Source: Treponemataceae bacterium
GTDB lineage: Bacteria > Spirochaetota > Spirochaetia > Treponematales > Rectinemataceae
Assembly (NCBI GenBank): GCA_963678065.2
Contig: CAXXVZ010000004.1
Location: 32,001-96,000 of the forward strand
Direction of reading: 5' to 3'
Length of the DNA: 64,000 nucleotides
Part shown: in pieces, positions 1-64,000 of the stretch
Layout: every line of letters begins with the position of its first letter
Position numbering within the stretch: the stretch's first letter is position 1
Translations under genes and position numbers: made by a program
The notes under the pieces: model-generated
Databases searched by the model: none
Told to the model about the DNA's origin: nothing
Seen by the model: the letters and a program-made list of their open reading frames with translations, nothing else

Positions 1-2
1 TA

Positions 3-797
3 GGCATCGCCGAGCAATCGCTTTCGAGCATCTCGGCGGGCCTTTCAGCTGTCGGCAAAGTACCATTCTGCCACAGCTTCGCGTCCTTCGCCTCCCGGCG
101 CATGTGCGACCAGAACTACATCTCCTGCGCCTACGGGCAGAACAACGTGAAGATCGTAGGCACCGACCCTGCGATTTCGGCGGGTGAGAACGGCGGCACG
201 CACCAGGCCAACGAGGATCTCGCCCTGTTCCGACCCATCGCGGGCATCACGATCATCGAGCCCACCGACGTCGCGCTGATGACCTGGGCTATCCAAAAGG
301 CGGCACAGAAGCACGGCGTGTTCTACATCCGGGTGCAGCGCGTCGGCAACGTGAAGATCTACGAGGAGGGCTCGACCTTCGAGCTCGGCGTGGCCAACCT
401 CGTGCGCGAAGGCAAGGATGCGACCTTGATCGCGACCGGGAACCTCATGCTGAAGACCTGTCTCGAGGCGCGGGAACTTCTTGCGAAGGAGGGCTTCTCC
501 GTTCGCGTGATCGACATGTTCACCGTGAAGCCCATCGACGCCGAATGCATCCTGAAGTGCGCCGCTGAAACCGGGGCCATCGTGACGGCGGAGAATCACA
601 ATATCGTCGGCGGCCTCGGGAGTGCCGTCGCCGAAGTCCTCGCGGAAGGCGCCTGCGGAGCGCCACTGAGGCGCATTGGGGTACCTGACCGCTTCGGCGA
701 AGTGGGCACGACGGACGAACTCCAGCGGGCCATGCACATGACCGCGGAAGACGTGGCCGACGCGGCGAAAAAGGCGATCGCGGCCAAGAAGCGCTGA
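3..797 (+). CDS. Split transketolase, C-terminal (pyrimidine-binding) subunit; 5' end truncated by the window
   Basis: Frame open from nt 3 (GIAEQ...); motifs FASRR..DQ, GTDP..NGGTH, IDMFTVKPID, AENHNIVGGLGSAV, GVPDRFGEVG. Confidence 0.92.
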   Translation, partial: GIAEQSLSSISAGLSAVGKVPFCHSFASFASRRMCDQNYISCAYGQNNVKIVGTDPAISAGENGGTHQANEDLALFRPIAGITIIEPTDVALMTWAIQKAAQKHGVFYIRVQRVGNVKIYEEGSTFELGVANLVREGKDATLIATGNLMLKTCLEARELLAKEGFSVRVIDMFTVKPIDAECILKCAAETGAIVTAENHNIVGGLGSAVAEVLAEGACGAPLRRIGVPDRFGEVGTTDELQRAMHMTAEDVADAAKKAIAAKKR

Positions 798-827
798 AGC
801 GCCGAGGCGCTTCGAATGCGCGAGAAC

Positions 828-865
828 AGGCGCCGCCGGATCGAATCGGGCGGCGCTTGCTTTTT
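828..865 (+). terminator. Putative intrinsic terminator or hairpin after the transketolase gene
   Basis: AGGCGCCGCC / GGCGGCGCTT stem followed by GCTTTTT. Confidence 0.55.
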
Positions 866-912
866 CCCCGCCCGAATAGCCGCGCGCAGATGCCATGACT
901 GAGAGGAGAGAC

Positions 913-2052
913 ATGATGGACCTGTTTTGTGTGAAGCCTAAGATTTGCTATTTCCAAAGTTTCATCGAGTTCCTGAGGGAGTTCAGGCTTTCCGGGACTG
1001 ACCTCATCTTGACCGAATCGATCATTTTCGACAGGTACATCAAGCCGCTCGGTCTTCCCAGCAATGTCATTTTGAAGGACCACTACGATCAAGGCGAGCC
1101 GAACGACGAGACGATCGACCGTATCTTCTCTGATACGGCGGGCATCACGATCGAGCGCATCGTGGCGATCGGTGGGGGCAGCGTCATAGACATTGGCAAA
1201 ATGATGATGATTCGCGGCGCATACCCCTTCCGCGACGTCGCCTCAGGCAAGACGCCGATCGAAACCGACAAGACTCTCATTGTTATTCCAACGACTTGCG
1301 GAACCGGCAGCGAGGTTACCAATGGCGGTATAGTGACGATGAAGGAAACCGGCCTCAAGACGGGAATAATGAGCGAAAAGCTCACGGCAAGCTTCGCAGT
1401 GCTGATACCTGAGCTCCTTGATGGACTGCCTCACAAGGTTTTCATGTACTGCTCCGTGGACGCTCTCAGCCATTCGATAGAGTCCTTCCTTTCGCCGACC
1501 CGCGGCAACGAAATGGCGAGGGCTGTCGGGGCGCGGAGCATAGAGCTGATTCTCGGCGGCTATGCTGACATGATCCGCGATGGGCAGGGAGCCCGGAAGA
1601 GCCTGCACGGCGATTTCATAATCGCGAGCTGCCTCGGCGGAATGGCAGTGAACAACGGGGGTGCAGGCCCGGTCCACGCCCTCGCCTATCCCCTGGGCGA
1701 GAAGTACAAGATGTCGCACGGTGAGTCAATATACCAGTTCCTTACTGCCGTTCTGCAGCTCTATCTTGAAGCCAAGCCCGAGGGCGAGATCCTGCGGAGG
1801 CTCGTCGCGCTCATCCGCGCGCCTCTCGAGAAGGCCGGCTTTCCGATACGCGGCGGTGACGCGTTCAGTCGGCTCGAGGAGATGCTCAACGCGGTCTATC
1901 CCGCGCGGAGGCTCCACGAGTGCGGCATGATCGAGGACGAGATCGGGATTTTCGCAGAGAGTGTCATGCGGACCAAACAGAGGTTGATCATTGCAAGCTA
2001 CATACCTTTCACCGAAGAGCACGCGAAGATCGTTTACAGGCGGCGCTACTGA
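913..2052 (+). CDS. Iron-containing alcohol dehydrogenase (4-hydroxybutyrate dehydrogenase-like)
   Basis: AIGGGSVIDIGK, IPTTCGTGSEVT, DALSHSIE, VHALAYPLG..SHGES; RBS GAGGAG before ATG 913. Confidence 0.88.
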   Translation: MMDLFCVKPKICYFQSFIEFLREFRLSGTDLILTESIIFDRYIKPLGLPSNVILKDHYDQGEPNDETIDRIFSDTAGITIERIVAIGGGSVIDIGKMMMIRGAYPFRDVASGKTPIETDKTLIVIPTTCGTGSEVTNGGIVTMKETGLKTGIMSEKLTASFAVLIPELLDGLPHKVFMYCSVDALSHSIESFLSPTRGNEMARAVGARSIELILGGYADMIRDGQGARKSLHGDFIIASCLGGMAVNNGGAGPVHALAYPLGEKYKMSHGESIYQFLTAVLQLYLEAKPEGEILRRLVALIRAPLEKAGFPIRGGDAFSRLEEMLNAVYPARRLHECGMIEDEIGIFAESVMRTKQRLIIASYIPFTEEHAKIVYRRRY

Positions 2053-2053
2053 C

Positions 2054-2920
2054 ATGGGCGGCAGCGCGACGGATTCGAACAATACGGGCGGCGCAGGCGA
2101 CGTGTACCGGTTCGGGATCTGCGAATGGACCCTACCGGCCTGCGGCGCCGCCGCGGTAGAACTCGCGGGCCAAGCCGGCTTCGAAGGGATACAGCTTGGC
2201 GATCTAGGAGGCTCGGCAAAGAGGTACCCCCTGTGTGACGAGAGAGTCCAGGCCGAAATACTCGAAGCCTCAGCCCACACAGGCGTGGAACTTCAGGCCC
2301 TTCACCTCCATACCCTCGTGCGCGAAGGCGGCATGATCCATCCAGCAGGCACTCAAGAAGGGCAATCCGCGATGGAGAGCATCCGCAGGGGCGTCGAATC
2401 CTGCCGCGCTCTGGGGATACCGGTCCTCATGCTCACCTCGGGCTTCGCATGCGAGATCCGCGACGAGGAAGGCTTCTTCGCCTTCTCTCGGATGCTCACC
2501 TACGCCTGCGACATCGCGGACGATTCAGGCGTGCGGATTGTCTTTGAGAGCATCCTCGGAGTACCCGACATCCTCAGGATGCGCCGGGCTACCGGCGGTA
2601 GGATGAGGATCTGCTACGATACCTTCAACATGATACGATTCGGCAGGGGCAATCCCCTCGAGGACCTCGCGCGTCTGGAACCGGACGACATCGACCATTT
2701 CCACCTGAAGGACGCCCCGCCCGACCTGAAGGGTTGTGTCCTCCTGGGCCGGGGCTGTGGCTGCTTCGACGAAGTCGCGCGCAGAATCTGCGAGACAGGC
2801 TTCTCCGGCTGGCTTGTTTCGGAAAACTACTACGCCCAGCCGCCCCTCTGCGAGGGCGGCGATCCCGTCACGCTCGCCCGCCTCGACGCTGAGATGATGA
2901 GGGCCAGCTTCAGGAACTGA
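2054..2920 (+). CDS. Sugar phosphate isomerase/epimerase (xylose isomerase-like TIM barrel)
   Basis: AGFEGIQL, FES, CYDTFN, HFHLKD, LGRG, GFSGWLVSEN; ATG 1 nt after the upstream stop. Confidence 0.8.
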   Translation: MGGSATDSNNTGGAGDVYRFGICEWTLPACGAAAVELAGQAGFEGIQLGDLGGSAKRYPLCDERVQAEILEASAHTGVELQALHLHTLVREGGMIHPAGTQEGQSAMESIRRGVESCRALGIPVLMLTSGFACEIRDEEGFFAFSRMLTYACDIADDSGVRIVFESILGVPDILRMRRATGGRMRICYDTFNMIRFGRGNPLEDLARLEPDDIDHFHLKDAPPDLKGCVLLGRGCGCFDEVARRICETGFSGWLVSENYYAQPPLCEGGDPVTLARLDAEMMRASFRN

Positions 2921-2931
2921 GGGCCGGTCCG

Positions 2932-3750
2932 TCAGTGTATGAAGGTGCCGCCGTTCACGAGGAGCGTCTGGCCGATCGTATAGGCGCTTGCGTCTGAGGC
3001 GAGGAAGGCCACCGCGTTAGCTATCTCCCAGGGTGTTCCCAGCCTTTTCAGCGGAGTCCGCGCCACCATCTCATCCAAAGCCGACTTGGCGTACCTGGCC
3101 GCTTTCGAATTCCGATCGGCGCTCGATTCCATTCTTTCCATCCTCGTCGTCCTCGTGAGGCCGGGGGCAACGCAATTCACCCTTATCCCGGCTGGCGCGA
3201 GTTCGACGGCGAGACTTCTGGAGAAAGCGATGACACCGCCCTTGCCCGCGCTGTACATTGTCGACCCCGGCAAGCCCGCCGTCACTCCCGCCTCGGATAC
3301 GATATTCACGATAGCGCCGCTTCCCTGTTTCAGCATGGACCGGAGCACGGCCCTTGTACAGCGGATAGTCCCGTTTAGGATGATGTTGAGCTCGGGGGAA
3401 AAATCTTCGTCCTCCCCGAAGTCCTGGAAGAGTTTCCGCGTCGTCGGATCTCCATCAACATAGACTATGCCCGCATTATTGACGAGTATGTCGATCTTTC
3501 CAAAGCGCTCGATCGTCTGGGCGACCATCGCCCTTATCTCATCCGGATTCGTCACATCGGTTTTCACCGCAAGGGATCCCACGCCCAACGACAAGGCTAT
3601 GTCGGCGACAACCCGGGCTTCTTGGAAATCCAAATCGCTCACCACCACATCAGAACCTTCGCCTGCAAGGGTGAGCGCTGTCGCTTTTCCGATTCCCCTC
3701 GCCGCTCCGGTGATCACCGCTACCTTCCCTTTCAGTTTAAGATCCATCAT
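2932..3750 (-). CDS. SDR family oxidoreductase (FabG-like)
   Basis: TGAARGIG, NNAG, YSAGK, IRVNCVAPG; RBS GAGGAGG. Confidence 0.92.
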   Translation of the reverse strand: MMDLKLKGKVAVITGAARGIGKATALTLAGEGSDVVVSDLDFQEARVVADIALSLGVGSLAVKTDVTNPDEIRAMVAQTIERFGKIDILVNNAGIVYVDGDPTTRKLFQDFGEDEDFSPELNIILNGTIRCTRAVLRSMLKQGSGAIVNIVSEAGVTAGLPGSTMYSAGKGGVIAFSRSLAVELAPAGIRVNCVAPGLTRTTRMERMESSADRNSKAARYAKSALDEMVARTPLKRLGTPWEIANAVAFLASDASAYTIGQTLLVNGGTFIH

Positions 3751-3871
3751 GCACCTCCTCGCGGTATCGCCGACGCGCACAACTTCTTAGAGCATCCCAT
3801 CAGCGCCGGAGAAAGAGAAGCGGGGCGCCACTCTCTCACCGGTTCCTTGGCGAGCGCGGGAGTTGTCCAGC

Positions 3872-4372
3872 TTATTTCTTGTAGTATTCCTTAGCCTTAG
3901 GGCCGCCCACCACGCTCCCGCACTCGAGCATGATACCAAGCAGTGAGTTCAGGTTGTACATTGCATAGAGCTTTCCCTGGATTTCACCGTTTGTCATCGG
4001 CACGATGCCTTTTTCCTCCATTGTGCGGATGAAGCCTTCCCTGTCCTCGAGCTTGATGTTGATGTGGTGAATCCCCTCGCCCGAGCTGTTAAGAAAATCG
4101 GAAAAGGGATCCCCTCCCTTCTTTTCCAGGGGTTCGATCAGCTCGAACTCCAGGTCGCAGAGGTTGAACTTGGCGATGCGGATCCAGAACTCAGCGGGTT
4201 TCCCCATGTAATTGTTCGTAAAAAGCCCCGATCCAGCCAGGTCTTTCGTACACTTGTAGGTGATCGTGCTCTCGTCGATCTCGAAGAGCTCTTTCCAATT
4301 CTTGATCTTCTCGTCGATGTCCCTAACGACCATACCAATCTGGAATATGCACTCGACCCTAGTCTTTTTCAT
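3872..4372 (-). CDS. VOC/glyoxalase family protein (methylmalonyl-CoA epimerase-like)
   Basis: QIGMVVRDID, FELIEP, GEGIHHI, MLE metal-site pattern. Confidence 0.82.
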   Translation of the reverse strand: MKKTRVECIFQIGMVVRDIDEKIKNWKELFEIDESTITYKCTKDLAGSGLFTNNYMGKPAEFWIRIAKFNLCDLEFELIEPLEKKGGDPFSDFLNSSGEGIHHINIKLEDREGFIRTMEEKGIVPMTNGEIQGKLYAMYNLNSLLGIMLECGSVVGGPKAKEYYKK

Positions 4373-4385
4373 GAGCCTCGATCTC

Positions 4386-5684
4386 CTACTTCGCCAGATT
4401 CGGCAGGAACATTGCGATGATCGGGAATAGCAGCAGCAAGAGGACATGGAGCGTATCGGATCCAAGGAAGGGCCACAGATTCTTGAAAACCTTGCCCTGC
4501 GGAACCTTCGCCATACCGGATACCACCATGGCGCTGAGGCCCAGGGGCGGGGAGATGCCGCCGATCGTGATCATCCTGCAGCAGATTATCCCGAACCAGA
4601 CGAGATCGTAGCCCTGCTGGACGACGATAGGCGCCAGGATCGGAACAGTGGTCCACAGCATGGCGTTCTCGTCCATCGCGGTGCCGAGGACGATGTAAAG
4701 GAGGATGATGAAGCCCATGATGGCAATGGGCGGGACGTTCATGCGCCCGATCAGGTTGGCGAGCTCCGTGGGGATGTTTGTCGCGGCAAAAAAGCTCGTC
4801 AGCAGTTTGGCGCCAATCAGCATGGCGTAGATCATTCCGGTCATCTTGATCGTCGATTTCAGCGCCTCGACGATCTTCGACCAGTTGAGCCGACCGCGCA
4901 GGAGCGGGATCACAAGGGCTCCGAAGGCGCCGAAGGCGCCGCCTTCGGTCGGAGTGAACCAGCCGACTGTGAGGCCCACGAGGACGAGGCCGAACAGTAC
5001 CCAGACCTCAAGGCTCACGCCGAAGGCCTTAAACCTGTCGGCGAGGGAGAACTTGGGTCCCCTGGGTCCTTTCTCTGGATGGAGGTAGCAGATGATCCTG
5101 ATGGTGATGATGTAGAAGACGGCCTGCAGGATTCCGGGGATATAGCCGGCCAGGAAAAGCTTCGCGATGGAGGTCTGTGTCACGATTCCGTACATGATCA
5201 ACATCGCGCTGGGCGGGATGAGCAGGCCCAGTGTGCCGCCAGCCGCGAGGCTCGCGGATGCGAGCCCTTCGTCGTAGTTCGCCTTCTTCATTTCAGGAAG
5301 CGCCACGAGGCCGATGGTGGACGTCGTCGCGATGACCGAGGCACTCACCGTGCCGAAGGCGGCGCAGCCACCGATCGTCGCCATAGAGAGACCGCCGGGC
5401 AGGTGTCCGAGCCAGGCCCGCGCGGTGTAGTAGAGCTTCTCGCCCATGCCCGAGACGAACAGGAGGTTCGCCATCAGGAGGAACATGGGCAAGGCCGCGA
5501 GATCGTAGCTCGTGAGCATGTCGAACGGCACCGCCCCGGCCTTGACCAGCGCCGCCGGAAGCCCGAGGAGGAACCAGATGCCGCCCAGGGAGACCACTAT
5601 CATGTTGATGACGAGCGGCAATCCTGCGGCGAGGAATACGCAGAAGACGATCATCCCCAGAATGCCAACTTCGATGGGGCTCAT
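4386..5684 (-). CDS. dctM: TRAP transporter large permease
   Basis: Hydrophobic; AAGGTLGLLIPPS, FTPTEGGA, ISPPLG; true start MSPIEVG overlaps the dctQ stop. Confidence 0.92.
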   Translation of the reverse strand: MSPIEVGILGMIVFCVFLAAGLPLVINMIVVSLGGIWFLLGLPAALVKAGAVPFDMLTSYDLAALPMFLLMANLLFVSGMGEKLYYTARAWLGHLPGGLSMATIGGCAAFGTVSASVIATTSTIGLVALPEMKKANYDEGLASASLAAGGTLGLLIPPSAMLIMYGIVTQTSIAKLFLAGYIPGILQAVFYIITIRIICYLHPEKGPRGPKFSLADRFKAFGVSLEVWVLFGLVLVGLTVGWFTPTEGGAFGAFGALVIPLLRGRLNWSKIVEALKSTIKMTGMIYAMLIGAKLLTSFFAATNIPTELANLIGRMNVPPIAIMGFIILLYIVLGTAMDENAMLWTTVPILAPIVVQQGYDLVWFGIICCRMITIGGISPPLGLSAMVVSGMAKVPQGKVFKNLWPFLGSDTLHVLLLLLFPIIAMFLPNLAK

Positions 5685-6241
5685 TTGTTCCACTCCTTCC
5701 TGATGGCCAACCAGGCTTTGCTGGCGACGATGGTCGTCCAGAGGAGCAGCCCGATCACGAACAGAATCCTGAATGGGATGTAGTTGATCCGCAGCGCGGC
5801 CGAATACTCGCCCACGGCGAAGCAGTCTATCACCTGGGATGCCGAACTCCAGACGAGGACGCCGAGGACGGCGATGTACAGGAGCTGGTTGAATATGAAG
5901 AGTATGATCCTGGGAACCTTGGGGAGCCTGCTGACGATGCCGTCCGACGAGATGTGGCTGGCGCATCGCTCGGTGTAGCTGAACGCGAAGGTCACAGCCA
6001 GGATCATGCTGACCTCGGTTATCTCGTAGAGGCCGATGATGACTTTGCCAGTGAGGGTCCGCCTGATGACATTGGCGGAGATGAGAAGCACGCCCGCGGA
6101 TAAGCCTATTCCTGACAGGACGGCGCCCCAGCCCGCAAGCCTATACAGGACACGCAACAGAGGATTTACCTCCGTATCTTCCTGCAACCCTTCGTACTTG
6201 TCGATGATTTCTAGCACATCCTGCTGATCAGGCACTTCCAT
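5681..6241 (-). CDS. dctQ: TRAP transporter small permease
   Basis: Four TM segments, ANVIRR and HISSD motifs; lies between dctP and dctM. Confidence 0.85.
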   Translation of the reverse strand: MEVPDQQDVLEIIDKYEGLQEDTEVNPLLRVLYRLAGWGAVLSGIGLSAGVLLISANVIRRTLTGKVIIGLYEITEVSMILAVTFAFSYTERCASHISSDGIVSRLPKVPRIILFIFNQLLYIAVLGVLVWSSASQVIDCFAVGEYSAALRINYIPFRILFVIGLLLWTTIVASKAWLAIRKEWNK

Positions 6242-6340
6242 GTAACCCTCCTGGGAATCGTGTACGCACTTCAATCTGTACTTCCATCGCGGCGCAGCCT
6301 GTCGGCGTGCCACGACGGAAGCACAAGTCTTTTTTTCCGA

Positions 6341-7453
6341 TTACTGGTACCTGAATTCCTTCCAGACGTCTTCGTAGGTGAGGCCTTTGTCATTGTACTC
6401 CGCGATGAGATCGCGCAACTGTTTTAAAATCCTCGTGCCGGGCAGTCCCTGGTCGTTGAGCCGTTTGGCGGTGACTTCGGCGACAGGAGCCCAGAGCGCG
6501 TCCCACTTTGCCTTCTCCGCTGGGGACTGGGCAAGAAGTACGACGCCGGCCTTTCTAGCGGCCTCTTCGCCCTTCCTGGTGGCGCTCATCTGCGCCTCAA
6601 GGGCGAACTTATTCCACTCCGTATAGCTTTCTACGATGAGCTTCTGGAGGTCAGCCGGGAGTTTGTTGAAGGAAGCCTTGTTCCACATGCGGTTTGTGCT
6701 CGCGGTGACAGGCGGGGCGTAGAGGCTCTGGTACTTTAAAACCTCATAGAACCTGAATGAGTACACAGCCTCGTAGGGGCAGATGTTTCCCTGAACTATG
6801 TTCTTCTGCATCATCAGGTAGGCCTCGCCCATGGGAACGGTGACAGGCTGGGCGCCGACGGCCTTGAGGACGTCCACGCTCGCGACCGAGGTTCGAATGC
6901 TCAGTCCCCTGAGATCTTCCACGCCGTTGATCGGCTTTTTCGTGGTCCACATGAAGAAGGGCTGAGCCATTTCATGGACCTGGATCGGGATCGTGTTGGC
7001 GGGATATTCCGCCTGGAGTTCGGGGGTGGACCAGAAGAACTTGTTGTGGATGAGAAGCGCTGCGGGGGTGTTGTTGCTGCCCGCCATCATGTTCCGCTCG
7101 TCCCTGAAGATCGGGAAGCCGGTTTTGCCGTAGGCGGGATCCGTGTAGCCCAGGTCGGCCACGCCTCGGGCTATTTCCATGGGACCATTCTCGTTGCTAA
7201 TCAGAGTCGCTCCCCAGTAGCGCTGGAACTTGATCCGTCCATTGGAAATCTTCTCGACATAGTTCATCCACTGCTCGTCTGCCGCCGCGTAGGGATGAGG
7301 CGGGGTCTGGATGGACGCGAACTTGAGGGTGATCACGTCCGCAGCGAAGACTGAAACCGCTGGAAGCAGTATCATGGCCAGGATCATCAGCAAGACCAGA
7401 ATGCCCTTGCGCCCGAGAGTACTCCGGATCATCGATCGACTAGAATTCCTCAT
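6341..7453 (-). CDS. dctP: TRAP transporter substrate-binding protein
   Basis: Signal peptide; SNGRIKF, KKPINGVEDLRGLSIR, GAQPVTVPMGEAY, FNKLPADLQ. Confidence 0.9.
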   Translation of the reverse strand: MRNSSRSMIRSTLGRKGILVLLMILAMILLPAVSVFAADVITLKFASIQTPPHPYAAADEQWMNYVEKISNGRIKFQRYWGATLISNENGPMEIARGVADLGYTDPAYGKTGFPIFRDERNMMAGSNNTPAALLIHNKFFWSTPELQAEYPANTIPIQVHEMAQPFFMWTTKKPINGVEDLRGLSIRTSVASVDVLKAVGAQPVTVPMGEAYLMMQKNIVQGNICPYEAVYSFRFYEVLKYQSLYAPPVTASTNRMWNKASFNKLPADLQKLIVESYTEWNKFALEAQMSATRKGEEAARKAGVVLLAQSPAEKAKWDALWAPVAEVTAKRLNDQGLPGTRILKQLRDLIAEYNDKGLTYEDVWKEFRYQ

Positions 7454-7562
7454 CTTCTTCCTCCTTGGTACTTGAAATGCAGAGGCATTCCTATGAACAC
7501 CTCACGATCTACCACGGCATCACGCCGCATATCGCACCTTCAATGGACCATCCATCCGCCAA

Positions 7563-8612
7563 CTACTCGTTGGGATGAATAATCACCTTCACAGCGGTCT
7601 TGTCCGTCTTATTGACCTCGAGGGCTTTGAAATAGTCATCGAGGGGAAACATATGCGAGACCATGTTGTCAAGCTTGACCTTCCCGTTCGCGATGTACTC
7701 GATCGCTTGCGGAAAGCAATAGGTCTGAGCCGAGCAGGAAATATACTGTTGCTCCCTATAGTGAAGCTGATTGAGCATGCCCGACGTGATATCGAGGGTT
7801 TCAGCAGAATGGAAGCTACCGTATTGCAGGTACCTGCCTCCCTTGCGCAGGAACTTGAAGAGGCTCTTCACCATCGGCCAGGACCCGGCTGAATCGATCA
7901 CGGCGTCGACGCCGTGGGGGAACATCTGGGCAATTGCCTTCTCGTGCACCGAGAAATCATCGCGCGCGGCCAGGATCGCAGGCACCCCACAGGCCGCGAG
8001 CCAGTCAAGTCTGTCCTGTCTGAGGCCGATAGCCGCCACTTTCTCGGCGTCGGAGAGATGCGCCAATTGGGATAGTATGAGCCCGTGAGGGCCCATACCG
8101 GTTACAAGGATGTTCTCGCCGAGCTTGGGCTTCAAAAGCTTCATCGCATGGACCGCGCAGGCGACCGGTTCGGTGATGGTCGCGTTATCGAAGGAAATAT
8201 GATCGGGTATCGCGAAGACCTTGGACTTCTCGACGAGGACATATTGCGCGAAACCGCCGTTGATATTATGGCCGAGCGAGCCGAAGTTTTCGCAGTAGAG
8301 CGAGTTGTCGTGCTGGCACTCGTAGCAGTCGCCACAGAGCACGGTATTGTCCGCCGTGACCCTGTCTCCTGTCTTCACCTTCGTGACGTTTTTGCCTATC
8401 TCCTCGACGTAGCCGGCGAACTCATGCCCAGGGACTACAGGATACTTCGCCAGGCCGGTACCCGTCGTGTCGTGGCCGATCTCAGCCCACTTGCAGATGC
8501 CGGCGGCCATCACTTTGATGATCACCTGATCGTCTCCGCAGGTGGGGTACGGGATATGACGGACGCTTCCCTTGCCGGGCGCATCGTAGACTAAAGCTTT
8601 CATCACTCGCAT
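7563..8612 (-). CDS. Zinc-dependent alcohol/polyol dehydrogenase (MDR family)
   Basis: GIC, PGHEFAG, CGDCYEC..C structural Zn site, GGFAQY, EPVACAVH. Confidence 0.9.
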   Translation of the reverse strand: MRVMKALVYDAPGKGSVRHIPYPTCGDDQVIIKVMAAGICKWAEIGHDTTGTGLAKYPVVPGHEFAGYVEEIGKNVTKVKTGDRVTADNTVLCGDCYECQHDNSLYCENFGSLGHNINGGFAQYVLVEKSKVFAIPDHISFDNATITEPVACAVHAMKLLKPKLGENILVTGMGPHGLILSQLAHLSDAEKVAAIGLRQDRLDWLAACGVPAILAARDDFSVHEKAIAQMFPHGVDAVIDSAGSWPMVKSLFKFLRKGGRYLQYGSFHSAETLDITSGMLNQLHYREQQYISCSAQTYCFPQAIEYIANGKVKLDNMVSHMFPLDDYFKALEVNKTDKTAVKVIIHPNE

Positions 8613-8647
8613 GCGCTAATCTCCTCAGAGATGATTGATGATTTGGC

Positions 8648-9097
8648 TTATACGAGCCTTTCGAGTTCATCCGCTGGTATATCGTATTGGTCAATGCGGG
8701 ATTGCGCTCCCGAAGCGGATACAAGGAGCATATTCGAGCATGGCGAATCCTCGCCCGTGCGGATGAAGAACTTGGCATCGGCAGCCAGGTCCCTAAAGTT
8801 CTCGAAACTTGCATAGGTAAGGTCTTGGCGCCTAAAGACGGCCTTCACCGCGGTATCGAGCCTTGGATTCGACTTCGGCGCGGTGTCCATGAGCGTTACG
8901 CTCTGGACGATGACTTCGCCGCAAATCGCCTTGAGCGTCTGCATGAATCCCGGTACTCCGCGCGTGAGAGCGAGGTCGATTTTGCGGGCATTTTTCGGGA
9001 TCGGGAAGCCTATATCGCAAATGACGAACGAGTCAAAATGGCCGAGACGGGTTACTTCGAACATTAACGCCGCGTTTAGAATTCCGTGCTTCTTCAT
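8648..9097 (-). CDS. rbsD: D-ribose pyranase / RbsD-FucU family mutarotase
   Basis: MKKHGILN, LGHFD, CDIGFPIP, IDLAL, IRTGE. Confidence 0.88.
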   Translation of the reverse strand: MKKHGILNAALMFEVTRLGHFDSFVICDIGFPIPKNARKIDLALTRGVPGFMQTLKAICGEVIVQSVTLMDTAPKSNPRLDTAVKAVFRRQDLTYASFENFRDLAADAKFFIRTGEDSPCSNMLLVSASGAQSRIDQYDIPADELERLV

Positions 9098-9201
9098 CAG
9101 GAGTCATTCCCCTCGCTGAAGGAGCGCGAACCGACGTCTACGCGATCTTGCGCTTGCCCGAGACTCGCGGCGCGGAGCGGCCCACCCGCGCCTATATCCG
9201 C

Positions 9202-9951
9202 TCAGGGCCCCGCTATCGTGATCTCGACGCCTGCGGCCTTGAGATTGGCCAGAAGGACTTTGTCCGTGATGGGGCGCGAGGTGATCAATTGGTGTATCTG
9301 ATCGAAGCGCGCAAAGAGGACGACCGCCGATACGTTGAATTTGCTCGAATCGCACAATAGCACGACGCGCTTCGCGGATTTTATCATCGCTTTCTTGATG
9401 CTCGCCGAAAAAGGCGATACGCAGGTGAGGCCGTTTTTCGGGTCGATACCCGTCGTTGACAGGAACAGCGTTGAGGCCTGGATATTGCTGAGGAAATGCT
9501 CGGCATCCGGGCCGATGATCGTCTGTTGCCTGCCGATGAGCACGCCGCCCGTCAAGATGGTCGTCACATCGGTTACGGCGAAGGTGTTCGCTATCGCTAT
9601 GGAATTCGTGATTACCGTCAAATCCTTCTTGCTTACCAGTTGGTTCGCCAGGGAGAGTGTCGTCGTGCCGGAATCCAGGATGATCGACATCCCATCCTCT
9701 ATGAGCTTGGCTGCACATTTGGCTATCGCCATCTTTTCGTCCGAGAACAGGATATTTCTCGTGGGGAAGGGATTGACGATCTTCGCGGCCCCATGCGTGC
9801 GCATGATGGCGCCTGACTTCTCCAGATAGGAGAGATCTCGCCGAATGGTCGCTGGAGTCACATTGAAGCGCTTGATGATGTCTTCCACCCTCATTGAGGT
9901 CTCGAGGCTCAACATCTTGATGATTTCCTGGCGTCGCAGTTCTGTACTCAA
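9202..9951 (-). CDS. DeoR/GlpR family transcriptional regulator
   Basis: TIRRDLSYLE..RTHGAA HTH, LDSGTTT, VITNS, DSSKF; probable TTG start after AGGGAG. Confidence 0.92.
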   Translation of the reverse strand: MSTELRRQEIIKMLSLETSMRVEDIIKRFNVTPATIRRDLSYLEKSGAIMRTHGAAKIVNPFPTRNILFSDEKMAIAKCAAKLIEDGMSIILDSGTTTLSLANQLVSKKDLTVITNSIAIANTFAVTDVTTILTGGVLIGRQQTIIGPDAEHFLSNIQASTLFLSTTGIDPKNGLTCVSPFSASIKKAMIKSAKRVVLLCDSSKFNVSAVVLFARFDQIHQLITSRPITDKVLLANLKAAGVEITIAGP

Positions 9952-10135
9952 ATCTGCTACTCCCTGTATATAGTAATGTACAGATAGCAAATGTTACCAT
10001 CATACGCTCCAAATGACAATCATTAGTCAACCATACCTGATTCTTTCATCCCATTCCTCTTGATATGAAAAAGAAAAGTATCATATCAAGGCTGCTCTCT
10101 GGTCCACATCGCACAGATCTACTGAGTCGAAGTGG

Positions 10136-10612
10136 CTAGCCCTTGAATGCCTCAGCCTCGTAGTGCGCCCACTTTGCGGCACCGGATTCGAGGCGCACCT
10201 TGCGCTCGGGCGTTACACCATACGCGAACTCGGTCTCGAGAAACACGTCGATGATCTCGCAGGCCATACGGATGCTCGTTGTGGTCCCGCCAATCGCGAT
10301 GATGTTCGCGTTATTCACAATGCGGCTCTCGCGCGCTGCCCAATAGCTTTCAACAAGGGCACATCGTGCTCCCATGTTCTTGTTAGCAGCGATACTGATC
10401 CCTACTCCTGTGGCACAAATCACTACCCCACGCGCGGCTTCACCGCTCGTGACGGCCTTCGCCACGTTGCGCCCTACATCCATGTACCACACTGGATGCT
10501 CCGCGTCCCGAGTCCCCAGATCCAGTACATTGTGTCCCTTTCCGATGAGGTGCTTCTTCACTTCCACCTTCAACTCGTAACCACCGGGATCTGCGCCTAG
10601 TGCGATCGTCAT
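10136..10612 (-). CDS. RpiB/LacA/LacB family sugar isomerase (non-canonical)
   Basis: IALGADPGG, ICATGVG, AANK, VNNANIIAIGG. Confidence 0.88.
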   Translation of the reverse strand: MTIALGADPGGYELKVEVKKHLIGKGHNVLDLGTRDAEHPVWYMDVGRNVAKAVTSGEAARGVVICATGVGISIAANKNMGARCALVESYWAARESRIVNNANIIAIGGTTTSIRMACEIIDVFLETEFAYGVTPERKVRLESGAAKWAHYEAEAFKG

Positions 10613-10719
10613 GCTTCTACCTCCGTTTTTCCAACTAACGCTTCAGTGCATGCATCCTCACGCTCTCCGCAATTTCCAGAAAACGTTCAAATACGTTCTT
10701 TTTGTTCTGAAGCTATCAT

Positions 10720-10748
10720 ATGATAGACTAGCTATTATCACTTGTCAA
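10720..10748 (-). promoter_or_regulatory. Sigma70-type promoter for the rpiB-like gene and leftward genes
   Basis: Minus strand TTGACA (10748-10743), 17 nt, TATCAT (10725-10720) in an AT-rich intergenic region. Confidence 0.65.
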
Positions 10749-10859
10749 GAAAAATGCAAATTTTTTGTTTATACAGAATATACCATAAATACTTATTTTA
10801 TTCTTTATATAATATACAATAATACTATTTCATATAATTCAGTGTAATTCGATAATGGC

Positions 10860-10888
10860 TTGACAGTTCCATAAAATGGTTTCAGAAT
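10860..10888 (+). promoter_or_regulatory. Sigma70-type promoter for the transketolase pair
   Basis: TTGACA (10860), 17 nt, CAGAAT (10883). Confidence 0.55.
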
Positions 10889-10989
10889 ACCATATAGATT
10901 TATCATTACATATGTATTTATTATCATTTCAGCTATTTGATGTTCTTTTTTCGAACATTGCACAAATCCAAGAGAAGGTGGACGAAGGC

Positions 10990-11829
10990 ATGAGTAGAAT
11001 GGAAATAGCCCAACTGAAGCTCACGGCCATCAAATGCCGGCAGAACGTGCTCCGCATGATACGAGCGAATCGCTCCGGGCACCTCGGTCCGGCCTATTCC
11101 TGCATTGATATCGTGACTGCCCTCTATTTCCATGGGATGAACGTCGATCCCGGGAACCCGGACAAGCCCGATCGCGACCGCTTCCTTCTTTCTGCAGGGC
11201 ACAAGGGAATGGCGCAATATGCAGCGCTCGCAGAAGCTGGCTTCTTTCCGAAGGATGTGCTCGACACCTTCGGACAGTTCAAGTCCCGGATACCCGGCCA
11301 TCCCGACATGCATAAGCTTCCGGGGATCGAGGCGAATACGGGAGCCCTTGGACACGGTCTTGGCCTCGCATGTGGCATGGCACTCTCGCTGCGCCTCGAC
11401 CGCTACAAGTCGCGTGTATTCGTCCTCCTCGGCGATGGAGAGTTGGCGGAAGGCTCCAATTGGGAGAGTGCGGCGATCGCGGCGCACTATCGCCTCGACA
11501 ACCTTGTCGCCTTCATCGACCTGAACGGCCTGCAGATCAGCGGGCGTACGAAGAACATTATGAGCTTCGAACCCGTCGGTGAGCACTTCGCCGGCTTCGG
11601 CTGGACGACTCGTGATATCGATGGCAACAAGATGGAAGACATTGTAGACGCACTGGACGCTCTTCCCTTTGAAAATGGAAAACCAAGCCTCATCGTTGCG
11701 CATACGATCAAGGGCAAGGGATTTTCGGATGCCGAGGACGCAGCGGCGTATCACTATTGGAACGCGACTGAGTCGGACTTGTCCCGTGCAGAGCGGGAGC
11801 TCGCGGAAGCGATCGGGAAGGTGGACTGA
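10990..11829 (+). CDS. Split transketolase, N-terminal (TPP-binding) subunit
   Basis: SGHLG, DRDRFLLSAGH, GHPD, TGALGHGL, GDGELAEGSNWE, HTIKGKG. Confidence 0.93.
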   Translation: MSRMEIAQLKLTAIKCRQNVLRMIRANRSGHLGPAYSCIDIVTALYFHGMNVDPGNPDKPDRDRFLLSAGHKGMAQYAALAEAGFFPKDVLDTFGQFKSRIPGHPDMHKLPGIEANTGALGHGLGLACGMALSLRLDRYKSRVFVLLGDGELAEGSNWESAAIAAHYRLDNLVAFIDLNGLQISGRTKNIMSFEPVGEHFAGFGWTTRDIDGNKMEDIVDALDALPFENGKPSLIVAHTIKGKGFSDAEDAAAYHYWNATESDLSRAERELAEAIGKVD

Positions 11830-11830
11830 A

Positions 11831-12772
11831 ATGAACTACGAGATGATCGATGCCAAGAAAGTGATGGGTGAAGCCGTCTACGAGATGGCGCGGGACCACG
11901 AAAATATCGTCATGATATCGACGGACAGCGCGAGCCGCTCCGGGTTCTCCGCATTCATCAAAGATTTCCCGGACCGCTACTTCGAGCTGGGAATAATGGA
12001 GCAGTCAGCCCTGAGCGTCGCGTCGGGCTTCGCGACGACAGGGAAAATACCCATATTCTGCGCACCGGCTCCCTTCGTGACTGGCCGGCCTTTCGAGATG
12101 TTCAAGGTAGACTTGGGCTATATGCGGCAGAACGCCAAGATCATCGGGAGAAATTGCGGCTTTAACTATTCGGACCTTGGCCCGACGCATTATGGGTTGG
12201 AAGATTATGGCCTCATCAGGATGATACCAAAGGTCGTCATCCTCGCTCCGCAGGATGCCTCGGAGTTAAAGGCTGCGATAAAAGCAATGCTGGAATACGC
12301 TGGGCCTGTCTACCTCCGGTTGAGTGCGGGACCGATACCGAGGATCTTCGACGAAAAACCCTTCCAGATCGGCAAAGGGAATGTCATCCGCGATGGCAAA
12401 GACATTGCGATAGTGACAACCGGGGAAATCACCTTCAACGTTCTCGCGGCAACAGAAGCTCTGGTAAGCTACGGGATCGACCCCATGGTGATCGGGATGC
12501 CCACAATAAGACCCATCGACGAGGCGCTCGTGATCGAGGCCGCGAAAAAGACCGGCAAAGTCGTCACTGTCGAAGAGCACTTCGATATCGGCGGACTCGG
12601 TACGATCGTCTGTGAGCTTTGCAGTGCATCCTGTCCAGTACCAGTACTGCGACTAGGAGTCCCAAGCGACTACATAAACTCCGGGCCTTATAAAGACCTA
12701 ATGGCGGAGGTCGGCCTGGATACCGATCACCTGGTCGCGAAAATTGCGGAGTTTGCGAAAAGAAAGCTTTAA
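11831..12772 (+). CDS. Split transketolase, C-terminal subunit
   Basis: FPDRYFELGIMEQ, LGPTH, GPVYLRL, VEEHFDIGGLG. Confidence 0.93.
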   Translation: MNYEMIDAKKVMGEAVYEMARDHENIVMISTDSASRSGFSAFIKDFPDRYFELGIMEQSALSVASGFATTGKIPIFCAPAPFVTGRPFEMFKVDLGYMRQNAKIIGRNCGFNYSDLGPTHYGLEDYGLIRMIPKVVILAPQDASELKAAIKAMLEYAGPVYLRLSAGPIPRIFDEKPFQIGKGNVIRDGKDIAIVTTGEITFNVLAATEALVSYGIDPMVIGMPTIRPIDEALVIEAAKKTGKVVTVEEHFDIGGLGTIVCELCSASCPVPVLRLGVPSDYINSGPYKDLMAEVGLDTDHLVAKIAEFAKRKL

Positions 12773-12895
12773 CGCCAATCGCTTCGCCCGAAGTCTTCAG
12801 TTGAGCATCAGGATGGTCATAAAGGTATTCTTTGGAGGCTGAGAGCATCCCACCTGATAAGCTGGACAAGCTTCCCCGCCCGGTCCCGCCGAAAA

Positions 12896-14110
12896 TCATG
12901 GCGACGGGGATCCCCGCCCTGCGCGTAGGGGCAGGCTGTCATCCTCCCTCATGTGGACGGCCAGCGGCAGACCTGAGTTCCTTACGGCCGAGGCGACGCA
13001 GGCGGCGAGCCACATGGCTCCGAACTCGTTGTGGTGGGTGTAGTCCCCCGGCATCGCGAAGGCACGCGGAGTCTGGTCAGGCCCCATCGACTCGTAGAAG
13101 TCGCGGCTCATTTTCTCGAGATCGATGAGGGAGACCCCCTCTTCGGCCGCCAGCGCGCGGACGGCGTCGGGATAGCGGCCGTGCGAGGGAATGATCCTTC
13201 GGCCGGAATCGAAGCGGCAGCGTTCGCAGGAGGTGACGAGGACGGGAATCGCGCCTCGCTGCCGCGCCTCGGCGATGTAGACGGCGAGATAGGCGCGATA
13301 GGTCGTCTGTGCATCGAGATAGGTCTGCGGCCACTCGGCCTTCTGGTCGTTGTGTCCGAACTGGATGAAGAGATAGTCGCCGGGCTTCATCCTTTCCAGA
13401 ACCTTGGCGAGCCTCAGTCCCGAGATGAAGGATTTCAGTGTTTCACCGGACTCGGCGTGGTTGGCGACGACGACTCCGGGCCCGAAAAAAGCCGGCAGCA
13501 TCTGGCCCCAGCTCGCGTAGGGCGGACTTTCCTGGTCGGCCACGGTCGAGTCTCCCGCAAGATATATGACGGGGAGTTCGTCGGCCGCCTCGATTTCCAG
13601 GGCCGACACGCGCGGATGTGGGCCTGAAAACAGAAGGCTGAGCCTGTCAGCCCAATCCCTGCCGGTCTTTTCCGAGTCTTTCAGCACGACACAGTCGGCC
13701 CCGGGTGCGGTCGGCGGAGGCGGCATCAGGCGGGCCGTCCGCAGGTTCACGGCTATGGCCGCTTCGGCGAATTCCCCCGGGCCCGTCAGGACTTCTCCGA
13801 GCATGAGCCTCCGACCCTGAGAAAAAACCCTTGTCGACGATTCCGATCGCGCATCGCCGAAGCAGATCCTCACGCGGTAGCTTCCCTCGGGCAGCGGCCG
13901 GGAAAACCGGAAGGGCCTTCCCGGCTCGGGCGCGGCCGCGCGAGCGGGGACGGAGCCCGCATTGCGGGATCCCGTTTCCAGGGAAACCGATTCCGGGGAT
14001 TCAGGAACCGGAAACTCAGCTTCCGAAAAGGTCCATCCGGATTCCGCCGAACCCGGTTCGCAATCGAATCTGAATCTCACAGGATCACTCCCGAAGGCCG
14101 CACCGCGCAT
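12896..14110 (-). CDS. Rhamnogalacturonan acetylesterase-like SGNH hydrolase (CE12, RhgT/YesT-like); start uncertain
   Basis: LAGDSTV, SWGQ, NHAESGE, IQFGHNDQK, DYTHHN..GA. Confidence 0.88.
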   Translation of the reverse strand: MRGAAFGSDPVRFRFDCEPGSAESGWTFSEAEFPVPESPESVSLETGSRNAGSVPARAAAPEPGRPFRFSRPLPEGSYRVRICFGDARSESSTRVFSQGRRLMLGEVLTGPGEFAEAAIAVNLRTARLMPPPPTAPGADCVVLKDSEKTGRDWADRLSLLFSGPHPRVSALEIEAADELPVIYLAGDSTVADQESPPYASWGQMLPAFFGPGVVVANHAESGETLKSFISGLRLAKVLERMKPGDYLFIQFGHNDQKAEWPQTYLDAQTTYRAYLAVYIAEARQRGAIPVLVTSCERCRFDSGRRIIPSHGRYPDAVRALAAEEGVSLIDLEKMSRDFYESMGPDQTPRAFAMPGDYTHHNEFGAMWLAACVASAVRNSGLPLAVHMREDDSLPLRAGRGSPSP

Positions 14111-14233
14111 GGGGGCTGGGCCACACAGAGGCTGGACTGCGCGCGGCGGCGTCGCCGCGCACAGCGCGCTCATTTTCCGGAGACACGGGCCGGCGGGGCC
14201 CCGAACCATTTCGGAGCCGCGGCCGACCGAACT

Positions 14234-15775
14234 TTATTTCTTGTGCTCGGCGTCGTAGGCCTTGAGCATGTCTTCCTTGACCTGCCTGGCTCCGAGATCG
14301 AGCCATTCCTTGAGGTAGGCATCGAAGAGGGCGTCAAACTCGGAAGGTTTGCACATGATGAGCTTCTTCTGCATCTCTTCCGCCTTGTCGATGAGCATGC
14401 GGCTCATATTGGCGAGAGAGTCGGGAGGATTCGCGATGCGGACAGGCGGGATGCCGTCTTTATCGACCATCTTGTAATGCTCGACGAACACGCTCGAGGG
14501 GTACTTCGCGTCGACCCAGCCGATGGTCTGAGCCTTGATGGCCTTTTCGATGGAATCGTAGGGCCGCCCGTTGAGAATGATGACGCGGTCGAGAATGTTG
14601 CCCGCCTCCCAAACCTGGTTGCCGGAGAGCTTCCGCGGGATGATGATTCCTTCCTTGTTGAGGTCGTAGTGCACGCCCTCGTCGCCGAACATGATCTTGG
14701 TCATATTCTTGAGGTCGGCCATCCAGTTGAGGTACTTCACGACGAGGTCGGCGTTCTTGGACGTTGCGGGGACGAAATTGAAGATGCCGATGGGGTTGTA
14801 AACGTATTTCGCCGTCTTGCCCTCGGCGTTGGTGAAGGGATCGCAGGGCGCCCAGACGCAGTCGGGATCGTTCTTCTGGATCGCCGGGATGAGGTTGTAG
14901 AACCAGGGATAGGCCAGGTTGTTGGTGAAGGTTCCCACATAGCCGTTGGAGATGGCCGACTGCAGGTTGAGCATGTCGTTCTTGGGCCACAGAGCCCAGT
15001 CTTTCTGGACGAGACCCTCATTCTGCAGCATGTTTGCGAACCTGAGCGCGTCCTTCATGCCGGGGATGGCGAGGTCGCGGCAGGGCCAGGTGATCGAGGC
15101 GCCTATCCAGGCGGCGCGTTCGCGCTCGGTGCTCGGTTTGTAGAAGGAGTAGATCAGGTTCGCGTCGGCGGTGGCCCCGAAGCCGCCGATGGGCGCGAGG
15201 TTGGCTCCCTTCTTGCCCGGATCCTTGTCGCGGAAGGCGCGGACCGCGGCGAGCCACTGATCCCTCGTCTTGGGAACGGGGAGACCGAGCTTGTCGAGCC
15301 AGTCCTTGCGGATCCAGGTGCCGGAGATTCCCATCATCTGGCGCTTGCCGGGGATGGCGTAAATCCTGTCGTCGAAAGTTCCGTACTCGAGGACATCCGG
15401 TCCGAGGAAGGCCTTGAGCGTGGGCGCCGATTTGTCGATGAGACTCGTCAGGTCGGTGAGTCCGCCCTTGTTCGCGTAACTCGCGACGAGAACGGAGTCA
15501 TAGGTGAAGCAGAGGTCGGGCGCGTCGCCTGCGGCCATCATGAGATTGAGTTTTTCGACTTCTTGCGGGCGGGGCACGAGAACCCACTCGATTTTGACAT
15601 TGTTGGGGTCGCCGAAAGTCTTCTGAATCCACTGCGCGGGCGGTCCGTTCTCGAGGACTCCCGGCTGGAGGTTCAGCCTGTCAAAGATTTCGATCCGGAG
15701 AGTCCTCTGAGGCGCTCCGAAACATGGAAGTCCAACGATGAGCAACGCGGCGAGAATCAACATGAGTCTCTTCAT
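14234..15775 (-). CDS. Carbohydrate ABC transporter substrate-binding protein (LplA/aldouronate type)
   Basis: Signal peptide; LMMAAGDAPD, WIRKDWLDKLGLPVPKT, FGDEGVHY. Confidence 0.9.
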   Translation of the reverse strand: MKRLMLILAALLIVGLPCFGAPQRTLRIEIFDRLNLQPGVLENGPPAQWIQKTFGDPNNVKIEWVLVPRPQEVEKLNLMMAAGDAPDLCFTYDSVLVASYANKGGLTDLTSLIDKSAPTLKAFLGPDVLEYGTFDDRIYAIPGKRQMMGISGTWIRKDWLDKLGLPVPKTRDQWLAAVRAFRDKDPGKKGANLAPIGGFGATADANLIYSFYKPSTERERAAWIGASITWPCRDLAIPGMKDALRFANMLQNEGLVQKDWALWPKNDMLNLQSAISNGYVGTFTNNLAYPWFYNLIPAIQKNDPDCVWAPCDPFTNAEGKTAKYVYNPIGIFNFVPATSKNADLVVKYLNWMADLKNMTKIMFGDEGVHYDLNKEGIIIPRKLSGNQVWEAGNILDRVIILNGRPYDSIEKAIKAQTIGWVDAKYPSSVFVEHYKMVDKDGIPPVRIANPPDSLANMSRMLIDKAEEMQKKLIMCKPSEFDALFDAYLKEWLDLGARQVKEDMLKAYDAEHKK

Positions 15776-15820
15776 TCCGATCTCCTTTGACCAGAAATAT
15801 CAAAAACCCGAAAAGGGTTT

Positions 15821-16690
15821 TTATCCTTTGACCGAGCCGATCATGACGCCTTTGATGAAATAGCGCTGGAGCCGCGGATAGATGAGGAGGATGGGAAGAG
15901 TCGCGATCATGACCGTGGCCGCAGTGAGGGCGGCGGGCACGACGGAAAGTCTCGACTCCGCTCCCTCCATCATGAAGACCTCCGGAGAGTTGTTGTTCAT
16001 GATGAGATTGGAGAGCTTGAGCTGCAAAGTGGCCATGCCCGTCTTCGTGATGTAGAAGAGGGCGTCCTGGAAGGTGTTCCAGCGGAACACGGCGTAGAAC
16101 AGGCTCAGGGTCGCGATGATGGGCATGGACAGCGGCAAGATGATGCGCACCAGTATCTGGAAGTACGAAGCGCCGTCGAGGAGAGCCGACTCGGTGAGCG
16201 ACTCCGGCAGTGTGGCGAGCGAGGTGCGGAGGATGATCACGTTGAAGGGGCTGATCGCCACCGGCAGGATGAGGGCCCATATCTTGTTGAGGAGCCCCAG
16301 CGACTTGACGAGGATATAGAGCGGGAGGATCCCTCCCGAGAAGTACATCGTGATGACGACGAGCGTCATGATGACTTTTCTGCCCTTCAGTTCCGGGCGC
16401 GTGAGCGGATAGGCGCAGGCAGTCGTGAGCGCCATGGCTATCGCGGTGTACAGGGTCGTGAGGACCACGCTGAACACGAGGGCCCGCATGACCGAGCCAT
16501 CTTTCAGGATTTCGCGGTAGGAGTTGAGCGTCAGCCCCACGGGCAGGAGTCCCACCTGGCGGGAGATGACCGCGTCGTTCGAACTCAGCGAGAGCGAGAT
16601 TTCATATATGAGGGGAAGTATGCAGGCCGCCGCGACGAAGATGAGAATGGCGCCAATCAGCGTACTTTCCGCTTTCCGGCGAATGTTCAT
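15821..16690 (-). CDS. Carbohydrate ABC transporter permease (LplC type)
   Basis: MYFSGGILP, ESALLDGAS EAA loop, YPRLQRYFIKGVMIGSVKG. Confidence 0.93.
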   Translation of the reverse strand: MNIRRKAESTLIGAILIFVAAACILPLIYEISLSLSSNDAVISRQVGLLPVGLTLNSYREILKDGSVMRALVFSVVLTTLYTAIAMALTTACAYPLTRPELKGRKVIMTLVVITMYFSGGILPLYILVKSLGLLNKIWALILPVAISPFNVIILRTSLATLPESLTESALLDGASYFQILVRIILPLSMPIIATLSLFYAVFRWNTFQDALFYITKTGMATLQLKLSNLIMNNNSPEVFMMEGAESRLSVVPAALTAATVMIATLPILLIYPRLQRYFIKGVMIGSVKG

Positions 16691-16699
16691 GATGCCCCC

Positions 16700-17602
16700 T
16701 TACCAGATTCCCGTGTCGCTGTATTTGCTCGCCAGGGTGTTGGCTCCGAGGAGGAAGGCCATTCCGATGACGGACTGGAAAAGTCCCACGGCTGTACCGA
16801 CATTGAAGCGGCCGGACACGATGCCCACCTGGTAGACATAGGTGCTGATGACCTCTGCGAAATCCTTGACCAGCGCGTTGCCGAGAATGTAAGGCTGCTC
16901 GAATCCGATGCTGACGATCCTTCCGACCTGCAGCACGAGGAGGACGATCATCGTGGGAGCGATTCCCGGGAGGGTGATGCTCCACATCTTGCGCCAGCGT
17001 CCCGCGCCGTCCACATCGGCGGCCTCGTAGAGCTCCGGGTTGATGCCGGTGATGGAGGCGAGGTAGATGATCGTGCCCCATCCGGCGTTCTGCCACACCG
17101 CGATGCCCTGGTAGGTGAAGAGCCAGTGCCACTTCTCCGAAAGGAAGGGAATGCGCTGGCCGCCCAAGCGGGTGATGAGAACGTTGATGATGCCTGTGTT
17201 GTCGGCGAATATCTGGAGCGCGAGGGAGCCTATGATCGCCCAGGAGAGGAAGTGGGGAAGGTAGAGCGTACTCTGGAGGAGTTTCTTGAGCTTTTTCCCG
17301 CGGAGCTCGTTGAGAAGGAGGGCCAGTATGATGGGAGCGGGGAAGCCGACGATAAGGTTCAGCGCGTTCAGCATCAGAGTGTTCTTGACGGCCACCCAGA
17401 AACCTTTCGTCCTGAAGATTTCCTCGAACACGCCGAAGCCGATCCATTTCGAGTGGAAAAAACCCTTGAAAATATTGTAATCCTGGAACGAGATGAGAAC
17501 TCCCGCCATCGGTATGTACGAAAAAACCAGAAGAGAGATCAGAGGAAGCATCAGAAGCAGATAGAGCTGGATCTGTTGTCCCGTCTTGTGATTTCGCGCC
17601 AT
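16700..17602 (-). CDS. Carbohydrate ABC transporter permease (LplB type)
   Basis: YLPHFLSW, GWGTIIYLA, LYEAADVDGAGRW, AVGLFQS. Confidence 0.93.
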   Translation of the reverse strand: MARNHKTGQQIQLYLLLMLPLISLLVFSYIPMAGVLISFQDYNIFKGFFHSKWIGFGVFEEIFRTKGFWVAVKNTLMLNALNLIVGFPAPIILALLLNELRGKKLKKLLQSTLYLPHFLSWAIIGSLALQIFADNTGIINVLITRLGGQRIPFLSEKWHWLFTYQGIAVWQNAGWGTIIYLASITGINPELYEAADVDGAGRWRKMWSITLPGIAPTMIVLLVLQVGRIVSIGFEQPYILGNALVKDFAEVISTYVYQVGIVSGRFNVGTAVGLFQSVIGMAFLLGANTLASKYSDTGIW

Positions 17603-18649
17603 TCACTCGCCGCCTTCGATCCCGTCGAGAAGGGCGGCGAGGAAAGCGAGAGTCAAACCCTGTCCCCATCCCTGCACCCGTTTTCGGGGAATCTGCCTGT
17701 AGGCCTCGGCGTCCGGCATGACAGCCGTACCGCCTGAAACGTTGAGCACGGAACCGTCCGCGCTGACATTTTCGCGGATCCCCGAGTAGGCTCGAGCCAG
17801 GTACTTCCCGTGCAGGGGGAGCCGGTAGGTCGCGATCGCCGCCGCGATGCCGGCGGAGGCCGATGTCTCGCAATACGAAGTATCGTCGTCGAGAATGGTA
17901 TGCCAGAGACCTTCGGGGGACTGGAGCCGGACGAGGGCCGAAAGCTGATCGCGCAGCGAGCCGTCGATGCGCATGAACATGGGATAGAGGTAATCGATGT
18001 AGCGCAGGGCGCGGGACATGGTGTACGCCGCCCAGGCGTTCGCGCGGCCCCAATAGATGCCCGACATGTGGTCGCGCCTCGAGTTGTCCCATCCGTGGTA
18101 GTAGAGATTGGTCACGGGGTCCTGGAGGAGATCCTCATGCCAGTACCACTGGTTGAGCGCGTCGTCGATCCAGACCCTGTTGCCGGTCTTGAACCCCATG
18201 CGCAGAAGGAAATAGGCCGCCATGAAAAGCGTATCCGCCCAGGCTTGCCCGGGAAAGTCATTTTTCGGAGAGACTGTGTGCTGAAGAACCCCCTCGCCGA
18301 ATCGGAGGGCGTCTTTTTGCAGGTAGCCCGCCTTTTCGAGGGCGAGATCGAAATAGCGCGCGTCTCCCGTAGCCTCGTGCAGACTGATGAGGCAATGCCC
18401 CATGGCCATGGTGTTGACCGTGAAGGGGGGCAGGCCGATGTCGATGTACTCGTCCACCCACGATTTTACCCGATCGAGGTACTCCGCCTTTCCCGTCGCT
18501 TCCCATGCGCGGCAAACGCCGTAGAAGGCGACTCCGCTTGGCCAGTTCCAGGTAAAATCGATGTCCATCGTCCGCGCGACGAGGCGGTCGATGAGTTCGC
18601 GGATTGCGGGCTCTTCAGCCTTGCCGATACGCGTACCGGAATCAGGCAT
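17603..18649 (-). CDS. GH105 unsaturated rhamnogalacturonyl/glucuronyl hydrolase
   Basis: WNWPSGV, WADTLFM, LYYHGWD, WGRANAW, GLWHTILD, ETSASA, WGQG; start MPDSG after AAGGAG. Confidence 0.9.
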   Translation of the reverse strand: MPDSGTRIGKAEEPAIRELIDRLVARTMDIDFTWNWPSGVAFYGVCRAWEATGKAEYLDRVKSWVDEYIDIGLPPFTVNTMAMGHCLISLHEATGDARYFDLALEKAGYLQKDALRFGEGVLQHTVSPKNDFPGQAWADTLFMAAYFLLRMGFKTGNRVWIDDALNQWYWHEDLLQDPVTNLYYHGWDNSRRDHMSGIYWGRANAWAAYTMSRALRYIDYLYPMFMRIDGSLRDQLSALVRLQSPEGLWHTILDDDTSYCETSASAGIAAAIATYRLPLHGKYLARAYSGIRENVSADGSVLNVSGGTAVMPDAEAYRQIPRKRVQGWGQGLTLAFLAALLDGIEGGE

Positions 18650-19640
18650 GGTCTCTCCTTGTGGCCCCGCAGGATTCACGTATGACCAGTTCATGTTTGA
18701 GGAAGACGTGGATGGCCGCCTCGTTGGGGTTTTCCAGAAGCCGCAAGAGGACATCCACCGCCGTGGACCCGGCCTCGCGGAAAGGAATGCGCACGCTCGT
18801 GAGCGGGGGCGAAAAGAATTTCGAAGCCTCGAGATCGTCCATACCGACCAAGGCGATGTCCTCGGGAACCTTGAGCCCGAACTCCCGCACGACGGTGCCG
18901 AGCCGCATGAGGTGGGTATCGGAGAGCCCGAACCACGCGTGGGGGCGCGAATCGGAGGAGAAGAGGGTCCGCGCGATATCCTCGAGGTCGCCATCCTTTT
19001 CGAAGGTGTACAGCGAGGCGGGAACCGGAAGTCCCCTCGCAGCAAAGGCATCCCGGAAGCCATTCATCTTGTCGCGGTCGAGGCGGTAGTCGACGGGTCT
19101 TCCCCAGGTGGCGATATCGGTGTGCCCGAGCGAAATGAGGTGATCGACGGCCTCTCGCGCGGCGTTGCGCAGATCGACGGAGACGAAACTCCGGTCGGAG
19201 TCCGTGAAGACGCGGTTCACGAAGACGTGGGGTATCCCCAGCCGCCTGAGCTCGGCGGATTCGGCGTCCTCTTCTTTCTCGTTTTTTCCGATGAAGATGA
19301 CGCCGACTCTGGTCGACAAATTTGCGCGCTTCTTGCCTGGCGGGAGTATGGGGCCATGGTCGGCGTGCAGCTTGACGTGAAGCCCCAGGCTCGCCGCCCT
19401 GTTCATCACGCCGGACACCATCTCCCCGTACGCGTTCGCGCCCTCGAAGTGTTCGCGCACGGAAACTACGAGAAGGAGGTCCGATCGCGGCGGACGCGGA
19501 TTGTAGAAGTAGTTGACTTCCTTCATGGCTGTCTGGATCGCCTCGCGCGCCTCGGTCCGGACTTTGCTGCCATTCAGGAAGCGGAATACCGTGCTGCGGG
19601 ATACGCCAGAAATTCGGACTACATCGTCGATTGTCGGCAC
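18642..19640 (-). CDS. LacI family transcriptional regulator
   Basis: TIDDVVRISGVSRSTV HTH, LISLGH, VPEDIALVGMDD, PPLTSV; probable GTG start. Confidence 0.9.
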   Translation of the reverse strand: MPTIDDVVRISGVSRSTVFRFLNGSKVRTEAREAIQTAMKEVNYFYNPRPPRSDLLLVVSVREHFEGANAYGEMVSGVMNRAASLGLHVKLHADHGPILPPGKKRANLSTRVGVIFIGKNEKEEDAESAELRRLGIPHVFVNRVFTDSDRSFVSVDLRNAAREAVDHLISLGHTDIATWGRPVDYRLDRDKMNGFRDAFAARGLPVPASLYTFEKDGDLEDIARTLFSSDSRPHAWFGLSDTHLMRLGTVVREFGLKVPEDIALVGMDDLEASKFFSPPLTSVRIPFREAGSTAVDVLLRLLENPNEAAIHVFLKHELVIRESCGATRRDHA

Positions 19641-19934
19641 CTTTTCGACCTCTTGAGGGGAGTTTAGCACGGGTTCAAAAAACGGTGTCAAAATTTGCGG
19701 TTATCAGTATCACTTTTTATGGCACTTTAGTGTCAATTGCTGCAAGAACGCCTACCCGATGAGGCGGTGCAAGCCTGTCCACAGCCCGGAATCCGCCTTG
19801 CGGAATACGGAAGAGAATTGCCCTTCCTCGTTGACATGAGGGAAGAGGTAGTCGACGATACACGCGTACGCATGCTTCTACAGGCATGCGCGAAACAGCG
19901 GGCTGCCGAAGGCCCGTCATCCACGGAGAATGTC

Positions 19935-21032
19935 ATGGAACATGAAATCCTCGGCTCCGGCCCCCTCCTCGACTCTTCGGGCAGATTGCGCGAGGCTGGC
20001 TGGGCGCGCCATCCCCTTCTCTCCTACGACCGGAGCGCGGTACGGGTGCCAGCCTTCAGGATCAAGGAATGGGACTACTACTGCATCCTGGCAGGCGACA
20101 GTGGCATCGCCCTCACGGTCGCCGACAACGGCTACATGGGACTTCTCTCGGCGACCGTCTTCGACTTCGCGCGACCCGCCGAAGTCACCGATAGCCTCAT
20201 GACGGCCTTCCCCATGGGACGTACGGGCCTGCCTGTCCGTTCGGAGAGCGGAGTCACGGAGATCCGGAGAAAAGGAGTCAGGGTGCGCTTCGAGTCCGGG
20301 GGCGGGAGAAGGACCCTGAGCTTTTCCTGGCCGGATTTCGGGAAAAAGCGCGCAGGTACGGGCGGAACGGCCTGCGGCCTCTCAGGTGAAATCCATCTGA
20401 CCGAACAGGAAGGCGGCGAATCGATGGTGATAGCCACGCCTTTTTTCCGGGCTCCCCGGTCCTTCTATTACAACCAGAAGATCAACTGCCAGGACGCACA
20501 AGGATCGTTCCGGTTCGGCGGCAAAGAGTGCCGCCTCGAGAAGGGGAAAGCCTTCGGCGTGCTCGATTGGGGACGGGGCGTGTGGACCTACGCCAACACC
20601 TGGTACTGGGGCTCCGCCTCGGGGCTGGCCCGCCTCAGAGAGGATGGGGTGACGGGAAAGACGAAAGATGCGCGTCCCAGGAAGACCGGGCCCTTCGGCT
20701 TCAACATCGGCCACGGCTTCGGCGACACGCGCGCGGCGAGCGAGAACATGGTCTTCTTCGAGGGACGAGCCCACAAGATCGGAGAGCTCGAAATCAGCCT
20801 CGATCCGAAGGATTTCATGAAACCCTGGCGCGCCGTCTCGGCGGATGGCCGCTTCGATATGAAGCTTTCGCCTATCCTTGACCGGGCCGCCACGACCAAG
20901 CTCGGGATACTGGTCTCGATACAGCATCAGGTCTTCGGAGACTGGTCCGGCAGGGCGGTCCTCGACGATGGACGCGAGATCAGGGTTGAAAAACTGCGCG
21001 GGTTCTGCGAAAAGGTAGTCAACCGCTGGTAG
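19935..21032 (+). CDS. DUF2804 family protein
   Basis: RIKEWDYY, FYYNQKINC, LDWGRGVW..W.W, GFNIG.GFGD, SENM, QHQVFG. Confidence 0.8.
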   Translation: MEHEILGSGPLLDSSGRLREAGWARHPLLSYDRSAVRVPAFRIKEWDYYCILAGDSGIALTVADNGYMGLLSATVFDFARPAEVTDSLMTAFPMGRTGLPVRSESGVTEIRRKGVRVRFESGGGRRTLSFSWPDFGKKRAGTGGTACGLSGEIHLTEQEGGESMVIATPFFRAPRSFYYNQKINCQDAQGSFRFGGKECRLEKGKAFGVLDWGRGVWTYANTWYWGSASGLARLREDGVTGKTKDARPRKTGPFGFNIGHGFGDTRAASENMVFFEGRAHKIGELEISLDPKDFMKPWRAVSADGRFDMKLSPILDRAATTKLGILVSIQHQVFGDWSGRAVLDDGREIRVEKLRGFCEKVVNRW

Positions 21033-21164
21033 GCCGGAAGACGGCCCCGACGAGAGACGGCGCCGGATGAGGCGAAACTCAACATCAAACGAGGAGAGCA
21101 CATGAAGAGCGATTTTGCGCTGAAGGCGTCCCGGGCTGCCATGGCCCCGGCGGGAGCCTGAGGC

Positions 21165-22061
21165 ATGGATATCAATACCGGTGCCCTCGCGGCGCTCGCG
21201 ACCGCTTTCGCGTGGACGGTGACGGCCCTCTCTTTCGAATACGCCGGCAAGCGGATCGGGGCGTTTGCCCTCAACTTCCTCAGACTCGCTGTCGGCTGCG
21301 TCTTTCTCGGAATCTACGGCCTCGCCGTCCGGGGACGGTTTTTCCCGTTCGATGCGCCCGCCTCGGCGTGGATCGGACTCGGCGCTTCCGGCCTCGTCGG
21401 GCTCGTCGTAGGGGACCTTCTCCTTTTCCAGGCCTTCATCGACTCGGGCTCCCGTGTCTCGATGCTGATTTACGCGACCTCTCCCGCCATGACCGCCATC
21501 CTCGGCTTTTTCATCCTCGGAGAGAGGATAGCGCCTGCCGGCATCGGAGGGATGGCGCTGACCCTCGCAGGAATCGCGCTCGCCGTTCTGGGCAGAGGAG
21601 AGGATGGAGGCAGGAACAAAAAACCGGCCTATCTGCGCGGGATCCTGCTCGCCTTCGGGGCGACGGCGGGACAGGCTGCGGGGCTCATTCTGGGCAAGTC
21701 AGGCGCGGGGAACATGGATCCTTTCGCAGGGACCCAGATCCGGGTGACGGCCGGGGTTCTCGGCTTTCTCGTCATCATGCTGCTGACACGCTCTTTCCGC
21801 GGACTCGGGGCCGCGCTGCGCGACCGGAAAGCCCTCGCCAGCCTCAGTCTCGGATCATTCTTCGGCCCCTTCCTCGGCGTTTCTCTCAGCCTGCTCGCCG
21901 TCCAGAAGACCTCTGCCGGCATAGCCTCGGCCGTCATGTCGATAACGCCGATCCTCATAATCCCGCCCGCGGCCCTCATCCTGAAGGAGAAGGTCAGTAT
22001 CCGGGAAATCTCGGGCTCGATCCTGGCGGTGGCAGGGGTCTTCGTCCTCTTCCTCGCCTGA
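21165..22061 (+). CDS. DMT/EamA family transporter
   Basis: About 10 TM segments in two EamA repeats; LGER, LKEKV. Confidence 0.88.
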   Translation: MDINTGALAALATAFAWTVTALSFEYAGKRIGAFALNFLRLAVGCVFLGIYGLAVRGRFFPFDAPASAWIGLGASGLVGLVVGDLLLFQAFIDSGSRVSMLIYATSPAMTAILGFFILGERIAPAGIGGMALTLAGIALAVLGRGEDGGRNKKPAYLRGILLAFGATAGQAAGLILGKSGAGNMDPFAGTQIRVTAGVLGFLVIMLLTRSFRGLGAALRDRKALASLSLGSFFGPFLGVSLSLLAVQKTSAGIASAVMSITPILIIPPAALILKEKVSIREISGSILAVAGVFVLFLA

Positions 22062-22088
22062 GGGCTCTCGCGGGAGAAGGGATTCGGG

Positions 22089-23372
22089 TCAACTCTCCGG
22101 CGAGGCGTTCTTCCCTATAAGTTTCAACACGAGCCTGTCCGTCGCCAGCATGCCGGGGTCGTTCAGCTCCCCGAGATTCGCGAATGAATCCTCGGCGGTC
22201 GCGCCGACTATCCCCATTCCGGCTGGAATCGACACGCCCTCCATCGCCGCGAAGGCAGCCTGGATCGCGAGCGAGGCCGATGTGCTCAGCTTGTAGGCGC
22301 AGGATTCTTTCGCGCCGTCGCAGAGCATGCCGGCAAGCGTTCCGATCACCGTCTGCATCGCCCGCTCGGCCGCGGAAAAATCGCCGCCGAGGAGGTACAC
22401 AGTGCCCGCCGCCACGCCGGTCGAGGCCGCGACCGCGCAGCCGCAGAACGCCGTCATGCGGTGCACGTGGCTCTTGATCATGATGGTGACCACCGCCCCG
22501 CGCGCGAGCGCCCTCGCGAGGAGAGCCCGCGGAGAGCCGAGGGTTTCGGCCGCCGCCAGGATGCCGAGCGTGACTGTGATGCCGTGATTGCCGCTTCCTG
22601 CGATAGCCATGACCGGGACCTTCAGTCCGGCCATACGCGCCTCGCTCGCCGCGGCTGTCCACACCTGTGCAAAGCTCATGGCGGCAAAGGGCTGAGGCGT
22701 GACCGAGGATCGCCGATCGAGGGAGCGCCCCAGTTTCAGCGACGGGTCCTCAAGTCCGATGTCCGCCGCCCTCCGGTTGACCTGCGCTGCCTGCAGGAGG
22801 AATTCCAGGTCTTCCGCGGTCATGGCATCGATGAGCCCGAACAGCGTTTCGAGCGTGCTGCCCGCGAGCGCATTCTGAACCTCCGAGGCTTTCGCGAAAG
22901 GCGATGAAAGGATGACGTCGCCGTCGCGGACCACTTCGGTGATGTTCGAGTAATCGTTCATGATGACGGCGCGCGCGCGATGTCCGCCCGAGGAGAGCTC
23001 CGCCCGGATGTAAAGGGGATCGGGCGCGTCGGCGTAATGCACCAGCACACGCCCTGCCGATACGAGCTTTCGCGCCTGTTCAAGAAGCCCGGGCGTCACG
23101 GAATCGAAGATCGCGAGACCGGCCTCGCATCGGTCGATCACCGCTCCGAGAGCCGCGGCGATGACGAGTCCGCGCTCGCCGGTCCCGGGGACGCCTACGC
23201 TGATTCCGTTTTTGAACACGTTGGGACTGACGAGGACATCTACTGTCTCGGGCCTCGTTCCCAGCTCGCGCGCCGCGCGGGCCACGGCCAGCGCGACCGC
23301 CCCGGGATCGGTGCACCCGGTCGATCGCTCCAGTTCACTTTTGAGAAGGTTCAGTAAAGATGGTATGTCCAC
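22089..23372 (-). CDS. cyuA: L-cysteine desulfidase family protein (CyuA/YhaM, serine dehydratase alpha-like)
   Basis: GCTDP, KNG..VG.PGTG, ARMAG, AGSGNHG, FCGC, GMLCDGAKESCAYK; GTG start inferred from RBS spacing. Confidence 0.82.
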   Translation of the reverse strand: MDIPSLLNLLKSELERSTGCTDPGAVALAVARAARELGTRPETVDVLVSPNVFKNGISVGVPGTGERGLVIAAALGAVIDRCEAGLAIFDSVTPGLLEQARKLVSAGRVLVHYADAPDPLYIRAELSSGGHRARAVIMNDYSNITEVVRDGDVILSSPFAKASEVQNALAGSTLETLFGLIDAMTAEDLEFLLQAAQVNRRAADIGLEDPSLKLGRSLDRRSSVTPQPFAAMSFAQVWTAAASEARMAGLKVPVMAIAGSGNHGITVTLGILAAAETLGSPRALLARALARGAVVTIMIKSHVHRMTAFCGCAVAASTGVAAGTVYLLGGDFSAAERAMQTVIGTLAGMLCDGAKESCAYKLSTSASLAIQAAFAAMEGVSIPAGMGIVGATAEDSFANLGELNDPGMLATDRLVLKLIGKNASPES

Positions 23373-23427
23373 AGGCATTCTCCGATAGATGGGTGAGTGT
23401 CGCCGCAGGGCAGCGGGCAGGAGAGGA

Positions 23428-24867
23428 TCAGGAGCGCAGGGCCTGCCAGGCGGCTCCCAGCCTGAGCTCGGCGACTCTGCCCCTTTCTTCCGCATCGCCG
23501 AGAATCCTCTCGATCCGCGCGACCGCGCGCTCCAGTTCCCCGTAGACCGGGGTCATTCCCGCCGGGGCCGGCCCGCCGGGGACCTCGCGGACCGCTACGA
23601 AGTGGGCGGGCGCCAGTATGGCCGCGATCCGGTCGTCGTCGAAAGGCAGTTCCCTCCCCGTGCTGGAGCTGAAGGCCTCCCGCATAGCGCCAGGGGCGTT
23701 CCCCGAGCGCACGAAGGCCGACGAGACCGCGTGCGCCGTGCGGAAGCCGATGCCTGCCTCCCTCACCATGGTATCGGCGAGTTCGGTCGTGGTGACACCG
23801 TAGGCGAGAGCGATACGGCGGACCGCAGATTCGTTCGACGTGACGTTGGAGATGATTTCGGCGACGAGGGCCGTGGCCGAGCCGGCCGGGCCGAGGGTCT
23901 CGATGAGCGCGCTCACAGGAGCGTCGGCGGCTTCGTTGACGTCCTGGAAGGGCACGTTGCGGTACAGAGTGCGCATCGCGGCGCAGGCGCCCATAGCCAT
24001 CCCCGACTGTATCCGCGCGTGTTCGAGGATCACGGGGTTGCGCTTCTGCGGCATGATGCTGCTCGCCTGCACGAGCGAATCGGGGAAATCGACGAGGCCG
24101 ACCTCGCAGCTCGCCTTGTGCAAAAGGTCCGCGACGAAGCGCGCGTAATCGGAAAGGAGCTCTTCGAGCGCGGCCGCGGGTCGCGTGAGCCAGTGCGAGG
24201 TGGAGATGGCCTGGTAGGTGTTGCAGACGAATCCGGGAAAGCCGAGAAGCTCGGCGACGCGGGCGCGGTTCAGGGGGAAACCCGTCCCCGTGATGGCGCA
24301 GGCTCCCATCGTGGAGCGGTCGAGTCGCCCGAGGGCGGCGCCCAGATCCTCCAGATCCTCGGCGAGTTCCGAGGCGAAAGCCGTGAGGTAATGCTCCATC
24401 GTCGACACGTTCGCCGGCTGGCCGTGGGTGTACAGCACGGTGAGCTCTTCCCTGCCCGCCTTCGCGCGCGCGATCGTCGTCGTCAGCAGGCGGAGAACTT
24501 CCCGGCAGAACGCGACTAGCGCGCGCCGGAGCGCCATGCGGAATACGGTCGTGTCCATGTCGTTCCTGCTCCGGGCGGTGTGCAGGAAGGCCGCGAGATC
24601 CGCCCCTATCCTCCTCTCGAGTTCACGCTCGAACACGAAGTAGAGGTCCTCCACGCCGTCCGGGATCGACTCGGGGTATTCGAAGTCCTCCCCGATCGCG
24701 TCGACGGCCGCGGCTATACGCGCGGCCGTCTCCTTCGTCAGGATGCCGCTCTCGGCCAGACCGACGAGGTGGGCGCGGTGCACCGCCATCGCGTCTTCGG
24801 CGTAGAGCCTCTTCCAGTTGCTGTATGCGGGGTCCAGAACCCTCTGGGTGTATACGGGAGAAAACAT
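23428..24867 (-). CDS. Argininosuccinate lyase-like protein (fumarase/aspartase superfamily), divergent
   Basis: HTARSRND, YTHGQPA, SSIMPQKRNP, TTTELAD, FRTAH; RBS AAGGAGG. Confidence 0.85.
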   Translation of the reverse strand: MFSPVYTQRVLDPAYSNWKRLYAEDAMAVHRAHLVGLAESGILTKETAARIAAAVDAIGEDFEYPESIPDGVEDLYFVFERELERRIGADLAAFLHTARSRNDMDTTVFRMALRRALVAFCREVLRLLTTTIARAKAGREELTVLYTHGQPANVSTMEHYLTAFASELAEDLEDLGAALGRLDRSTMGACAITGTGFPLNRARVAELLGFPGFVCNTYQAISTSHWLTRPAAALEELLSDYARFVADLLHKASCEVGLVDFPDSLVQASSIMPQKRNPVILEHARIQSGMAMGACAAMRTLYRNVPFQDVNEAADAPVSALIETLGPAGSATALVAEIISNVTSNESAVRRIALAYGVTTTELADTMVREAGIGFRTAHAVSSAFVRSGNAPGAMREAFSSSTGRELPFDDDRIAAILAPAHFVAVREVPGGPAPAGMTPVYGELERAVARIERILGDAEERGRVAELRLGAAWQALRS

Positions 24868-24926
24868 CGTGCCTCCTTGCGCGGTATTCGGTGGGCGGGG
24901 TTTTGCAGGACGGATCGTCCCACCTC

Positions 24927-25943
24927 TCACTCGATCCGGAGAAGACCCGCGATGTTCCTGTAGAGAACCGCGTCCACCTCGGACTCGTCGAAGCCGTTGT
25001 CGAACATCTCGCGGACCTGGACGTCGAGGTAGGCGTCCGCGAACCCGCGGGGGAACCAGCTCGAGTCGGTTCCGAAAATGATGCGCGAGGCGCCTATTGT
25101 CTCGCGGTATTTGCGCAGGAGCGAGGCGAGGTCGACCGGATAGGGCATCCAGCGCATCCACTGGTTCGATCCGGATGTGTCGATATAGACGTTGGGGCAT
25201 GCCCAGCAGAGGTTGAGGGTCTCGAAGATGTAGCCGCAGCCGAAGTGCGGGATGATGATGGGCATGCGGGGAAAGCGCTTCGCGACGTCGTGGATGACGA
25301 TCGGGTTGATGTTGATGTGGTTCGCGATGCCGCCCGCCCCGCCCATGATGCCGAAGTGGATGAGGACAGGTATCTCCCGCTCCGACGCGACCTCCCATAT
25401 CGGGTAAAAGGAGGGATCGTCGAGGCGGCGGTCGATCTTCGGACCGAGAAGCTTGTAGCCGCGCAGATCCCCCTCCGTCACCGCTTTCTCGAGGCGGCCG
25501 GCCGCGTCGGGCAGCAGCGGATCATGGTGGGCGTAGGCGTAGAACTTCCCGGGATTGCGCGCCGCGAGAGCCGACGCGAAGTCGTTGCTGCCCGCCGTGA
25601 CGAAGACGACGGCGCGCAGGTACTCCCGCCTGTCGACCTCACCCTGCCAGAGGCGCTCGCCCTCCTCCTTCGAGACTGACGTGGCGGCCGGAAAGCGCCA
25701 GGCGGCCTCCCAGCGGGCCTTCTCGGCCTCGAGCCAGGGGTGCTCGGCTTTGCCGGAGCGGCCGCTCGTGTAGCCAGTGCCCTTGTCCGCGCCGGAGAGG
25801 TCGCTGGTTGTGGCGTCGCTGGCTGCGGCGGCGGCATTTGGCGCTCCGCCGGGCGCTTCGGCGCCGGCAGAGGCGGGAGCGGGGCTCCCGTCGTCGATGA
25901 TTCTGTCTTCGGGGAAATGTACGTGCGAATCGATTACGCGCAT
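24927..25943 (-). CDS. Amidohydrolase_2 family TIM-barrel metallohydrolase
   Basis: IDSHVH, PVLIHFG, IIPHFG, NVYIDTSG, IIFGTDS. Confidence 0.88.
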   Translation of the reverse strand: MRVIDSHVHFPEDRIIDDGSPAPASAGAEAPGGAPNAAAAASDATTSDLSGADKGTGYTSGRSGKAEHPWLEAEKARWEAAWRFPAATSVSKEEGERLWQGEVDRREYLRAVVFVTAGSNDFASALAARNPGKFYAYAHHDPLLPDAAGRLEKAVTEGDLRGYKLLGPKIDRRLDDPSFYPIWEVASEREIPVLIHFGIMGGAGGIANHININPIVIHDVAKRFPRMPIIIPHFGCGYIFETLNLCWACPNVYIDTSGSNQWMRWMPYPVDLASLLRKYRETIGASRIIFGTDSSWFPRGFADAYLDVQVREMFDNGFDESEVDAVLYRNIAGLLRIE

Positions 25944-25947
25944 GGGC

Positions 25948-26775
25948 CTATCCTTTGAGTCCGGTCATGGCGATGCCCCGGACGATCTGTTTCTGGAACA
26001 GAAGGAAGATGACGACGAGGGGCAGCATGGAGACGGTAGCCCCTGTCATGATGAGGTGCCAGTCGCTGCCGGCTTCGCCCGAGAAGTTGGCGAGCCCTAC
26101 CGGCAGGGTGAACATCGCCGGCTTGGAGGCGATGATGAGGGGCCAGAGGAAGGCGTTCCAGTTGCCGATGAAGTTGAAGATCGCGAGGGTCGCGAGAGCC
26201 GGCGTCACGAGGGGCATGACGACGGTCAAAAAAATGCCGAGTTCGCCCCGCCCGTCGATCCGCGCCGCGTCGATGAGATCGTCGGGTATCGTCGACATGA
26301 ACTGGCGCATCAGGAAGACGCCGAATGCGCTGATCATGCCGGGAAACATGATGCCCCAGTAGGTATTTCCCCACTTGAGCGCGCGGGAGAGGGCGTACCA
26401 GGGGATGACGAGCATCTCGGTGGGTATCATGAGTGTGCTGATGATGAGGAGGAAGATAGCCTTCTTTCCGGGAAAACTGAACTTCGAGAGGGTGTAGCCC
26501 AGGAGCGAATCGAAGAAGAGGACGGAGCATGTGGTGCATACCGCGACGATAGCGCTGTTGAGGAACCAGTGCGGGAAGCGGGAGTGGCTCGACAGGAGGA
26601 TGAAGGAGTAGTTGTCGAGGGTCGGCCTTTCCGGGAAGAGCCTGAGCTGGAATATCTGCGTCGCGTCCTTGAAGGACGACAGGAGCATCCAGATGAAGGG
26701 GAAAACCATGGTCACGGAGAGAAGAATCAGGATGGCGTAGGAGGCCGCCATCGTGGCCTTTTTGTCTGTCGTCAT
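25948..26775 (-). CDS. Carbohydrate ABC transporter permease (MalG type)
   Basis: FLMRQF, DAARIDG, WNAFLWPLI; start MTTDKK after GGAGG. Confidence 0.92.
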   Translation of the reverse strand: MTTDKKATMAASYAILILLSVTMVFPFIWMLLSSFKDATQIFQLRLFPERPTLDNYSFILLSSHSRFPHWFLNSAIVAVCTTCSVLFFDSLLGYTLSKFSFPGKKAIFLLIISTLMIPTEMLVIPWYALSRALKWGNTYWGIMFPGMISAFGVFLMRQFMSTIPDDLIDAARIDGRGELGIFLTVVMPLVTPALATLAIFNFIGNWNAFLWPLIIASKPAMFTLPVGLANFSGEAGSDWHLIMTGATVSMLPLVVIFLLFQKQIVRGIAMTGLKG

Positions 26776-26783
26776 GCCGCCTC

Positions 26784-27671
26784 CTAATAACTCGCCTTGC
26801 GGTCGAAGAACTTGAGCTGGAGGAGGGTGACGGCCATGATGATGGCGAAGAGGATGAGGCTGGCCGCGGCCGCCCTGCCCAGCTCGAACTTCATGAAGGC
26901 CGACTGGTATATGTAGAGGGCCGCCGACTTGGTCGAATTGAGGGGGCCTCCCATGGCCTGCGTCGACATGTTGTAGACGGGCGTGAATATCCTGAGGAAC
27001 TGGATACCCTGCATGATCGCGAGAAAAAGGGTGATCGGAAGGAGGAGGGGGAGGATGATGCGGAAGAGAACCGTCCTGCCCGTGGCCCCGTCGATCTTCG
27101 CGGCCTCGATGCAGTCGGAGGGGATGGTCTGGATTCCCGCGAGGAAGACCGTCACGCAGTAGCCGAGCTCGACCCATACGTTGACCGCGAGGATGGAATA
27201 GAGGGCAGTTTTCGGACTGTTCAGAAATTCCTGCGCAGGAAGTCCGAGCGATCCGAGAACATTGTTGATGAGACCGAGCGGCGGCGTCTGGAACATCCAG
27301 CGCCAGACCCAGCTCACCGCGACGATGGGCGTGATGTAGGGCAGGACGTAGATGAGCCTGAAGAGTCCCTTTCCGCGCCCGATCCCGTTGAGCAGGAGCG
27401 CTATCGCGAGGCTGATCACGATGACGGCCGGCGCGCCGATGAGGGAATAGCGCGCCGTATTCCCGAGCGAAGAGAGGAATGCGGGGTCGCCGAAGACGGC
27501 TTTGAAGTTTTCCAGGCCGATGAACGCGTTCGTCTTGCGCAAAAGGCTCCAGTCCGTCAGGCTGCGCCCCATCATGTAGAGCATGGGGCCGAATCGCACG
27601 CCGAGGAAGAAGATCAGCGGCAGGACAAGAAAGAGGTATGCCGTCACGGCTCGTTTCTTTGCCAGAGTCAT
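26784..27671 (-). CDS. Carbohydrate ABC transporter permease (MalF type)
   Basis: FIGLENF, LAGIQTIP..EAAKIDGA, GGPLNST. Confidence 0.92.
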   Translation of the reverse strand: MTLAKKRAVTAYLFLVLPLIFFLGVRFGPMLYMMGRSLTDWSLLRKTNAFIGLENFKAVFGDPAFLSSLGNTARYSLIGAPAVIVISLAIALLLNGIGRGKGLFRLIYVLPYITPIVAVSWVWRWMFQTPPLGLINNVLGSLGLPAQEFLNSPKTALYSILAVNVWVELGYCVTVFLAGIQTIPSDCIEAAKIDGATGRTVLFRIILPLLLPITLFLAIMQGIQFLRIFTPVYNMSTQAMGGPLNSTKSAALYIYQSAFMKFELGRAAAASLILFAIIMAVTLLQLKFFDRKASY

Positions 27672-27701
27672 CCAGAATCCTCCGTCGGGAATCCGTGTTG
27701 C

Positions 27702-27745
27702 GCCGCAGGTCCCCCCCGCGCGTGATGCGACCGGGGGCCTGCGGC
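27702..27745 (-). other. Intercistronic GC hairpin after the binding-protein gene (probable mRNA stabiliser or attenuator)
   Basis: GCCGCAGG(T)CCCCC ... GGGGGCCTGCGGC inverted repeat. Confidence 0.55.
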
Positions 27746-27761
27746 ATTGTCGTCCGGTCGA

Positions 27762-29015
27762 TTATTTCCAGAAATCGTCGATGAGTTTCTGTTCCTTGGC
27801 AGCGGTCTGCTTCAGGACGTCGGCGACCTTCGCGCCTTTGAGGTTGATCTCGTCGACCATGTCCACGAAGAGAGTCCTCTGGCCGGCTTCGTCGACATAG
27901 GCCGTCGCCTTGGCGTAGGGAAGACCTTTGAGGAAGACGCTGACGTAGGGGTCGTTCTTGTGAGCTTCGCCTATCTTCGGATTCGCGGGCAGTTCTCCGA
28001 CTTTTGCGAGCCAGAGCTCCATGACCTCAGGAGAGGTGATGAACTTGAGGAACTTCACGGAGGCTTCGAGCTTCTTGCCGCTCACGCCCGAGACGATGCC
28101 GTGGGTCCAGAAGGAGGCGAAATTCGACTTGATTCCCTTGTTCGTCGGGAGTTCGGCGGCGCCCCACTCGAGGTCCTTGACCGCGTTGAGGGTGGCGATG
28201 CGGAAGGAGCCGTCGATGTTCATCGCGGCTTTCTGGGCTTTGAAGGCGGTGACATCGTCCGTCGCGAAGTTAGGGTACCCGACCTTGTCTTTCATGATGC
28301 GGTCCATGTACCACTGGAGGGCCGCGGCGGCCTCGGGGGTGTTGTACTGCACTTTCCTGTAGCCGGCGTCGTAGGGTGTGTTGCCGAACTGCCTGAAGAG
28401 AACCTCGCGGATCCAGCTGTGGCCCTGGCCGTTGGGCTGCATCGCGAGTCCGGCCTGGATGAGGTTGCCCTGGGCGTCGTACTTGGACAGCTTCTTCGCG
28501 AAGGCCGCGAGCTCGTCGAGGGTCTTGGGCGGAACGTTCGGGTCGAGCCCGGCCTCTTTGAAGAGCTTCTTGTTCCAGATGAGGGCGAGGGTCCGCACGG
28601 CGGTGGGCACCGAGTACAGTTTTCCGTCGAAGTCCACATTCTCCACGACGAAGGGATAGAAGGTGCTCTTCATGTAGTCGGCGGAGAAATCGGTCTTCGG
28701 GAGCTCCTGGATGTAGCCGGCCTTCACGTACATCGGCAGCCAGCCGCAGAAGAGGTTGATGAGGTCCGGACCTTCGCCCGCGGGGATGGAGGCCGCGACC
28801 TTCTGGTTGTAGCTCTCGTAGGGGAAGGTCACCTGCTCGACCTTGATGTCGGGGTTCTTCTGCATGAACTGCTTGATGAGCTCGTCCATGAGCTCCACCT
28901 TGGACTGGTAGTAATACTGCCAGTAGGTGATGGTCACCTTCTGCGCGGATGCGGAAACCGCGGAGAAGGCCACAAGCGCCACCAGAACGAGCGCTATGCC
29001 ACGGAATCGTTTCAT
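27762..29015 (-). CDS. Carbohydrate ABC transporter substrate-binding protein
   Basis: Signal peptide; NPDIKVEQ, GEGPD, WNKKLFKEAGLDP..PPKTLDEL. Confidence 0.92.
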   Translation of the reverse strand: MKRFRGIALVLVALVAFSAVSASAQKVTITYWQYYYQSKVELMDELIKQFMQKNPDIKVEQVTFPYESYNQKVAASIPAGEGPDLINLFCGWLPMYVKAGYIQELPKTDFSADYMKSTFYPFVVENVDFDGKLYSVPTAVRTLALIWNKKLFKEAGLDPNVPPKTLDELAAFAKKLSKYDAQGNLIQAGLAMQPNGQGHSWIREVLFRQFGNTPYDAGYRKVQYNTPEAAAALQWYMDRIMKDKVGYPNFATDDVTAFKAQKAAMNIDGSFRIATLNAVKDLEWGAAELPTNKGIKSNFASFWTHGIVSGVSGKKLEASVKFLKFITSPEVMELWLAKVGELPANPKIGEAHKNDPYVSVFLKGLPYAKATAYVDEAGQRTLFVDMVDEINLKGAKVADVLKQTAAKEQKLIDDFWK

Positions 29016-29177
29016 GCCTTGCCTCCTTCTTGCCTTGGGTCGACGCCGGCGATCGGCGCCGGGACAGCCCTCAGGCGTATTGCAGGCGGCTGAAGCGGCC
29101 GGGCCCGGCCCGGTGACGCTCCTCGCCGCGAAAAACCTGATTCTAGAGGGTTCCGCCTATCCGGAATCCCCCTCCGC

Positions 29178-30287
29178 CTAGCCGGAGAAGACAGCCTTCA
29201 GCCAGGATTCCATCGCGAGAGCCGCCGCTCCGGCCACGCCGGGTTCGGACGACTCTGGCGGTTCGCACGAGACCTGCATCGGGCAAAGCCGCCCGAGCCA
29301 GTCGCGCAGCCGCTCGAGAAGGGCCGGCCCGAATCGCTCACGCCCCGCGCGCCCGATCACCACCCGGTCGATATCGAGCGCGACACAGATGTTCGCGAGG
29401 GCGAGGGCGAGCAGGGACGCCACACGGTCGAGGGAGGCCAAGGAGAGCCCGCCTTCACTCTCGGCCTCGTCCCAGAACGAGGTGAGATCCATCCGCCCCT
29501 CGAGCCAGCCCGGTATCCCGGCGGAAGACGTGCTTCCTCCCTCAAGGACCATGTAGCCGATCTCGCCCGCGCAGGAGCGGGGCCCGCTCCTGAGTCTTCC
29601 ATCCAGGACGAGCCCTGCGCCGACTCCGCGTCCCAACTCGACGAAGACGAGGTCGCCTCCCTCGCCGGGCCCGCGCGCGGCGAGCTCGCCCAAGGCGGCG
29701 GCATTCGCATCGTTCACGACGAGGACGGGGAATCCGAGCTCCGCCTCGAGCCCGGCCGTCAAGGGCGCGTAGTCGATGTCATCCTTGATTCCGACGAGGG
29801 GTGCACGCTCTATGACGCAGCGAAGGGGATCCACGACGCCCGGCACACCGACGCCGACGCCCCGGACGAGATTCCGCGGCACGCCGGACTGTTCGATGAG
29901 CGCTTCGATCTCGCGGGAGAGAAGGGAGCCGAGAAGAACGCGCAGATCGGGCGGGGCCGGGGAGCGCCGGAGAGTGTGGATTCTCCCCGAGAGGTCTACG
30001 AGGCCGACGCTCAGGTGCAGGCCGTCGTATTCTGTCCCCACGGCGTAGGCCGCGCAGGATTCGAAGCGGATGAGCATGGGCTTCCTGCCGAGGGCGGACT
30101 CGCCCTCGCCTGCCATGCCCACAATGCCGAGCGCGGAATAGTAGTCGATTATCTTGATGACCGTCGGGGCGCTGACGCCGCAGAGGCGGGTGATCTCCGC
30201 CTTGGAGATTTCCCCCTCGGACCGGATCAGGTCATAGACGACCTTGCGGTTGTGCTCTTTCAGGTCGGAAGCGACATGGGACCGCAT
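29178..30287 (-). CDS. ROK family transcriptional repressor
   Basis: N-terminal HTH (ISKAEI..GVSAPTV, GRKP), GVGVPG, NDANAAALGE, GVGAG, AGEIG. Confidence 0.9.
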   Translation of the reverse strand: MRSHVASDLKEHNRKVVYDLIRSEGEISKAEITRLCGVSAPTVIKIIDYYSALGIVGMAGEGESALGRKPMLIRFESCAAYAVGTEYDGLHLSVGLVDLSGRIHTLRRSPAPPDLRVLLGSLLSREIEALIEQSGVPRNLVRGVGVGVPGVVDPLRCVIERAPLVGIKDDIDYAPLTAGLEAELGFPVLVVNDANAAALGELAARGPGEGGDLVFVELGRGVGAGLVLDGRLRSGPRSCAGEIGYMVLEGGSTSSAGIPGWLEGRMDLTSFWDEAESEGGLSLASLDRVASLLALALANICVALDIDRVVIGRAGRERFGPALLERLRDWLGRLCPMQVSCEPPESSEPGVAGAAALAMESWLKAVFSG

Positions 30288-30308
30288 TCGATTCGCTCCT
30301 CTCGGGGG

Positions 30309-30357
30309 ATTAATTAACTAACTTAGTTATTTAATAGGGAGTATTTCGAATTGTCAA
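30309..30357 (-). promoter_or_regulatory. Promoter with overlapping palindromic operator (probable ROK site)
   Basis: Minus strand TTGACA (30357-30352); 27-bp palindrome ATTAAtTAACTAA-C-TTAGTTAtTTAAT (30309-30335) covering the -10 region. Confidence 0.7.
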
Positions 30358-30467
30358 GTAAAAAACGATACCACTGCCCCGATTTTGACAAAATCCGGAA
30401 TGTGCGTGTGAGAAAAACACTCTGACGACGCCGGACACATGGCTCGCGGGAGCCGCAGGACCGGAGT

Positions 30468-31079
30468 CTACCGGAGAACCGGCGCCGGGCCCGCCGGCCC
30501 GCTTCCCCCAATGAGTTCCTCCCAGCCTTCCCGCGACGCCAGTTCGAGGACGGGTATGACGGGGGAAGGAAGTCCCTCAGGCCCGAGCCGGATTTCGTAG
30601 AACGCGATGTCGCGCCACTCGCCTGACTTGAAACCGACGCCCCGGTGGGTTCCGGCGAGGGACATGCCCACGGACTCGTGGAGGGCGATGCTCTCCGGGT
30701 TCGGCAGCGCGATCCCCGCCACGGCGTAACGGAAGCCCTGGGCCGAGAGCACGCGGAAGAGGGCCGCGTACAGCGTCCTTCCGAGGCCGCGCTGTCTGTG
30801 CCCGGGGTGGACGTAGACCGAGCTCTCGCAGGACCAGTCGTAGGCCTGCCTGTCCCTCCAGCGGCCGGCATACGCGTACCCGGCGATCCCGGCCCCGTCT
30901 TCCGCCACCAGCCAGGGGTAGCCGTGCCCTGCCTTGTCCCGGATGCGGCCGCGCATCGCGGACTCGTCGGGCGGATCGTACTCCCAGGATATGGCAGTGT
31001 CGCGCACGATGGGCGCGTAGATTTCGAGAATGCCTGGCGCATCCTCTTCGCGGGCGAGTCTTATTCGGTATTCCTTCAC
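30468..31079 (-). CDS. GNAT N-acetyltransferase (phosphinothricin acetyltransferase/YncA-like)
   Basis: IYAPIV..TAISWE, GYAYA, ESSVYV, RGLG, LPNPESIALHE, VGFKSGEWRD. Confidence 0.9.
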   Translation of the reverse strand: MKEYRIRLAREEDAPGILEIYAPIVRDTAISWEYDPPDESAMRGRIRDKAGHGYPWLVAEDGAGIAGYAYAGRWRDRQAYDWSCESSVYVHPGHRQRGLGRTLYAALFRVLSAQGFRYAVAGIALPNPESIALHESVGMSLAGTHRGVGFKSGEWRDIAFYEIRLGPEGLPSPVIPVLELASREGWEELIGGSGPAGPAPVLR

Positions 31080-31098
31080 ACTCCCTTCCTTTGCCGGT

Positions 31099-32499
31099 TT
31101 ACAGATCCGTTATCGTTCCGTTCGCGGCCTCGGCCGCGAGCCCCAGGGTTTCCGACAGGGTCGGATGGGGGTGGATGCTGCGGCCGATGTCTTCCATGTC
31201 GGCGCCCATCTCGATCGCCAGAGTGGCCTCCGCGATGAGCTCGCCGGCGTGGGGGCCGACAAGGGCCGCGCCGATTATCCGTTTCGTTCTCGCGTCGAAG
31301 AGGGCCTTGGTGAAGCCCTCGATGTTTCCCATGCTCAGGGAGCGCCCGCTCGCCTTCCAGGGGAAGGATCCGAGGATATACTCAATCCCCTTCTCTTTCG
31401 CCTCCTTCTCGGTCAAGCCCGTCCAGGCGAGCTCCGGAGAGGTGTAGGCGACAGAGGGGATGGCGAGGGCGACGAAGGCTGACGCGCGGCCGCAGGCGAC
31501 TTCCGCCGCCACCCTGCCCTCGTGGGCGGCCTTGTGCGCGAGCTGGGGGCCGGGCACGATGTCGCCGATGGCGAAGATGTTCGGCACCTTCGTTCTCATG
31601 CACTCGTCGACGGGAATGCGACCCTTTCCGTCCGCCTCAAGCCCAGTTTTTTCCAGGCCGATGAGGTCGGCGTTAGTCCTGCGGCCGACAGAGATGAGGG
31701 CCGCGTCGAAGAGCTCCTCCGCCTCGCCCCAGGAGACGCGTATGCCGCCTTCCTCCGCCCGCATCGCCGTCACCTTCGCGTTCAGAAAGACGCGCCAGCC
31801 TGAGCGCTTGTACTTCCGCTGGAGGACTTCGGCCAGATCGGCGTCGGCGGGCGGAACGAGGTGGTCCATCATCTCGACGATGGTGATCTCGCTGCCGAAT
31901 GCGCTGTAGACGGTCGCCATCTCGAGCCCGATGATTCCCCCGCCGAGAATGAACAGGCGTTTCGGGATCGAGTCGAGCCTGAGGGCGTCCGTCGAGTTCC
32001 ACACACGGCTGTCCCCGTGGGGAAATCCGGATATCTCTATAGGGCGCGAGCCGGCCGCGATGATGCACTGTCCGAAGTGGAGGCCAAGCCGCCCATCGGC
32101 CGTCTTCACCTCGAGGGTCGAAGAGGAGGAGAAGGCGCCTTCGCCCCGGATCACCTCTACCTTGCGGCGCTTCGCGAGGAATTCGAGTCCCTTGGTGAGG
32201 GTTCCGACGACGGAATCGCGCTGGGCCCTCACTCTGCCGAGATCGATGGCCGGCTCGCCGAATGAAAGGCCGTATTTCGCCGCCCCCCTGGCCTGCTCGA
32301 TGGTCTCTGCCAGGGTAAGGAGGCTCTTGGAGGGAATGCATCCGACGTTGAGGCAGACACCGCCCAGGGTCTGCCCCCTGTCGACGATGGTCACCTTCTT
32401 GCCGGTTCCGGCGAGGATGTCGGCCGCGCGGAAGGCGGCGGTGTAGCCGCCCGGCCCGCCGCCGAGCACGAGGATGTCGGTATCGAGTGTCGTGTTCAT
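31099..32499 (-). CDS. lpdA: Dihydrolipoamide dehydrogenase (E3)
   Basis: GGGPGGY, GGVCLNVGCIPSK, LAHKA, HPHPTLSE. Confidence 0.96.
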   Translation of the reverse strand: MNTTLDTDILVLGGGPGGYTAAFRAADILAGTGKKVTIVDRGQTLGGVCLNVGCIPSKSLLTLAETIEQARGAAKYGLSFGEPAIDLGRVRAQRDSVVGTLTKGLEFLAKRRKVEVIRGEGAFSSSSTLEVKTADGRLGLHFGQCIIAAGSRPIEISGFPHGDSRVWNSTDALRLDSIPKRLFILGGGIIGLEMATVYSAFGSEITIVEMMDHLVPPADADLAEVLQRKYKRSGWRVFLNAKVTAMRAEEGGIRVSWGEAEELFDAALISVGRRTNADLIGLEKTGLEADGKGRIPVDECMRTKVPNIFAIGDIVPGPQLAHKAAHEGRVAAEVACGRASAFVALAIPSVAYTSPELAWTGLTEKEAKEKGIEYILGSFPWKASGRSLSMGNIEGFTKALFDARTKRIIGAALVGPHAGELIAEATLAIEMGADMEDIGRSIHPHPTLSETLGLAAEAANGTITDL

Positions 32500-32525
32500 G
32501 ATCCTTCCTTGTCGGCCTCGCCCAT

Positions 32526-33929
32526 TCAGATGAGGAGAGCGGCCGGATCGCCCATGAGGGCCGCGAAATGGCGGCAGAACCGCGCCCCCTCGGCCCCGTC
32601 GATCGCCCTGTGATCGTAGGACAGCGAGAAGGGAAGCACAAGCCGCGGCAGGAAGCCGCCGGACTTTTCATCCCAGACAGGCCTCATCGTCGCACGCGAG
32701 AGCCCGAGAATGGCGACCTCGGGCGGATTGATGATGGGCGTGAAGGCCGTGCCGCCGATACTCCCGAGGCTCGAAATCGTGAAGGTCGAGCCGGTCATGT
32801 CGTCGGGCGTGAGTTTTCCGGCCGCGGCCTTGGCCGAGAGTTCCTTCAGTTCCGCGCCGATCTCCCGAAGGCTCTTTTTGTCCGCTCCCTTGATCGAGGG
32901 AACGAGGAGCCCCGCCTCGGTCGATACCGCGAAACCTATGTTGTAGTATTTCTTGACGGCGAACTCTCCCTTTTCCGGAAGAAGGGTCGAGTTGAAGAGA
33001 GGGAATGCCTTGAGCGTCGCGACGCTCGCTTTTATCGCGAAGGCCAGAGCCGTGAGCTTGATACCCTCGGCTTCGAGATGCCGGTTCGAGCGCGAGCGGA
33101 AAGCCTCGAGCTCCGTGATGTCGACCTCGTCGAACTGGGTGACATGAGGAATCGTCTGCCAGCTCTCCGCGAGGCGCGGGCCGGAGAGGCGCTTGATGCG
33201 CGATGCGGGGACGATTTCGATTTCGCCGTATTTCCTGAAGGATTCGGGATCGACGGGGGAGGACTTCCTGAGGACATATGCCGCGTCGCCTCCGGTCCCG
33301 GACGGAAGGCCCGACTGGAGCGCCGCGAGGCGCGCCTTGACGTAGACGGCCACATCCTCGCGCCTGATCCTGCCCTTCGGCCCCGTCCCTCTCACGAAGG
33401 CGAGGTCGGCGCCCAGCTCGCGGGCGAAGAGCCTCACCGAGGGGGAGGCGTGGTAGAGCCCGTGCCCGGACGACGAAGGCGCTGTCTCCGGTTCCGGCGC
33501 GGACTCCGCCGTCCTGCCCATCCTGTCCGCCGGCGCAGGCAAAGGCGAGGGCGCGGATTCGGCGGCCATGGGCATCGGGGAAGCAGAAGCGGGGCCGGCC
33601 TCCTCAGAGGCCGGGATCTCCTCGGCGGTCGAGCTTTCTTCGGAGGCCGCGACCTTTTCGGTGACTGCGGCCTTTTCGGGGGCCTCCCCTTCCAGCTCGA
33701 GTGTCCCGAGGAGGTCGCCCTCCGAGACCTTGTCGCCGCGCACCACACTCACCGTGAGGACCCTGCCCGATTCGGGCGCGGGCACCTCGATCACAGCCTT
33801 CTCCGACTCGAGCGAAACCATCGGATCGTTCTTGGCGAGCGGAGTTCCGGCCACCATGAAAATCTCGACGACGGGAACTCCCGAGAAATCGCCGAGCTTC
33901 GGGACCCGCAGTTCCATAGTTCGTACCAT
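32526..33929 (-). CDS. aceF: Pyruvate dehydrogenase E2, dihydrolipoamide acetyltransferase (single lipoyl domain)
   Basis: ESEKAVIEVP lipoyl site, ASPSVR..GTGPKGRI, FTPIINPPE, SYDHRAIDGA. Confidence 0.95.
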   Translation of the reverse strand: MVRTMELRVPKLGDFSGVPVVEIFMVAGTPLAKNDPMVSLESEKAVIEVPAPESGRVLTVSVVRGDKVSEGDLLGTLELEGEAPEKAAVTEKVAASEESSTAEEIPASEEAGPASASPMPMAAESAPSPLPAPADRMGRTAESAPEPETAPSSSGHGLYHASPSVRLFARELGADLAFVRGTGPKGRIRREDVAVYVKARLAALQSGLPSGTGGDAAYVLRKSSPVDPESFRKYGEIEIVPASRIKRLSGPRLAESWQTIPHVTQFDEVDITELEAFRSRSNRHLEAEGIKLTALAFAIKASVATLKAFPLFNSTLLPEKGEFAVKKYYNIGFAVSTEAGLLVPSIKGADKKSLREIGAELKELSAKAAAGKLTPDDMTGSTFTISSLGSIGGTAFTPIINPPEVAILGLSRATMRPVWDEKSGGFLPRLVLPFSLSYDHRAIDGAEGARFCRHFAALMGDPAALLI

Positions 33930-33940
33930 GCTGTCTCCCT

Positions 33941-36664
33941 TCAGACGGAAAGCCGATCCGGCCTGTCCGCGTCGATCCCGTAGATCTCCAGCGCCTTGAC
34001 GGGCGCGTCGGAGCCGATATCGCCCGCTTCCTTCAGGGCAGTCAGAGCGGCGAGCGCGATATGTCGGCGGTCGACTTCGAAGAAATCGCGCAGGGCTGTG
34101 CGCGTGTCGCTGCGCCCGAAGCCGTCCGTGCCGAGTACGGTGAGGGGCATCGGGACGAGACGCCGGACCTGTTCGGGGTAGGCGCGGATGTAATCGGTCG
34201 CGATGACGGCTGGCCCCGCGCGCCCAGAAAGCTGCGCGGTCATGTACGGAATACGGGATGGCTCAGCCGGGTGGAAGCGGTTCCAGCGCTCGGCCTCTAT
34301 GCCGTCCCGGTGGAGCTGGTTGATGCCGGGCAGGCTCCAGATGTCGGCTCCGACGCCGAAATCCGCCGCGAGCAGTTCTGCCGCCGCGATGACTTCGTTC
34401 AGAATGGCGCCGGAACCCATGAGCTGGACCCGCGGGCCTGGTGCGCCCGGCCCCGACAGGCCTGCCGCGGCGGCCTCGCTCTCCGTTCCAGCTCCGGATC
34501 CCGGCCGGGCCATTGTCGACCTGAGAAGGTACATGCCTCTGATTATGCCTTCCTCGGCCCCGGCGGGCATGGCGGGCTGGACGTAGTTCTCGTTGAGGAG
34601 GGATATGTAATAGTAGACATCCTCCTCGTCGCGGTACATCCGCCTCATTCCGTCCTGGAGAATGACGGCGAGCTCGTAGACGAAGCCCGGGTCGTAGGAG
34701 CGGCAGTTCGGGATGGTGGCCGCGAGGAGCTGACCGTGGCCGTCCTCGTGCTGGAGACCCTCGCCGTTGAGGGTAGTCCGCCCCGAAGTGGCGCCGAGGA
34801 GGAAGCCTCGGGCCCGGGAGTCGCCCGCGGCCCAGGCCATGTCGCCGATTCGCTGGAAGCCGAACATCGAGTAGAAGATGTAGAAGGGCATCATGTGGAC
34901 GCCGTAGTTGGCGTAGGCCGTGCCGGCCGCGATCCAGGAGGCCATGGAGCCGGCCTCGGTTATGCCCTCCTCCAGAATCTGGCCGGCGGGGTCCTCGCGG
35001 TACCACATGATGGATTCGGAGTCCTCGGGCTGGTAGAGCTGTCCCGCAGGCGAGTAGATGCCTATCTGGCGGAAGAGGCCCTCCATGCCGAAGGTTCGAG
35101 CCTCGTCGGCGACGATGGGCACAACCTGCTTTCCGATGTTTTTGTCTTTGACGAGGGTGTTGAGGAAGCGCACGAAGCCCATCGTCGTCGACATCTCTTT
35201 CTCGCCGGAACCCCCGAGGAGTCCGGCGAAATCAGAGAGGGGCGGGACCGCCGCAGGGCCGATCTTCCCGCGCCGCGAGGGAAGGTGGCCGCCGAGTTTT
35301 TCGCGCTGCCCGCGGATGAACGCGCCCTCGTCGCTTCCCGGAGCGGGTTTTATGAAGGGCAGAGCCTCGAGCTCCTCATCCTTGAGCGGGACGTGGAAGC
35401 GGTCCCGGAAAACCACGAGGGAGGCCAGGTCCATGCTCTTCTGACTGTGGGCGATGTTGGCCGACTCGCCGGAGCGACCCATGCCGTAGCCCTTGACCGT
35501 CTGCGCGAGGATGAGGGTGGGCTGTCCCCTGTGCGCCACTGCGGCCGCGTAGGCCGCGTACACCTTCCTGGGGTCGTGCCCGCCCCGCGACATCTGCTTC
35601 AGCTCCTGGTCGCTCATGTCCGCCACGAGCTCCGCGAGTCGGGGATCGCGGCCGAAGATCTTTTTCCGGATGTAGGCTCCGTCGCGGGAACCGATGGCCT
35701 GGAGTTCACCGTCGACCATGTTCCCGAGCGTCGCAAGGAGGATTCCATCTTTGTCCCGCGCGAGGATCGGATCCCACTCGCTTCCCCATATGACCTTGAT
35801 CACGTTCCAGCCGGCGCCGCGGAACACGCCTTCGAGTTCCTGGACGATCTTGCCGTTGCCGCGCACCGGGCCGTCCAGCCTCTGCAGGTTGCAGTTGATG
35901 ACGAATATGAGGTTGTCGAGCTTCTCGCGCGCCGCGAGGCTGATCGCTCCCCGGGTTTCCGGCTCGTCGGTCTCCCCGTCGCCGATGAAGGCCCAGACTT
36001 TCCGGCCCCCCGTTTTCGCGAGTCCGCGCGCCTCCATGTACTTCATGAATCTCGCCTGGTACATGGCGTCGATGGGGCCGAGTCCCATGGAGACCGTCGG
36101 GAATTCCCAGAAATCCTTCATGAGCCAGGGATGGGGGTAGGATGAAAGTCCGGTCCCGTCGGCTTCCCTCCGGAATTTTTCGAGGTCGGCTTCTTCGAGC
36201 CGCCCTTCGACGAAAGCCCGGGCGTAGATGCCGGGCGCCGAATGTCCCTGGAAGTAGACCATGTCGGCGCCGTTCTCCGCGCCGGGGCCCCTGAAGAACC
36301 AGTTGAAGCCGACCTCGTAGAGGACCGCCGAGGAGGCGAAGCTCGCTATGTGGCCGCCGATGCCGTGGAAATCCCGGTTCGCGCGCGCGACCATGGCCAT
36401 GGCGTTCCAGCGGACATAGGCCCCGACATTGCGCGCAACGAGGCTGCCCGCGGGTATTTTCCGTGATTTTTCCGGCGCTATCGTGTTCGCGTAGGCTGTC
36501 GTGGCGTCAAAGGGAAGGGCGACTCCACGCGAAAAAGCCCTGTCGGCGAGTCGCTTCAGGAGGAACTCCACCTTTGCCGGGCCTTCCGCCTCCATCAGGG
36601 CGTCGAGAGCTTTGAGCCACTCCTGGGTTTCTTCCGCATCCTGGTCCAGGAAGTTTTCCTCCAT
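33941..36664 (-). CDS. aceE: Pyruvate dehydrogenase E1, homodimeric type
   Basis: ETQEWL, GGHIASFAS, FPTVSMGLGP, GDGETDEPE, NCNLQRLDGPVRGNGK, YSMFGFQR, GTDGFGRSD. Confidence 0.97.
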   Translation of the reverse strand: MEENFLDQDAEETQEWLKALDALMEAEGPAKVEFLLKRLADRAFSRGVALPFDATTAYANTIAPEKSRKIPAGSLVARNVGAYVRWNAMAMVARANRDFHGIGGHIASFASSAVLYEVGFNWFFRGPGAENGADMVYFQGHSAPGIYARAFVEGRLEEADLEKFRREADGTGLSSYPHPWLMKDFWEFPTVSMGLGPIDAMYQARFMKYMEARGLAKTGGRKVWAFIGDGETDEPETRGAISLAAREKLDNLIFVINCNLQRLDGPVRGNGKIVQELEGVFRGAGWNVIKVIWGSEWDPILARDKDGILLATLGNMVDGELQAIGSRDGAYIRKKIFGRDPRLAELVADMSDQELKQMSRGGHDPRKVYAAYAAAVAHRGQPTLILAQTVKGYGMGRSGESANIAHSQKSMDLASLVVFRDRFHVPLKDEELEALPFIKPAPGSDEGAFIRGQREKLGGHLPSRRGKIGPAAVPPLSDFAGLLGGSGEKEMSTTMGFVRFLNTLVKDKNIGKQVVPIVADEARTFGMEGLFRQIGIYSPAGQLYQPEDSESIMWYREDPAGQILEEGITEAGSMASWIAAGTAYANYGVHMMPFYIFYSMFGFQRIGDMAWAAGDSRARGFLLGATSGRTTLNGEGLQHEDGHGQLLAATIPNCRSYDPGFVYELAVILQDGMRRMYRDEEDVYYYISLLNENYVQPAMPAGAEEGIIRGMYLLRSTMARPGSGAGTESEAAAAGLSGPGAPGPRVQLMGSGAILNEVIAAAELLAADFGVGADIWSLPGINQLHRDGIEAERWNRFHPAEPSRIPYMTAQLSGRAGPAVIATDYIRAYPEQVRRLVPMPLTVLGTDGFGRSDTRTALRDFFEVDRRHIALAALTALKEAGDIGSDAPVKALEIYGIDADRPDRLSV

Positions 36665-36963
36665 ACAAACTCCTTACAAACTCCTCTCGGATCGTGAAAA
36701 ACAAGTCGCCGCGCTTTTTGTTTTCCGCTATCGTCATCTCACAGTATTAAAGCTATGGGCCTGGAATTGAATGTCAAGGAAAAGGGAGAGCCTTTATCTG
36801 TTTTTTTGCATATTCCGGGTGGAGGCGAGGACAAAGAGAACCTGGAAAAGAAGTTTTTTGTGCGAGGAGACAAAATCGGAAAAAAAAACACAAATCATTC
36901 CAATACGGCCGGGGAAACCTGCCCTACCATAGCAGCTGCATTGCGGAAAAAGGGAGGCGTCCG

Positions 36964-37986
36964 ATGGCGTCAAAAGGCTCCTACATAATCGTGGGCGAGA
37001 ATATTCACTGCACGCGCATCCGAATGGCGACGGGCAAATTCGTCACGACCCTGAAGGACGGGCGGAACGCCCTCGTCTTCAAGGCGGACAAGGAGACCCG
37101 GCATCTGCCGATCCCCGAATCATTCATCGCCGGAGACGAATGGCAGAACGGAAAGATCAAGCACGTGGCGGTGGCCATCCACCAGGGTATGTACGGCTCC
37201 GACGAGGACAAAGAGGCCGGAAGGGCCTATCTCGTCGCCATGGCCCGTGAGCAGGAGGCCGCCGGCGCCTGGTTCCTCGATGTGAACGTGGACGAATTCA
37301 GCCACGACAAGAGCGAAAAAATCAAGGCGATAGAGTGGACGGCATCGCTGCTCCAGTCGGCCGTGAGCCTGCCCCTCAGCATCGATTCCTCGGATCCCGG
37401 CATCCTCAAGGCCGGACTCGAAGCCTGCGACGCGGCGAAGGGCAAACCCCTCGTCAACTCGGTGTCCCTCGAACGGGCAAGCATGATTCCGATCGCCGCG
37501 AAGGCGGACGCCTGCGTCATTGCGGGAGCCACCGGCGAAAGCCGCATGCCCGAAACTGTCGACGAGCGGGTCGCCAATATCGGCCGGCTCATGTCGAGGC
37601 TGGAGGACGAAGGTTTCGCCCGCCGGGACATCTTCCTCGATCCCCTCGTCATGCCCGTGTCCGTCAATACGCAGAATCCTTCCCTTGTCCTGGAATCGGT
37701 GCGCATCCTGCGCTCGGCCTACGGCGAAGCCATCCACTTTGCGCCTGGCCTGAGCAATGTATCCTTCGGCCTTCCGAAGCGGAATGTCATCAACCAGACC
37801 TTCGCCTGGCTCTGCCTCCGGGAGGGCTGCGACGGCGGAATCGTCGATCCCATGCAGATCAACGACTCGGTCCTCGGCTCCATCGATTTCAACGATGAAT
37901 TCTACAGGCTCGCAAAGGATTTGCTGCTCGGGAACGACGAGTATGGCATGAACTTCATCACCGCTGTCCGCGAAGCGAAAGCCTGA
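36964..37986 (+). CDS. Pterin-binding methyltetrahydrofolate:corrinoid methyltransferase (AcsE/MT2-like)
   Basis: IIVGENIH, GAWFLDVNV, PLSIDSS, LVNSVS, FLDPLV, GLSNVSFGLP, GIVDP. Confidence 0.85.
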   Translation: MASKGSYIIVGENIHCTRIRMATGKFVTTLKDGRNALVFKADKETRHLPIPESFIAGDEWQNGKIKHVAVAIHQGMYGSDEDKEAGRAYLVAMAREQEAAGAWFLDVNVDEFSHDKSEKIKAIEWTASLLQSAVSLPLSIDSSDPGILKAGLEACDAAKGKPLVNSVSLERASMIPIAAKADACVIAGATGESRMPETVDERVANIGRLMSRLEDEGFARRDIFLDPLVMPVSVNTQNPSLVLESVRILRSAYGEAIHFAPGLSNVSFGLPKRNVINQTFAWLCLREGCDGGIVDPMQINDSVLGSIDFNDEFYRLAKDLLLGNDEYGMNFITAVREAKA

Positions 37987-38003
37987 AGACCGGGAGAAAG
38001 ACC

Positions 38004-38801
38004 ATGAGACAACATATAGAGAACAAGATCTACCATGTCGAGATCCTGCCCCCGAAGCAGGATACCGAGAAACTCGAGGCCGACATGGAAAATTTCGCAG
38101 TCAAATTCAACCGCGTGATGGAGAGCGGCTACTGCGCCTGCATCACGGACAACGCCATGGGCAATCTGGCCTTCCAGGGCACCGAGATGATCGTCGAGCT
38201 CGGACTCGAGCCCAAGACCGACATGGTCCTCATACATCTCAATACTTTCCATACAAAAGAGAACCTTCACGAGATACTGGACGCCTGCGCCGCGAAAAAC
38301 ATCCACAACCTTCTTGTCATTTCAGGCGATGGTTCGGACCGACTCCCGCGGCTCTCTCCCGAGGACATCGGGGAGAAAGGCATCGAGGCGGTGACCTCGG
38401 TCGAGCTGCTCCGGTACATCGAGCGCGAGTATCCGGGCGTTTTCAACATGGGCGTGGCCTTCAATCCCTACGAGCCGGAAGAGCACGAGTTCGACAAAAT
38501 GAGGCGGAAGATCGACGCGGGGGCCCGGTTCATCATCACCCAGCCTGTGATCGAGCGCCATCCGGTCGTGGACAGACTCCTCGCCGCGTATTCCGGGATG
38601 CCCGTCATCGTCGAGGCGTGGATGAGCAAGAAACTCAGCCTGCTCTCGGAGGCGGTGGGCTATGAAATCCCCGAAGGCACGCCCTACGACCCCATGGCAT
38701 GTCTCCGAACACTTCACATCAACTATCCGAAATGCGGCATCTACCTGGCCCTCCTCGGTTTCAAGACCCAGTACGACCTTCTGGCCGGGTCCTGGAAATG
38801 A
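38004..38801 (+). CDS. metF: Methylenetetrahydrofolate reductase (short MetF-like)
   Basis: EILPPK, ITDN, IHL, LVISGD, GVAFNPY, KIDAGARFIITQP. Confidence 0.82.
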   Translation: MRQHIENKIYHVEILPPKQDTEKLEADMENFAVKFNRVMESGYCACITDNAMGNLAFQGTEMIVELGLEPKTDMVLIHLNTFHTKENLHEILDACAAKNIHNLLVISGDGSDRLPRLSPEDIGEKGIEAVTSVELLRYIEREYPGVFNMGVAFNPYEPEEHEFDKMRRKIDAGARFIITQPVIERHPVVDRLLAAYSGMPVIVEAWMSKKLSLLSEAVGYEIPEGTPYDPMACLRTLHINYPKCGIYLALLGFKTQYDLLAGSWK

Positions 38802-38811
38802 GGGGCGCGGC

Positions 38812-39609
38812 ATGAAGATCGTCGTCTGCATCAAGCAGGTTCCCGGAACGAACGACGCGAAGATCGATCCTGAAACCAAGAGAATCATCCGCGAAGGCAT
38901 AAAGGCGACCATGAACCCCTTCGACACCTACGCGCTCGAAGAGGCTGTCCGGATAAAGGAAAAGATCGGGGGGGAGGTCATCGCCCTTTCCATGGGACCG
39001 CCCCGCGCCGACATCGTCCTCCGCGAGGCGATTTCCGTCGGGGCCGACAGGGGCATCCTCCTGAGCGATCGGGCTTTCGGCGGATCGGACACATGGGCGA
39101 CGAGCTATGCCCTTTCGAGGGCTGTGGAGAAGATCGGCGGAGTCGACCTCGTGATCTGCGGCAAGCAGGCCATCGACGGCGATACCGCCCAGGTCGGCCC
39201 CGGAATCGCAGCCCAGCTGAGCTGGGCGCAGGCTACCTATGTCATGGCCATCTCGGGAATAGAGCAGGGGGAGGGAGGGACGTTTCTGGCCAAGCGCATG
39301 CACGAGGATGGCTTCGATATCTGCCAAGTCAGCTTCCCCGTCGTCGTCACGGTCGTGAAGGATATCAACCAGCCCCGGATTCCCACCCTCAAGGGCCGAC
39401 TCGCCGCGCAAAAATGTGAAGTCCAGGTCTGGACAGCGGCGGATATCGGAGCGGAACCCGATAAAATCGGCCTCGACGGATCGCCGACACGGGTAGTCAA
39501 GACCAACCCTCCCCCCGCGAGGAAAACCAACACGCTCAAAGTTTCCGGGACGGCGGCGGAATGCGCCGAAGCTCTCCTGCGCAAGCTCAGATCGATGAGC
39601 CTCGTGTAA
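38812..39609 (+). CDS. etfB: Electron transfer flavoprotein beta subunit
   Basis: MKIVVCIKQVP, NPFD, MGPP, SDRAFGGSDT, GKQAIDGDTAQVGP, GSPTRV. Confidence 0.95.
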   Translation: MKIVVCIKQVPGTNDAKIDPETKRIIREGIKATMNPFDTYALEEAVRIKEKIGGEVIALSMGPPRADIVLREAISVGADRGILLSDRAFGGSDTWATSYALSRAVEKIGGVDLVICGKQAIDGDTAQVGPGIAAQLSWAQATYVMAISGIEQGEGGTFLAKRMHEDGFDICQVSFPVVVTVVKDINQPRIPTLKGRLAAQKCEVQVWTAADIGAEPDKIGLDGSPTRVVKTNPPPARKTNTLKVSGTAAECAEALLRKLRSMSLV

Positions 39610-39645
39610 CAGCGCAACCACAGCTTTCCTTAGGAGCACGAACCG

Positions 39646-40662
39646 ATGATCGCGAACACCGATGAATTGAGAAAAGCATACAGCAATATCTGGGTCATGG
39701 CGGAAGTTCAGGGGAACCGTATCCAGAAAGTGACCTTCGAACTCCTCGGGGCCGCGAGGTCCCTCGCCGATGCCCGAAAATCCGAGCTGTGGTGTGTCGT
39801 TCTGGGCACGGGACTGGAGCCGGAACTGGAGGCCCTTTTCCACGGAGGAGCCGATGTGGTCCTCGTCGTGGACGACCCGCGATTCGCCGAGTTCGTGGAC
39901 GAAGACCAGGCGGCCGTCCTCGTTCGCCTGATGAAAACACACAGACCGGAAGTCGTCGTGTGCGGCGCCACGACGCGCGGTCGCGCCCTCATTCCCCGCG
40001 TGGCGGTCCGGGCCAACTGCGGACTCACGGCCGACTGCACCGGCCTCGGCATTGACCCCGAAAACGGTGATCTTTTGCAGACTCGGCCCGCTTTCGGGGG
40101 AAACATAATGGCCACCATCAGGTGCTCCAACCACAGACCCCAGATGGCCACTGTACGGCCGCGCGTCATGAACGCGCTCGCGCCTGATCCCTCCAGGACC
40201 GGCCGCATCCTCCGCGAAACCTTCCTCGACTCCGAAGAAACAAAGCTGAAAAAGGTGATCGAGATCTTCCACGACACGGAGAACACCGTCAACCTGGCCG
40301 ACGCCCGCTTCATCGTCTCCGGCGGACGCGGCATGAAGGGGCCGGAGGGCTTCAAGCTCCTGAAAAGCTTCGCCGAGCACGTCGGCGGAGCGGTCGGCGC
40401 CAGCAGGGCCGCGGTCGACTCAGGATGGGTTCCCTACAGCCATCAGGTGGGCCAGACCGGTCAGACAATACAGGCCCAGGTATATGTCGCCTGCGGGATC
40501 TCCGGGCAGATACAGCACCTGGTCGGCATGCAGTCCTGCGACTACATCATCGCCATCGACAAGAATCCGGACACCCCGATGATGCAGCTGGCCGATCTCG
40601 CCATTACCGGCGACCTCTTCGAAGTGATACCCGAGCTCATCCGCCGGCTCGCGGAGACTTGA
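39646..40662 (+). CDS. etfA: Electron transfer flavoprotein alpha subunit
   Basis: GLTADCT, RPAFGGN, MATVRP, SGGRG, GASRAAVD, QVGQTG, GISGQIQH. Confidence 0.95.
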   Translation: MIANTDELRKAYSNIWVMAEVQGNRIQKVTFELLGAARSLADARKSELWCVVLGTGLEPELEALFHGGADVVLVVDDPRFAEFVDEDQAAVLVRLMKTHRPEVVVCGATTRGRALIPRVAVRANCGLTADCTGLGIDPENGDLLQTRPAFGGNIMATIRCSNHRPQMATVRPRVMNALAPDPSRTGRILRETFLDSEETKLKKVIEIFHDTENTVNLADARFIVSGGRGMKGPEGFKLLKSFAEHVGGAVGASRAAVDSGWVPYSHQVGQTGQTIQAQVYVACGISGQIQHLVGMQSCDYIIAIDKNPDTPMMQLADLAITGDLFEVIPELIRRLAET

Positions 40663-40874
40663 TCCCGCGGAGTCCTGCCCCTGAGGAGTCCTGACCCGGC
40701 CATTCGTTGCGATCCCATCCCCCGCTCCCCTCTTTAGCGTCCGGCCGACTCCGCGAAGGCATCCAGTCCGGAAAAGTTTGCCGCGTCGGAGACGAATGCG
40801 GCTTGTCCTCCCGGCGGCGACGCGCTATACCCTTCAGGGACGGAGCACAGCGCATGCGAGAGGATTCAGGGCAC

Positions 40875-42218
40875 ATGAGCGATCGATTCGGGTCCACGGA
40901 GGAGGCCTACAACCTGAGGACAGCCCTCAGGAAGCTCGAGCACTATTCCCGCGCCGCGGGCGTATCCTCCCGGCTGATCGACGAAAAGGGTCAGTCCCTC
41001 GGCGTCTTCGACCACGAAGGCAATCCCCTGCCTCAGACCACAGAAAATCGGGACTGCGGCTGTGTCGTATCCGGCATTCTCGGGGGCGATGAACCCGGGG
41101 AAGACCTTCGGGCCCATCTTTTCGGGGCCTTCCAGGCCGAACGATTCGGGGGAAAATACATCCAGCTCTGTCCCCATTCCCTGCTGTTCTGGACTGCCCC
41201 GATCATCGTCGACGGCATCATGCGGGCATCTTTCATCGGCGGCCCCGCGATGGTGGTGGATCCGAAGGAAGTGTTCGAGGAGCTTCTGTCGTCCGGCCGC
41301 ATTCCCGCGGGCAAGGAGCGCGAAATCCGCGCCGCACTGGAATCCGTTCCCCGGATCGAGCCCTTGCGGGCGGCGAGCCTGGCCGAGATCCTCGCCGACG
41401 AGGCGGCCGCTGTCTGCGTCGCCCGGCCGGATCAGCTCGAGGCCAACCGCGGGCGCCAGGAACAGCAGGCGCGCATTTCGGAGTACATCCACGGAATAAA
41501 AACGGAAAATGACGGTTCCGATGGCTCCCCCCCCTATCCGATCGAGAAGGAGCGGGAACTCCTCCTCCTCATTGCCGGCGGGAACAGGCCCGAGGCCCAG
41601 CGCCTGCTGAACGAGATACTCGGCCACATTTTCTTTTCGAGCGGCCAGGATCCCGGCGTTCTCAAGGCGCGCGTCCTCGAACTCGTCGTGTTGCTCTCGC
41701 GGGCCGCCCTGGACGGGGGCGCCGACATCGAGCAGATATTCGGGCTCAACTTTACCTATCTGAACCAGATACAGCGGATGAGGAGCGCGGACGAAATAGC
41801 GTATTGGCTGTCCCGGATCATGACCCGGTTTTCGGAGCTGGTATTCACGCTGAAAAACGTCAAGCACGCCAGCGTCATGCAGAACGCCCTGAAATACATC
41901 GGCGCCCGTTACACCGAAAACCTCACGCTCGACGACGTGGCCGGAGCGGTCTTTCTCAGCCCGACATATTTCAGCAAGCTGTTCAACGAAGAGATGAAGT
42001 GCCGGTTCACGACATATCTCAACAGTCTCCGGATCGCGAAGGCGAAGCTTCTGCTGAAGAATTCCGATATCTCCCTGGTCGACATAGCGGGACTCATCGG
42101 CTACGAGGACCAGAGCTATTTCACGAAAATGTTCAAGAAAATGACCGGCGTCTCGCCGGGGCGGTACCGCGAAGCGAAAGGCAGATCGGATGACAATCAA
42201 GAGATCCATGAAGAGTGA
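40875..42218 (+). CDS. AraC family regulator with N-terminal PocR-type ligand-binding domain
   Basis: CPHSL..APIIVDG..IGGP PocR pattern; C-terminal LSPTYFSKLF, GYEDQSYFTKMFKK.TGVSP. Confidence 0.85.
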   Translation: MSDRFGSTEEAYNLRTALRKLEHYSRAAGVSSRLIDEKGQSLGVFDHEGNPLPQTTENRDCGCVVSGILGGDEPGEDLRAHLFGAFQAERFGGKYIQLCPHSLLFWTAPIIVDGIMRASFIGGPAMVVDPKEVFEELLSSGRIPAGKEREIRAALESVPRIEPLRAASLAEILADEAAAVCVARPDQLEANRGRQEQQARISEYIHGIKTENDGSDGSPPYPIEKERELLLLIAGGNRPEAQRLLNEILGHIFFSSGQDPGVLKARVLELVVLLSRAALDGGADIEQIFGLNFTYLNQIQRMRSADEIAYWLSRIMTRFSELVFTLKNVKHASVMQNALKYIGARYTENLTLDDVAGAVFLSPTYFSKLFNEEMKCRFTTYLNSLRIAKAKLLLKNSDISLVDIAGLIGYEDQSYFTKMFKKMTGVSPGRYREAKGRSDDNQEIHEE

Positions 42219-42352
42219 TCCGCGCGGTTTTTTAAGGTGAGCGCGGTGCGGGGGACGGGCTTTGAGTCGCGAATGAGGGTCTGCGGAAAAAGAAGCGCAT
42301 AGGCTTCCGCGCGATCCTGATGTGGTACTATGCTCGAAAGAGGGAGGATCCG

Positions 42353-45109
42353 ATGGCCCTGTTCCCGCGCAACCTCGGAGCCCTGGCTGGGAAGCCGGCA
42401 GGCAGCACAACAAGACCGGACCCGGAGCATGAAAAACGGCTCCGGAGTATCTGTGCCGTCTCCGTGGACGAGGCTCTGACCGAGCTCGAATCCCGGAAAA
42501 CCGGCCTCTCCGCAGAGGAAGCCCGGGACAAGATCCACCGCTTCGGCCCGAACGTCCTCGCGAGCGAAAAGAAACGCGGATTTCTCCTCCAGATTCTGGA
42601 TCGCTTCAAGGATCCCCTCGTCATCCAGCTTCTCGTGATCGGCCTCATCTCGTTCGCGATGGGAGACATGAGGGCCGGCGTCGTCGTTTCGGGGATGATT
42701 TTCATCAGCGTCTTCATCGCCTGGTTCCAGGAAAGGCGCTCGGGCGAGGCCGCGGAAAGGCTTCGCGCGATGGTCCAGGCCAGCGCCGTCGCCCTGCGCG
42801 ACGGGGCGGAAGAGGAGATTCCCATAAGCGGAGTCGTACCTGGCGACATCGTCATCCTCGCCGCCGGCTCCATCATACCCGCGGACATGCGCATCCTCTC
42901 GGCGAAGGATTTCTTCGTCGCCCAGTCGGCGCTGACGGGCGAATCCATGCCGGTGGAGAAATTCGCCGGCCTTGAAACCTCCGTGCCGGCCGCGACAGCC
43001 ACCGCAGTGACCACAGCCCCCGCGGATGCTGTTGCCCGTCAGGCCGGCACCGTGCCCGCTGCCCCGGCCTCCTCGCCCGCGAGCGGAATCTTCGAAATCC
43101 CCGACGCCTGCTTCCAGGGCTCAACCGTCATCTCGGGCTCGGCGAAAGCCCTCGCCGTCAACACGGGCATGAGGACCTTCCTCGGCTCCGTGGCCGCGAA
43201 TCTCTCAGGGGAAAAAGGCTCCACCGATTTCGACTCAGGTATCCGCTCCTTCGTCGGACTCATGGTGCGCTTCATGATCATCATGGTCTCCCTGACCTTC
43301 CTCATAGTGGGACTCACCAAGGGCGACTGGGCCGAGGCCCTCCTCTTCGGCCTCTCCGTGGCCGTCGGCCTCACGCCGGAAATGCTCCCCATGATCGTCA
43401 CCGTCTGCCTCTCCAAGGGAGCCATCGCGATGTCCCGCAAGAAGGTCATCGTCAAGAAACTCAAGGCGATCCAGAACCTCGGGGCCATAGGCATCCTGTG
43501 CACGGACAAGACCGGCACCATCACCCAGGACAAGGTCATCCTCGAAAAACATGTCGACATCACGAACCGCACGAGCAGCGAAGTGCTTCTCTACGCCTGG
43601 ATGAACAGCTACTACCAGACGGGACTGCGCAACCTCCTCGACCTCTCGATCCTCTCCAACGAGGACCTCGACGTCGAGCGATCCTGCCGCAAGGTCGACG
43701 AGATCCCCTTCGACTTCACGCGCAAGCGCATGTCCGTCATCGTCGAGTACGAGGGCGCGAACGTCCTCATCTGCAAGGGAGCGGTGGAGGCGATATTCGA
43801 GACCTGCGACCGCTACCAGATCGACGACGACATCTTCCCCCTGATCGACATCATCCGCGACGACATCACCGAGGAATACTCGCGCCTCTCGGCCATGGGC
43901 TACCGCGTCCTCGCCGTCGCCTACCGCGAGTTCGAAAGCTCCAAAGAGAGCTTCTCCGCCCGCGACGAGACAGGCCTCATCCTCCTCGGGTACCTGGCCT
44001 TCTTCGATCCGCCCAAGGATTCCGCCGAAAAGGCGATAGCTTCCTTAGGCGAGCACGGCGTGCGCGTGAAAGTCCTCACCGGGGACAACGAACTCGTCAC
44101 GAGAAAGGTCTGCGCCGACGTGGGACTGGCCGATTCCCGCGTCATCACCGGGCGGGAGCTCGACGCGATGAGCCCGGAGGAGTTCAGGTCCGCCGCGCTC
44201 AGGCACGATGTCTTCGCGCGCCTCACGCCAGCCCACAAGGAAGGCATCGTCCGGGCGCTGCGCGCAGGCGGGCAGGTCGTCGGATTCATGGGCGACGGCA
44301 TCAACGACGCGGCCGCCATGCGGGCCGCGGATGTGGGCATATCCGTGGACTCGGCCGTCGATGTCGCGAAGGAATCGGCCGACATCATCCTTCTCGAGAA
44401 GAATCTCCTCGTCCTCGAACAGGGGATACTCGAGGGCAGACGGCTCTTCAACAACATCATCAAGTACATCCGGATGAGCGCGAGTTCGAACTTCGGCAAT
44501 ATGTTCTCGGTGATCGGAAGCGCCTTCCTCCTCCCCTTCCTGCCCATGGCGCCCATCCAGATCCTTCTCAACAACCTGCTCTACGATGTCTCTCAGACGG
44601 GCATCCCCCTCGATACGGTCGATCCCGAGAACGTGGCCCTCCCGCAGAAATGGGACATCTCGCTGATCCGGAAGTTCATGATAGCGGTGGGGCCGATCTC
44701 TTCGATCTTCGACTACGCGACCTTCGCCCTCATGTGGTTCGTATTCGGCTGCTCGGGGTGGCTCGCGCCGGGCGCCTCCGCGGCGACGAAGCTGCAGCTC
44801 GAAACTCTCTTCCACACAGGCTGGTTCGTCGAATCCCTCCTGACACAGACACTCATCGTGCACATCATCAGGACGAACCGCGTTCCCTTCATCCAGAGCA
44901 GGGCGAGCCTCCCCTTGAGTCTCACGACCCTGGCCGTCGCGGCGATCGGCATCGCCCTGCCCTACTCGCCCGTGGCGGGATTCTTCGGCCTCGCGCCCCT
45001 GCCCCCCTCATACTGGATCTGGATAGCGGGATTTCTCGCCGCCTACGGTGCGCTGACACACATCGTCAAAACCCGGTTCAACCGTCGCCATGGAGGGATC
45101 AAATCATGA
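42353..45109 (+). CDS. mgtA: Magnesium-translocating P-type ATPase
   Basis: TGES, VGLTPEMLPMIV, DKTGT, DEIPFDF, FDPPK, TGDN, GDGIND, ASSNFGNMFS, FHTGWFVES. Confidence 0.95.
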   Translation: MALFPRNLGALAGKPAGSTTRPDPEHEKRLRSICAVSVDEALTELESRKTGLSAEEARDKIHRFGPNVLASEKKRGFLLQILDRFKDPLVIQLLVIGLISFAMGDMRAGVVVSGMIFISVFIAWFQERRSGEAAERLRAMVQASAVALRDGAEEEIPISGVVPGDIVILAAGSIIPADMRILSAKDFFVAQSALTGESMPVEKFAGLETSVPAATATAVTTAPADAVARQAGTVPAAPASSPASGIFEIPDACFQGSTVISGSAKALAVNTGMRTFLGSVAANLSGEKGSTDFDSGIRSFVGLMVRFMIIMVSLTFLIVGLTKGDWAEALLFGLSVAVGLTPEMLPMIVTVCLSKGAIAMSRKKVIVKKLKAIQNLGAIGILCTDKTGTITQDKVILEKHVDITNRTSSEVLLYAWMNSYYQTGLRNLLDLSILSNEDLDVERSCRKVDEIPFDFTRKRMSVIVEYEGANVLICKGAVEAIFETCDRYQIDDDIFPLIDIIRDDITEEYSRLSAMGYRVLAVAYREFESSKESFSARDETGLILLGYLAFFDPPKDSAEKAIASLGEHGVRVKVLTGDNELVTRKVCADVGLADSRVITGRELDAMSPEEFRSAALRHDVFARLTPAHKEGIVRALRAGGQVVGFMGDGINDAAAMRAADVGISVDSAVDVAKESADIILLEKNLLVLEQGILEGRRLFNNIIKYIRMSASSNFGNMFSVIGSAFLLPFLPMAPIQILLNNLLYDVSQTGIPLDTVDPENVALPQKWDISLIRKFMIAVGPISSIFDYATFALMWFVFGCSGWLAPGASAATKLQLETLFHTGWFVESLLTQTLIVHIIRTNRVPFIQSRASLPLSLTTLAVAAIGIALPYSPVAGFFGLAPLPPSYWIWIAGFLAAYGALTHIVKTRFNRRHGGIKS

Positions 45110-45906
45110 GAAGTCTTTTGGATGCGCTCCAGGACGGACGCCTCGTCGAACTGCCCGATTGCGACAAGAAGCATGCCCTCGAACTGCTCGCCCTCATCAT
45201 CGAGGCCATTCCCGACATCGGCACGAAGACCGACCTCGTGAAGAACGTCATGGAGAGGGAGGAACAGTCGAACACGGGAATAGGGCGCGGCGTGGCCTGC
45301 CCGCACTGCCGTGTGGCGCTCGACGGGGAACTCCTGTGCGCTGTCGGATGGTCGCCCCTCGGCCTCGACTACGGCTCGCCCGACGGGAAAAAGGTCCACC
45401 TCCTCGTCATGTACTATGTGCCCGACGTGCAGAGGAACCTGTACCTGAAGGAAATTTCGGGGCTCGCGCGCGCGGTTTCGGCAGGCGATTCGATCGAGAC
45501 GCTCGCGACCTTGTCCGACATACAGACGGTGCGCGAAAAACTCCTCGACTGGGTGGGCATCGCGATCAGCGAGGCGAGCTCGGATGTCAAGGCGAGGATG
45601 ATAAAGCTCGAGGCGAGACAGGCCGCCGCCTCGGCGGCCATGGCCCTGCCTCCGGAAGTGGAGTCCATATCGGCCGCTGCCAGGATATTGCCCTTCCGCC
45701 TCGTGGCCTGGCCTTCGGGCCTCCTCGTCCTGTGCGCGGATGTCGCGCTCGCGGACAGTCTCGAGAAGCTCTCCGACCTCGGCCCGATGATCGAGGCCTC
45801 CCGGGAATTCGACGCGGCGGGTTTCAGGATCGCCGTACTCTCCCGCAGCGCCTACGCCGGCGAGCGCAGGGAGTACGAGGCGGTGGCCATCCAGCTGCGG
45901 CGCTGA
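45106..45906 (+). CDS. PTS EIIA (fructose/mannitol/Ntr family) domain protein with unknown C-terminal domain
   Basis: VMEREEQSNTGIGRGVACPH, GLDYGSPDGKKVHL; ATG overlaps the mgtA stop (ATGA). Confidence 0.82.
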   Translation: MRSLLDALQDGRLVELPDCDKKHALELLALIIEAIPDIGTKTDLVKNVMEREEQSNTGIGRGVACPHCRVALDGELLCAVGWSPLGLDYGSPDGKKVHLLVMYYVPDVQRNLYLKEISGLARAVSAGDSIETLATLSDIQTVREKLLDWVGIAISEASSDVKARMIKLEARQAAASAAMALPPEVESISAAARILPFRLVAWPSGLLVLCADVALADSLEKLSDLGPMIEASREFDAAGFRIAVLSRSAYAGERREYEAVAIQLRR

Positions 45907-45942
45907 GCGGGATTCTCCGATCAGCGGAATCCCCCGGCGACT

Positions 45943-46239
45943 TCAGATCAGGGCTTTCACGCAGGGAATCTTCCCGAGCGCGGCGTAGACGGCCCGCATC
46001 TGCTCAAGGTTCGCGAACATGACCGTCGCGGCGATCCTCGCGTACTTTCCGGGTTTCGTCGGGACCTCCGCGATCCGCGAACAGGGCACCGAGTTCGAAG
46101 CGAAAACCGTGGAGAGCTCGCTCCTCAGGGCCGAGCCTGTTTCGATGGAGTAGATGACCCTGAGGTCGAAGGTCTGGGGAAACTCGAGCTGCGCACCGCC
46201 AAAGGGCTGCGCGCAGGTCACGCTGTCGTCGTTCTGCAT
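45943..46239 (-). CDS. DUF493/YbeD-like small ACT-fold protein
   Basis: LEFPQTFDLRVI, GKY, Y.AL...P.VK..I. Confidence 0.65.
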   Translation of the reverse strand: MQNDDSVTCAQPFGGAQLEFPQTFDLRVIYSIETGSALRSELSTVFASNSVPCSRIAEVPTKPGKYARIAATVMFANLEQMRAVYAALGKIPCVKALI

Positions 46240-46466
46240 GTATCGAAATCTACACAGGAGAGAAGCTCCGTGTCGAGGACCCGAAAGATCGTGGCGCGGC
46301 GCACATCGAATCGTACATGACCGTGACGCGGTCCTCGCGGTAATCCGCCGCCCACTCGGTGTACTTCTGCAATATCGTTCCAACTCCACGTATATGCGAA
46401 CCGCGGACGCGGAGGCGTAACATCTGTTACAGGCCGCACAAGAAAAGGCCCGTTCAGTCAGAGACC

Positions 46467-46495
46467 TTGCCCTAGTGTTCCCTGAAATGTAAACT
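46467..46495 (+). promoter_or_regulatory. Putative sigma70 promoter for the 746-aa protein
   Basis: TTGCCC, 17 nt, TAAACT. Confidence 0.4.
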
Positions 46496-46549
46496 TAATT
46501 GTCAGGGATCGCTCATGCAGGATGACTGAGCGAGGCTAAGGAGAGCAGC

Positions 46550-48790
46550 ATGGATGTGACGGGAAAAGCAGCCTCAAACGGGCACAAGTGGAAATTCGTG
46601 CAGGTCGGAGGAGTTGATCAGGTCGTTATCAGGGATGGCGAGGATATCGCCCATATCCCCGAGCTGGATCAGAAACTCTGGGTCGCCCTCGCCATGCCTA
46701 AAAAAATTGCGGGTATTCCTGCCGAAACCCTCGATGCCCTCGACACGGACAAGGACGGCAGGATCAGAGCCCCGGAGATCATCGCCGCCATCCGTTTCCT
46801 GAAAGAGAGACTGTCCGGCCTGTCTCCCCTCTCCGTCCCTGGCGACTCTCTTTGCGTCACTTCCATCGCTCCGGCCGCATTGCGGGATTCTGCGCTCTGG
46901 ATTCTCGGCATGATCGGCAAGGACGGCGCACAGGAGATCGGCCTGGCCGACCTGGCCGCCGCCTCCGAGGTCTTCGGCCTCCAGCGCTTCAACGGCGACG
47001 GCATCATGCCTCCGGACTCCGCGGGGGAAGACTCGGCGAGCAGAGCCCTCATCGAGGACATCCTGAAATGCCTGCCGGGCGTCGCCGACGCGAGCGGAGT
47101 CCAGGGCGTCGATACCTCTGCCCTGGAGACATTCACTGCACAGGCACGCGCGTATGCGGCCTGGATGGACGCCTTCGCCGCCGATCCCCGGCTCAACACC
47201 TTCGGCGCCGCCGAAGGCGCCGTCGGAGGCAATGTTTCAGGCGCGCCGGCTGCAAACGATCCGGCATCCATGACCGCGAGCATCGCCGCGGCCGTCGCCT
47301 CCACGGAGGCGGTCCGCGCGAAGATCGACGACTGGTTCTTCCGCTGCCATCTCGCGGCGCTCGAGGGAGGCGCCCAGACCGATCCCTTCACCAACGGCAA
47401 GGAGGAGGATCGCGATCGTCTTCTCAGGACTTCCATCACCGTGAGCAACCCGGACCTCCTGTCCCTCCCGCTCGCCCGCATCGATCCTGCGGGAAAACTC
47501 TCCCTCAAGGGCCCATTCAACCCCGGCTGGACAACAGCCATGGCTGCATTCCGCAGCTCCGTGCTCCTGCCCCGCTCGGGATCGATTCCCGAAGTTCTCG
47601 ACTCAGACGGATGGGAAGACTTGAAAGCCGCCATCGCTCCCCTCGCGGCCTGGATGGCCTCGAAACCGGAGGGAGCCGTCGAGCTCCTCGGGCTCGCACG
47701 CATACAGGAGATTCTCGGGAGCGACGCGATGGCGCGTCTCGCCGCCCTCGTGGCCGAGGACGTGGCCTGGTCGGAAAAACGGCTTCTTATGGCCGAGCTC
47801 CGGAAGATGCTGCTCTTCCAGCGGGACCTGCCCAGAATCGTCAACAACTTCGTCAATTTTTCCGAGTTCTACAATCACAAATCCGCCGCCGTCTTCCAGG
47901 CAGGCACGCTCTACATCGACGGCAGAGCCTGCACACTCTGTCTGGAAGTCGACGACCCAGGCAGGCACGGCTCACTCGCGGGCATGTCGGCGACCTACCT
48001 CGCCTACTGCGCCTGCACCCGACCCGACGGGGCCAAGAAGACAATCGTTGCGGCTTTCACGGCGGGAGACGGGGATAATCTCTTCGTCGGCCGGAACGGC
48101 GTGTTCTACGACCGCGACGGAAAGGATTGGGATGCCACTGTCACCAAGCTCATGCCCCAGCCGATCAGCATCAGGGAGGCGTTCTGGAGCCCCTACAAGT
48201 GGCTCGGCAAGACCTTCGAGGAAATCGTCGGGAAACGGGCTTCCGCAGCCGACGCCTCCTCGCAGGCCAAACTCAAGGGTGCCACCGAGACGGCGGTCGC
48301 TGGCGTCGCCGACGGCAAGAAGGTCGAGCCGCCCAAGAAGTTCGAGGTCGGGACGGTCGCCGCCATCGGCGTAGCCCTCGGCAGCATCGGCGCCATGGTC
48401 ACGGGAATACTCGGCACCTTCCTCGGGCTCGGCGTCTGGATGCCGGCCGGCATCCTCGGGGCACTCCTCATGATCTCGGGTCCCTCGATGATCCTCGCCT
48501 ATTTCAAGCTCCGAAGGCGCAATCTCGGGCCCGTGCTGGACGCCTCGGGCTGGGCCATCAACGGCAGGCTCAAGATCAACGTACCCTTCGGACGGACCCT
48601 CACCTACACTGCGGCCCTCCCCTCCAACGCCGAGCGCTCCCTCATCGACCCCTACGCCGAGAAAAAACGCCCCTGGAAACTCATCCTCGCAGCCTCCGTC
48701 ATCCTTATCCTGGCCATCCTGTGGCTGCTGGGCGGCCTCAATCAGATACTGCCCAGAAACTGGTGGTACTCCACCCTCATCGGGAAATAA
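46550..48790 (+). CDS. Hypothetical membrane protein with an EF-hand-like loop
   Basis: 746-aa ORF with genome-typical codon usage and RBS AAGGAG; DTDKDGRIRAPE; three C-terminal hydrophobic segments. Confidence 0.8.
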   Translation: MDVTGKAASNGHKWKFVQVGGVDQVVIRDGEDIAHIPELDQKLWVALAMPKKIAGIPAETLDALDTDKDGRIRAPEIIAAIRFLKERLSGLSPLSVPGDSLCVTSIAPAALRDSALWILGMIGKDGAQEIGLADLAAASEVFGLQRFNGDGIMPPDSAGEDSASRALIEDILKCLPGVADASGVQGVDTSALETFTAQARAYAAWMDAFAADPRLNTFGAAEGAVGGNVSGAPAANDPASMTASIAAAVASTEAVRAKIDDWFFRCHLAALEGGAQTDPFTNGKEEDRDRLLRTSITVSNPDLLSLPLARIDPAGKLSLKGPFNPGWTTAMAAFRSSVLLPRSGSIPEVLDSDGWEDLKAAIAPLAAWMASKPEGAVELLGLARIQEILGSDAMARLAALVAEDVAWSEKRLLMAELRKMLLFQRDLPRIVNNFVNFSEFYNHKSAAVFQAGTLYIDGRACTLCLEVDDPGRHGSLAGMSATYLAYCACTRPDGAKKTIVAAFTAGDGDNLFVGRNGVFYDRDGKDWDATVTKLMPQPISIREAFWSPYKWLGKTFEEIVGKRASAADASSQAKLKGATETAVAGVADGKKVEPPKKFEVGTVAAIGVALGSIGAMVTGILGTFLGLGVWMPAGILGALLMISGPSMILAYFKLRRRNLGPVLDASGWAINGRLKINVPFGRTLTYTAALPSNAERSLIDPYAEKKRPWKLILAASVILILAILWLLGGLNQILPRNWWYSTLIGK

Positions 48791-48813
48791 GGCGCGGATC
48801 GCGGAAAGGGAGT

Positions 48814-49437
48814 TCAGGAGACAATGCGGAGCTTCGTCAGTCCGTCGTAGATGAACTGAACGGAGAGGCCCGCCAGGAGGAGGCCCATGATCCGCTCCAC
48901 GACGGAGACGCCCGTCTTGCCGAGGACCTTGAGCACGATCCCCGAGGCGGAAAGCGCGAGGAACATCGCGACGAGGGCGACGATGATGGCCACGAAGAGC
49001 ATCAGGGTGGTAGTAAAGAAGGGATAGTCTCCCGCCGAATACAGCATGATAGTGGTCACCATGCCCGGACCCGCGATCATGGGGATGGCGAGAGGAAAGA
49101 CCGCGATGGAATTGTGCTCCTCTTCCGGGTTTTCGTCGCTCGAAACCCTCGAGCGCTTGGGCTGGCCGAAAAGCATGTCGATGGCGATGAGGAAAAAGAG
49201 GAAACCACCCGCGACATAGAATGACCCCGGCAGGATGCCGAAAAAGCGCAGAATGATCCTTCCTCCGAGGATGAACACCGAAAGCACGATGAAGGAAGTC
49301 ATGATGGCCGTCTTGATCGTCTGTTTTTTCGCCGCCGCGGACAGATCGCCGGAGAGAGAAATGAACAGGGGGACGGCGCCGAGCGGGTCCATGACGACGA
49401 GTGAGGTGAGAAGTATCCGTAGAAACAGTTCGCTCAT
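48814..49437 (-). CDS. marC: MarC family membrane protein
   Basis: MDPLGAVPLF, FPLAIPMIAGPG, RIMGLLLA. Confidence 0.92.
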   Translation of the reverse strand: MSELFLRILLTSLVVMDPLGAVPLFISLSGDLSAAAKKQTIKTAIMTSFIVLSVFILGGRIILRFFGILPGSFYVAGGFLFFLIAIDMLFGQPKRSRVSSDENPEEEHNSIAVFPLAIPMIAGPGMVTTIMLYSAGDYPFFTTTLMLFVAIIVALVAMFLALSASGIVLKVLGKTGVSVVERIMGLLLAGLSVQFIYDGLTKLRIVS

Positions 49438-49487
49438 GAATCCACTGTAGGTTATGAGCGCGGCAGAAGGCAATACGAAATTGCGGT

Positions 49488-49516
49488 TTGACAGAGCCCG
49501 GAATGCCCCGTATATT
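49488..49516 (+). promoter_or_regulatory. Sigma70 promoter of the thioredoxin gene
   Basis: TTGACA, 17 nt, TATATT. Confidence 0.7.
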
Positions 49517-49559
49517 GTTCTTCTCTCGATCATTGTTTTTCATTTTTCCAGGAGCAGTC

Positions 49560-49883
49560 ATGAGCGCCGAATTCATCGTAACCGCCGACAATTTCCAATC
49601 CGAAGTACTCGATTCGCCCGTACCTGTCCTCATCGATTTCTGGGCCGAGTGGTGCATGCCCTGTCGCATGATAGCGCCTTCCGTGGAACAGCTCGCTGCC
49701 TCCTACGAGGGAAAGATAAAAGTCGGCATGGTAAATGTGGACAAAGAAAGCGATCTCGCCTCACAGTACGGCATCATTTCCATCCCCACACTCATCGTCT
49801 TCAACGGAGGCCAGCTCGTACGCCAGAAAGTGGGAGCCCTGCCCAAACACGAGATTGAAAATCTCTTCAAGGATCTCGTCTGA
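49560..49883 (+). CDS. trxA: Thioredoxin
   Basis: [26 protein letters not shown]; 107 aa. Confidence 0.95.
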
Positions 49884-49965
49884 ACACGAGGATCCGTTTG
49901 AGTTCCAGATAAAGCCTGGTTTTAAGCGCTTCTTCGCTGTATCAGTGCGGACACCAGTGCTGTTT

Positions 49966-51021
49966 TCACCGGCCCGCTTTCCGCGACTTTGCCGATGCGC
50001 GGGCCGGATCATTCGGGATGTTGTCCGATCCCGGACTCTGGCAGCCGGAATCGCAGAGGTACCAGAAGTCCCGGTCCATGGACGCCGGGGCGCCTGTTTC
50101 CGGCCAAAGCTTCCGCGCAATGGACCTCGTTGGTGAAAACTTGCGTCTGAATGCGTCTTCCCAGACCGGCGGGTCCGCGACTTTCCAGCTCCCTGAGCCT
50201 TCCTTCACAAAAGCCGAAAGCTTGTCTTCCTTCATCGGCCCGGACTTATCCTCGGCCGCGTACACGAGCATGTCCATGATTTCTCCACCCGGCCTCTCGG
50301 AAAGACGGATGGCGCCGTTCTCGTCGGGCAGGGCTCCGTCGGAGCACCAGAAATCCCGCGCCTCGGGCTTCGCGTCGATGCCGCCGGACAATGCGAGGTC
50401 GGATCCTTTTTCGTCTTTTTCCTCAGCGATTCCTTCTGGCGCGAGATGCAGGACGATATAGTCCCCCGAAGCCACTTCGACGCCCGGGAACACATAGCGA
50501 CAGGTCTTCACCGAGCTCGACCACGCGATCTCCATGCCCCCGAGGTTTCCCGCGCCAAGGACCCGCAACTCGACATAATCCCTGTGCGGGGAAGCCTTGG
50601 AACTGGTCTTGCCTGTCTGAACCTCCGAGAGGAGCATTCTGGCAGGCCTCGCGTTCCAGCCCGTAAACGAGAACACGAAACGCGTCGAATTTCCCCTCCT
50701 GTCCTCGACCTCGCCCGCCACCCGATACTCTTCCCCCGGATGAAACGGCTCTCCGAAATCGAGATCGAGTTCCCTCCCGAAAGCTTTGGCTTCGGCCTTC
50801 TTCGGGCCAGGCTCGAGGAAGAACGAGTCCGCGACGGGGATGATGTCCTCGCTGAAGGTCAGCGAGAAAGTACTCTCGCCCTCCGGAGCGGCGGACACGA
50901 CGAGAGGGGGCGTGAGGTCGGATTCCGGGATCAGACCGGGACCGGGTTTCTGCCCGCAGGAATGCAGGAAGAGGAACGCAGAGGCCACAGCCAGGGGGAT
51001 GAGTCGTCGTTTCGGATCCAT
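49966..51021 (-). CDS. Hypothetical lipoprotein (Ig-like plus possible lamin-tail-like domain)
   Basis: Lipobox-like FLHSC after a basic/hydrophobic N-terminus; DLTPP, LTFSE, LLSEV..DYVEL; RBS AGGAGG. Confidence 0.65.
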   Translation of the reverse strand: MDPKRRLIPLAVASAFLFLHSCGQKPGPGLIPESDLTPPLVVSAAPEGESTFSLTFSEDIIPVADSFFLEPGPKKAEAKAFGRELDLDFGEPFHPGEEYRVAGEVEDRRGNSTRFVFSFTGWNARPARMLLSEVQTGKTSSKASPHRDYVELRVLGAGNLGGMEIAWSSSVKTCRYVFPGVEVASGDYIVLHLAPEGIAEEKDEKGSDLALSGGIDAKPEARDFWCSDGALPDENGAIRLSERPGGEIMDMLVYAAEDKSGPMKEDKLSAFVKEGSGSWKVADPPVWEDAFRRKFSPTRSIARKLWPETGAPASMDRDFWYLCDSGCQSPGSDNIPNDPARASAKSRKAGR

Positions 51022-51189
51022 GAATCCTCCTTGAAAGACCATCGCGCGCAAGAGGGTCCGGCGCTTCAATTTCCGCGGCCTTCCGCCACTTTTTCCGTCA
51101 CTTTTCCCGAAACGACCTCGTTGACCCCCGATCCCGCCCCATCTGGGTTTGTGCGCAGGGATAAAAACACGGATTGCACGATTCATCAC

Positions 51190-51246
51190 TTTACAGATAC
51201 GGAAAGAAGTGGTACTGTCGATTTTCATTACTTACTTTGTGAAAAT
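51190..51246 (+). promoter_or_regulatory. Putative promoter and operator of the transketolase/sulfo-TK operon
   Basis: TTTACA, 17 nt, (TGg)TACTGT, followed by inverted repeat ATTTTCA-N12-TGAAAAT. Confidence 0.45.
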
Positions 51247-51262
51247 AATTACGGAGGATATC

Positions 51263-52180
51263 GTGGATGCAACGGAACTGAAAACTCTCGAGGACCGTGC
51301 GCGCGAGCTTCGGGCACTCACCATCGAGGAAATCGGGCATCTCGGCGTCGGTCACATCGGCGGGGCCATGTCGGTCATCGAAGTGCTCACCCTTCTCTAC
51401 TATAAGAAGATGAACGTCGATCCAGCCGATCCGGCCAAGCCCGACCGCGATCTTCTGGTCCTCTCAAAGGGACACGCCGGCCCGGCCCTCTACGCCACCC
51501 TGGCCATGAAAGGATTCTTCCCCAAGGAGTGGCTTCTCACCCTCAACCACGGAGGAACACGCCTCCCGAGCCACTGCGACCGCAGCAAGACCCCCGGCAT
51601 CGACATGACCACCGGCTCCCTGGGGCAGGGACTCTCTGCAGCATGTGGCCTCGCCCTCGCCTCCCGCATGGACGGAAAACCCGGCACCGTCTACTGCATC
51701 ATCGGGGACGGGGAGAGCGACGAGGGCCAGAACTGGGAAGCAGCCATGTTCGCCGCCCACTACAGCCTCTCCAATCTCGTCGCCTTCACGGACTTCAACA
51801 TGATGCAGATCGACGGCACGACGGAGGAGATCATGAACCTCGCCGACCCCGTCGCGAAGTGGAAGGCCTTCGGATGGGAGGCCGAGCGCGTGGACGGCCA
51901 CGACATGGCCGCCATCGACGCGGCGATCGATCGCGCCGCGTCACGGCGCTGCGCGGGCGAGGCCGCTAAGGCTGTTGGCGAGGCCGCGCCTCTTGGCTCG
52001 TCTTTCGGCTCGCCGACCATGATCATCCTCGACACCATCAAGGGCAAGGGCTGTTCCTTCTGCGAGAACCAGGTCGCGAGCCACAACATGAGCTACACGG
52101 CGGAGCAGACGGCCGAGGCTCTCGCCGCGCTCGGCGTCGCGCCAGTCCTCGACCTCGAGCCGACTCTCACGGTGGCCTGA
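51263..52180 (+). CDS. Split transketolase N-terminal subunit (putative sulfofructose transketolase, SqwG-like)
   Basis: GHIGG, LSKGHAGP, LPSHCD, TTGSLGQG, GDGESDEGQNWEA, DTIKGKG; GTG start after GGAGG. Confidence 0.9.
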   Translation: MDATELKTLEDRARELRALTIEEIGHLGVGHIGGAMSVIEVLTLLYYKKMNVDPADPAKPDRDLLVLSKGHAGPALYATLAMKGFFPKEWLLTLNHGGTRLPSHCDRSKTPGIDMTTGSLGQGLSAACGLALASRMDGKPGTVYCIIGDGESDEGQNWEAAMFAAHYSLSNLVAFTDFNMMQIDGTTEEIMNLADPVAKWKAFGWEAERVDGHDMAAIDAAIDRAASRRCAGEAAKAVGEAAPLGSSFGSPTMIILDTIKGKGCSFCENQVASHNMSYTAEQTAEALAALGVAPVLDLEPTLTVA

Positions 52181-52212
52181 TTCCGGCCCGCCTGACACCC
52201 AAGGAGACAGCA

Positions 52213-53151
52213 ATGGCAGATCAGAAAGAAATGCGCGCCCAATATGCCGAAACACTCATCGCCCTCGTCGGCGAGGGCAAAGATATCGTCGTCGTGGAGG
52301 CCGATCTCATGAGGGCGACAGGAACCGGAGCCTTCGCGAAGAAGTTCCCGAACCGCACGGTGAACGTCGGTGTCGCCGAGGCCAACCTCGTCGGCGTCTC
52401 GGCCGGCCTCTCTGCGGGCGGCAAGATACCCTTCGCGGCCACCTTCGGCTGCTTCGCGAGCCGCCGGGCCTTCGACCAGTTCTTCCTCGCGGCCAACTAC
52501 GCCCGCCTCAATGTAAAACTCGTCGGAACCGATCCAGGCGTAACCGCGGCCTTCAACGGCGGAACGCACATGCCCCTCGAGGACATCGCCCTCATGCGGA
52601 CGATCCCCGACCTCGTCATCCTCGAGCCCTCCGACCCTGTCTCCCTGGACGCCCTCGTCCGCGCCTCGGCAGTGCACTACGGCTCGGTCTACATGAGACT
52701 CCAGCGCAAGCCCGCCGCATTCATCTATCCTGTAGGCGAAAAATTCGAGATCGGAAAGTCGAAGGTCCTGCGCGAGGGGAAGGACCTCGTCCTCGTCGCC
52801 CTCGGCTGCCTCATGGTGAAGGAAGCCCTCAAAGCCGCCGATCTGCTTGCCGCCGAAGGGATCGCGGCCGCCGTAGTCGATGCCCTCAGCGTAGCCCCTC
52901 TCGACATAGCGACCATAGGCGGACTCATGAACGCGACCGGCCGCATCGTGACCTGCGAGAATCACCGCGTGACCGGCGGCCTCGGCTCGGCCGTCGCGGA
53001 GCTCATCGCCGAGGGCGAGAGCAGCGTCTGCCAGAGGCGCATCGGCGCCGGCGCCAACGAGTTCGGCGAAGTCGGGACTCAGGACTGGCTGGCAGAGCGC
53101 TTCCGTATGACGGCGCCCCACATCGCCGCCGCAGCCAAAGAATTGTTCTGA
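52213..53151 (+). CDS. Split transketolase C-terminal subunit (putative SqwH-like)
   Basis: GVAEAN, FASRRAFDQ, GTDPGVTAAFNGGTHMP, ENHRVTGGLGSAV. Confidence 0.9.
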   Translation: MADQKEMRAQYAETLIALVGEGKDIVVVEADLMRATGTGAFAKKFPNRTVNVGVAEANLVGVSAGLSAGGKIPFAATFGCFASRRAFDQFFLAANYARLNVKLVGTDPGVTAAFNGGTHMPLEDIALMRTIPDLVILEPSDPVSLDALVRASAVHYGSVYMRLQRKPAAFIYPVGEKFEIGKSKVLREGKDLVLVALGCLMVKEALKAADLLAAEGIAAAVVDALSVAPLDIATIGGLMNATGRIVTCENHRVTGGLGSAVAELIAEGESSVCQRRIGAGANEFGEVGTQDWLAERFRMTAPHIAAAAKELF

Positions 53152-53162
53152 AGAGGTACACT

Positions 53163-53648
53163 ATGGCCGAAAAAACCAAGCTCGCGATCGCGTCCGACCT
53201 ATCCGGATTCCCCCTCAAGCAGGAACTCGTGAAACACCTGTCCTCCCGCGACGACATCGAACTCATCGACTTCGGCATCGAGAGCGCCGAGGCTCCCCAG
53301 CCTTACTTCATCCAGGCCCCCAAGGTCGCGAAAGCGATCCAGGAAGGCCGCGCCGACAAAGGCATTCTCATCTGCGGCACCGGCCAAGGCATGGCCATCG
53401 TCGCCAACAAGCATAAGGGCGTCTACGCCTGCGTGGTCGACGACCTCTTCTCCGGCGAGCGCGCCAGGATCGTCAACAACGCCAACGTGATCACGATGGG
53501 CGGCTGGATCACGGCGCCCTTCCTCGGCACCCAGATCGTCGACGCCTGGCTCGCAATGGCCTTCACCCAGAAGATGGAGTTCAAGAAAGACTTCCTCACC
53601 AACGCCTTCAACAAGGTCGTCGAACTCGAGGGGGAGCAGTTCAAATGA
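53163..53648 (+). CDS. RpiB family isomerase, non-canonical (putative sulfoerythrose isomerase, SqwI-like)
   Basis: ASDLSG, ICGTGQGM, ANK, VNNANV. Confidence 0.85.
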   Translation: MAEKTKLAIASDLSGFPLKQELVKHLSSRDDIELIDFGIESAEAPQPYFIQAPKVAKAIQEGRADKGILICGTGQGMAIVANKHKGVYACVVDDLFSGERARIVNNANVITMGGWITAPFLGTQIVDAWLAMAFTQKMEFKKDFLTNAFNKVVELEGEQFK

Positions 53649-55147
53649 GCCAGACGAATGCCGCCGCACCACTCGGCGCCAGCACCGCCACGCCATCCCA
53701 GGCGCCCTCCGCAGCCACATCGCCCGCGGCCTCGCCGCACGCGGCCGACAACGAAAGCCTCATCGCCGCCCTCGTCGCCAAAGCCCGCGCGGCCCAGAAA
53801 ATCGCGGCCACCTGGAGCCAGGAGCGCCTCGACGAGGTCGTCTTCGCCGTCGGCTGGTCGGTCTACAAGGACGAAAACATACGCGTCCTCGCCCGCGCCG
53901 CCGTCGACGAAACTGGCATGGGCGTCTACGAGGACAAGCTCACCAAGCACAAGAACAAGGTCATGGGCGTCCTCAGGGATATCAAGGGCGCGAAGACCGT
54001 CGGGCTCATGGAGGTCGACGAAAAGAAGGGCATCCACAAGTACGCGAAGCCCGTGGGCGTCGTCGGCGCCCTCGCCCCTGTCACGAATCCCACGGCCACA
54101 CCCGCCTCCAACGGTCTTTCGATCCTGAAAGGGGCCAACGCTGTCATTTTCGCGCCTCACCCCAAGGCCAAGGGCGCGACGAAGCTCGCCTGCGAGTACA
54201 TGAGGGCGGCGCTGCGAAGCGTCGGAGCCCCTGAGGACCTCGTCCAGTGCGTCGGGAACCCCTCCGTGGAGCTCACGGGCGAACTCATGCGCCAGGTCGA
54301 CCTCGTCGTCGCCACGGGCGGCGGGGCCATGGTCAAGGCGGCCTACTCCTCAGGCACGCCCGCATACGGCGTCGGCCCCGGCAACGCCGTCCAGCTCCTG
54401 TGCGAGGACGCCGATCCGGCCGACGCCGCGACGAAAATCTCGACCTCAAAATGCTTCGACAACGCGACAAGCTGCTCCAGCGAGAACACGGCCGTCGTCC
54501 ACGAGGCCGTCTACGGCGCCTTCCTCGCGGGCCTCGTCTCCAAAGGCGGGCACCTCTGCTCCGCAGAGGAGAAGGCCAAGCTCCGCAACTGGGTCTGGGT
54601 AAAAAACAAAAGTGGCGCCGAGGGCCTGAATCCCGCCGTCATCGCCCACGGCGCATCCGTCATCGCATCTGGCGCGGGTTTCTCCGTCCCGGAAGGGACG
54701 CGCTTCCTCATCGTCGCAGGAACCCCGGACATCGAAAACGACAAGTTCTTCCACGAAAAAATTTCCCCCGTCCTCGCCGTCCTGAAGTGCTCGAGTTTCG
54801 AGGAAGGAAGGGCCTTCGTCGTGCGCATCACCGACGAGTGCGGCACAGGCCACTCCTCGGGCATCTTCACCTTCAAGGACGAGTACATCCGCCGCATGGG
54901 CGAGACGATGAAGTCGAGCCGCATCATGGTGCGCCAGCCCATGGTCTCTGGCAACGGAGGGGCCTTCTTCAACGGCATGCCCTCCACCGTCACTCTGGGC
55001 TGCGGAACCTGGGGCGGCAACATCACTACGGAAAACATCCACTGGCGCCAGTTCATCAACGTGACCTGGCTCGCCATGCCCATCGAGCCGAACCGCCCCT
55101 CCGACGAGGAGATTTTCGGCGCGCTCTGGGCGAAGTACGGCAGATGA
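53645..55147 (+). CDS. CoA-acylating aldehyde dehydrogenase (sulfoacetaldehyde dehydrogenase SauS/SqwD-like)
   Basis: KPVGVV, PVTNP, ATGG, AYSSGTPAYGVGPGN, FDNATSCSSEN, EKISP, GHS, LGCGTWGGN, PSDEEIFG. Confidence 0.85.
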   Translation: MSQTNAAAPLGASTATPSQAPSAATSPAASPHAADNESLIAALVAKARAAQKIAATWSQERLDEVVFAVGWSVYKDENIRVLARAAVDETGMGVYEDKLTKHKNKVMGVLRDIKGAKTVGLMEVDEKKGIHKYAKPVGVVGALAPVTNPTATPASNGLSILKGANAVIFAPHPKAKGATKLACEYMRAALRSVGAPEDLVQCVGNPSVELTGELMRQVDLVVATGGGAMVKAAYSSGTPAYGVGPGNAVQLLCEDADPADAATKISTSKCFDNATSCSSENTAVVHEAVYGAFLAGLVSKGGHLCSAEEKAKLRNWVWVKNKSGAEGLNPAVIAHGASVIASGAGFSVPEGTRFLIVAGTPDIENDKFFHEKISPVLAVLKCSSFEEGRAFVVRITDECGTGHSSGIFTFKDEYIRRMGETMKSSRIMVRQPMVSGNGGAFFNGMPSTVTLGCGTWGGNITTENIHWRQFINVTWLAMPIEPNRPSDEEIFGALWAKYGR

Positions 55148-55157
55148 GAAGGCGGGC

Positions 55158-56279
55158 ATGAAACTCCTCGAACACCAGGCCAAGGAAGTCTTCGCCGCGG
55201 CGGGGCTGGCCGTTCCCCGGGGCGAGGTCGTGGTCGACGCGGATGCGGCCTCGCGCGCGGCCGAAACCCTCGGCTTCCCCTGCGTCCTCAAGTCCCAGGT
55301 CGCGCGCGGCGGCCGCGGCAAGGCCGGTCTCATCAAACTCGTCCGCAGCGGCTCCGAAGCGCGTGAAACCGCCGAGGCCCTGTTCGCCTCCCCTCACGGC
55401 GTGAAAAAGATCCTCGTCGAGCAGGCCGTCGATATTGCCCGGGAAATCTACGTCTCCGTCACCGTCGACCCCGTATCATCCCGCGCCCTCGTCCTCGCCT
55501 GCGCCGAAGGCGGTGTCGAGATCGAGGAACTCGCCAGGACCGCCCCGGAAAAGATCGTGCGCGAGTGCGTCGACCTGGACGAAGGCCTCCTTCCCTTCCG
55601 CGCCCGCAACATCGCCTACGGCCTGGGGTTCGAGGGGGAGCTTGCGAAAAAATTCGCCTCCGTCGTTGAAACCCTCTACAAAGTCTTCCGTAGCCACGAC
55701 GCCGAGCTCGCCGAGATCAACCCCCTGTTCGTGACGAAGTCGGGCGAGGTCGTCGCGGGGGACGGAAAGCTCTCCATCGACGACAACGCGATGTTCCGCC
55801 ACGCGGCTTTTGAGCCCGGACGCGACTACTACGACTCTGATGTCGCCTACGAGGCAGCACAGGAAGGCATTCCCTACCTCCAGTTCGACGGCGACATCAG
55901 TCTCATGTGCGCGGGGGCCGGCCTCACGACCACGGTCTACGACCTCATCGCGGACGCAGGCGGCTCGGTGGCCAACTACCTCGAGTTCGGCGGCCCCAAC
56001 TACAAGAAGGGCGTGCGCGCCATGGAGCTCTGCGTGCGCAACAGGCCGAAGGTCATCCTCATCGTCACCTTCGGCACCATAGCGCGGGCCGACATCATGG
56101 CCGAGGGCATCGTCGAGGCGATCGGAAAGCTCAAGCCGACCTGCCCCATCGTGGTCTGTATCCGCGGCACGGGCGAAGTCGAGGCGGCGGAAAAACTGCG
56201 CGCGGCGGGACTCGATCCCCTGACAGACACCGAAGAGGCCGTCCGGAAGGCCGTCTCACTCTGCTCTGGAGGCGCCTGA
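55158..56279 (+). CDS. ADP-forming acyl-CoA ligase beta subunit (SucC-like; putative sulfoacetate-CoA ligase)
   Basis: MKLLEHQAK, GGRGKAG, EGGVEIE, EINPL, DDNAMFRH; divergent CAGAGL and NYLEFGG. Confidence 0.85.
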   Translation: MKLLEHQAKEVFAAAGLAVPRGEVVVDADAASRAAETLGFPCVLKSQVARGGRGKAGLIKLVRSGSEARETAEALFASPHGVKKILVEQAVDIAREIYVSVTVDPVSSRALVLACAEGGVEIEELARTAPEKIVRECVDLDEGLLPFRARNIAYGLGFEGELAKKFASVVETLYKVFRSHDAELAEINPLFVTKSGEVVAGDGKLSIDDNAMFRHAAFEPGRDYYDSDVAYEAAQEGIPYLQFDGDISLMCAGAGLTTTVYDLIADAGGSVANYLEFGGPNYKKGVRAMELCVRNRPKVILIVTFGTIARADIMAEGIVEAIGKLKPTCPIVVCIRGTGEVEAAEKLRAAGLDPLTDTEEAVRKAVSLCSGGA

Positions 56280-57278
56280 ATGAGCATCTTCATCGACCGG
56301 AACACGCGCGTCGTCGTCCAGGGCGCGACGGGGGGCGAAGGCTCCTTCTGGACGAAGCACATGATCGAACTCGGCACCGCGGTCGTCGCGGGCGTCACGC
56401 CCGGCAAGGAAGGGATGACCGTCGCGGGCGACGCCGCCGTGCCCGACGATGTCGCGCGCAGAGCCATCGCGGGCGACGCGGCTGCCAGTGGCGACGAAAA
56501 ATCCGGCCGCACCGACAAGGCTAAAAAAACCGGCGTCCCGATCTATCACACGGTCAGACGCGCCGTCGCCGAGCACCCTGCCGACGCGGCCATGCTTTTC
56601 GTGCCGCCCCACTTCACGAAAGACGCGGTATTCGAAGCCCTCGACTCAGGGATAAAAAAGATCGTCACCATAGCCGACGGCATTCCCCTCCACGAAGCCC
56701 TCCAGATCAGGATGGCAGCCCGATCCTGCGGCGCGCGCGTCATCGGCGGCAACACCTCCGGCGTCATCAGTCCCGGGCGCGCCATGATGGGCATGTTCCC
56801 TCACTGGATAGCCCGCGTGTACAAGCCCGGCCGCATCGGCGTCATGACGCGCTCAGGAAGCCTCACCAACGAGGTCACGGCCATGATCGTGGCAGGCGGA
56901 TTCGGAGTCTCCTCCCTCATCGGCGTCGGCGGCGATCCCGTCCCGGGCACCCGATTCGCCGAGATGCTCCCCGACTTCCAGGCCGACCCCGACACCGACG
57001 CCGTCGTCATCATCGGCGAACTCGGCGGCACGATGGAGGAGGAAGTGGCCGAAGCGATCGCCTCGGGCAGCTTTACGAAACCGCTCGTCGCCTTCATCGG
57101 CGGCCGACACGCCCCTGCGGGCAAGCGCATGGGCCACGCCGGCGCCATCGTCTCAGGCGGACTCGGCTCGGCCCTCGACAAGATCATAGTCCTTCGGGCA
57201 TCAGGCGCCATCGTCGCCGAGCGTCCGAGCCTCGTGGGCGACTGCCTCGCGCGGGCACTCGCGGGGAATCGCAGATGA
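56280..57278 (+). CDS. ADP-forming acyl-CoA ligase alpha subunit (SucD-like; putative sulfoacetate-CoA ligase)
   Basis: VQGATG, GVTPGK, RSGSLT, GVGGDP, IGELGG, RMGHAGA phospho-His motif. Confidence 0.87.
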   Translation: MSIFIDRNTRVVVQGATGGEGSFWTKHMIELGTAVVAGVTPGKEGMTVAGDAAVPDDVARRAIAGDAAASGDEKSGRTDKAKKTGVPIYHTVRRAVAEHPADAAMLFVPPHFTKDAVFEALDSGIKKIVTIADGIPLHEALQIRMAARSCGARVIGGNTSGVISPGRAMMGMFPHWIARVYKPGRIGVMTRSGSLTNEVTAMIVAGGFGVSSLIGVGGDPVPGTRFAEMLPDFQADPDTDAVVIIGELGGTMEEEVAEAIASGSFTKPLVAFIGGRHAPAGKRMGHAGAIVSGGLGSALDKIIVLRASGAIVAERPSLVGDCLARALAGNRR

Positions 57279-58732
57279 GTTCAGCCCCTGCAGGCAGCGC
57301 ACAAAGGGCAATAGCCATAGCAGGAGCCGCCATCGTCCTCGTCGCCATCATGATTTTCCCCGTCCCGGAAGCCATGAAGACGAGTCACGGCGCCGCGCTG
57401 AGCCGCCAGGGCCAGACCGCCCTCGCGGTCCTCGCCTTCGCCCTCGTCCTGTGGATAGCCGAGGCCCTGCCCTTCCACATCACGGGCCTCGCCGCCATCC
57501 TCCTCCTCGCCGTCTTCAGGGCGGGCGAGTACGGCGACATAGTCCGCTACGGCTTCGGCGACGACGTCGTCGTATTTTTCATCGGTGTCCTCGTCGTAGC
57601 CGCCTGCCTCGGGCGCTCGGGCCTTGCCAAGCGCTTCTCCCTCTTCGTTCTCTCCCTCACGGGGAACTCGACGCGAGCGATAATCTTCGGTTTCCTCGCG
57701 GCAGGAGCCTTCCTCAGCATGTGGATCACGGCGTTGGCCGCCTCGGCCATGCTCATGCCCCTCGCCCTCGGAATCCTGAAGGACGAAGGCGAGGTTCCGG
57801 GCAAGAGCCGCTTCGGGAAGGCCCTCATGATAGCCGTCGCCTGGGGGGCTCTCATCGGGGCTCTCGGCACGCCCGCCGGTTCGGGCTCCAATCCCATCGC
57901 CATCCGCTTCCTCTCGGAAATCGCCGGCTACAACATCTCCTTCCTCGGGTGGATGGCCTTCGGCTTCCCCGCCCTCCTCGTCCTTCTGCCGACAGCCTGG
58001 CTCATCATCATCCTCTTCTTCCCGCCTGAGCGCAGGCATCTCGCGCGGAGCAAGGCCGACATCATGGCGGAGTTCTCCTCCCAAGGCCGGCTCTCCCGAC
58101 AGGAGATCGTGACGGCGCTGGTCTTCTTCGCCACCATCGCGATCTGGGTGGCCTCGCCCGCCATCGGCCATCTTTTGGGCATCAAGGTGCCCATCTCCAT
58201 GGGCGCCCTCGTCGCCATCCTCCTCATCTTCCTTCCCGGATCGACGGGCTACTCGTGGAAGGATCTCCAGAAGGAGATAGACTGGGCGGGCATCCTCCTC
58301 ATCGCCACGGGCATAAGTCTGGGCATGACGCTCTACAAGACAGGAGCCGCGGCCTGGGTGGCCGCGAGCGTCCTAGGCGGAATCGGCCAGCTCTCCGACT
58401 TCTGGCGCCTTGTCGCGGTCGTACTCGGCGTCTTCGCGATCAAAGTGGTATTCTCATCCAACACCCTCACCGGCACCATCATCGTTCCCCTCATCCTCGC
58501 TCTCGGCGCGAGCCTTGGCATCGACGCGCGCATGCTCGCCCTCGCGGCCGGCTTCGCCTCGAACCTCGCCGTCATCCTCGTGACGACCTCGCCGGTGAAC
58601 GTGATTCCCTACACGACGGGCTATTTTTCCATCAGGGACATGGCGAAGGCCGGTCTGGTTCTGGCGCTGGTGGCCTCATTCGTGATAGCACTTGCATTCA
58701 TGGCTGTCGGTTCGATCCGCGGAGGACTCTGA
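57275..58732 (+). CDS. DASS/SLC13 family anion transporter
   Basis: LWIAEALP, LSMWIT, GTPAGSGSN, IDW, SSNT, TSPVNVI.Y; many TM segments. Confidence 0.88.
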   Translation: MSSAPAGSAQRAIAIAGAAIVLVAIMIFPVPEAMKTSHGAALSRQGQTALAVLAFALVLWIAEALPFHITGLAAILLLAVFRAGEYGDIVRYGFGDDVVVFFIGVLVVAACLGRSGLAKRFSLFVLSLTGNSTRAIIFGFLAAGAFLSMWITALAASAMLMPLALGILKDEGEVPGKSRFGKALMIAVAWGALIGALGTPAGSGSNPIAIRFLSEIAGYNISFLGWMAFGFPALLVLLPTAWLIIILFFPPERRHLARSKADIMAEFSSQGRLSRQEIVTALVFFATIAIWVASPAIGHLLGIKVPISMGALVAILLIFLPGSTGYSWKDLQKEIDWAGILLIATGISLGMTLYKTGAAAWVAASVLGGIGQLSDFWRLVAVVLGVFAIKVVFSSNTLTGTIIVPLILALGASLGIDARMLALAAGFASNLAVILVTTSPVNVIPYTTGYFSIRDMAKAGLVLALVASFVIALAFMAVGSIRGGL

Positions 58733-58813
58733 AGAGGCATTCGGTCAGGTTCTCCAGGCTGCCGGCAGCCCGCCCGCCTTCGCGGGCGCAGCACATGATG
58801 ACAGGAAGCTGAC

Positions 58814-59275
58814 ATGAACATCGTCGTAGCGAACGATCACGGAGCGGTCGAGCTCAAGAAACGGATTGTCGCCTGGCTCGAATCCGCGGGACACAGCGTG
58901 AAGAACCTCGGCATCGACGAGGAGACCCGCGTCGACTACCCCGACAAGGCGGCACAAGCCTGCGCCGAGTACAAGAAGGGCGGCTACGATTTCGGCATCC
59001 TGCTCTGCGGGACCGGAATCGGCATCTCCATCGCGGCGAACAAGATCGACGGCATCCGCTGCGCCCTCGTCCACGACCGCTTCACCGCCGAGATGGCCAA
59101 GGCCCACAACAACGCCAACTTCATCGCCCTCGGAGGGCGCGTCGACTATGCCCTCCCCGTCACGGACATCGTCGGAACATTCATGTCGACGCGTTTCGAG
59201 GGCGGACGCCACCAGGAGAGGATCGACAAGATCCACGGCCTCGAGCGTCATTCCGACACCCAGGGCCTCTGCTGA
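58814..59275 (+). CDS. rpiB: Ribose-5-phosphate isomerase B (canonical)
   Basis: NDHGA, VDYPD, LCGTGIG, HNNAN, FEGGRHQERI. Confidence 0.93.
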   Translation: MNIVVANDHGAVELKKRIVAWLESAGHSVKNLGIDEETRVDYPDKAAQACAEYKKGGYDFGILLCGTGIGISIAANKIDGIRCALVHDRFTAEMAKAHNNANFIALGGRVDYALPVTDIVGTFMSTRFEGGRHQERIDKIHGLERHSDTQGLC

Positions 59276-59339
59276 ACGGCCGCGCCGGGGGAAAAGCCTA
59301 CAGCCACTGATTCACTGCTTCACAGGCGGGCTTCAGACT

Positions 59340-60440
59340 CTACAGCGCCTTCTTCGCCAGCGCGAGGAGCCTTTCTTTTTCCATGACGAGGGAAGCCCCG
59401 TACAGGGCCGCACCGAGGAGTCCAGCCCTGTGCGCGAGAAGGGCTGTCTCGAAGCGGCAGTCTGCCCACGCGTCTTTATACACGTAGCGAGGCACCCGCC
59501 GCGCGACTTCGGCCGCGAGGTGGGGCGCCCCCGCGATGACTCCGCCCCCGAAGACCACGAGGTCAGGGGCGAGGATGGCCATACCCGTCGCCGCGGTCCG
59601 CGCCAGCGCCTCTGCCACGATGTCATCGACCGCCAGGGCAAGCGGGTCTTTCGCGGAATAAGCCGCATAGACTTCCCGGGCGTTGAGTCTCTCGCCCCGT
59701 CTCGCGAGCGTGGCCAGTCCCGAACCGGAGAATTCCGGAAAATCGCCGCGCAGAAGGCTGCCGGTCACCGCGTCGCGTCCAAGCGCGAAGTCTGCGGCGA
59801 TCCTTCCGATGGAGGGTCCTGCGGCATAAGCTTCGGAGCAGCCCCGGACTCCGCAGGCGCATGGTCTTCCGGCAGGCTCGATCACGATATGCCCTATCTC
59901 GAGGGCGCGATCGTCGCAGCCGCCGAGAAGGTGGCCGTCCTCCACGAAACCTCCGCCGATGCCTGTCCCGAGCCCGATGAAGAGCAGAGCCCTTGATTTC
60001 CCCGCGCGCACGGCCCACTCGGCGTAGGCCGCGAGATTTCCGTCGTTCCTGACGCCGCAGGGGGCGCCGGCCATCTTTCCGACCTCGTCCCCGAGGGCTG
60101 TGCCGACCCAGCCGGGAATATTCGCGGCCTCGCCGACGATGCGCCCCGAGGCGTCCACGCCGCCGGGAGTTCCTACTCCGACCGCCAGAACCCTTCCGCC
60201 GAAGTCTGCGCCCCGGCTGCCGACTGCCGCCTCGCTCCTGGGGCCGCCGCCCTGGAGGCAGCTCTGAACCAGCTCTGCAACGAGCTCCCGCACCGCGCCG
60301 AGGACCGCCGCCGCGCCCCCGGAGGCCGGCGTGGTCCTCGAAGCTTCCGCAAGCACGCGCCCCTCCACTCCGAGCCGGATACCCTTTATGCTCTGCCCCC
60401 CAATGTCGAGGCCGAGAAACGATTCACCGCTCACCGTCAA
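59340..60440 (-). CDS. ROK family sugar kinase (glucokinase-like)
   Basis: GLDIGG, NDGNLAA, GLGTGIGGG, EIGH, CACG..GCSE; no HTH. Confidence 0.88.
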   Translation of the reverse strand: MTVSGESFLGLDIGGQSIKGIRLGVEGRVLAEASRTTPASGGAAAVLGAVRELVAELVQSCLQGGGPRSEAAVGSRGADFGGRVLAVGVGTPGGVDASGRIVGEAANIPGWVGTALGDEVGKMAGAPCGVRNDGNLAAYAEWAVRAGKSRALLFIGLGTGIGGGFVEDGHLLGGCDDRALEIGHIVIEPAGRPCACGVRGCSEAYAAGPSIGRIAADFALGRDAVTGSLLRGDFPEFSGSGLATLARRGERLNAREVYAAYSAKDPLALAVDDIVAEALARTAATGMAILAPDLVVFGGGVIAGAPHLAAEVARRVPRYVYKDAWADCRFETALLAHRAGLLGAALYGASLVMEKERLLALAKKAL

Positions 60441-60518
60441 AACTCTCCCGGCGGATCGCGCCTGTTTCCCGGCAGGCGGCAGGTCGCCTTTGCCGCGCCG
60501 CCCACACGACTAGGGCCT

Positions 60519-61928
60519 TCACAGCGCGTAACCCTCGCCCACGCGGACGATGACGACATCGCCGATCCCCTTCGACTCCAGATACGATTTCTGGTGATCG
60601 AGGGCGCTCTTTTCACCGTGCACGAGGAAGACGCGCTTCAGTCCCGACAGGTCCATCGTGGAGAGCCAGTCCCAGACTTCGGAGTAATCGGCATGGGCCG
60701 AAAAGGATCCGATCTCGGTCACTTCGGCTTTGACGGGGTAGATATCCCCGTGGATCCTCACCTCTTTTGCCTTCTCCTCGATCCTGCGGCCGAGGGTGTT
60801 CTCGGCCATGTAGCCGACGATCAGTATCGTGTTGCGGGCGTCGCTTATGGTGTGCATGAGGTGGTGCTGTATGCGTCCCGCCTCGCACATGCCGTCCGCC
60901 GAGATGATGATGGCCGGCCCTTTGAGGTCGTTCAGACTCTTGGACTGCTCGACGCTGATAGAGAAGTTGAGGTTGGCGAAGCCGAAGGGATTGTCGTGGT
61001 GGTCCAGGAAAGCCTGGGCCGTTTCGGCGTCGTAGCACTCGGGGTGTACGCGGAAAATCGACGTGGCGTCCGTTGCCATGGGGGAGTCCACCCAGATCGG
61101 AATTTCCGGAATTTTCTTCTGGTCGCAGAGGAGGTGGAGGTGGAAGATGATCTCCTGGGTCCGCTCGACGGCGAAGGCCGGGATGACGACTTTCCCCCCG
61201 CGCGCCGCGGTGCGGGAGATGATGTCCGCCAGCCTTTCCATCGCGTCGGTATCCGGCTCGTGCAGCCTGTCTCCGTATGTCGACTCGAGAACGAGATAGT
61301 CCACGGGCGGCAGCGGCTCGGGGTCCCTGATGATAGGCTTGTTCTTCCGGCCCAGATCCCCCGTGAAGCCGATGACGATCTCCCCGCGCTCGGGGTCTTT
61401 CACCGTGACGCGGGCCAGGGCCGAGCCGAGGATGTGCCCCGCGTCGAAGAACTCCACCCCGACGCCCTCGCCGATCCTGAAGGCTCTGTGATAGTTGATG
61501 GTCACGAAGAGCCCTGTGGCCCTCAGCGCGTCCTTGTCGTCGTAGAGCGGCTTGAAGGTCGACTTCTCGCCCTTCCGCGCGGCCTGCTTCTCGATATACT
61601 CGGCGTCCCTCGCCTGGATCTTCGCGGAATCCATCATGACGAGGTTGGCGAGATCGCGAGTTGCGGGCGTCGAATAAATGCTGCCGTCGTAGCCCCGCTT
61701 TGCGAGGAGCGGCAGCATGCCGCAATGGTCGTAGTGCGCGTGAGTCAGGATGACAGCGACGAGGCCCGCCGGGTCGGGCACGAGCGCACGGTTTTTCTGT
61801 TCGGCCAGATCGCGCTTGCCCTGAAAGGCGCCGCAGTCTATGAGGTATCTCTCGTCCCCTACCTCGAGGATATGTTTTGAACCGGTTACTTCTTCGGCTC
61901 CGCCTTCGGAGCGCAGTGTGATATTCAT
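60519..61928 (-). CDS. MBL-fold/beta-CASP RNA-processing nuclease
   Basis: EVTGS, IDCG, THAHYDHCG, AGHILGS, TGDLG, ESTYG, PAFAVERTQE, FSAHAD, LVHGE. Confidence 0.93.
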   Translation of the reverse strand: MNITLRSEGGAEEVTGSKHILEVGDERYLIDCGAFQGKRDLAEQKNRALVPDPAGLVAVILTHAHYDHCGMLPLLAKRGYDGSIYSTPATRDLANLVMMDSAKIQARDAEYIEKQAARKGEKSTFKPLYDDKDALRATGLFVTINYHRAFRIGEGVGVEFFDAGHILGSALARVTVKDPERGEIVIGFTGDLGRKNKPIIRDPEPLPPVDYLVLESTYGDRLHEPDTDAMERLADIISRTAARGGKVVIPAFAVERTQEIIFHLHLLCDQKKIPEIPIWVDSPMATDATSIFRVHPECYDAETAQAFLDHHDNPFGFANLNFSISVEQSKSLNDLKGPAIIISADGMCEAGRIQHHLMHTISDARNTILIVGYMAENTLGRRIEEKAKEVRIHGDIYPVKAEVTEIGSFSAHADYSEVWDWLSTMDLSGLKRVFLVHGEKSALDHQKSYLESKGIGDVVIVRVGEGYAL

Positions 61929-62040
61929 GCTGGACAGGATACCACCGGGGAAGAGTGGGGGCAATGCGCCCTGCCGACAACCTCTGTCCCCGCGCACAGC
62001 CGTCCCTCGCGGATGAACGAAGCCCGGATGATCCCCGCTC

Positions 62041-62970
62041 TCAGAGCATGAAGAAGAGCGCCGCCCCCATCACCGCTAGACCGGCTCCAAGCACTTCGAG
62101 GGCGTGAACCTTCTGCTTCAGGAATATGATGGAGGGAGGGATGATGAGGACAGGCGTGAGGGCCATCAGGGTGGAAGCCGCGCCGGCGTCCGTGTTCTGC
62201 AGCGCGAAGAGGCTGAAGCTGACCCCGAGGAAGGGGCCGAAGATGGCGCCCGTAAAAACCGTCCGCATCCCCGCCCTGTCCCTGAGCGGATCGAGGAATA
62301 CGGATCGCACCTGCCTGAGAAGGAAGGCCTGAAGCGCGAATCCGGCGATGGCCGTCATGATGCGTATCTGGGTTCCCGAAATGACGTTGTATGACCCGAG
62401 CCCGATTTTGGAAAAAATGAGGCCGGTCGCCTGGAATATCGAAGAAAGGAAAGCGAAAACGTAGCCCCTGACAGTGCGGGCCGCCGCCTCGCGGGACGCG
62501 GGCCTGTGCTCAGTCGCCACCTGGCCGGCCGCCGCTCTCTGCCGCGAAAGGACGACGAAAAGGATTCCCGCTACCACGAGGGCCATGCCGGCCAGCCGCT
62601 CCGGTCTCATCCTCTCGCCGAGGATCACAAAGGCGAGAAAAGCCGTAAACAGAGGCGTAAGCGCCTGGAAAATGACCGTTATTCTCGATCCGATGAGAAT
62701 ATAGGCGTTGAACAGGAAATAGTCCGCGATGACAAAGCCGATAAAACCCGATATCGACAGGTAGAGCCAGGCATGTGCGGAGGCATCCGTCGGGAAAGGC
62801 ATCCCTCTGAATGCCCAGGCCGCGGCGGAGAGCAGGAAAAACGCGACGAAAACCTTGTAGAAATTGACAGCGAGGGCCCCCATTTTTCTGGAGGCTTTTT
62901 CGAAGAACAGAGCGGAAATCGTCCAGCACAGAGCGGTTCCGAATGCGGCCAGGTCACCAAGTTTTTCCAT
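62041..62970 (-). CDS. DMT/EamA family transporter
   Basis: About 10 TM segments; shares GTQIR, FGPFLGVS and TP.LIIPP with the EamA gene at 21165. Confidence 0.88.
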   Translation of the reverse strand: MEKLGDLAAFGTALCWTISALFFEKASRKMGALAVNFYKVFVAFFLLSAAAWAFRGMPFPTDASAHAWLYLSISGFIGFVIADYFLFNAYILIGSRITVIFQALTPLFTAFLAFVILGERMRPERLAGMALVVAGILFVVLSRQRAAAGQVATEHRPASREAAARTVRGYVFAFLSSIFQATGLIFSKIGLGSYNVISGTQIRIMTAIAGFALQAFLLRQVRSVFLDPLRDRAGMRTVFTGAIFGPFLGVSFSLFALQNTDAGAASTLMALTPVLIIPPSIIFLKQKVHALEVLGAGLAVMGAALFFML

Positions 62971-63018
62971 GCCGGCTACTCTACCGCAGAGAGAATGAAA
63001 ATGTACAGGCGAAGAAAT

Positions 63019-63047
63019 TTGACAGGACCCCGCGGAGCGCCTAAATT
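63019..63047 (+). promoter_or_regulatory. Sigma70 promoter
   Basis: TTGACA, 17 nt, TAAATT. Confidence 0.7.
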
Positions 63048-63165
63048 AAAAGTAAGGGAGCGCGATGCTTGATCCGGAATTCGGAAGCGGCTTGTGCACT
63101 CGTTCCGGCGGCCATCCGGATTTTGCGCGCATGCTCTCTCACCTGTTCGTAGCGGGAGGCGCGAT

Positions 63166-63996
63166 ATGGCAGTCATAACCATAGCCAGGGAACTCGGGAG
63201 TCTCGCAGAGGACATCGCCCGTGAACTGTCGGCGATCACGGGGTACAGGAACATCAACAAGGAAGCGCTCGAGGCACGGTTCTCCTCGATGCCCCCTTAC
63301 GGACTCACCGATGAAAAGCGGCAGAAATTCGACGAAAAGAAGCCGGGTTTCTGGGCCTCGCTCTCGCAGGACCGTGACACCTACCTCCACTTCCTGAAAA
63401 CCGCCGTCCTCGAGGAAGCGGCGGAAGGTCCCTGCATTCTCGTCGGCAGGGGTGCCGGAGTCATACTCAAAGGCCTGCCCAACCTCATGAACCTGCGCCT
63501 CACATCCCCGCTCTCGGTCCGGATCGAGAGGATCAAGGTGGCTTTCTCCTGCAACGAAAAGACCGCGCTCGAGCTCCTCGAGCGAAGCGATCACGACCGC
63601 AGGGGATTCCATAAATACTTCTTCTCGGTCAACTGGGAGGATGCGCGGGAATACGACCTCACGCTCAACACAGGGGCGATGAGCGCGCGCAAGGGGGCGT
63701 CGATCCTCTCCGCCATGGTAAAGGAGTATATCAGCCCAGATAGGGAAGCTGCCTGCGCGGAGCGCCTCGCAGACCTTCTCCTCGCCCAGACTGTCCTCAC
63801 GGAGATCACGTACCGGAGAAAGGTCCCGATCCATTTCCTCGAGGCTTCCTCGTCGAAGGGACGGATTGTCCTCCACGGCGTCTCCAACACGCAGTCAGCC
63901 ATCGATACGGCCATGTCGGCCGCGCGCTCCATCGGCGGCGTCACCGAAGTCGAGAGCGCGATCCAGATTGTCCAGGAGTTTTCGGTAGTCCCTTGA
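63166..63996 (+). CDS. Cytidylate kinase-like family protein with C-terminal BON-like domain
   Basis: VITIARELGS, ILVGRG, D..R..F..YF, YDLTLNT; C-terminal IVLHG..A...GGVTEV. Confidence 0.82.
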   Translation: MAVITIARELGSLAEDIARELSAITGYRNINKEALEARFSSMPPYGLTDEKRQKFDEKKPGFWASLSQDRDTYLHFLKTAVLEEAAEGPCILVGRGAGVILKGLPNLMNLRLTSPLSVRIERIKVAFSCNEKTALELLERSDHDRRGFHKYFFSVNWEDAREYDLTLNTGAMSARKGASILSAMVKEYISPDREAACAERLADLLLAQTVLTEITYRRKVPIHFLEASSSKGRIVLHGVSNTQSAIDTAMSAARSIGGVTEVESAIQIVQEFSVVP

Positions 63997-64000
63997 ATCC

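Follow-up and report, generated by a model that had tools for sequence, protein, structure and literature searches.

In the window, a stretch of 64,000 nucleotides from a Treponemataceae bacterium, the genes for a methyltransferase (MT), a divergent MetF and both ETF subunits follow one another. By analogy with Ldh-EtfAB we propose, with a probability of roughly 0.55, that MetF and EtfAB act as one complex in which methyl-THF and reduced ferredoxin would jointly reduce NAD+ by confurcation, methyl-THF being oxidised to methylene-THF; that the two form one complex is, from the sequences, likely. A MetF-EtfAB module had been the original prediction, and it is supported here by conserved synteny, by natural proteins in which MetF is joined to one or the other ETF subunit, by an ETF clade of its own and by intact b-FAD and NAD motifs. 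The features discussed are:

36964..37986, + strand: MT, 340 aa, methyl-THF:corrinoid methyltransferase with an AcsE/MT2-like pterin-binding barrel (PF00809, E 1e-22)
38004..38801, + strand: metF, 265 aa, divergent MetF of the ETF-linked family (PF02219, 49.7 bits against a cut-off of 24)
38812..39609, + strand: etfB, 265 aa, EtfB of the bifurcating type with predicted b-FAD and NAD site
39646..40662, + strand: etfA, 338 aa, EtfA of the bifurcating type, without N-terminal ferredoxin domain
40854..42218, + strand: regulator of the PocR-sensor/AraC family (PF10114 and HTH_18), likely ATG start, 191 nt after etfA
31099-36664, divergent operon: aceE-aceF-lpdA, in which lpdA encodes dihydrolipoamide dehydrogenase, a flavoenzyme

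The four-gene operon is confirmed as genuine, the coordinates agreeing with the expected four co-oriented genes, gaps of 17, 10 and 36 nt and a PocR-AraC regulator behind them. The start of etfB at 38812 was set by homologue alignment, the ORF caller having taken an upstream in-frame ATG (38662). A promoter scan at the operon gave nothing above shuffled sequence and no + strand terminator was found in the scan 3' of etfA; the regulator gene is probably its own transcript. In four lake metatranscriptomes from one study, contigs of a close relative span the PDH genes and the regulator, not the four operon genes, which speaks neither way on expression. A homologue of the regulator occurs in 12 of 80 related loci and a paralogue (G000:C4:262k) lies between RACo/corrinoid protein and CobW; we infer that the regulator probably controls the corrinoid methyl-transfer system.

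MT carries an N-terminal extension of ~85 aa ahead of its barrel, and its best PDB matches are 2yci (AcsE) and 4o0q. Given its scores against the AcsE families (NF005719, 189 bits with a cut-off of 259; NF040758, 102 with a cut-off of 370) and the fact that no CdhC was found in the genome, MT does not appear to be the AcsE of a Wood-Ljungdahl pathway, and probably fills the MT2 role in a demethylase system.

MetF belongs to the MTHFR superfamily by its PF02219 domain and its barrel fold. The matches at the top of the Foldseek list for its model (pLDDT 91) are all MTHFR (TM 0.61-0.71), and E13, H78, D109, K169 and Q180 are kept in 59/59 family rows. E13, D109 and Q180 align with E18, D109 and the ITQ motif of T. 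thermophilus, corresponding to the catalytic Glu28, Asp120 and Gln183 in E. coli numbers, residues whose roles are given in excerpts of PMC11868366 and PMC9900621. At the Phe223 equivalent the region holds a conserved EAWMSKK instead, in a part where the alignment is unreliable, and Ser/Thr stands ahead of the GD motif where the solved MTHFRs, ~20% identical to MetF, have Arg. MetF falls below all NCBIfam MTHFR cut-offs, separated from canonical MTHFRs by a discrete score gap. Its score against the TIGR00676 equivalog (36 bits, cut-off 294) and its Asn50 (59/59 rows), at the beta2-loop site where solved NADH-type MTHFRs have Gly, set it apart from the NAD(P)H-dependent MetF of the E. coli type. 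Asn50 would occupy the position of Leu48 in S6MTHFR, and the loop reads TDN, as in 5/5 MetV-linked MetF, whereas NADH-using structures have T-Y/W-G. In the MetF tree the ETF-linked proteins form a clade distinct from MetV-linked and YitJ-type MetF.

The EtfB motifs KQVP, NPFD and GKQAIDGDTAQVGP, earlier read as resembling clostridial bifurcating ETFs, are present, and the PDB scores point the same way: CarD, Bcd-EtfB, Fix-EtfB and LctB reach 205-232 bits compared to ~107 for canonical ETFs. Within the b-FAD motif DGDTAQVGP (residues 122-130), D122, G123, D124, T125, A126, Q127, G129 and P130 are invariant in 61/61 rows, and G123 aligns to G123 of 4kpu_B. The window protein also has the NAD site R87-A-F-G-G91 (RxFxG) and the arm anchor S224-P-T; across the family rows G91 and P225 are invariant while R87, S224 and T226 occur in at least 90%. 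In EtfA, whose top PDB matches are CarE, Fix-EtfA and Bcd-EtfA, R147 and R254 are invariant in 61/61 rows; R147 pairs in the alignments with R146 of 4kpu_A and R203 of CarE, is the predicted Arg at the b-FAD N5 and would be equivalent to LctC R205. Residue 11 of EtfA aligns from CarE residue 67 or LctC residue 70 on, the N-terminal ferredoxin domain being absent. Deletion of that domain inactivates Ldh-EtfAB; the Bcd-type EtfA of 4kpu and 5ol2 likewise does not have it. The four motifs tested by mutation in Ldh-EtfAB (PMC9232219, in excerpt), as well as Gly123, whose role in bifurcating EtfB is treated in an excerpt of PMC12630350, are all kept in the window EtfAB, which by its motifs appears to be of the bifurcating type. 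Such motifs are no guarantee of ferredoxin coupling, since Pcd-Etf, according to an excerpt of PMC5736913, does not reduce Fd.

In the ETF phylogeny the window EtfA falls into a MetF-linked clade (support 100/100), apart from Ldh- and acyl-CoA-dehydrogenase-linked EtfA. The EtfA of EtfA-MetF fusions clusters with acyl-CoA-dehydrogenase-linked EtfA (87/91 and 93/91 support; 29 rows, LG+G4), as an independent recruitment of the ETF would predict, but one single MetF-linked EtfA clade is not rejected (p-AU 0.087, same rows and model). Distance correlations of 0.76 for MetF-EtfB and 0.79 for MetF-EtfA, compared to 0.57-0.72 for the MT or Fhs controls, were set aside as evidence of partnership, the margin being small and confounded by shared ancestry.

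The pairing of metF with the ETF genes is conserved, as the check on synteny had called for. Of 74 related loci that could be tested, 72 have etfB directly behind metF, an adjacency far beyond chance, and both etfB and etfA follow in 66/67; the loci span six phyla (Spirochaetota, Bacillota, Planctomycetota, Lentisphaerota, Atribacterota and Actinomycetota). Among 43 long matches there are two kinds of natural fusion, 12 MetF-EtfB, at four places of the MetF tree, and 29 EtfA-MetF. One EtfA-MetF fusion (P0156), modelled with AlphaFold2 without EtfB, has well folded domains (pLDDT 91, pTM 0.56) and is silent on docking. Among the 80 related loci, a folate or corrinoid gene is found in 68, an MT homologue in 56, fhs in 28, folD in 8, acyl-CoA dehydrogenase in 1 and an Ldh-type enzyme in none. 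A rumen operon has the order etfB, etfA-metF, two MtaA-like genes, MT, corrinoid protein, RACo. The exceptions are the testable PVC-group loci L063 and L070 and the rumen locus L114, where this MetF has no adjacent ETF. In genomes G041 and G043 the sole EtfAB found is of the ferredoxin-domain type, outside the MetF-linked clade; that of G042, left out of the tree, is similar to it in sequence. Clostridium thermosuccinogenes (P0087) is a cultured carrier of a MetF of this family, as a protein match.

In line with the original observation, Pfam scans of 56 further ORFs of the window, chosen from the longer ones, detected none of the domains of acyl-CoA dehydrogenase, FAD-oxidase/Ldh, FixC, MetV, Hdr or Rnf. 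The claim that MetF is the only flavoenzyme of the window that could serve the ETF did not hold, LpdA being encoded there as well; LpdA/PDH was nevertheless rejected as partner because the neighbourhood is not conserved (lpdA in 0 of 80 related loci). The host genome, which is 99.9% complete, yielded no acyl-CoA dehydrogenase, ETF-QO domain, MetV (PF12225), CdhC (acetyl-CoA synthase) or trimethylamine-type MttB donor. Its two other ETFs adjoin FAD-oxidase dehydrogenases of their own, and no orphan dehydrogenase needing the window ETF was found, contrary to one way in which the prediction could have failed. A role of the operon in methionine supply was ruled out, because metH has its own neighbouring MTHFR fusion.

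Genome context speaks for a module that runs oxidatively, by confurcation, rather than reductively. Across 50 carrier genomes the URO-D/MtaA family is present in 50, the corrinoid activator RACo in 49, Fhs in 46, CdhC (acetyl-CoA synthase) in 5 and MetV in 4, where 5/6 MetV matches adjoin another, TDNQ-type MetF; RACo occurs in only 11/37 non-carrier relatives. Since acetyl-CoA synthase was not found in the host genome or in 45/50 carriers, there is no large methyl sink. By computed energetics, methyl-THF oxidation directly with NAD+ amounts to +15 to +23 kJ/mol and confurcating oxidation to +4 to -27 kJ/mol.

In the route we propose, MtaA/CmuA-type methyltransferases, whose genes were found, would move methyl groups from substrates to a RACo-maintained corrinoid protein, from which MT, going by its family, would pass them to THF. 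The MetF flavin, with the catalytic residues in place, may then accept the hydride of methyl-THF. By analogy with Ldh-EtfAB, the shuttle FAD of EtfA would deliver these electrons one by one to the b-FAD of EtfB; there a free, reduced ferredoxin or flavodoxin would contribute further electrons, and both together would reduce 2 NAD+. FolD and Fhs, both encoded, could convert methylene-THF to formate and ATP.

Two alternatives keep the complex and change its electron flow. It is rather unlikely that MetF and EtfAB are partners without ferredoxin, with the ETF as a simple NADH diaphorase or as a shuttle that hands methyl-THF electrons to a different ETF-linked enzyme or to an acceptor of higher potential. 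The missing ferredoxin domain of EtfA would suit this, as would the non-bifurcating Pcd-Etf, the Fusobacterium ETF that shuttles between Ldh and Bcd and the Type 4 MTHFRs that oxidise methyl-THF with an acceptor unknown (excerpts of PMC5736913, PMC12630350 and PMC11868366, respectively); however, position Gly123 is Phe in the Fusobacterium shuttle but still Gly in the window EtfB, which has the remaining motifs as well, neither an ACAD nor an ETF-QO acceptor turned up in the host genome, and Bcd-type EtfA is just as short of the domain. Somewhat less probable still is a mainly reductive complex, bifurcating NADH to methylene-THF and ferredoxin, with methyl-THF as electron sink or methyl donor. 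At standard potentials this reaction lies close to equilibrium (-4 kJ/mol), fhs and folD often share the loci, and the direction is possible in the 5/50 carriers with acetyl-CoA synthase, two termite-gut Treponema MAGs among them; yet it would cost up to +27 kJ/mol at cellular-type potentials, the methyl sink is missing in the host and most carriers, and methionine synthase has its own MTHFR.

The other two alternatives question the partnership or its substrate. Co-regulated but independent proteins, an ETF serving a dehydrogenase encoded elsewhere and a MetF that works by itself or with some other partner, would fit the PVC sub-clade and the rumen locus with MetF alone and the LpdA/PDH genes beside the host operon. 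The two kinds of fusion, the dedicated ETF clade, the 72/74 adjacency, the lack of lpdA in related loci and the separate ETFs of the other clients make this improbable. The divergence of MetF, under every MTHFR cut-off, might instead reflect an ETF partner that works on some other compound, for instance a further pterin or an N-methyl substrate, but with the pterin-binding Glu, Asp and Gln in 59/59 rows and folate or corrinoid genes at most loci we give this very little credence.

The confurcating MetF-EtfAB complex proposed here can be set beside known systems. Ldh-EtfAB of Acetobacterium woodii (LctBCD, PDB 7qh2) is alike in having an EtfAB of the bifurcating type that carries these four motifs too, and in the predicted scheme, in which a substrate couple near -190/-200 mV and reduced ferredoxin confurcate onto NAD+. 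It differs in that its partner is an FAD-oxidase and not an MTHFR-fold barrel, its EtfA, like that of CarCDE, has a ferredoxin domain, and Ldh-linked EtfA forms a separate clade. The nearest solved EtfA and EtfB sequences are those of Bcd-EtfAB (5ol2, 4kpu), CarCDE (6fah) and Fix/EtfABCX (7koe); in a host where acyl-CoA dehydrogenase and ETF-QO domains were not detected, the high-potential couple would be methylene/methyl-THF. In MetFV-HdrABC-MvhD (Moorella), MetFV-RnfC2 (A. woodii) and MetFV (C. ljungdahlii), MetF relies on partner subunits for electrons, as predicted here, and MetV-linked MetF shares the TDN loop; in contrast, the window module has no MetV, belongs to another MetF clade, has an ETF in place of Hdr/RnfC2 and occurs in hosts mostly without acetyl-CoA synthase. 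The Type 4 S6MTHFR of Sphingobium lignivorans, as far as an excerpt of PMC11868366 describes it, is likewise an oxidative MTHFR acting after demethylases with no direct NAD use, but it is aerobic, depends on THF-dependent demethylases and has an unknown acceptor, while the window module is ETF-linked and predicted to be corrinoid-dependent.

The original statement that no such complex had been characterised stands in so far as no description of a metF-etfB-etfA gene module was found in the literature searched. The idea itself is not new: an MTHFR-EtfAB pairing was proposed, not shown, for acetogens and judged unlikely because free etfAB is missing there (PMC8515935). The energetics of the methyl/methylene-THF step in anaerobes is a long-open question, for which the module offers a candidate that consists of three genes, is free of Fe-S clusters, occurs in naturally fused forms and has a MetF carrier in culture. 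We see about an even chance that it stands for a new class of bifurcating/confurcating enzymes built on EtfAB, in which MetF is the catalytic partner, that is, the ETF-dependent methylene-THF reductase that has long been hypothesised, mainly in non-acetogenic fermenters of at least six phyla that burn corrinoid-captured methyl groups to formate and ATP, the ETF having been recruited twice and both subunits fused. If true, flavin-based bifurcation would gain a new partner class, and fermenters of gut, digester and sediment would have an overlooked methyl-to-formate metabolism, the predicted role being that of non-acetogenic anaerobes oxidising scavenged methyl groups.

The window was re-examined, and the four-gene order of the operon, its gaps of 17, 10 and 36 nt between the methyltransferase (MT), metF, etfB and etfA genes and the PocR-AraC regulator downstream are as originally described. 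Synteny was then compared in the best 80 of 90 relatives confirmed by genome scan, of which six loci end too early, leaving 74 testable. In 72 of these, including L010 where start and stop overlap, etfB lies directly 3' of metF (the exceptions being L063 and L070), and metF is followed by etfB-etfA in 66 of 67. MT is found in 56/80 loci, upstream, downstream or divergent; since its position is mobile while the metF-etfB-etfA adjacency is steady, the latter represents the fixed core. Further neighbours in the 80 loci are fhs (28), a corrinoid protein (12), a PocR regulator (12), folD (8), a formate channel (8), the corrinoid activator RACo (6) and URO-D/MtaA (6), and at least one folate or corrinoid gene is near the cassette in 68/80. 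An acyl-CoA dehydrogenase is a neighbour in one of the 80 loci and an Ldh-type enzyme in none. The closest MetF homologues in this best 80 of 90 (74-78%) are mostly from Spirochaetota MAGs, which makes a spirochaete the likely host of the window, and the carrier phyla are Spirochaetota, Bacillota, Planctomycetota, Lentisphaerota, Atribacterota and Actinomycetota. Only 3/40 relatives of the window's genome encode the ETF-linked MetF, hence a patchy distribution. The metF-etfB-etfA set is a real, conserved module. A hydantoinase/oxoprolinase-like gene recurs beside the cassette in five of the 80 loci (L007, L016, L026, L040 and L043), possibly a link to an N-methylated substrate.

MetF had also been taken for the sole flavoenzyme of the window, which is incorrect given the lpdA of a divergent operon; lpdA is not a conserved neighbour, with no match in any of the 80 related loci. 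The features around the module, in the window and elsewhere in its genome (G000), are as follows.

Window 10136-12772: second split transketolase and RpiB
Window 31099-36664, (-) strand: aceE-aceF-lpdA, an E. coli-type pyruvate dehydrogenase operon, divergent from the MT-metF-etfB-etfA operon
Window 42320-45906, (+) strand: MgtA-like P-type ATPase, then a PTS EIIA-domain protein (C-terminal part without assignment)
Window 46550-48790, (+) strand: 746-aa protein with C-terminal hydrophobic segments and 0 Pfam matches
Window 51149-58732, (+) strand: cluster of split transketolase, RpiB, aldehyde dehydrogenase-like, succinyl-CoA-ligase-like alpha/beta and SLC13 transporter genes
G000:C4 ~259.6-264.8 kb (L005:7650-12840): corrinoid protein divergent from RACo, PocR-AraC paralogue and CobW
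G000:C5 ~954-960 kb (L002:4330-10462): FAD-oxidase, CCG/Fe-S protein, FGGY kinase and divergent etfBA

Besides the aceE-aceF-lpdA operon, the genome encodes ferredoxin oxidoreductases and FeFe hydrogenases, and RNA-library contigs of a close relative cover this operon.

G000 (5.27 Mb, 5 contigs, 99.94% complete, 6.72% contamination) holds three ETF sets, and the two besides the operon's adjoin FAD-oxidase dehydrogenases; the etfBA of L002 reads DGETGQT where the operon's EtfB has DGDTAQV. A search of this genome for acyl-CoA dehydrogenase, ETF-QO domain, MetV (a MetF partner subunit), CdhC (the acetyl-CoA synthase marker) and MttB found none. It does encode Fhs and FolD, a homocysteine-MT/MTHFR fusion separate from the operon and adjoining metH, and also RnfD/NqrB-family genes, FeFe hydrogenases and ferredoxin oxidoreductases. 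The PocR-AraC paralogue beside RACo is 41% identical to the window's regulator; regulators of this family thus seem to be associated with the transfer of methyl groups by corrinoids. G000 has 36 URO-D/MtaA-family matches (two pairs perhaps being split genes) compared to only ~3 stand-alone corrinoid proteins and one RACo; several carrier genomes show similar expansions of >30 matches.

The proposed likeness of EtfB to bifurcating-type ETFs is backed by the top solved relatives of the ETF, which are only bifurcating/confurcating ETFs, EtfB scoring 205-232 bits against ~107 for canonical EtfB. The elements mutated in Ldh-EtfAB, described in excerpts of PMC9232219 as the EtfB b-FAD motif, RxFxG, SPT and an EtfA arginine, are all found here (DGDTAQVGP 122-130, RxFxG 87-91, SPT and the arginine), as is EtfB Gly123, which tells b-FAD binders from AMP binders (excerpts of PMC12630350; see also PMC8958531). 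Since EtfA lacks a ferredoxin domain, the complex would depend on a free electron carrier. Placed in the ETF phylogeny, the MetF-adjacent EtfA form a single clade of their own (9 rows, support 100/100), separate from Ldh-linked (100/99) and ACAD-linked EtfA, and a quick tree with 20 such rows gave the same grouping. Bifurcating-type motifs are no proof of bifurcation, as excerpts on Pcd-Etf indicate (PMC5736913). Coupling of MetF-EtfAB to ferredoxin is probable.

Longer proteins containing the ETF-linked MetF gave 43 hits: 12 MetF-EtfB, 29 EtfA-MetF, one MT-MetF-EtfB (apparently frameshifted) and one unrelated. Singleton fusions could be sequence errors, but several clusters are multi-member (e.g. 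P0156, n=372), and L013 carries an in-frame 532-aa MetF-EtfB ORF. The four MetF-EtfB fusions placed in the MetF tree take four separate positions, of which supported branches require at least three. Most EtfA-MetF fusions bear the names of Clostridia, Lachnospiraceae and Oscillospiraceae MAGs, and L107 and L110, the two long contigs among 8, hold them in an operon with the order etfB, etfA-metF, two URO-D/MtaA-like genes, MT, a corrinoid protein and RACo. Their EtfA is placed among ACAD-type EtfA, which suggests a second ETF recruitment by MetF, while one origin of all MetF-linked EtfA is not rejected (p 0.087).

The MetF model (pLDDT 91) finds its best structural matches in MTHFR, and the pterin-site Glu, Asp and Gln, whose roles are given in excerpts of PMC11868366 and PMC9900621, are conserved in 59/59 family rows. 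Its score falls far under the NAD(P)H-type equivalogs, and the ETF-linked MetF form a discrete family, which a long branch separates from MetV-linked and YitJ-type MetF, a placement that long-branch effects may influence. The beta2 loop reads TDN, as in 5/5 MetV-linked MetF, where solved NADH-using enzymes have T-Y/W-G; these residues suggest that the ETF-linked MetF would not accept NADH directly.

Some loci do not fit. In a PVC sub-clade this MetF lies beside fhs (fhs-metF-folD in L063 and L071, metF-fhs in L070), and the one EtfAB found in each genome has a ferredoxin domain and lies away from metF, with no dehydrogenase among the scanned neighbours; two of these EtfAB were placed in the tree, both outside the MetF-linked clade. 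The rumen locus L114 (2.9 kb) has MT-metF-fhs without ETF, and in genome G044 a cassette-clade ETF is unlinked to metF. PVC-group etfBA with no dehydrogenase among the scanned neighbours are found at the loci below, and those of L115, L117 and L151 group together in a separate clade (98/96).

L115:7419-9430, L116:1020-2997 and L117:848-2857: etfBA with ferredoxin-domain EtfA
L151: etfBA

We put the probability that MetF and EtfAB are partners at about 0.9. The original remark that no characterised MetF-ETF complex is known stands in that no metF-etfBA module was described in the full text searched (mostly non-subscription, without supplements; a genomic mention elsewhere is possible), but the pairing itself had been hypothesised before: excerpts of PMC8515935 record an EtfAB-MTHFR hypothesis for acetogens, rated unlikely in C. 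ljungdahlii, and list five MTHFR groups, none with ETF. The ETF systems listed in excerpts of PMC6085437 are Fix, Bcd, Car and Ldh; those of PMC7334858 and PMC11269201 hold nothing further on MetF-ETF pairing, and PMC9430772 has 0 matches for Etf.

Regarding direction, gene content was counted in a selected 50 of the 80 carrier genomes per search, with RACo in 49, URO-D family in 50, Fhs in 46, CdhC in 5 and MetV in 4; the URO-D family, at 1 to >30 matches per genome, includes true HemE and is matched in 10/14 controls too. RACo occurs in 14/40 relatives of the window's genome, three being carriers, hence in 11/37 non-carriers, although such kin are not independent. Standard potentials are -320 mV for NAD and -420 mV for ferredoxin. 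With the folate couple at -200 mV (excerpts of PMC5861303), methyl-THF oxidation at standard values costs +23 kJ/mol directly with NAD+ and +4 by confurcation, and confurcation at NAD/ferredoxin potentials of -280/-500 mV (excerpts of PMC9304861) yields -27 kJ/mol. No acetyl-CoA synthase means no bulk methyl-THF sink, which together with the methyl-input/formate-output genes and the energetics makes oxidation by confurcation the likeliest use. It is likely that MetF-EtfAB is used mainly oxidatively, while acetogenic carriers may run the reaction in reverse, and MetF is a strong candidate for a new class of EtfAB partner.
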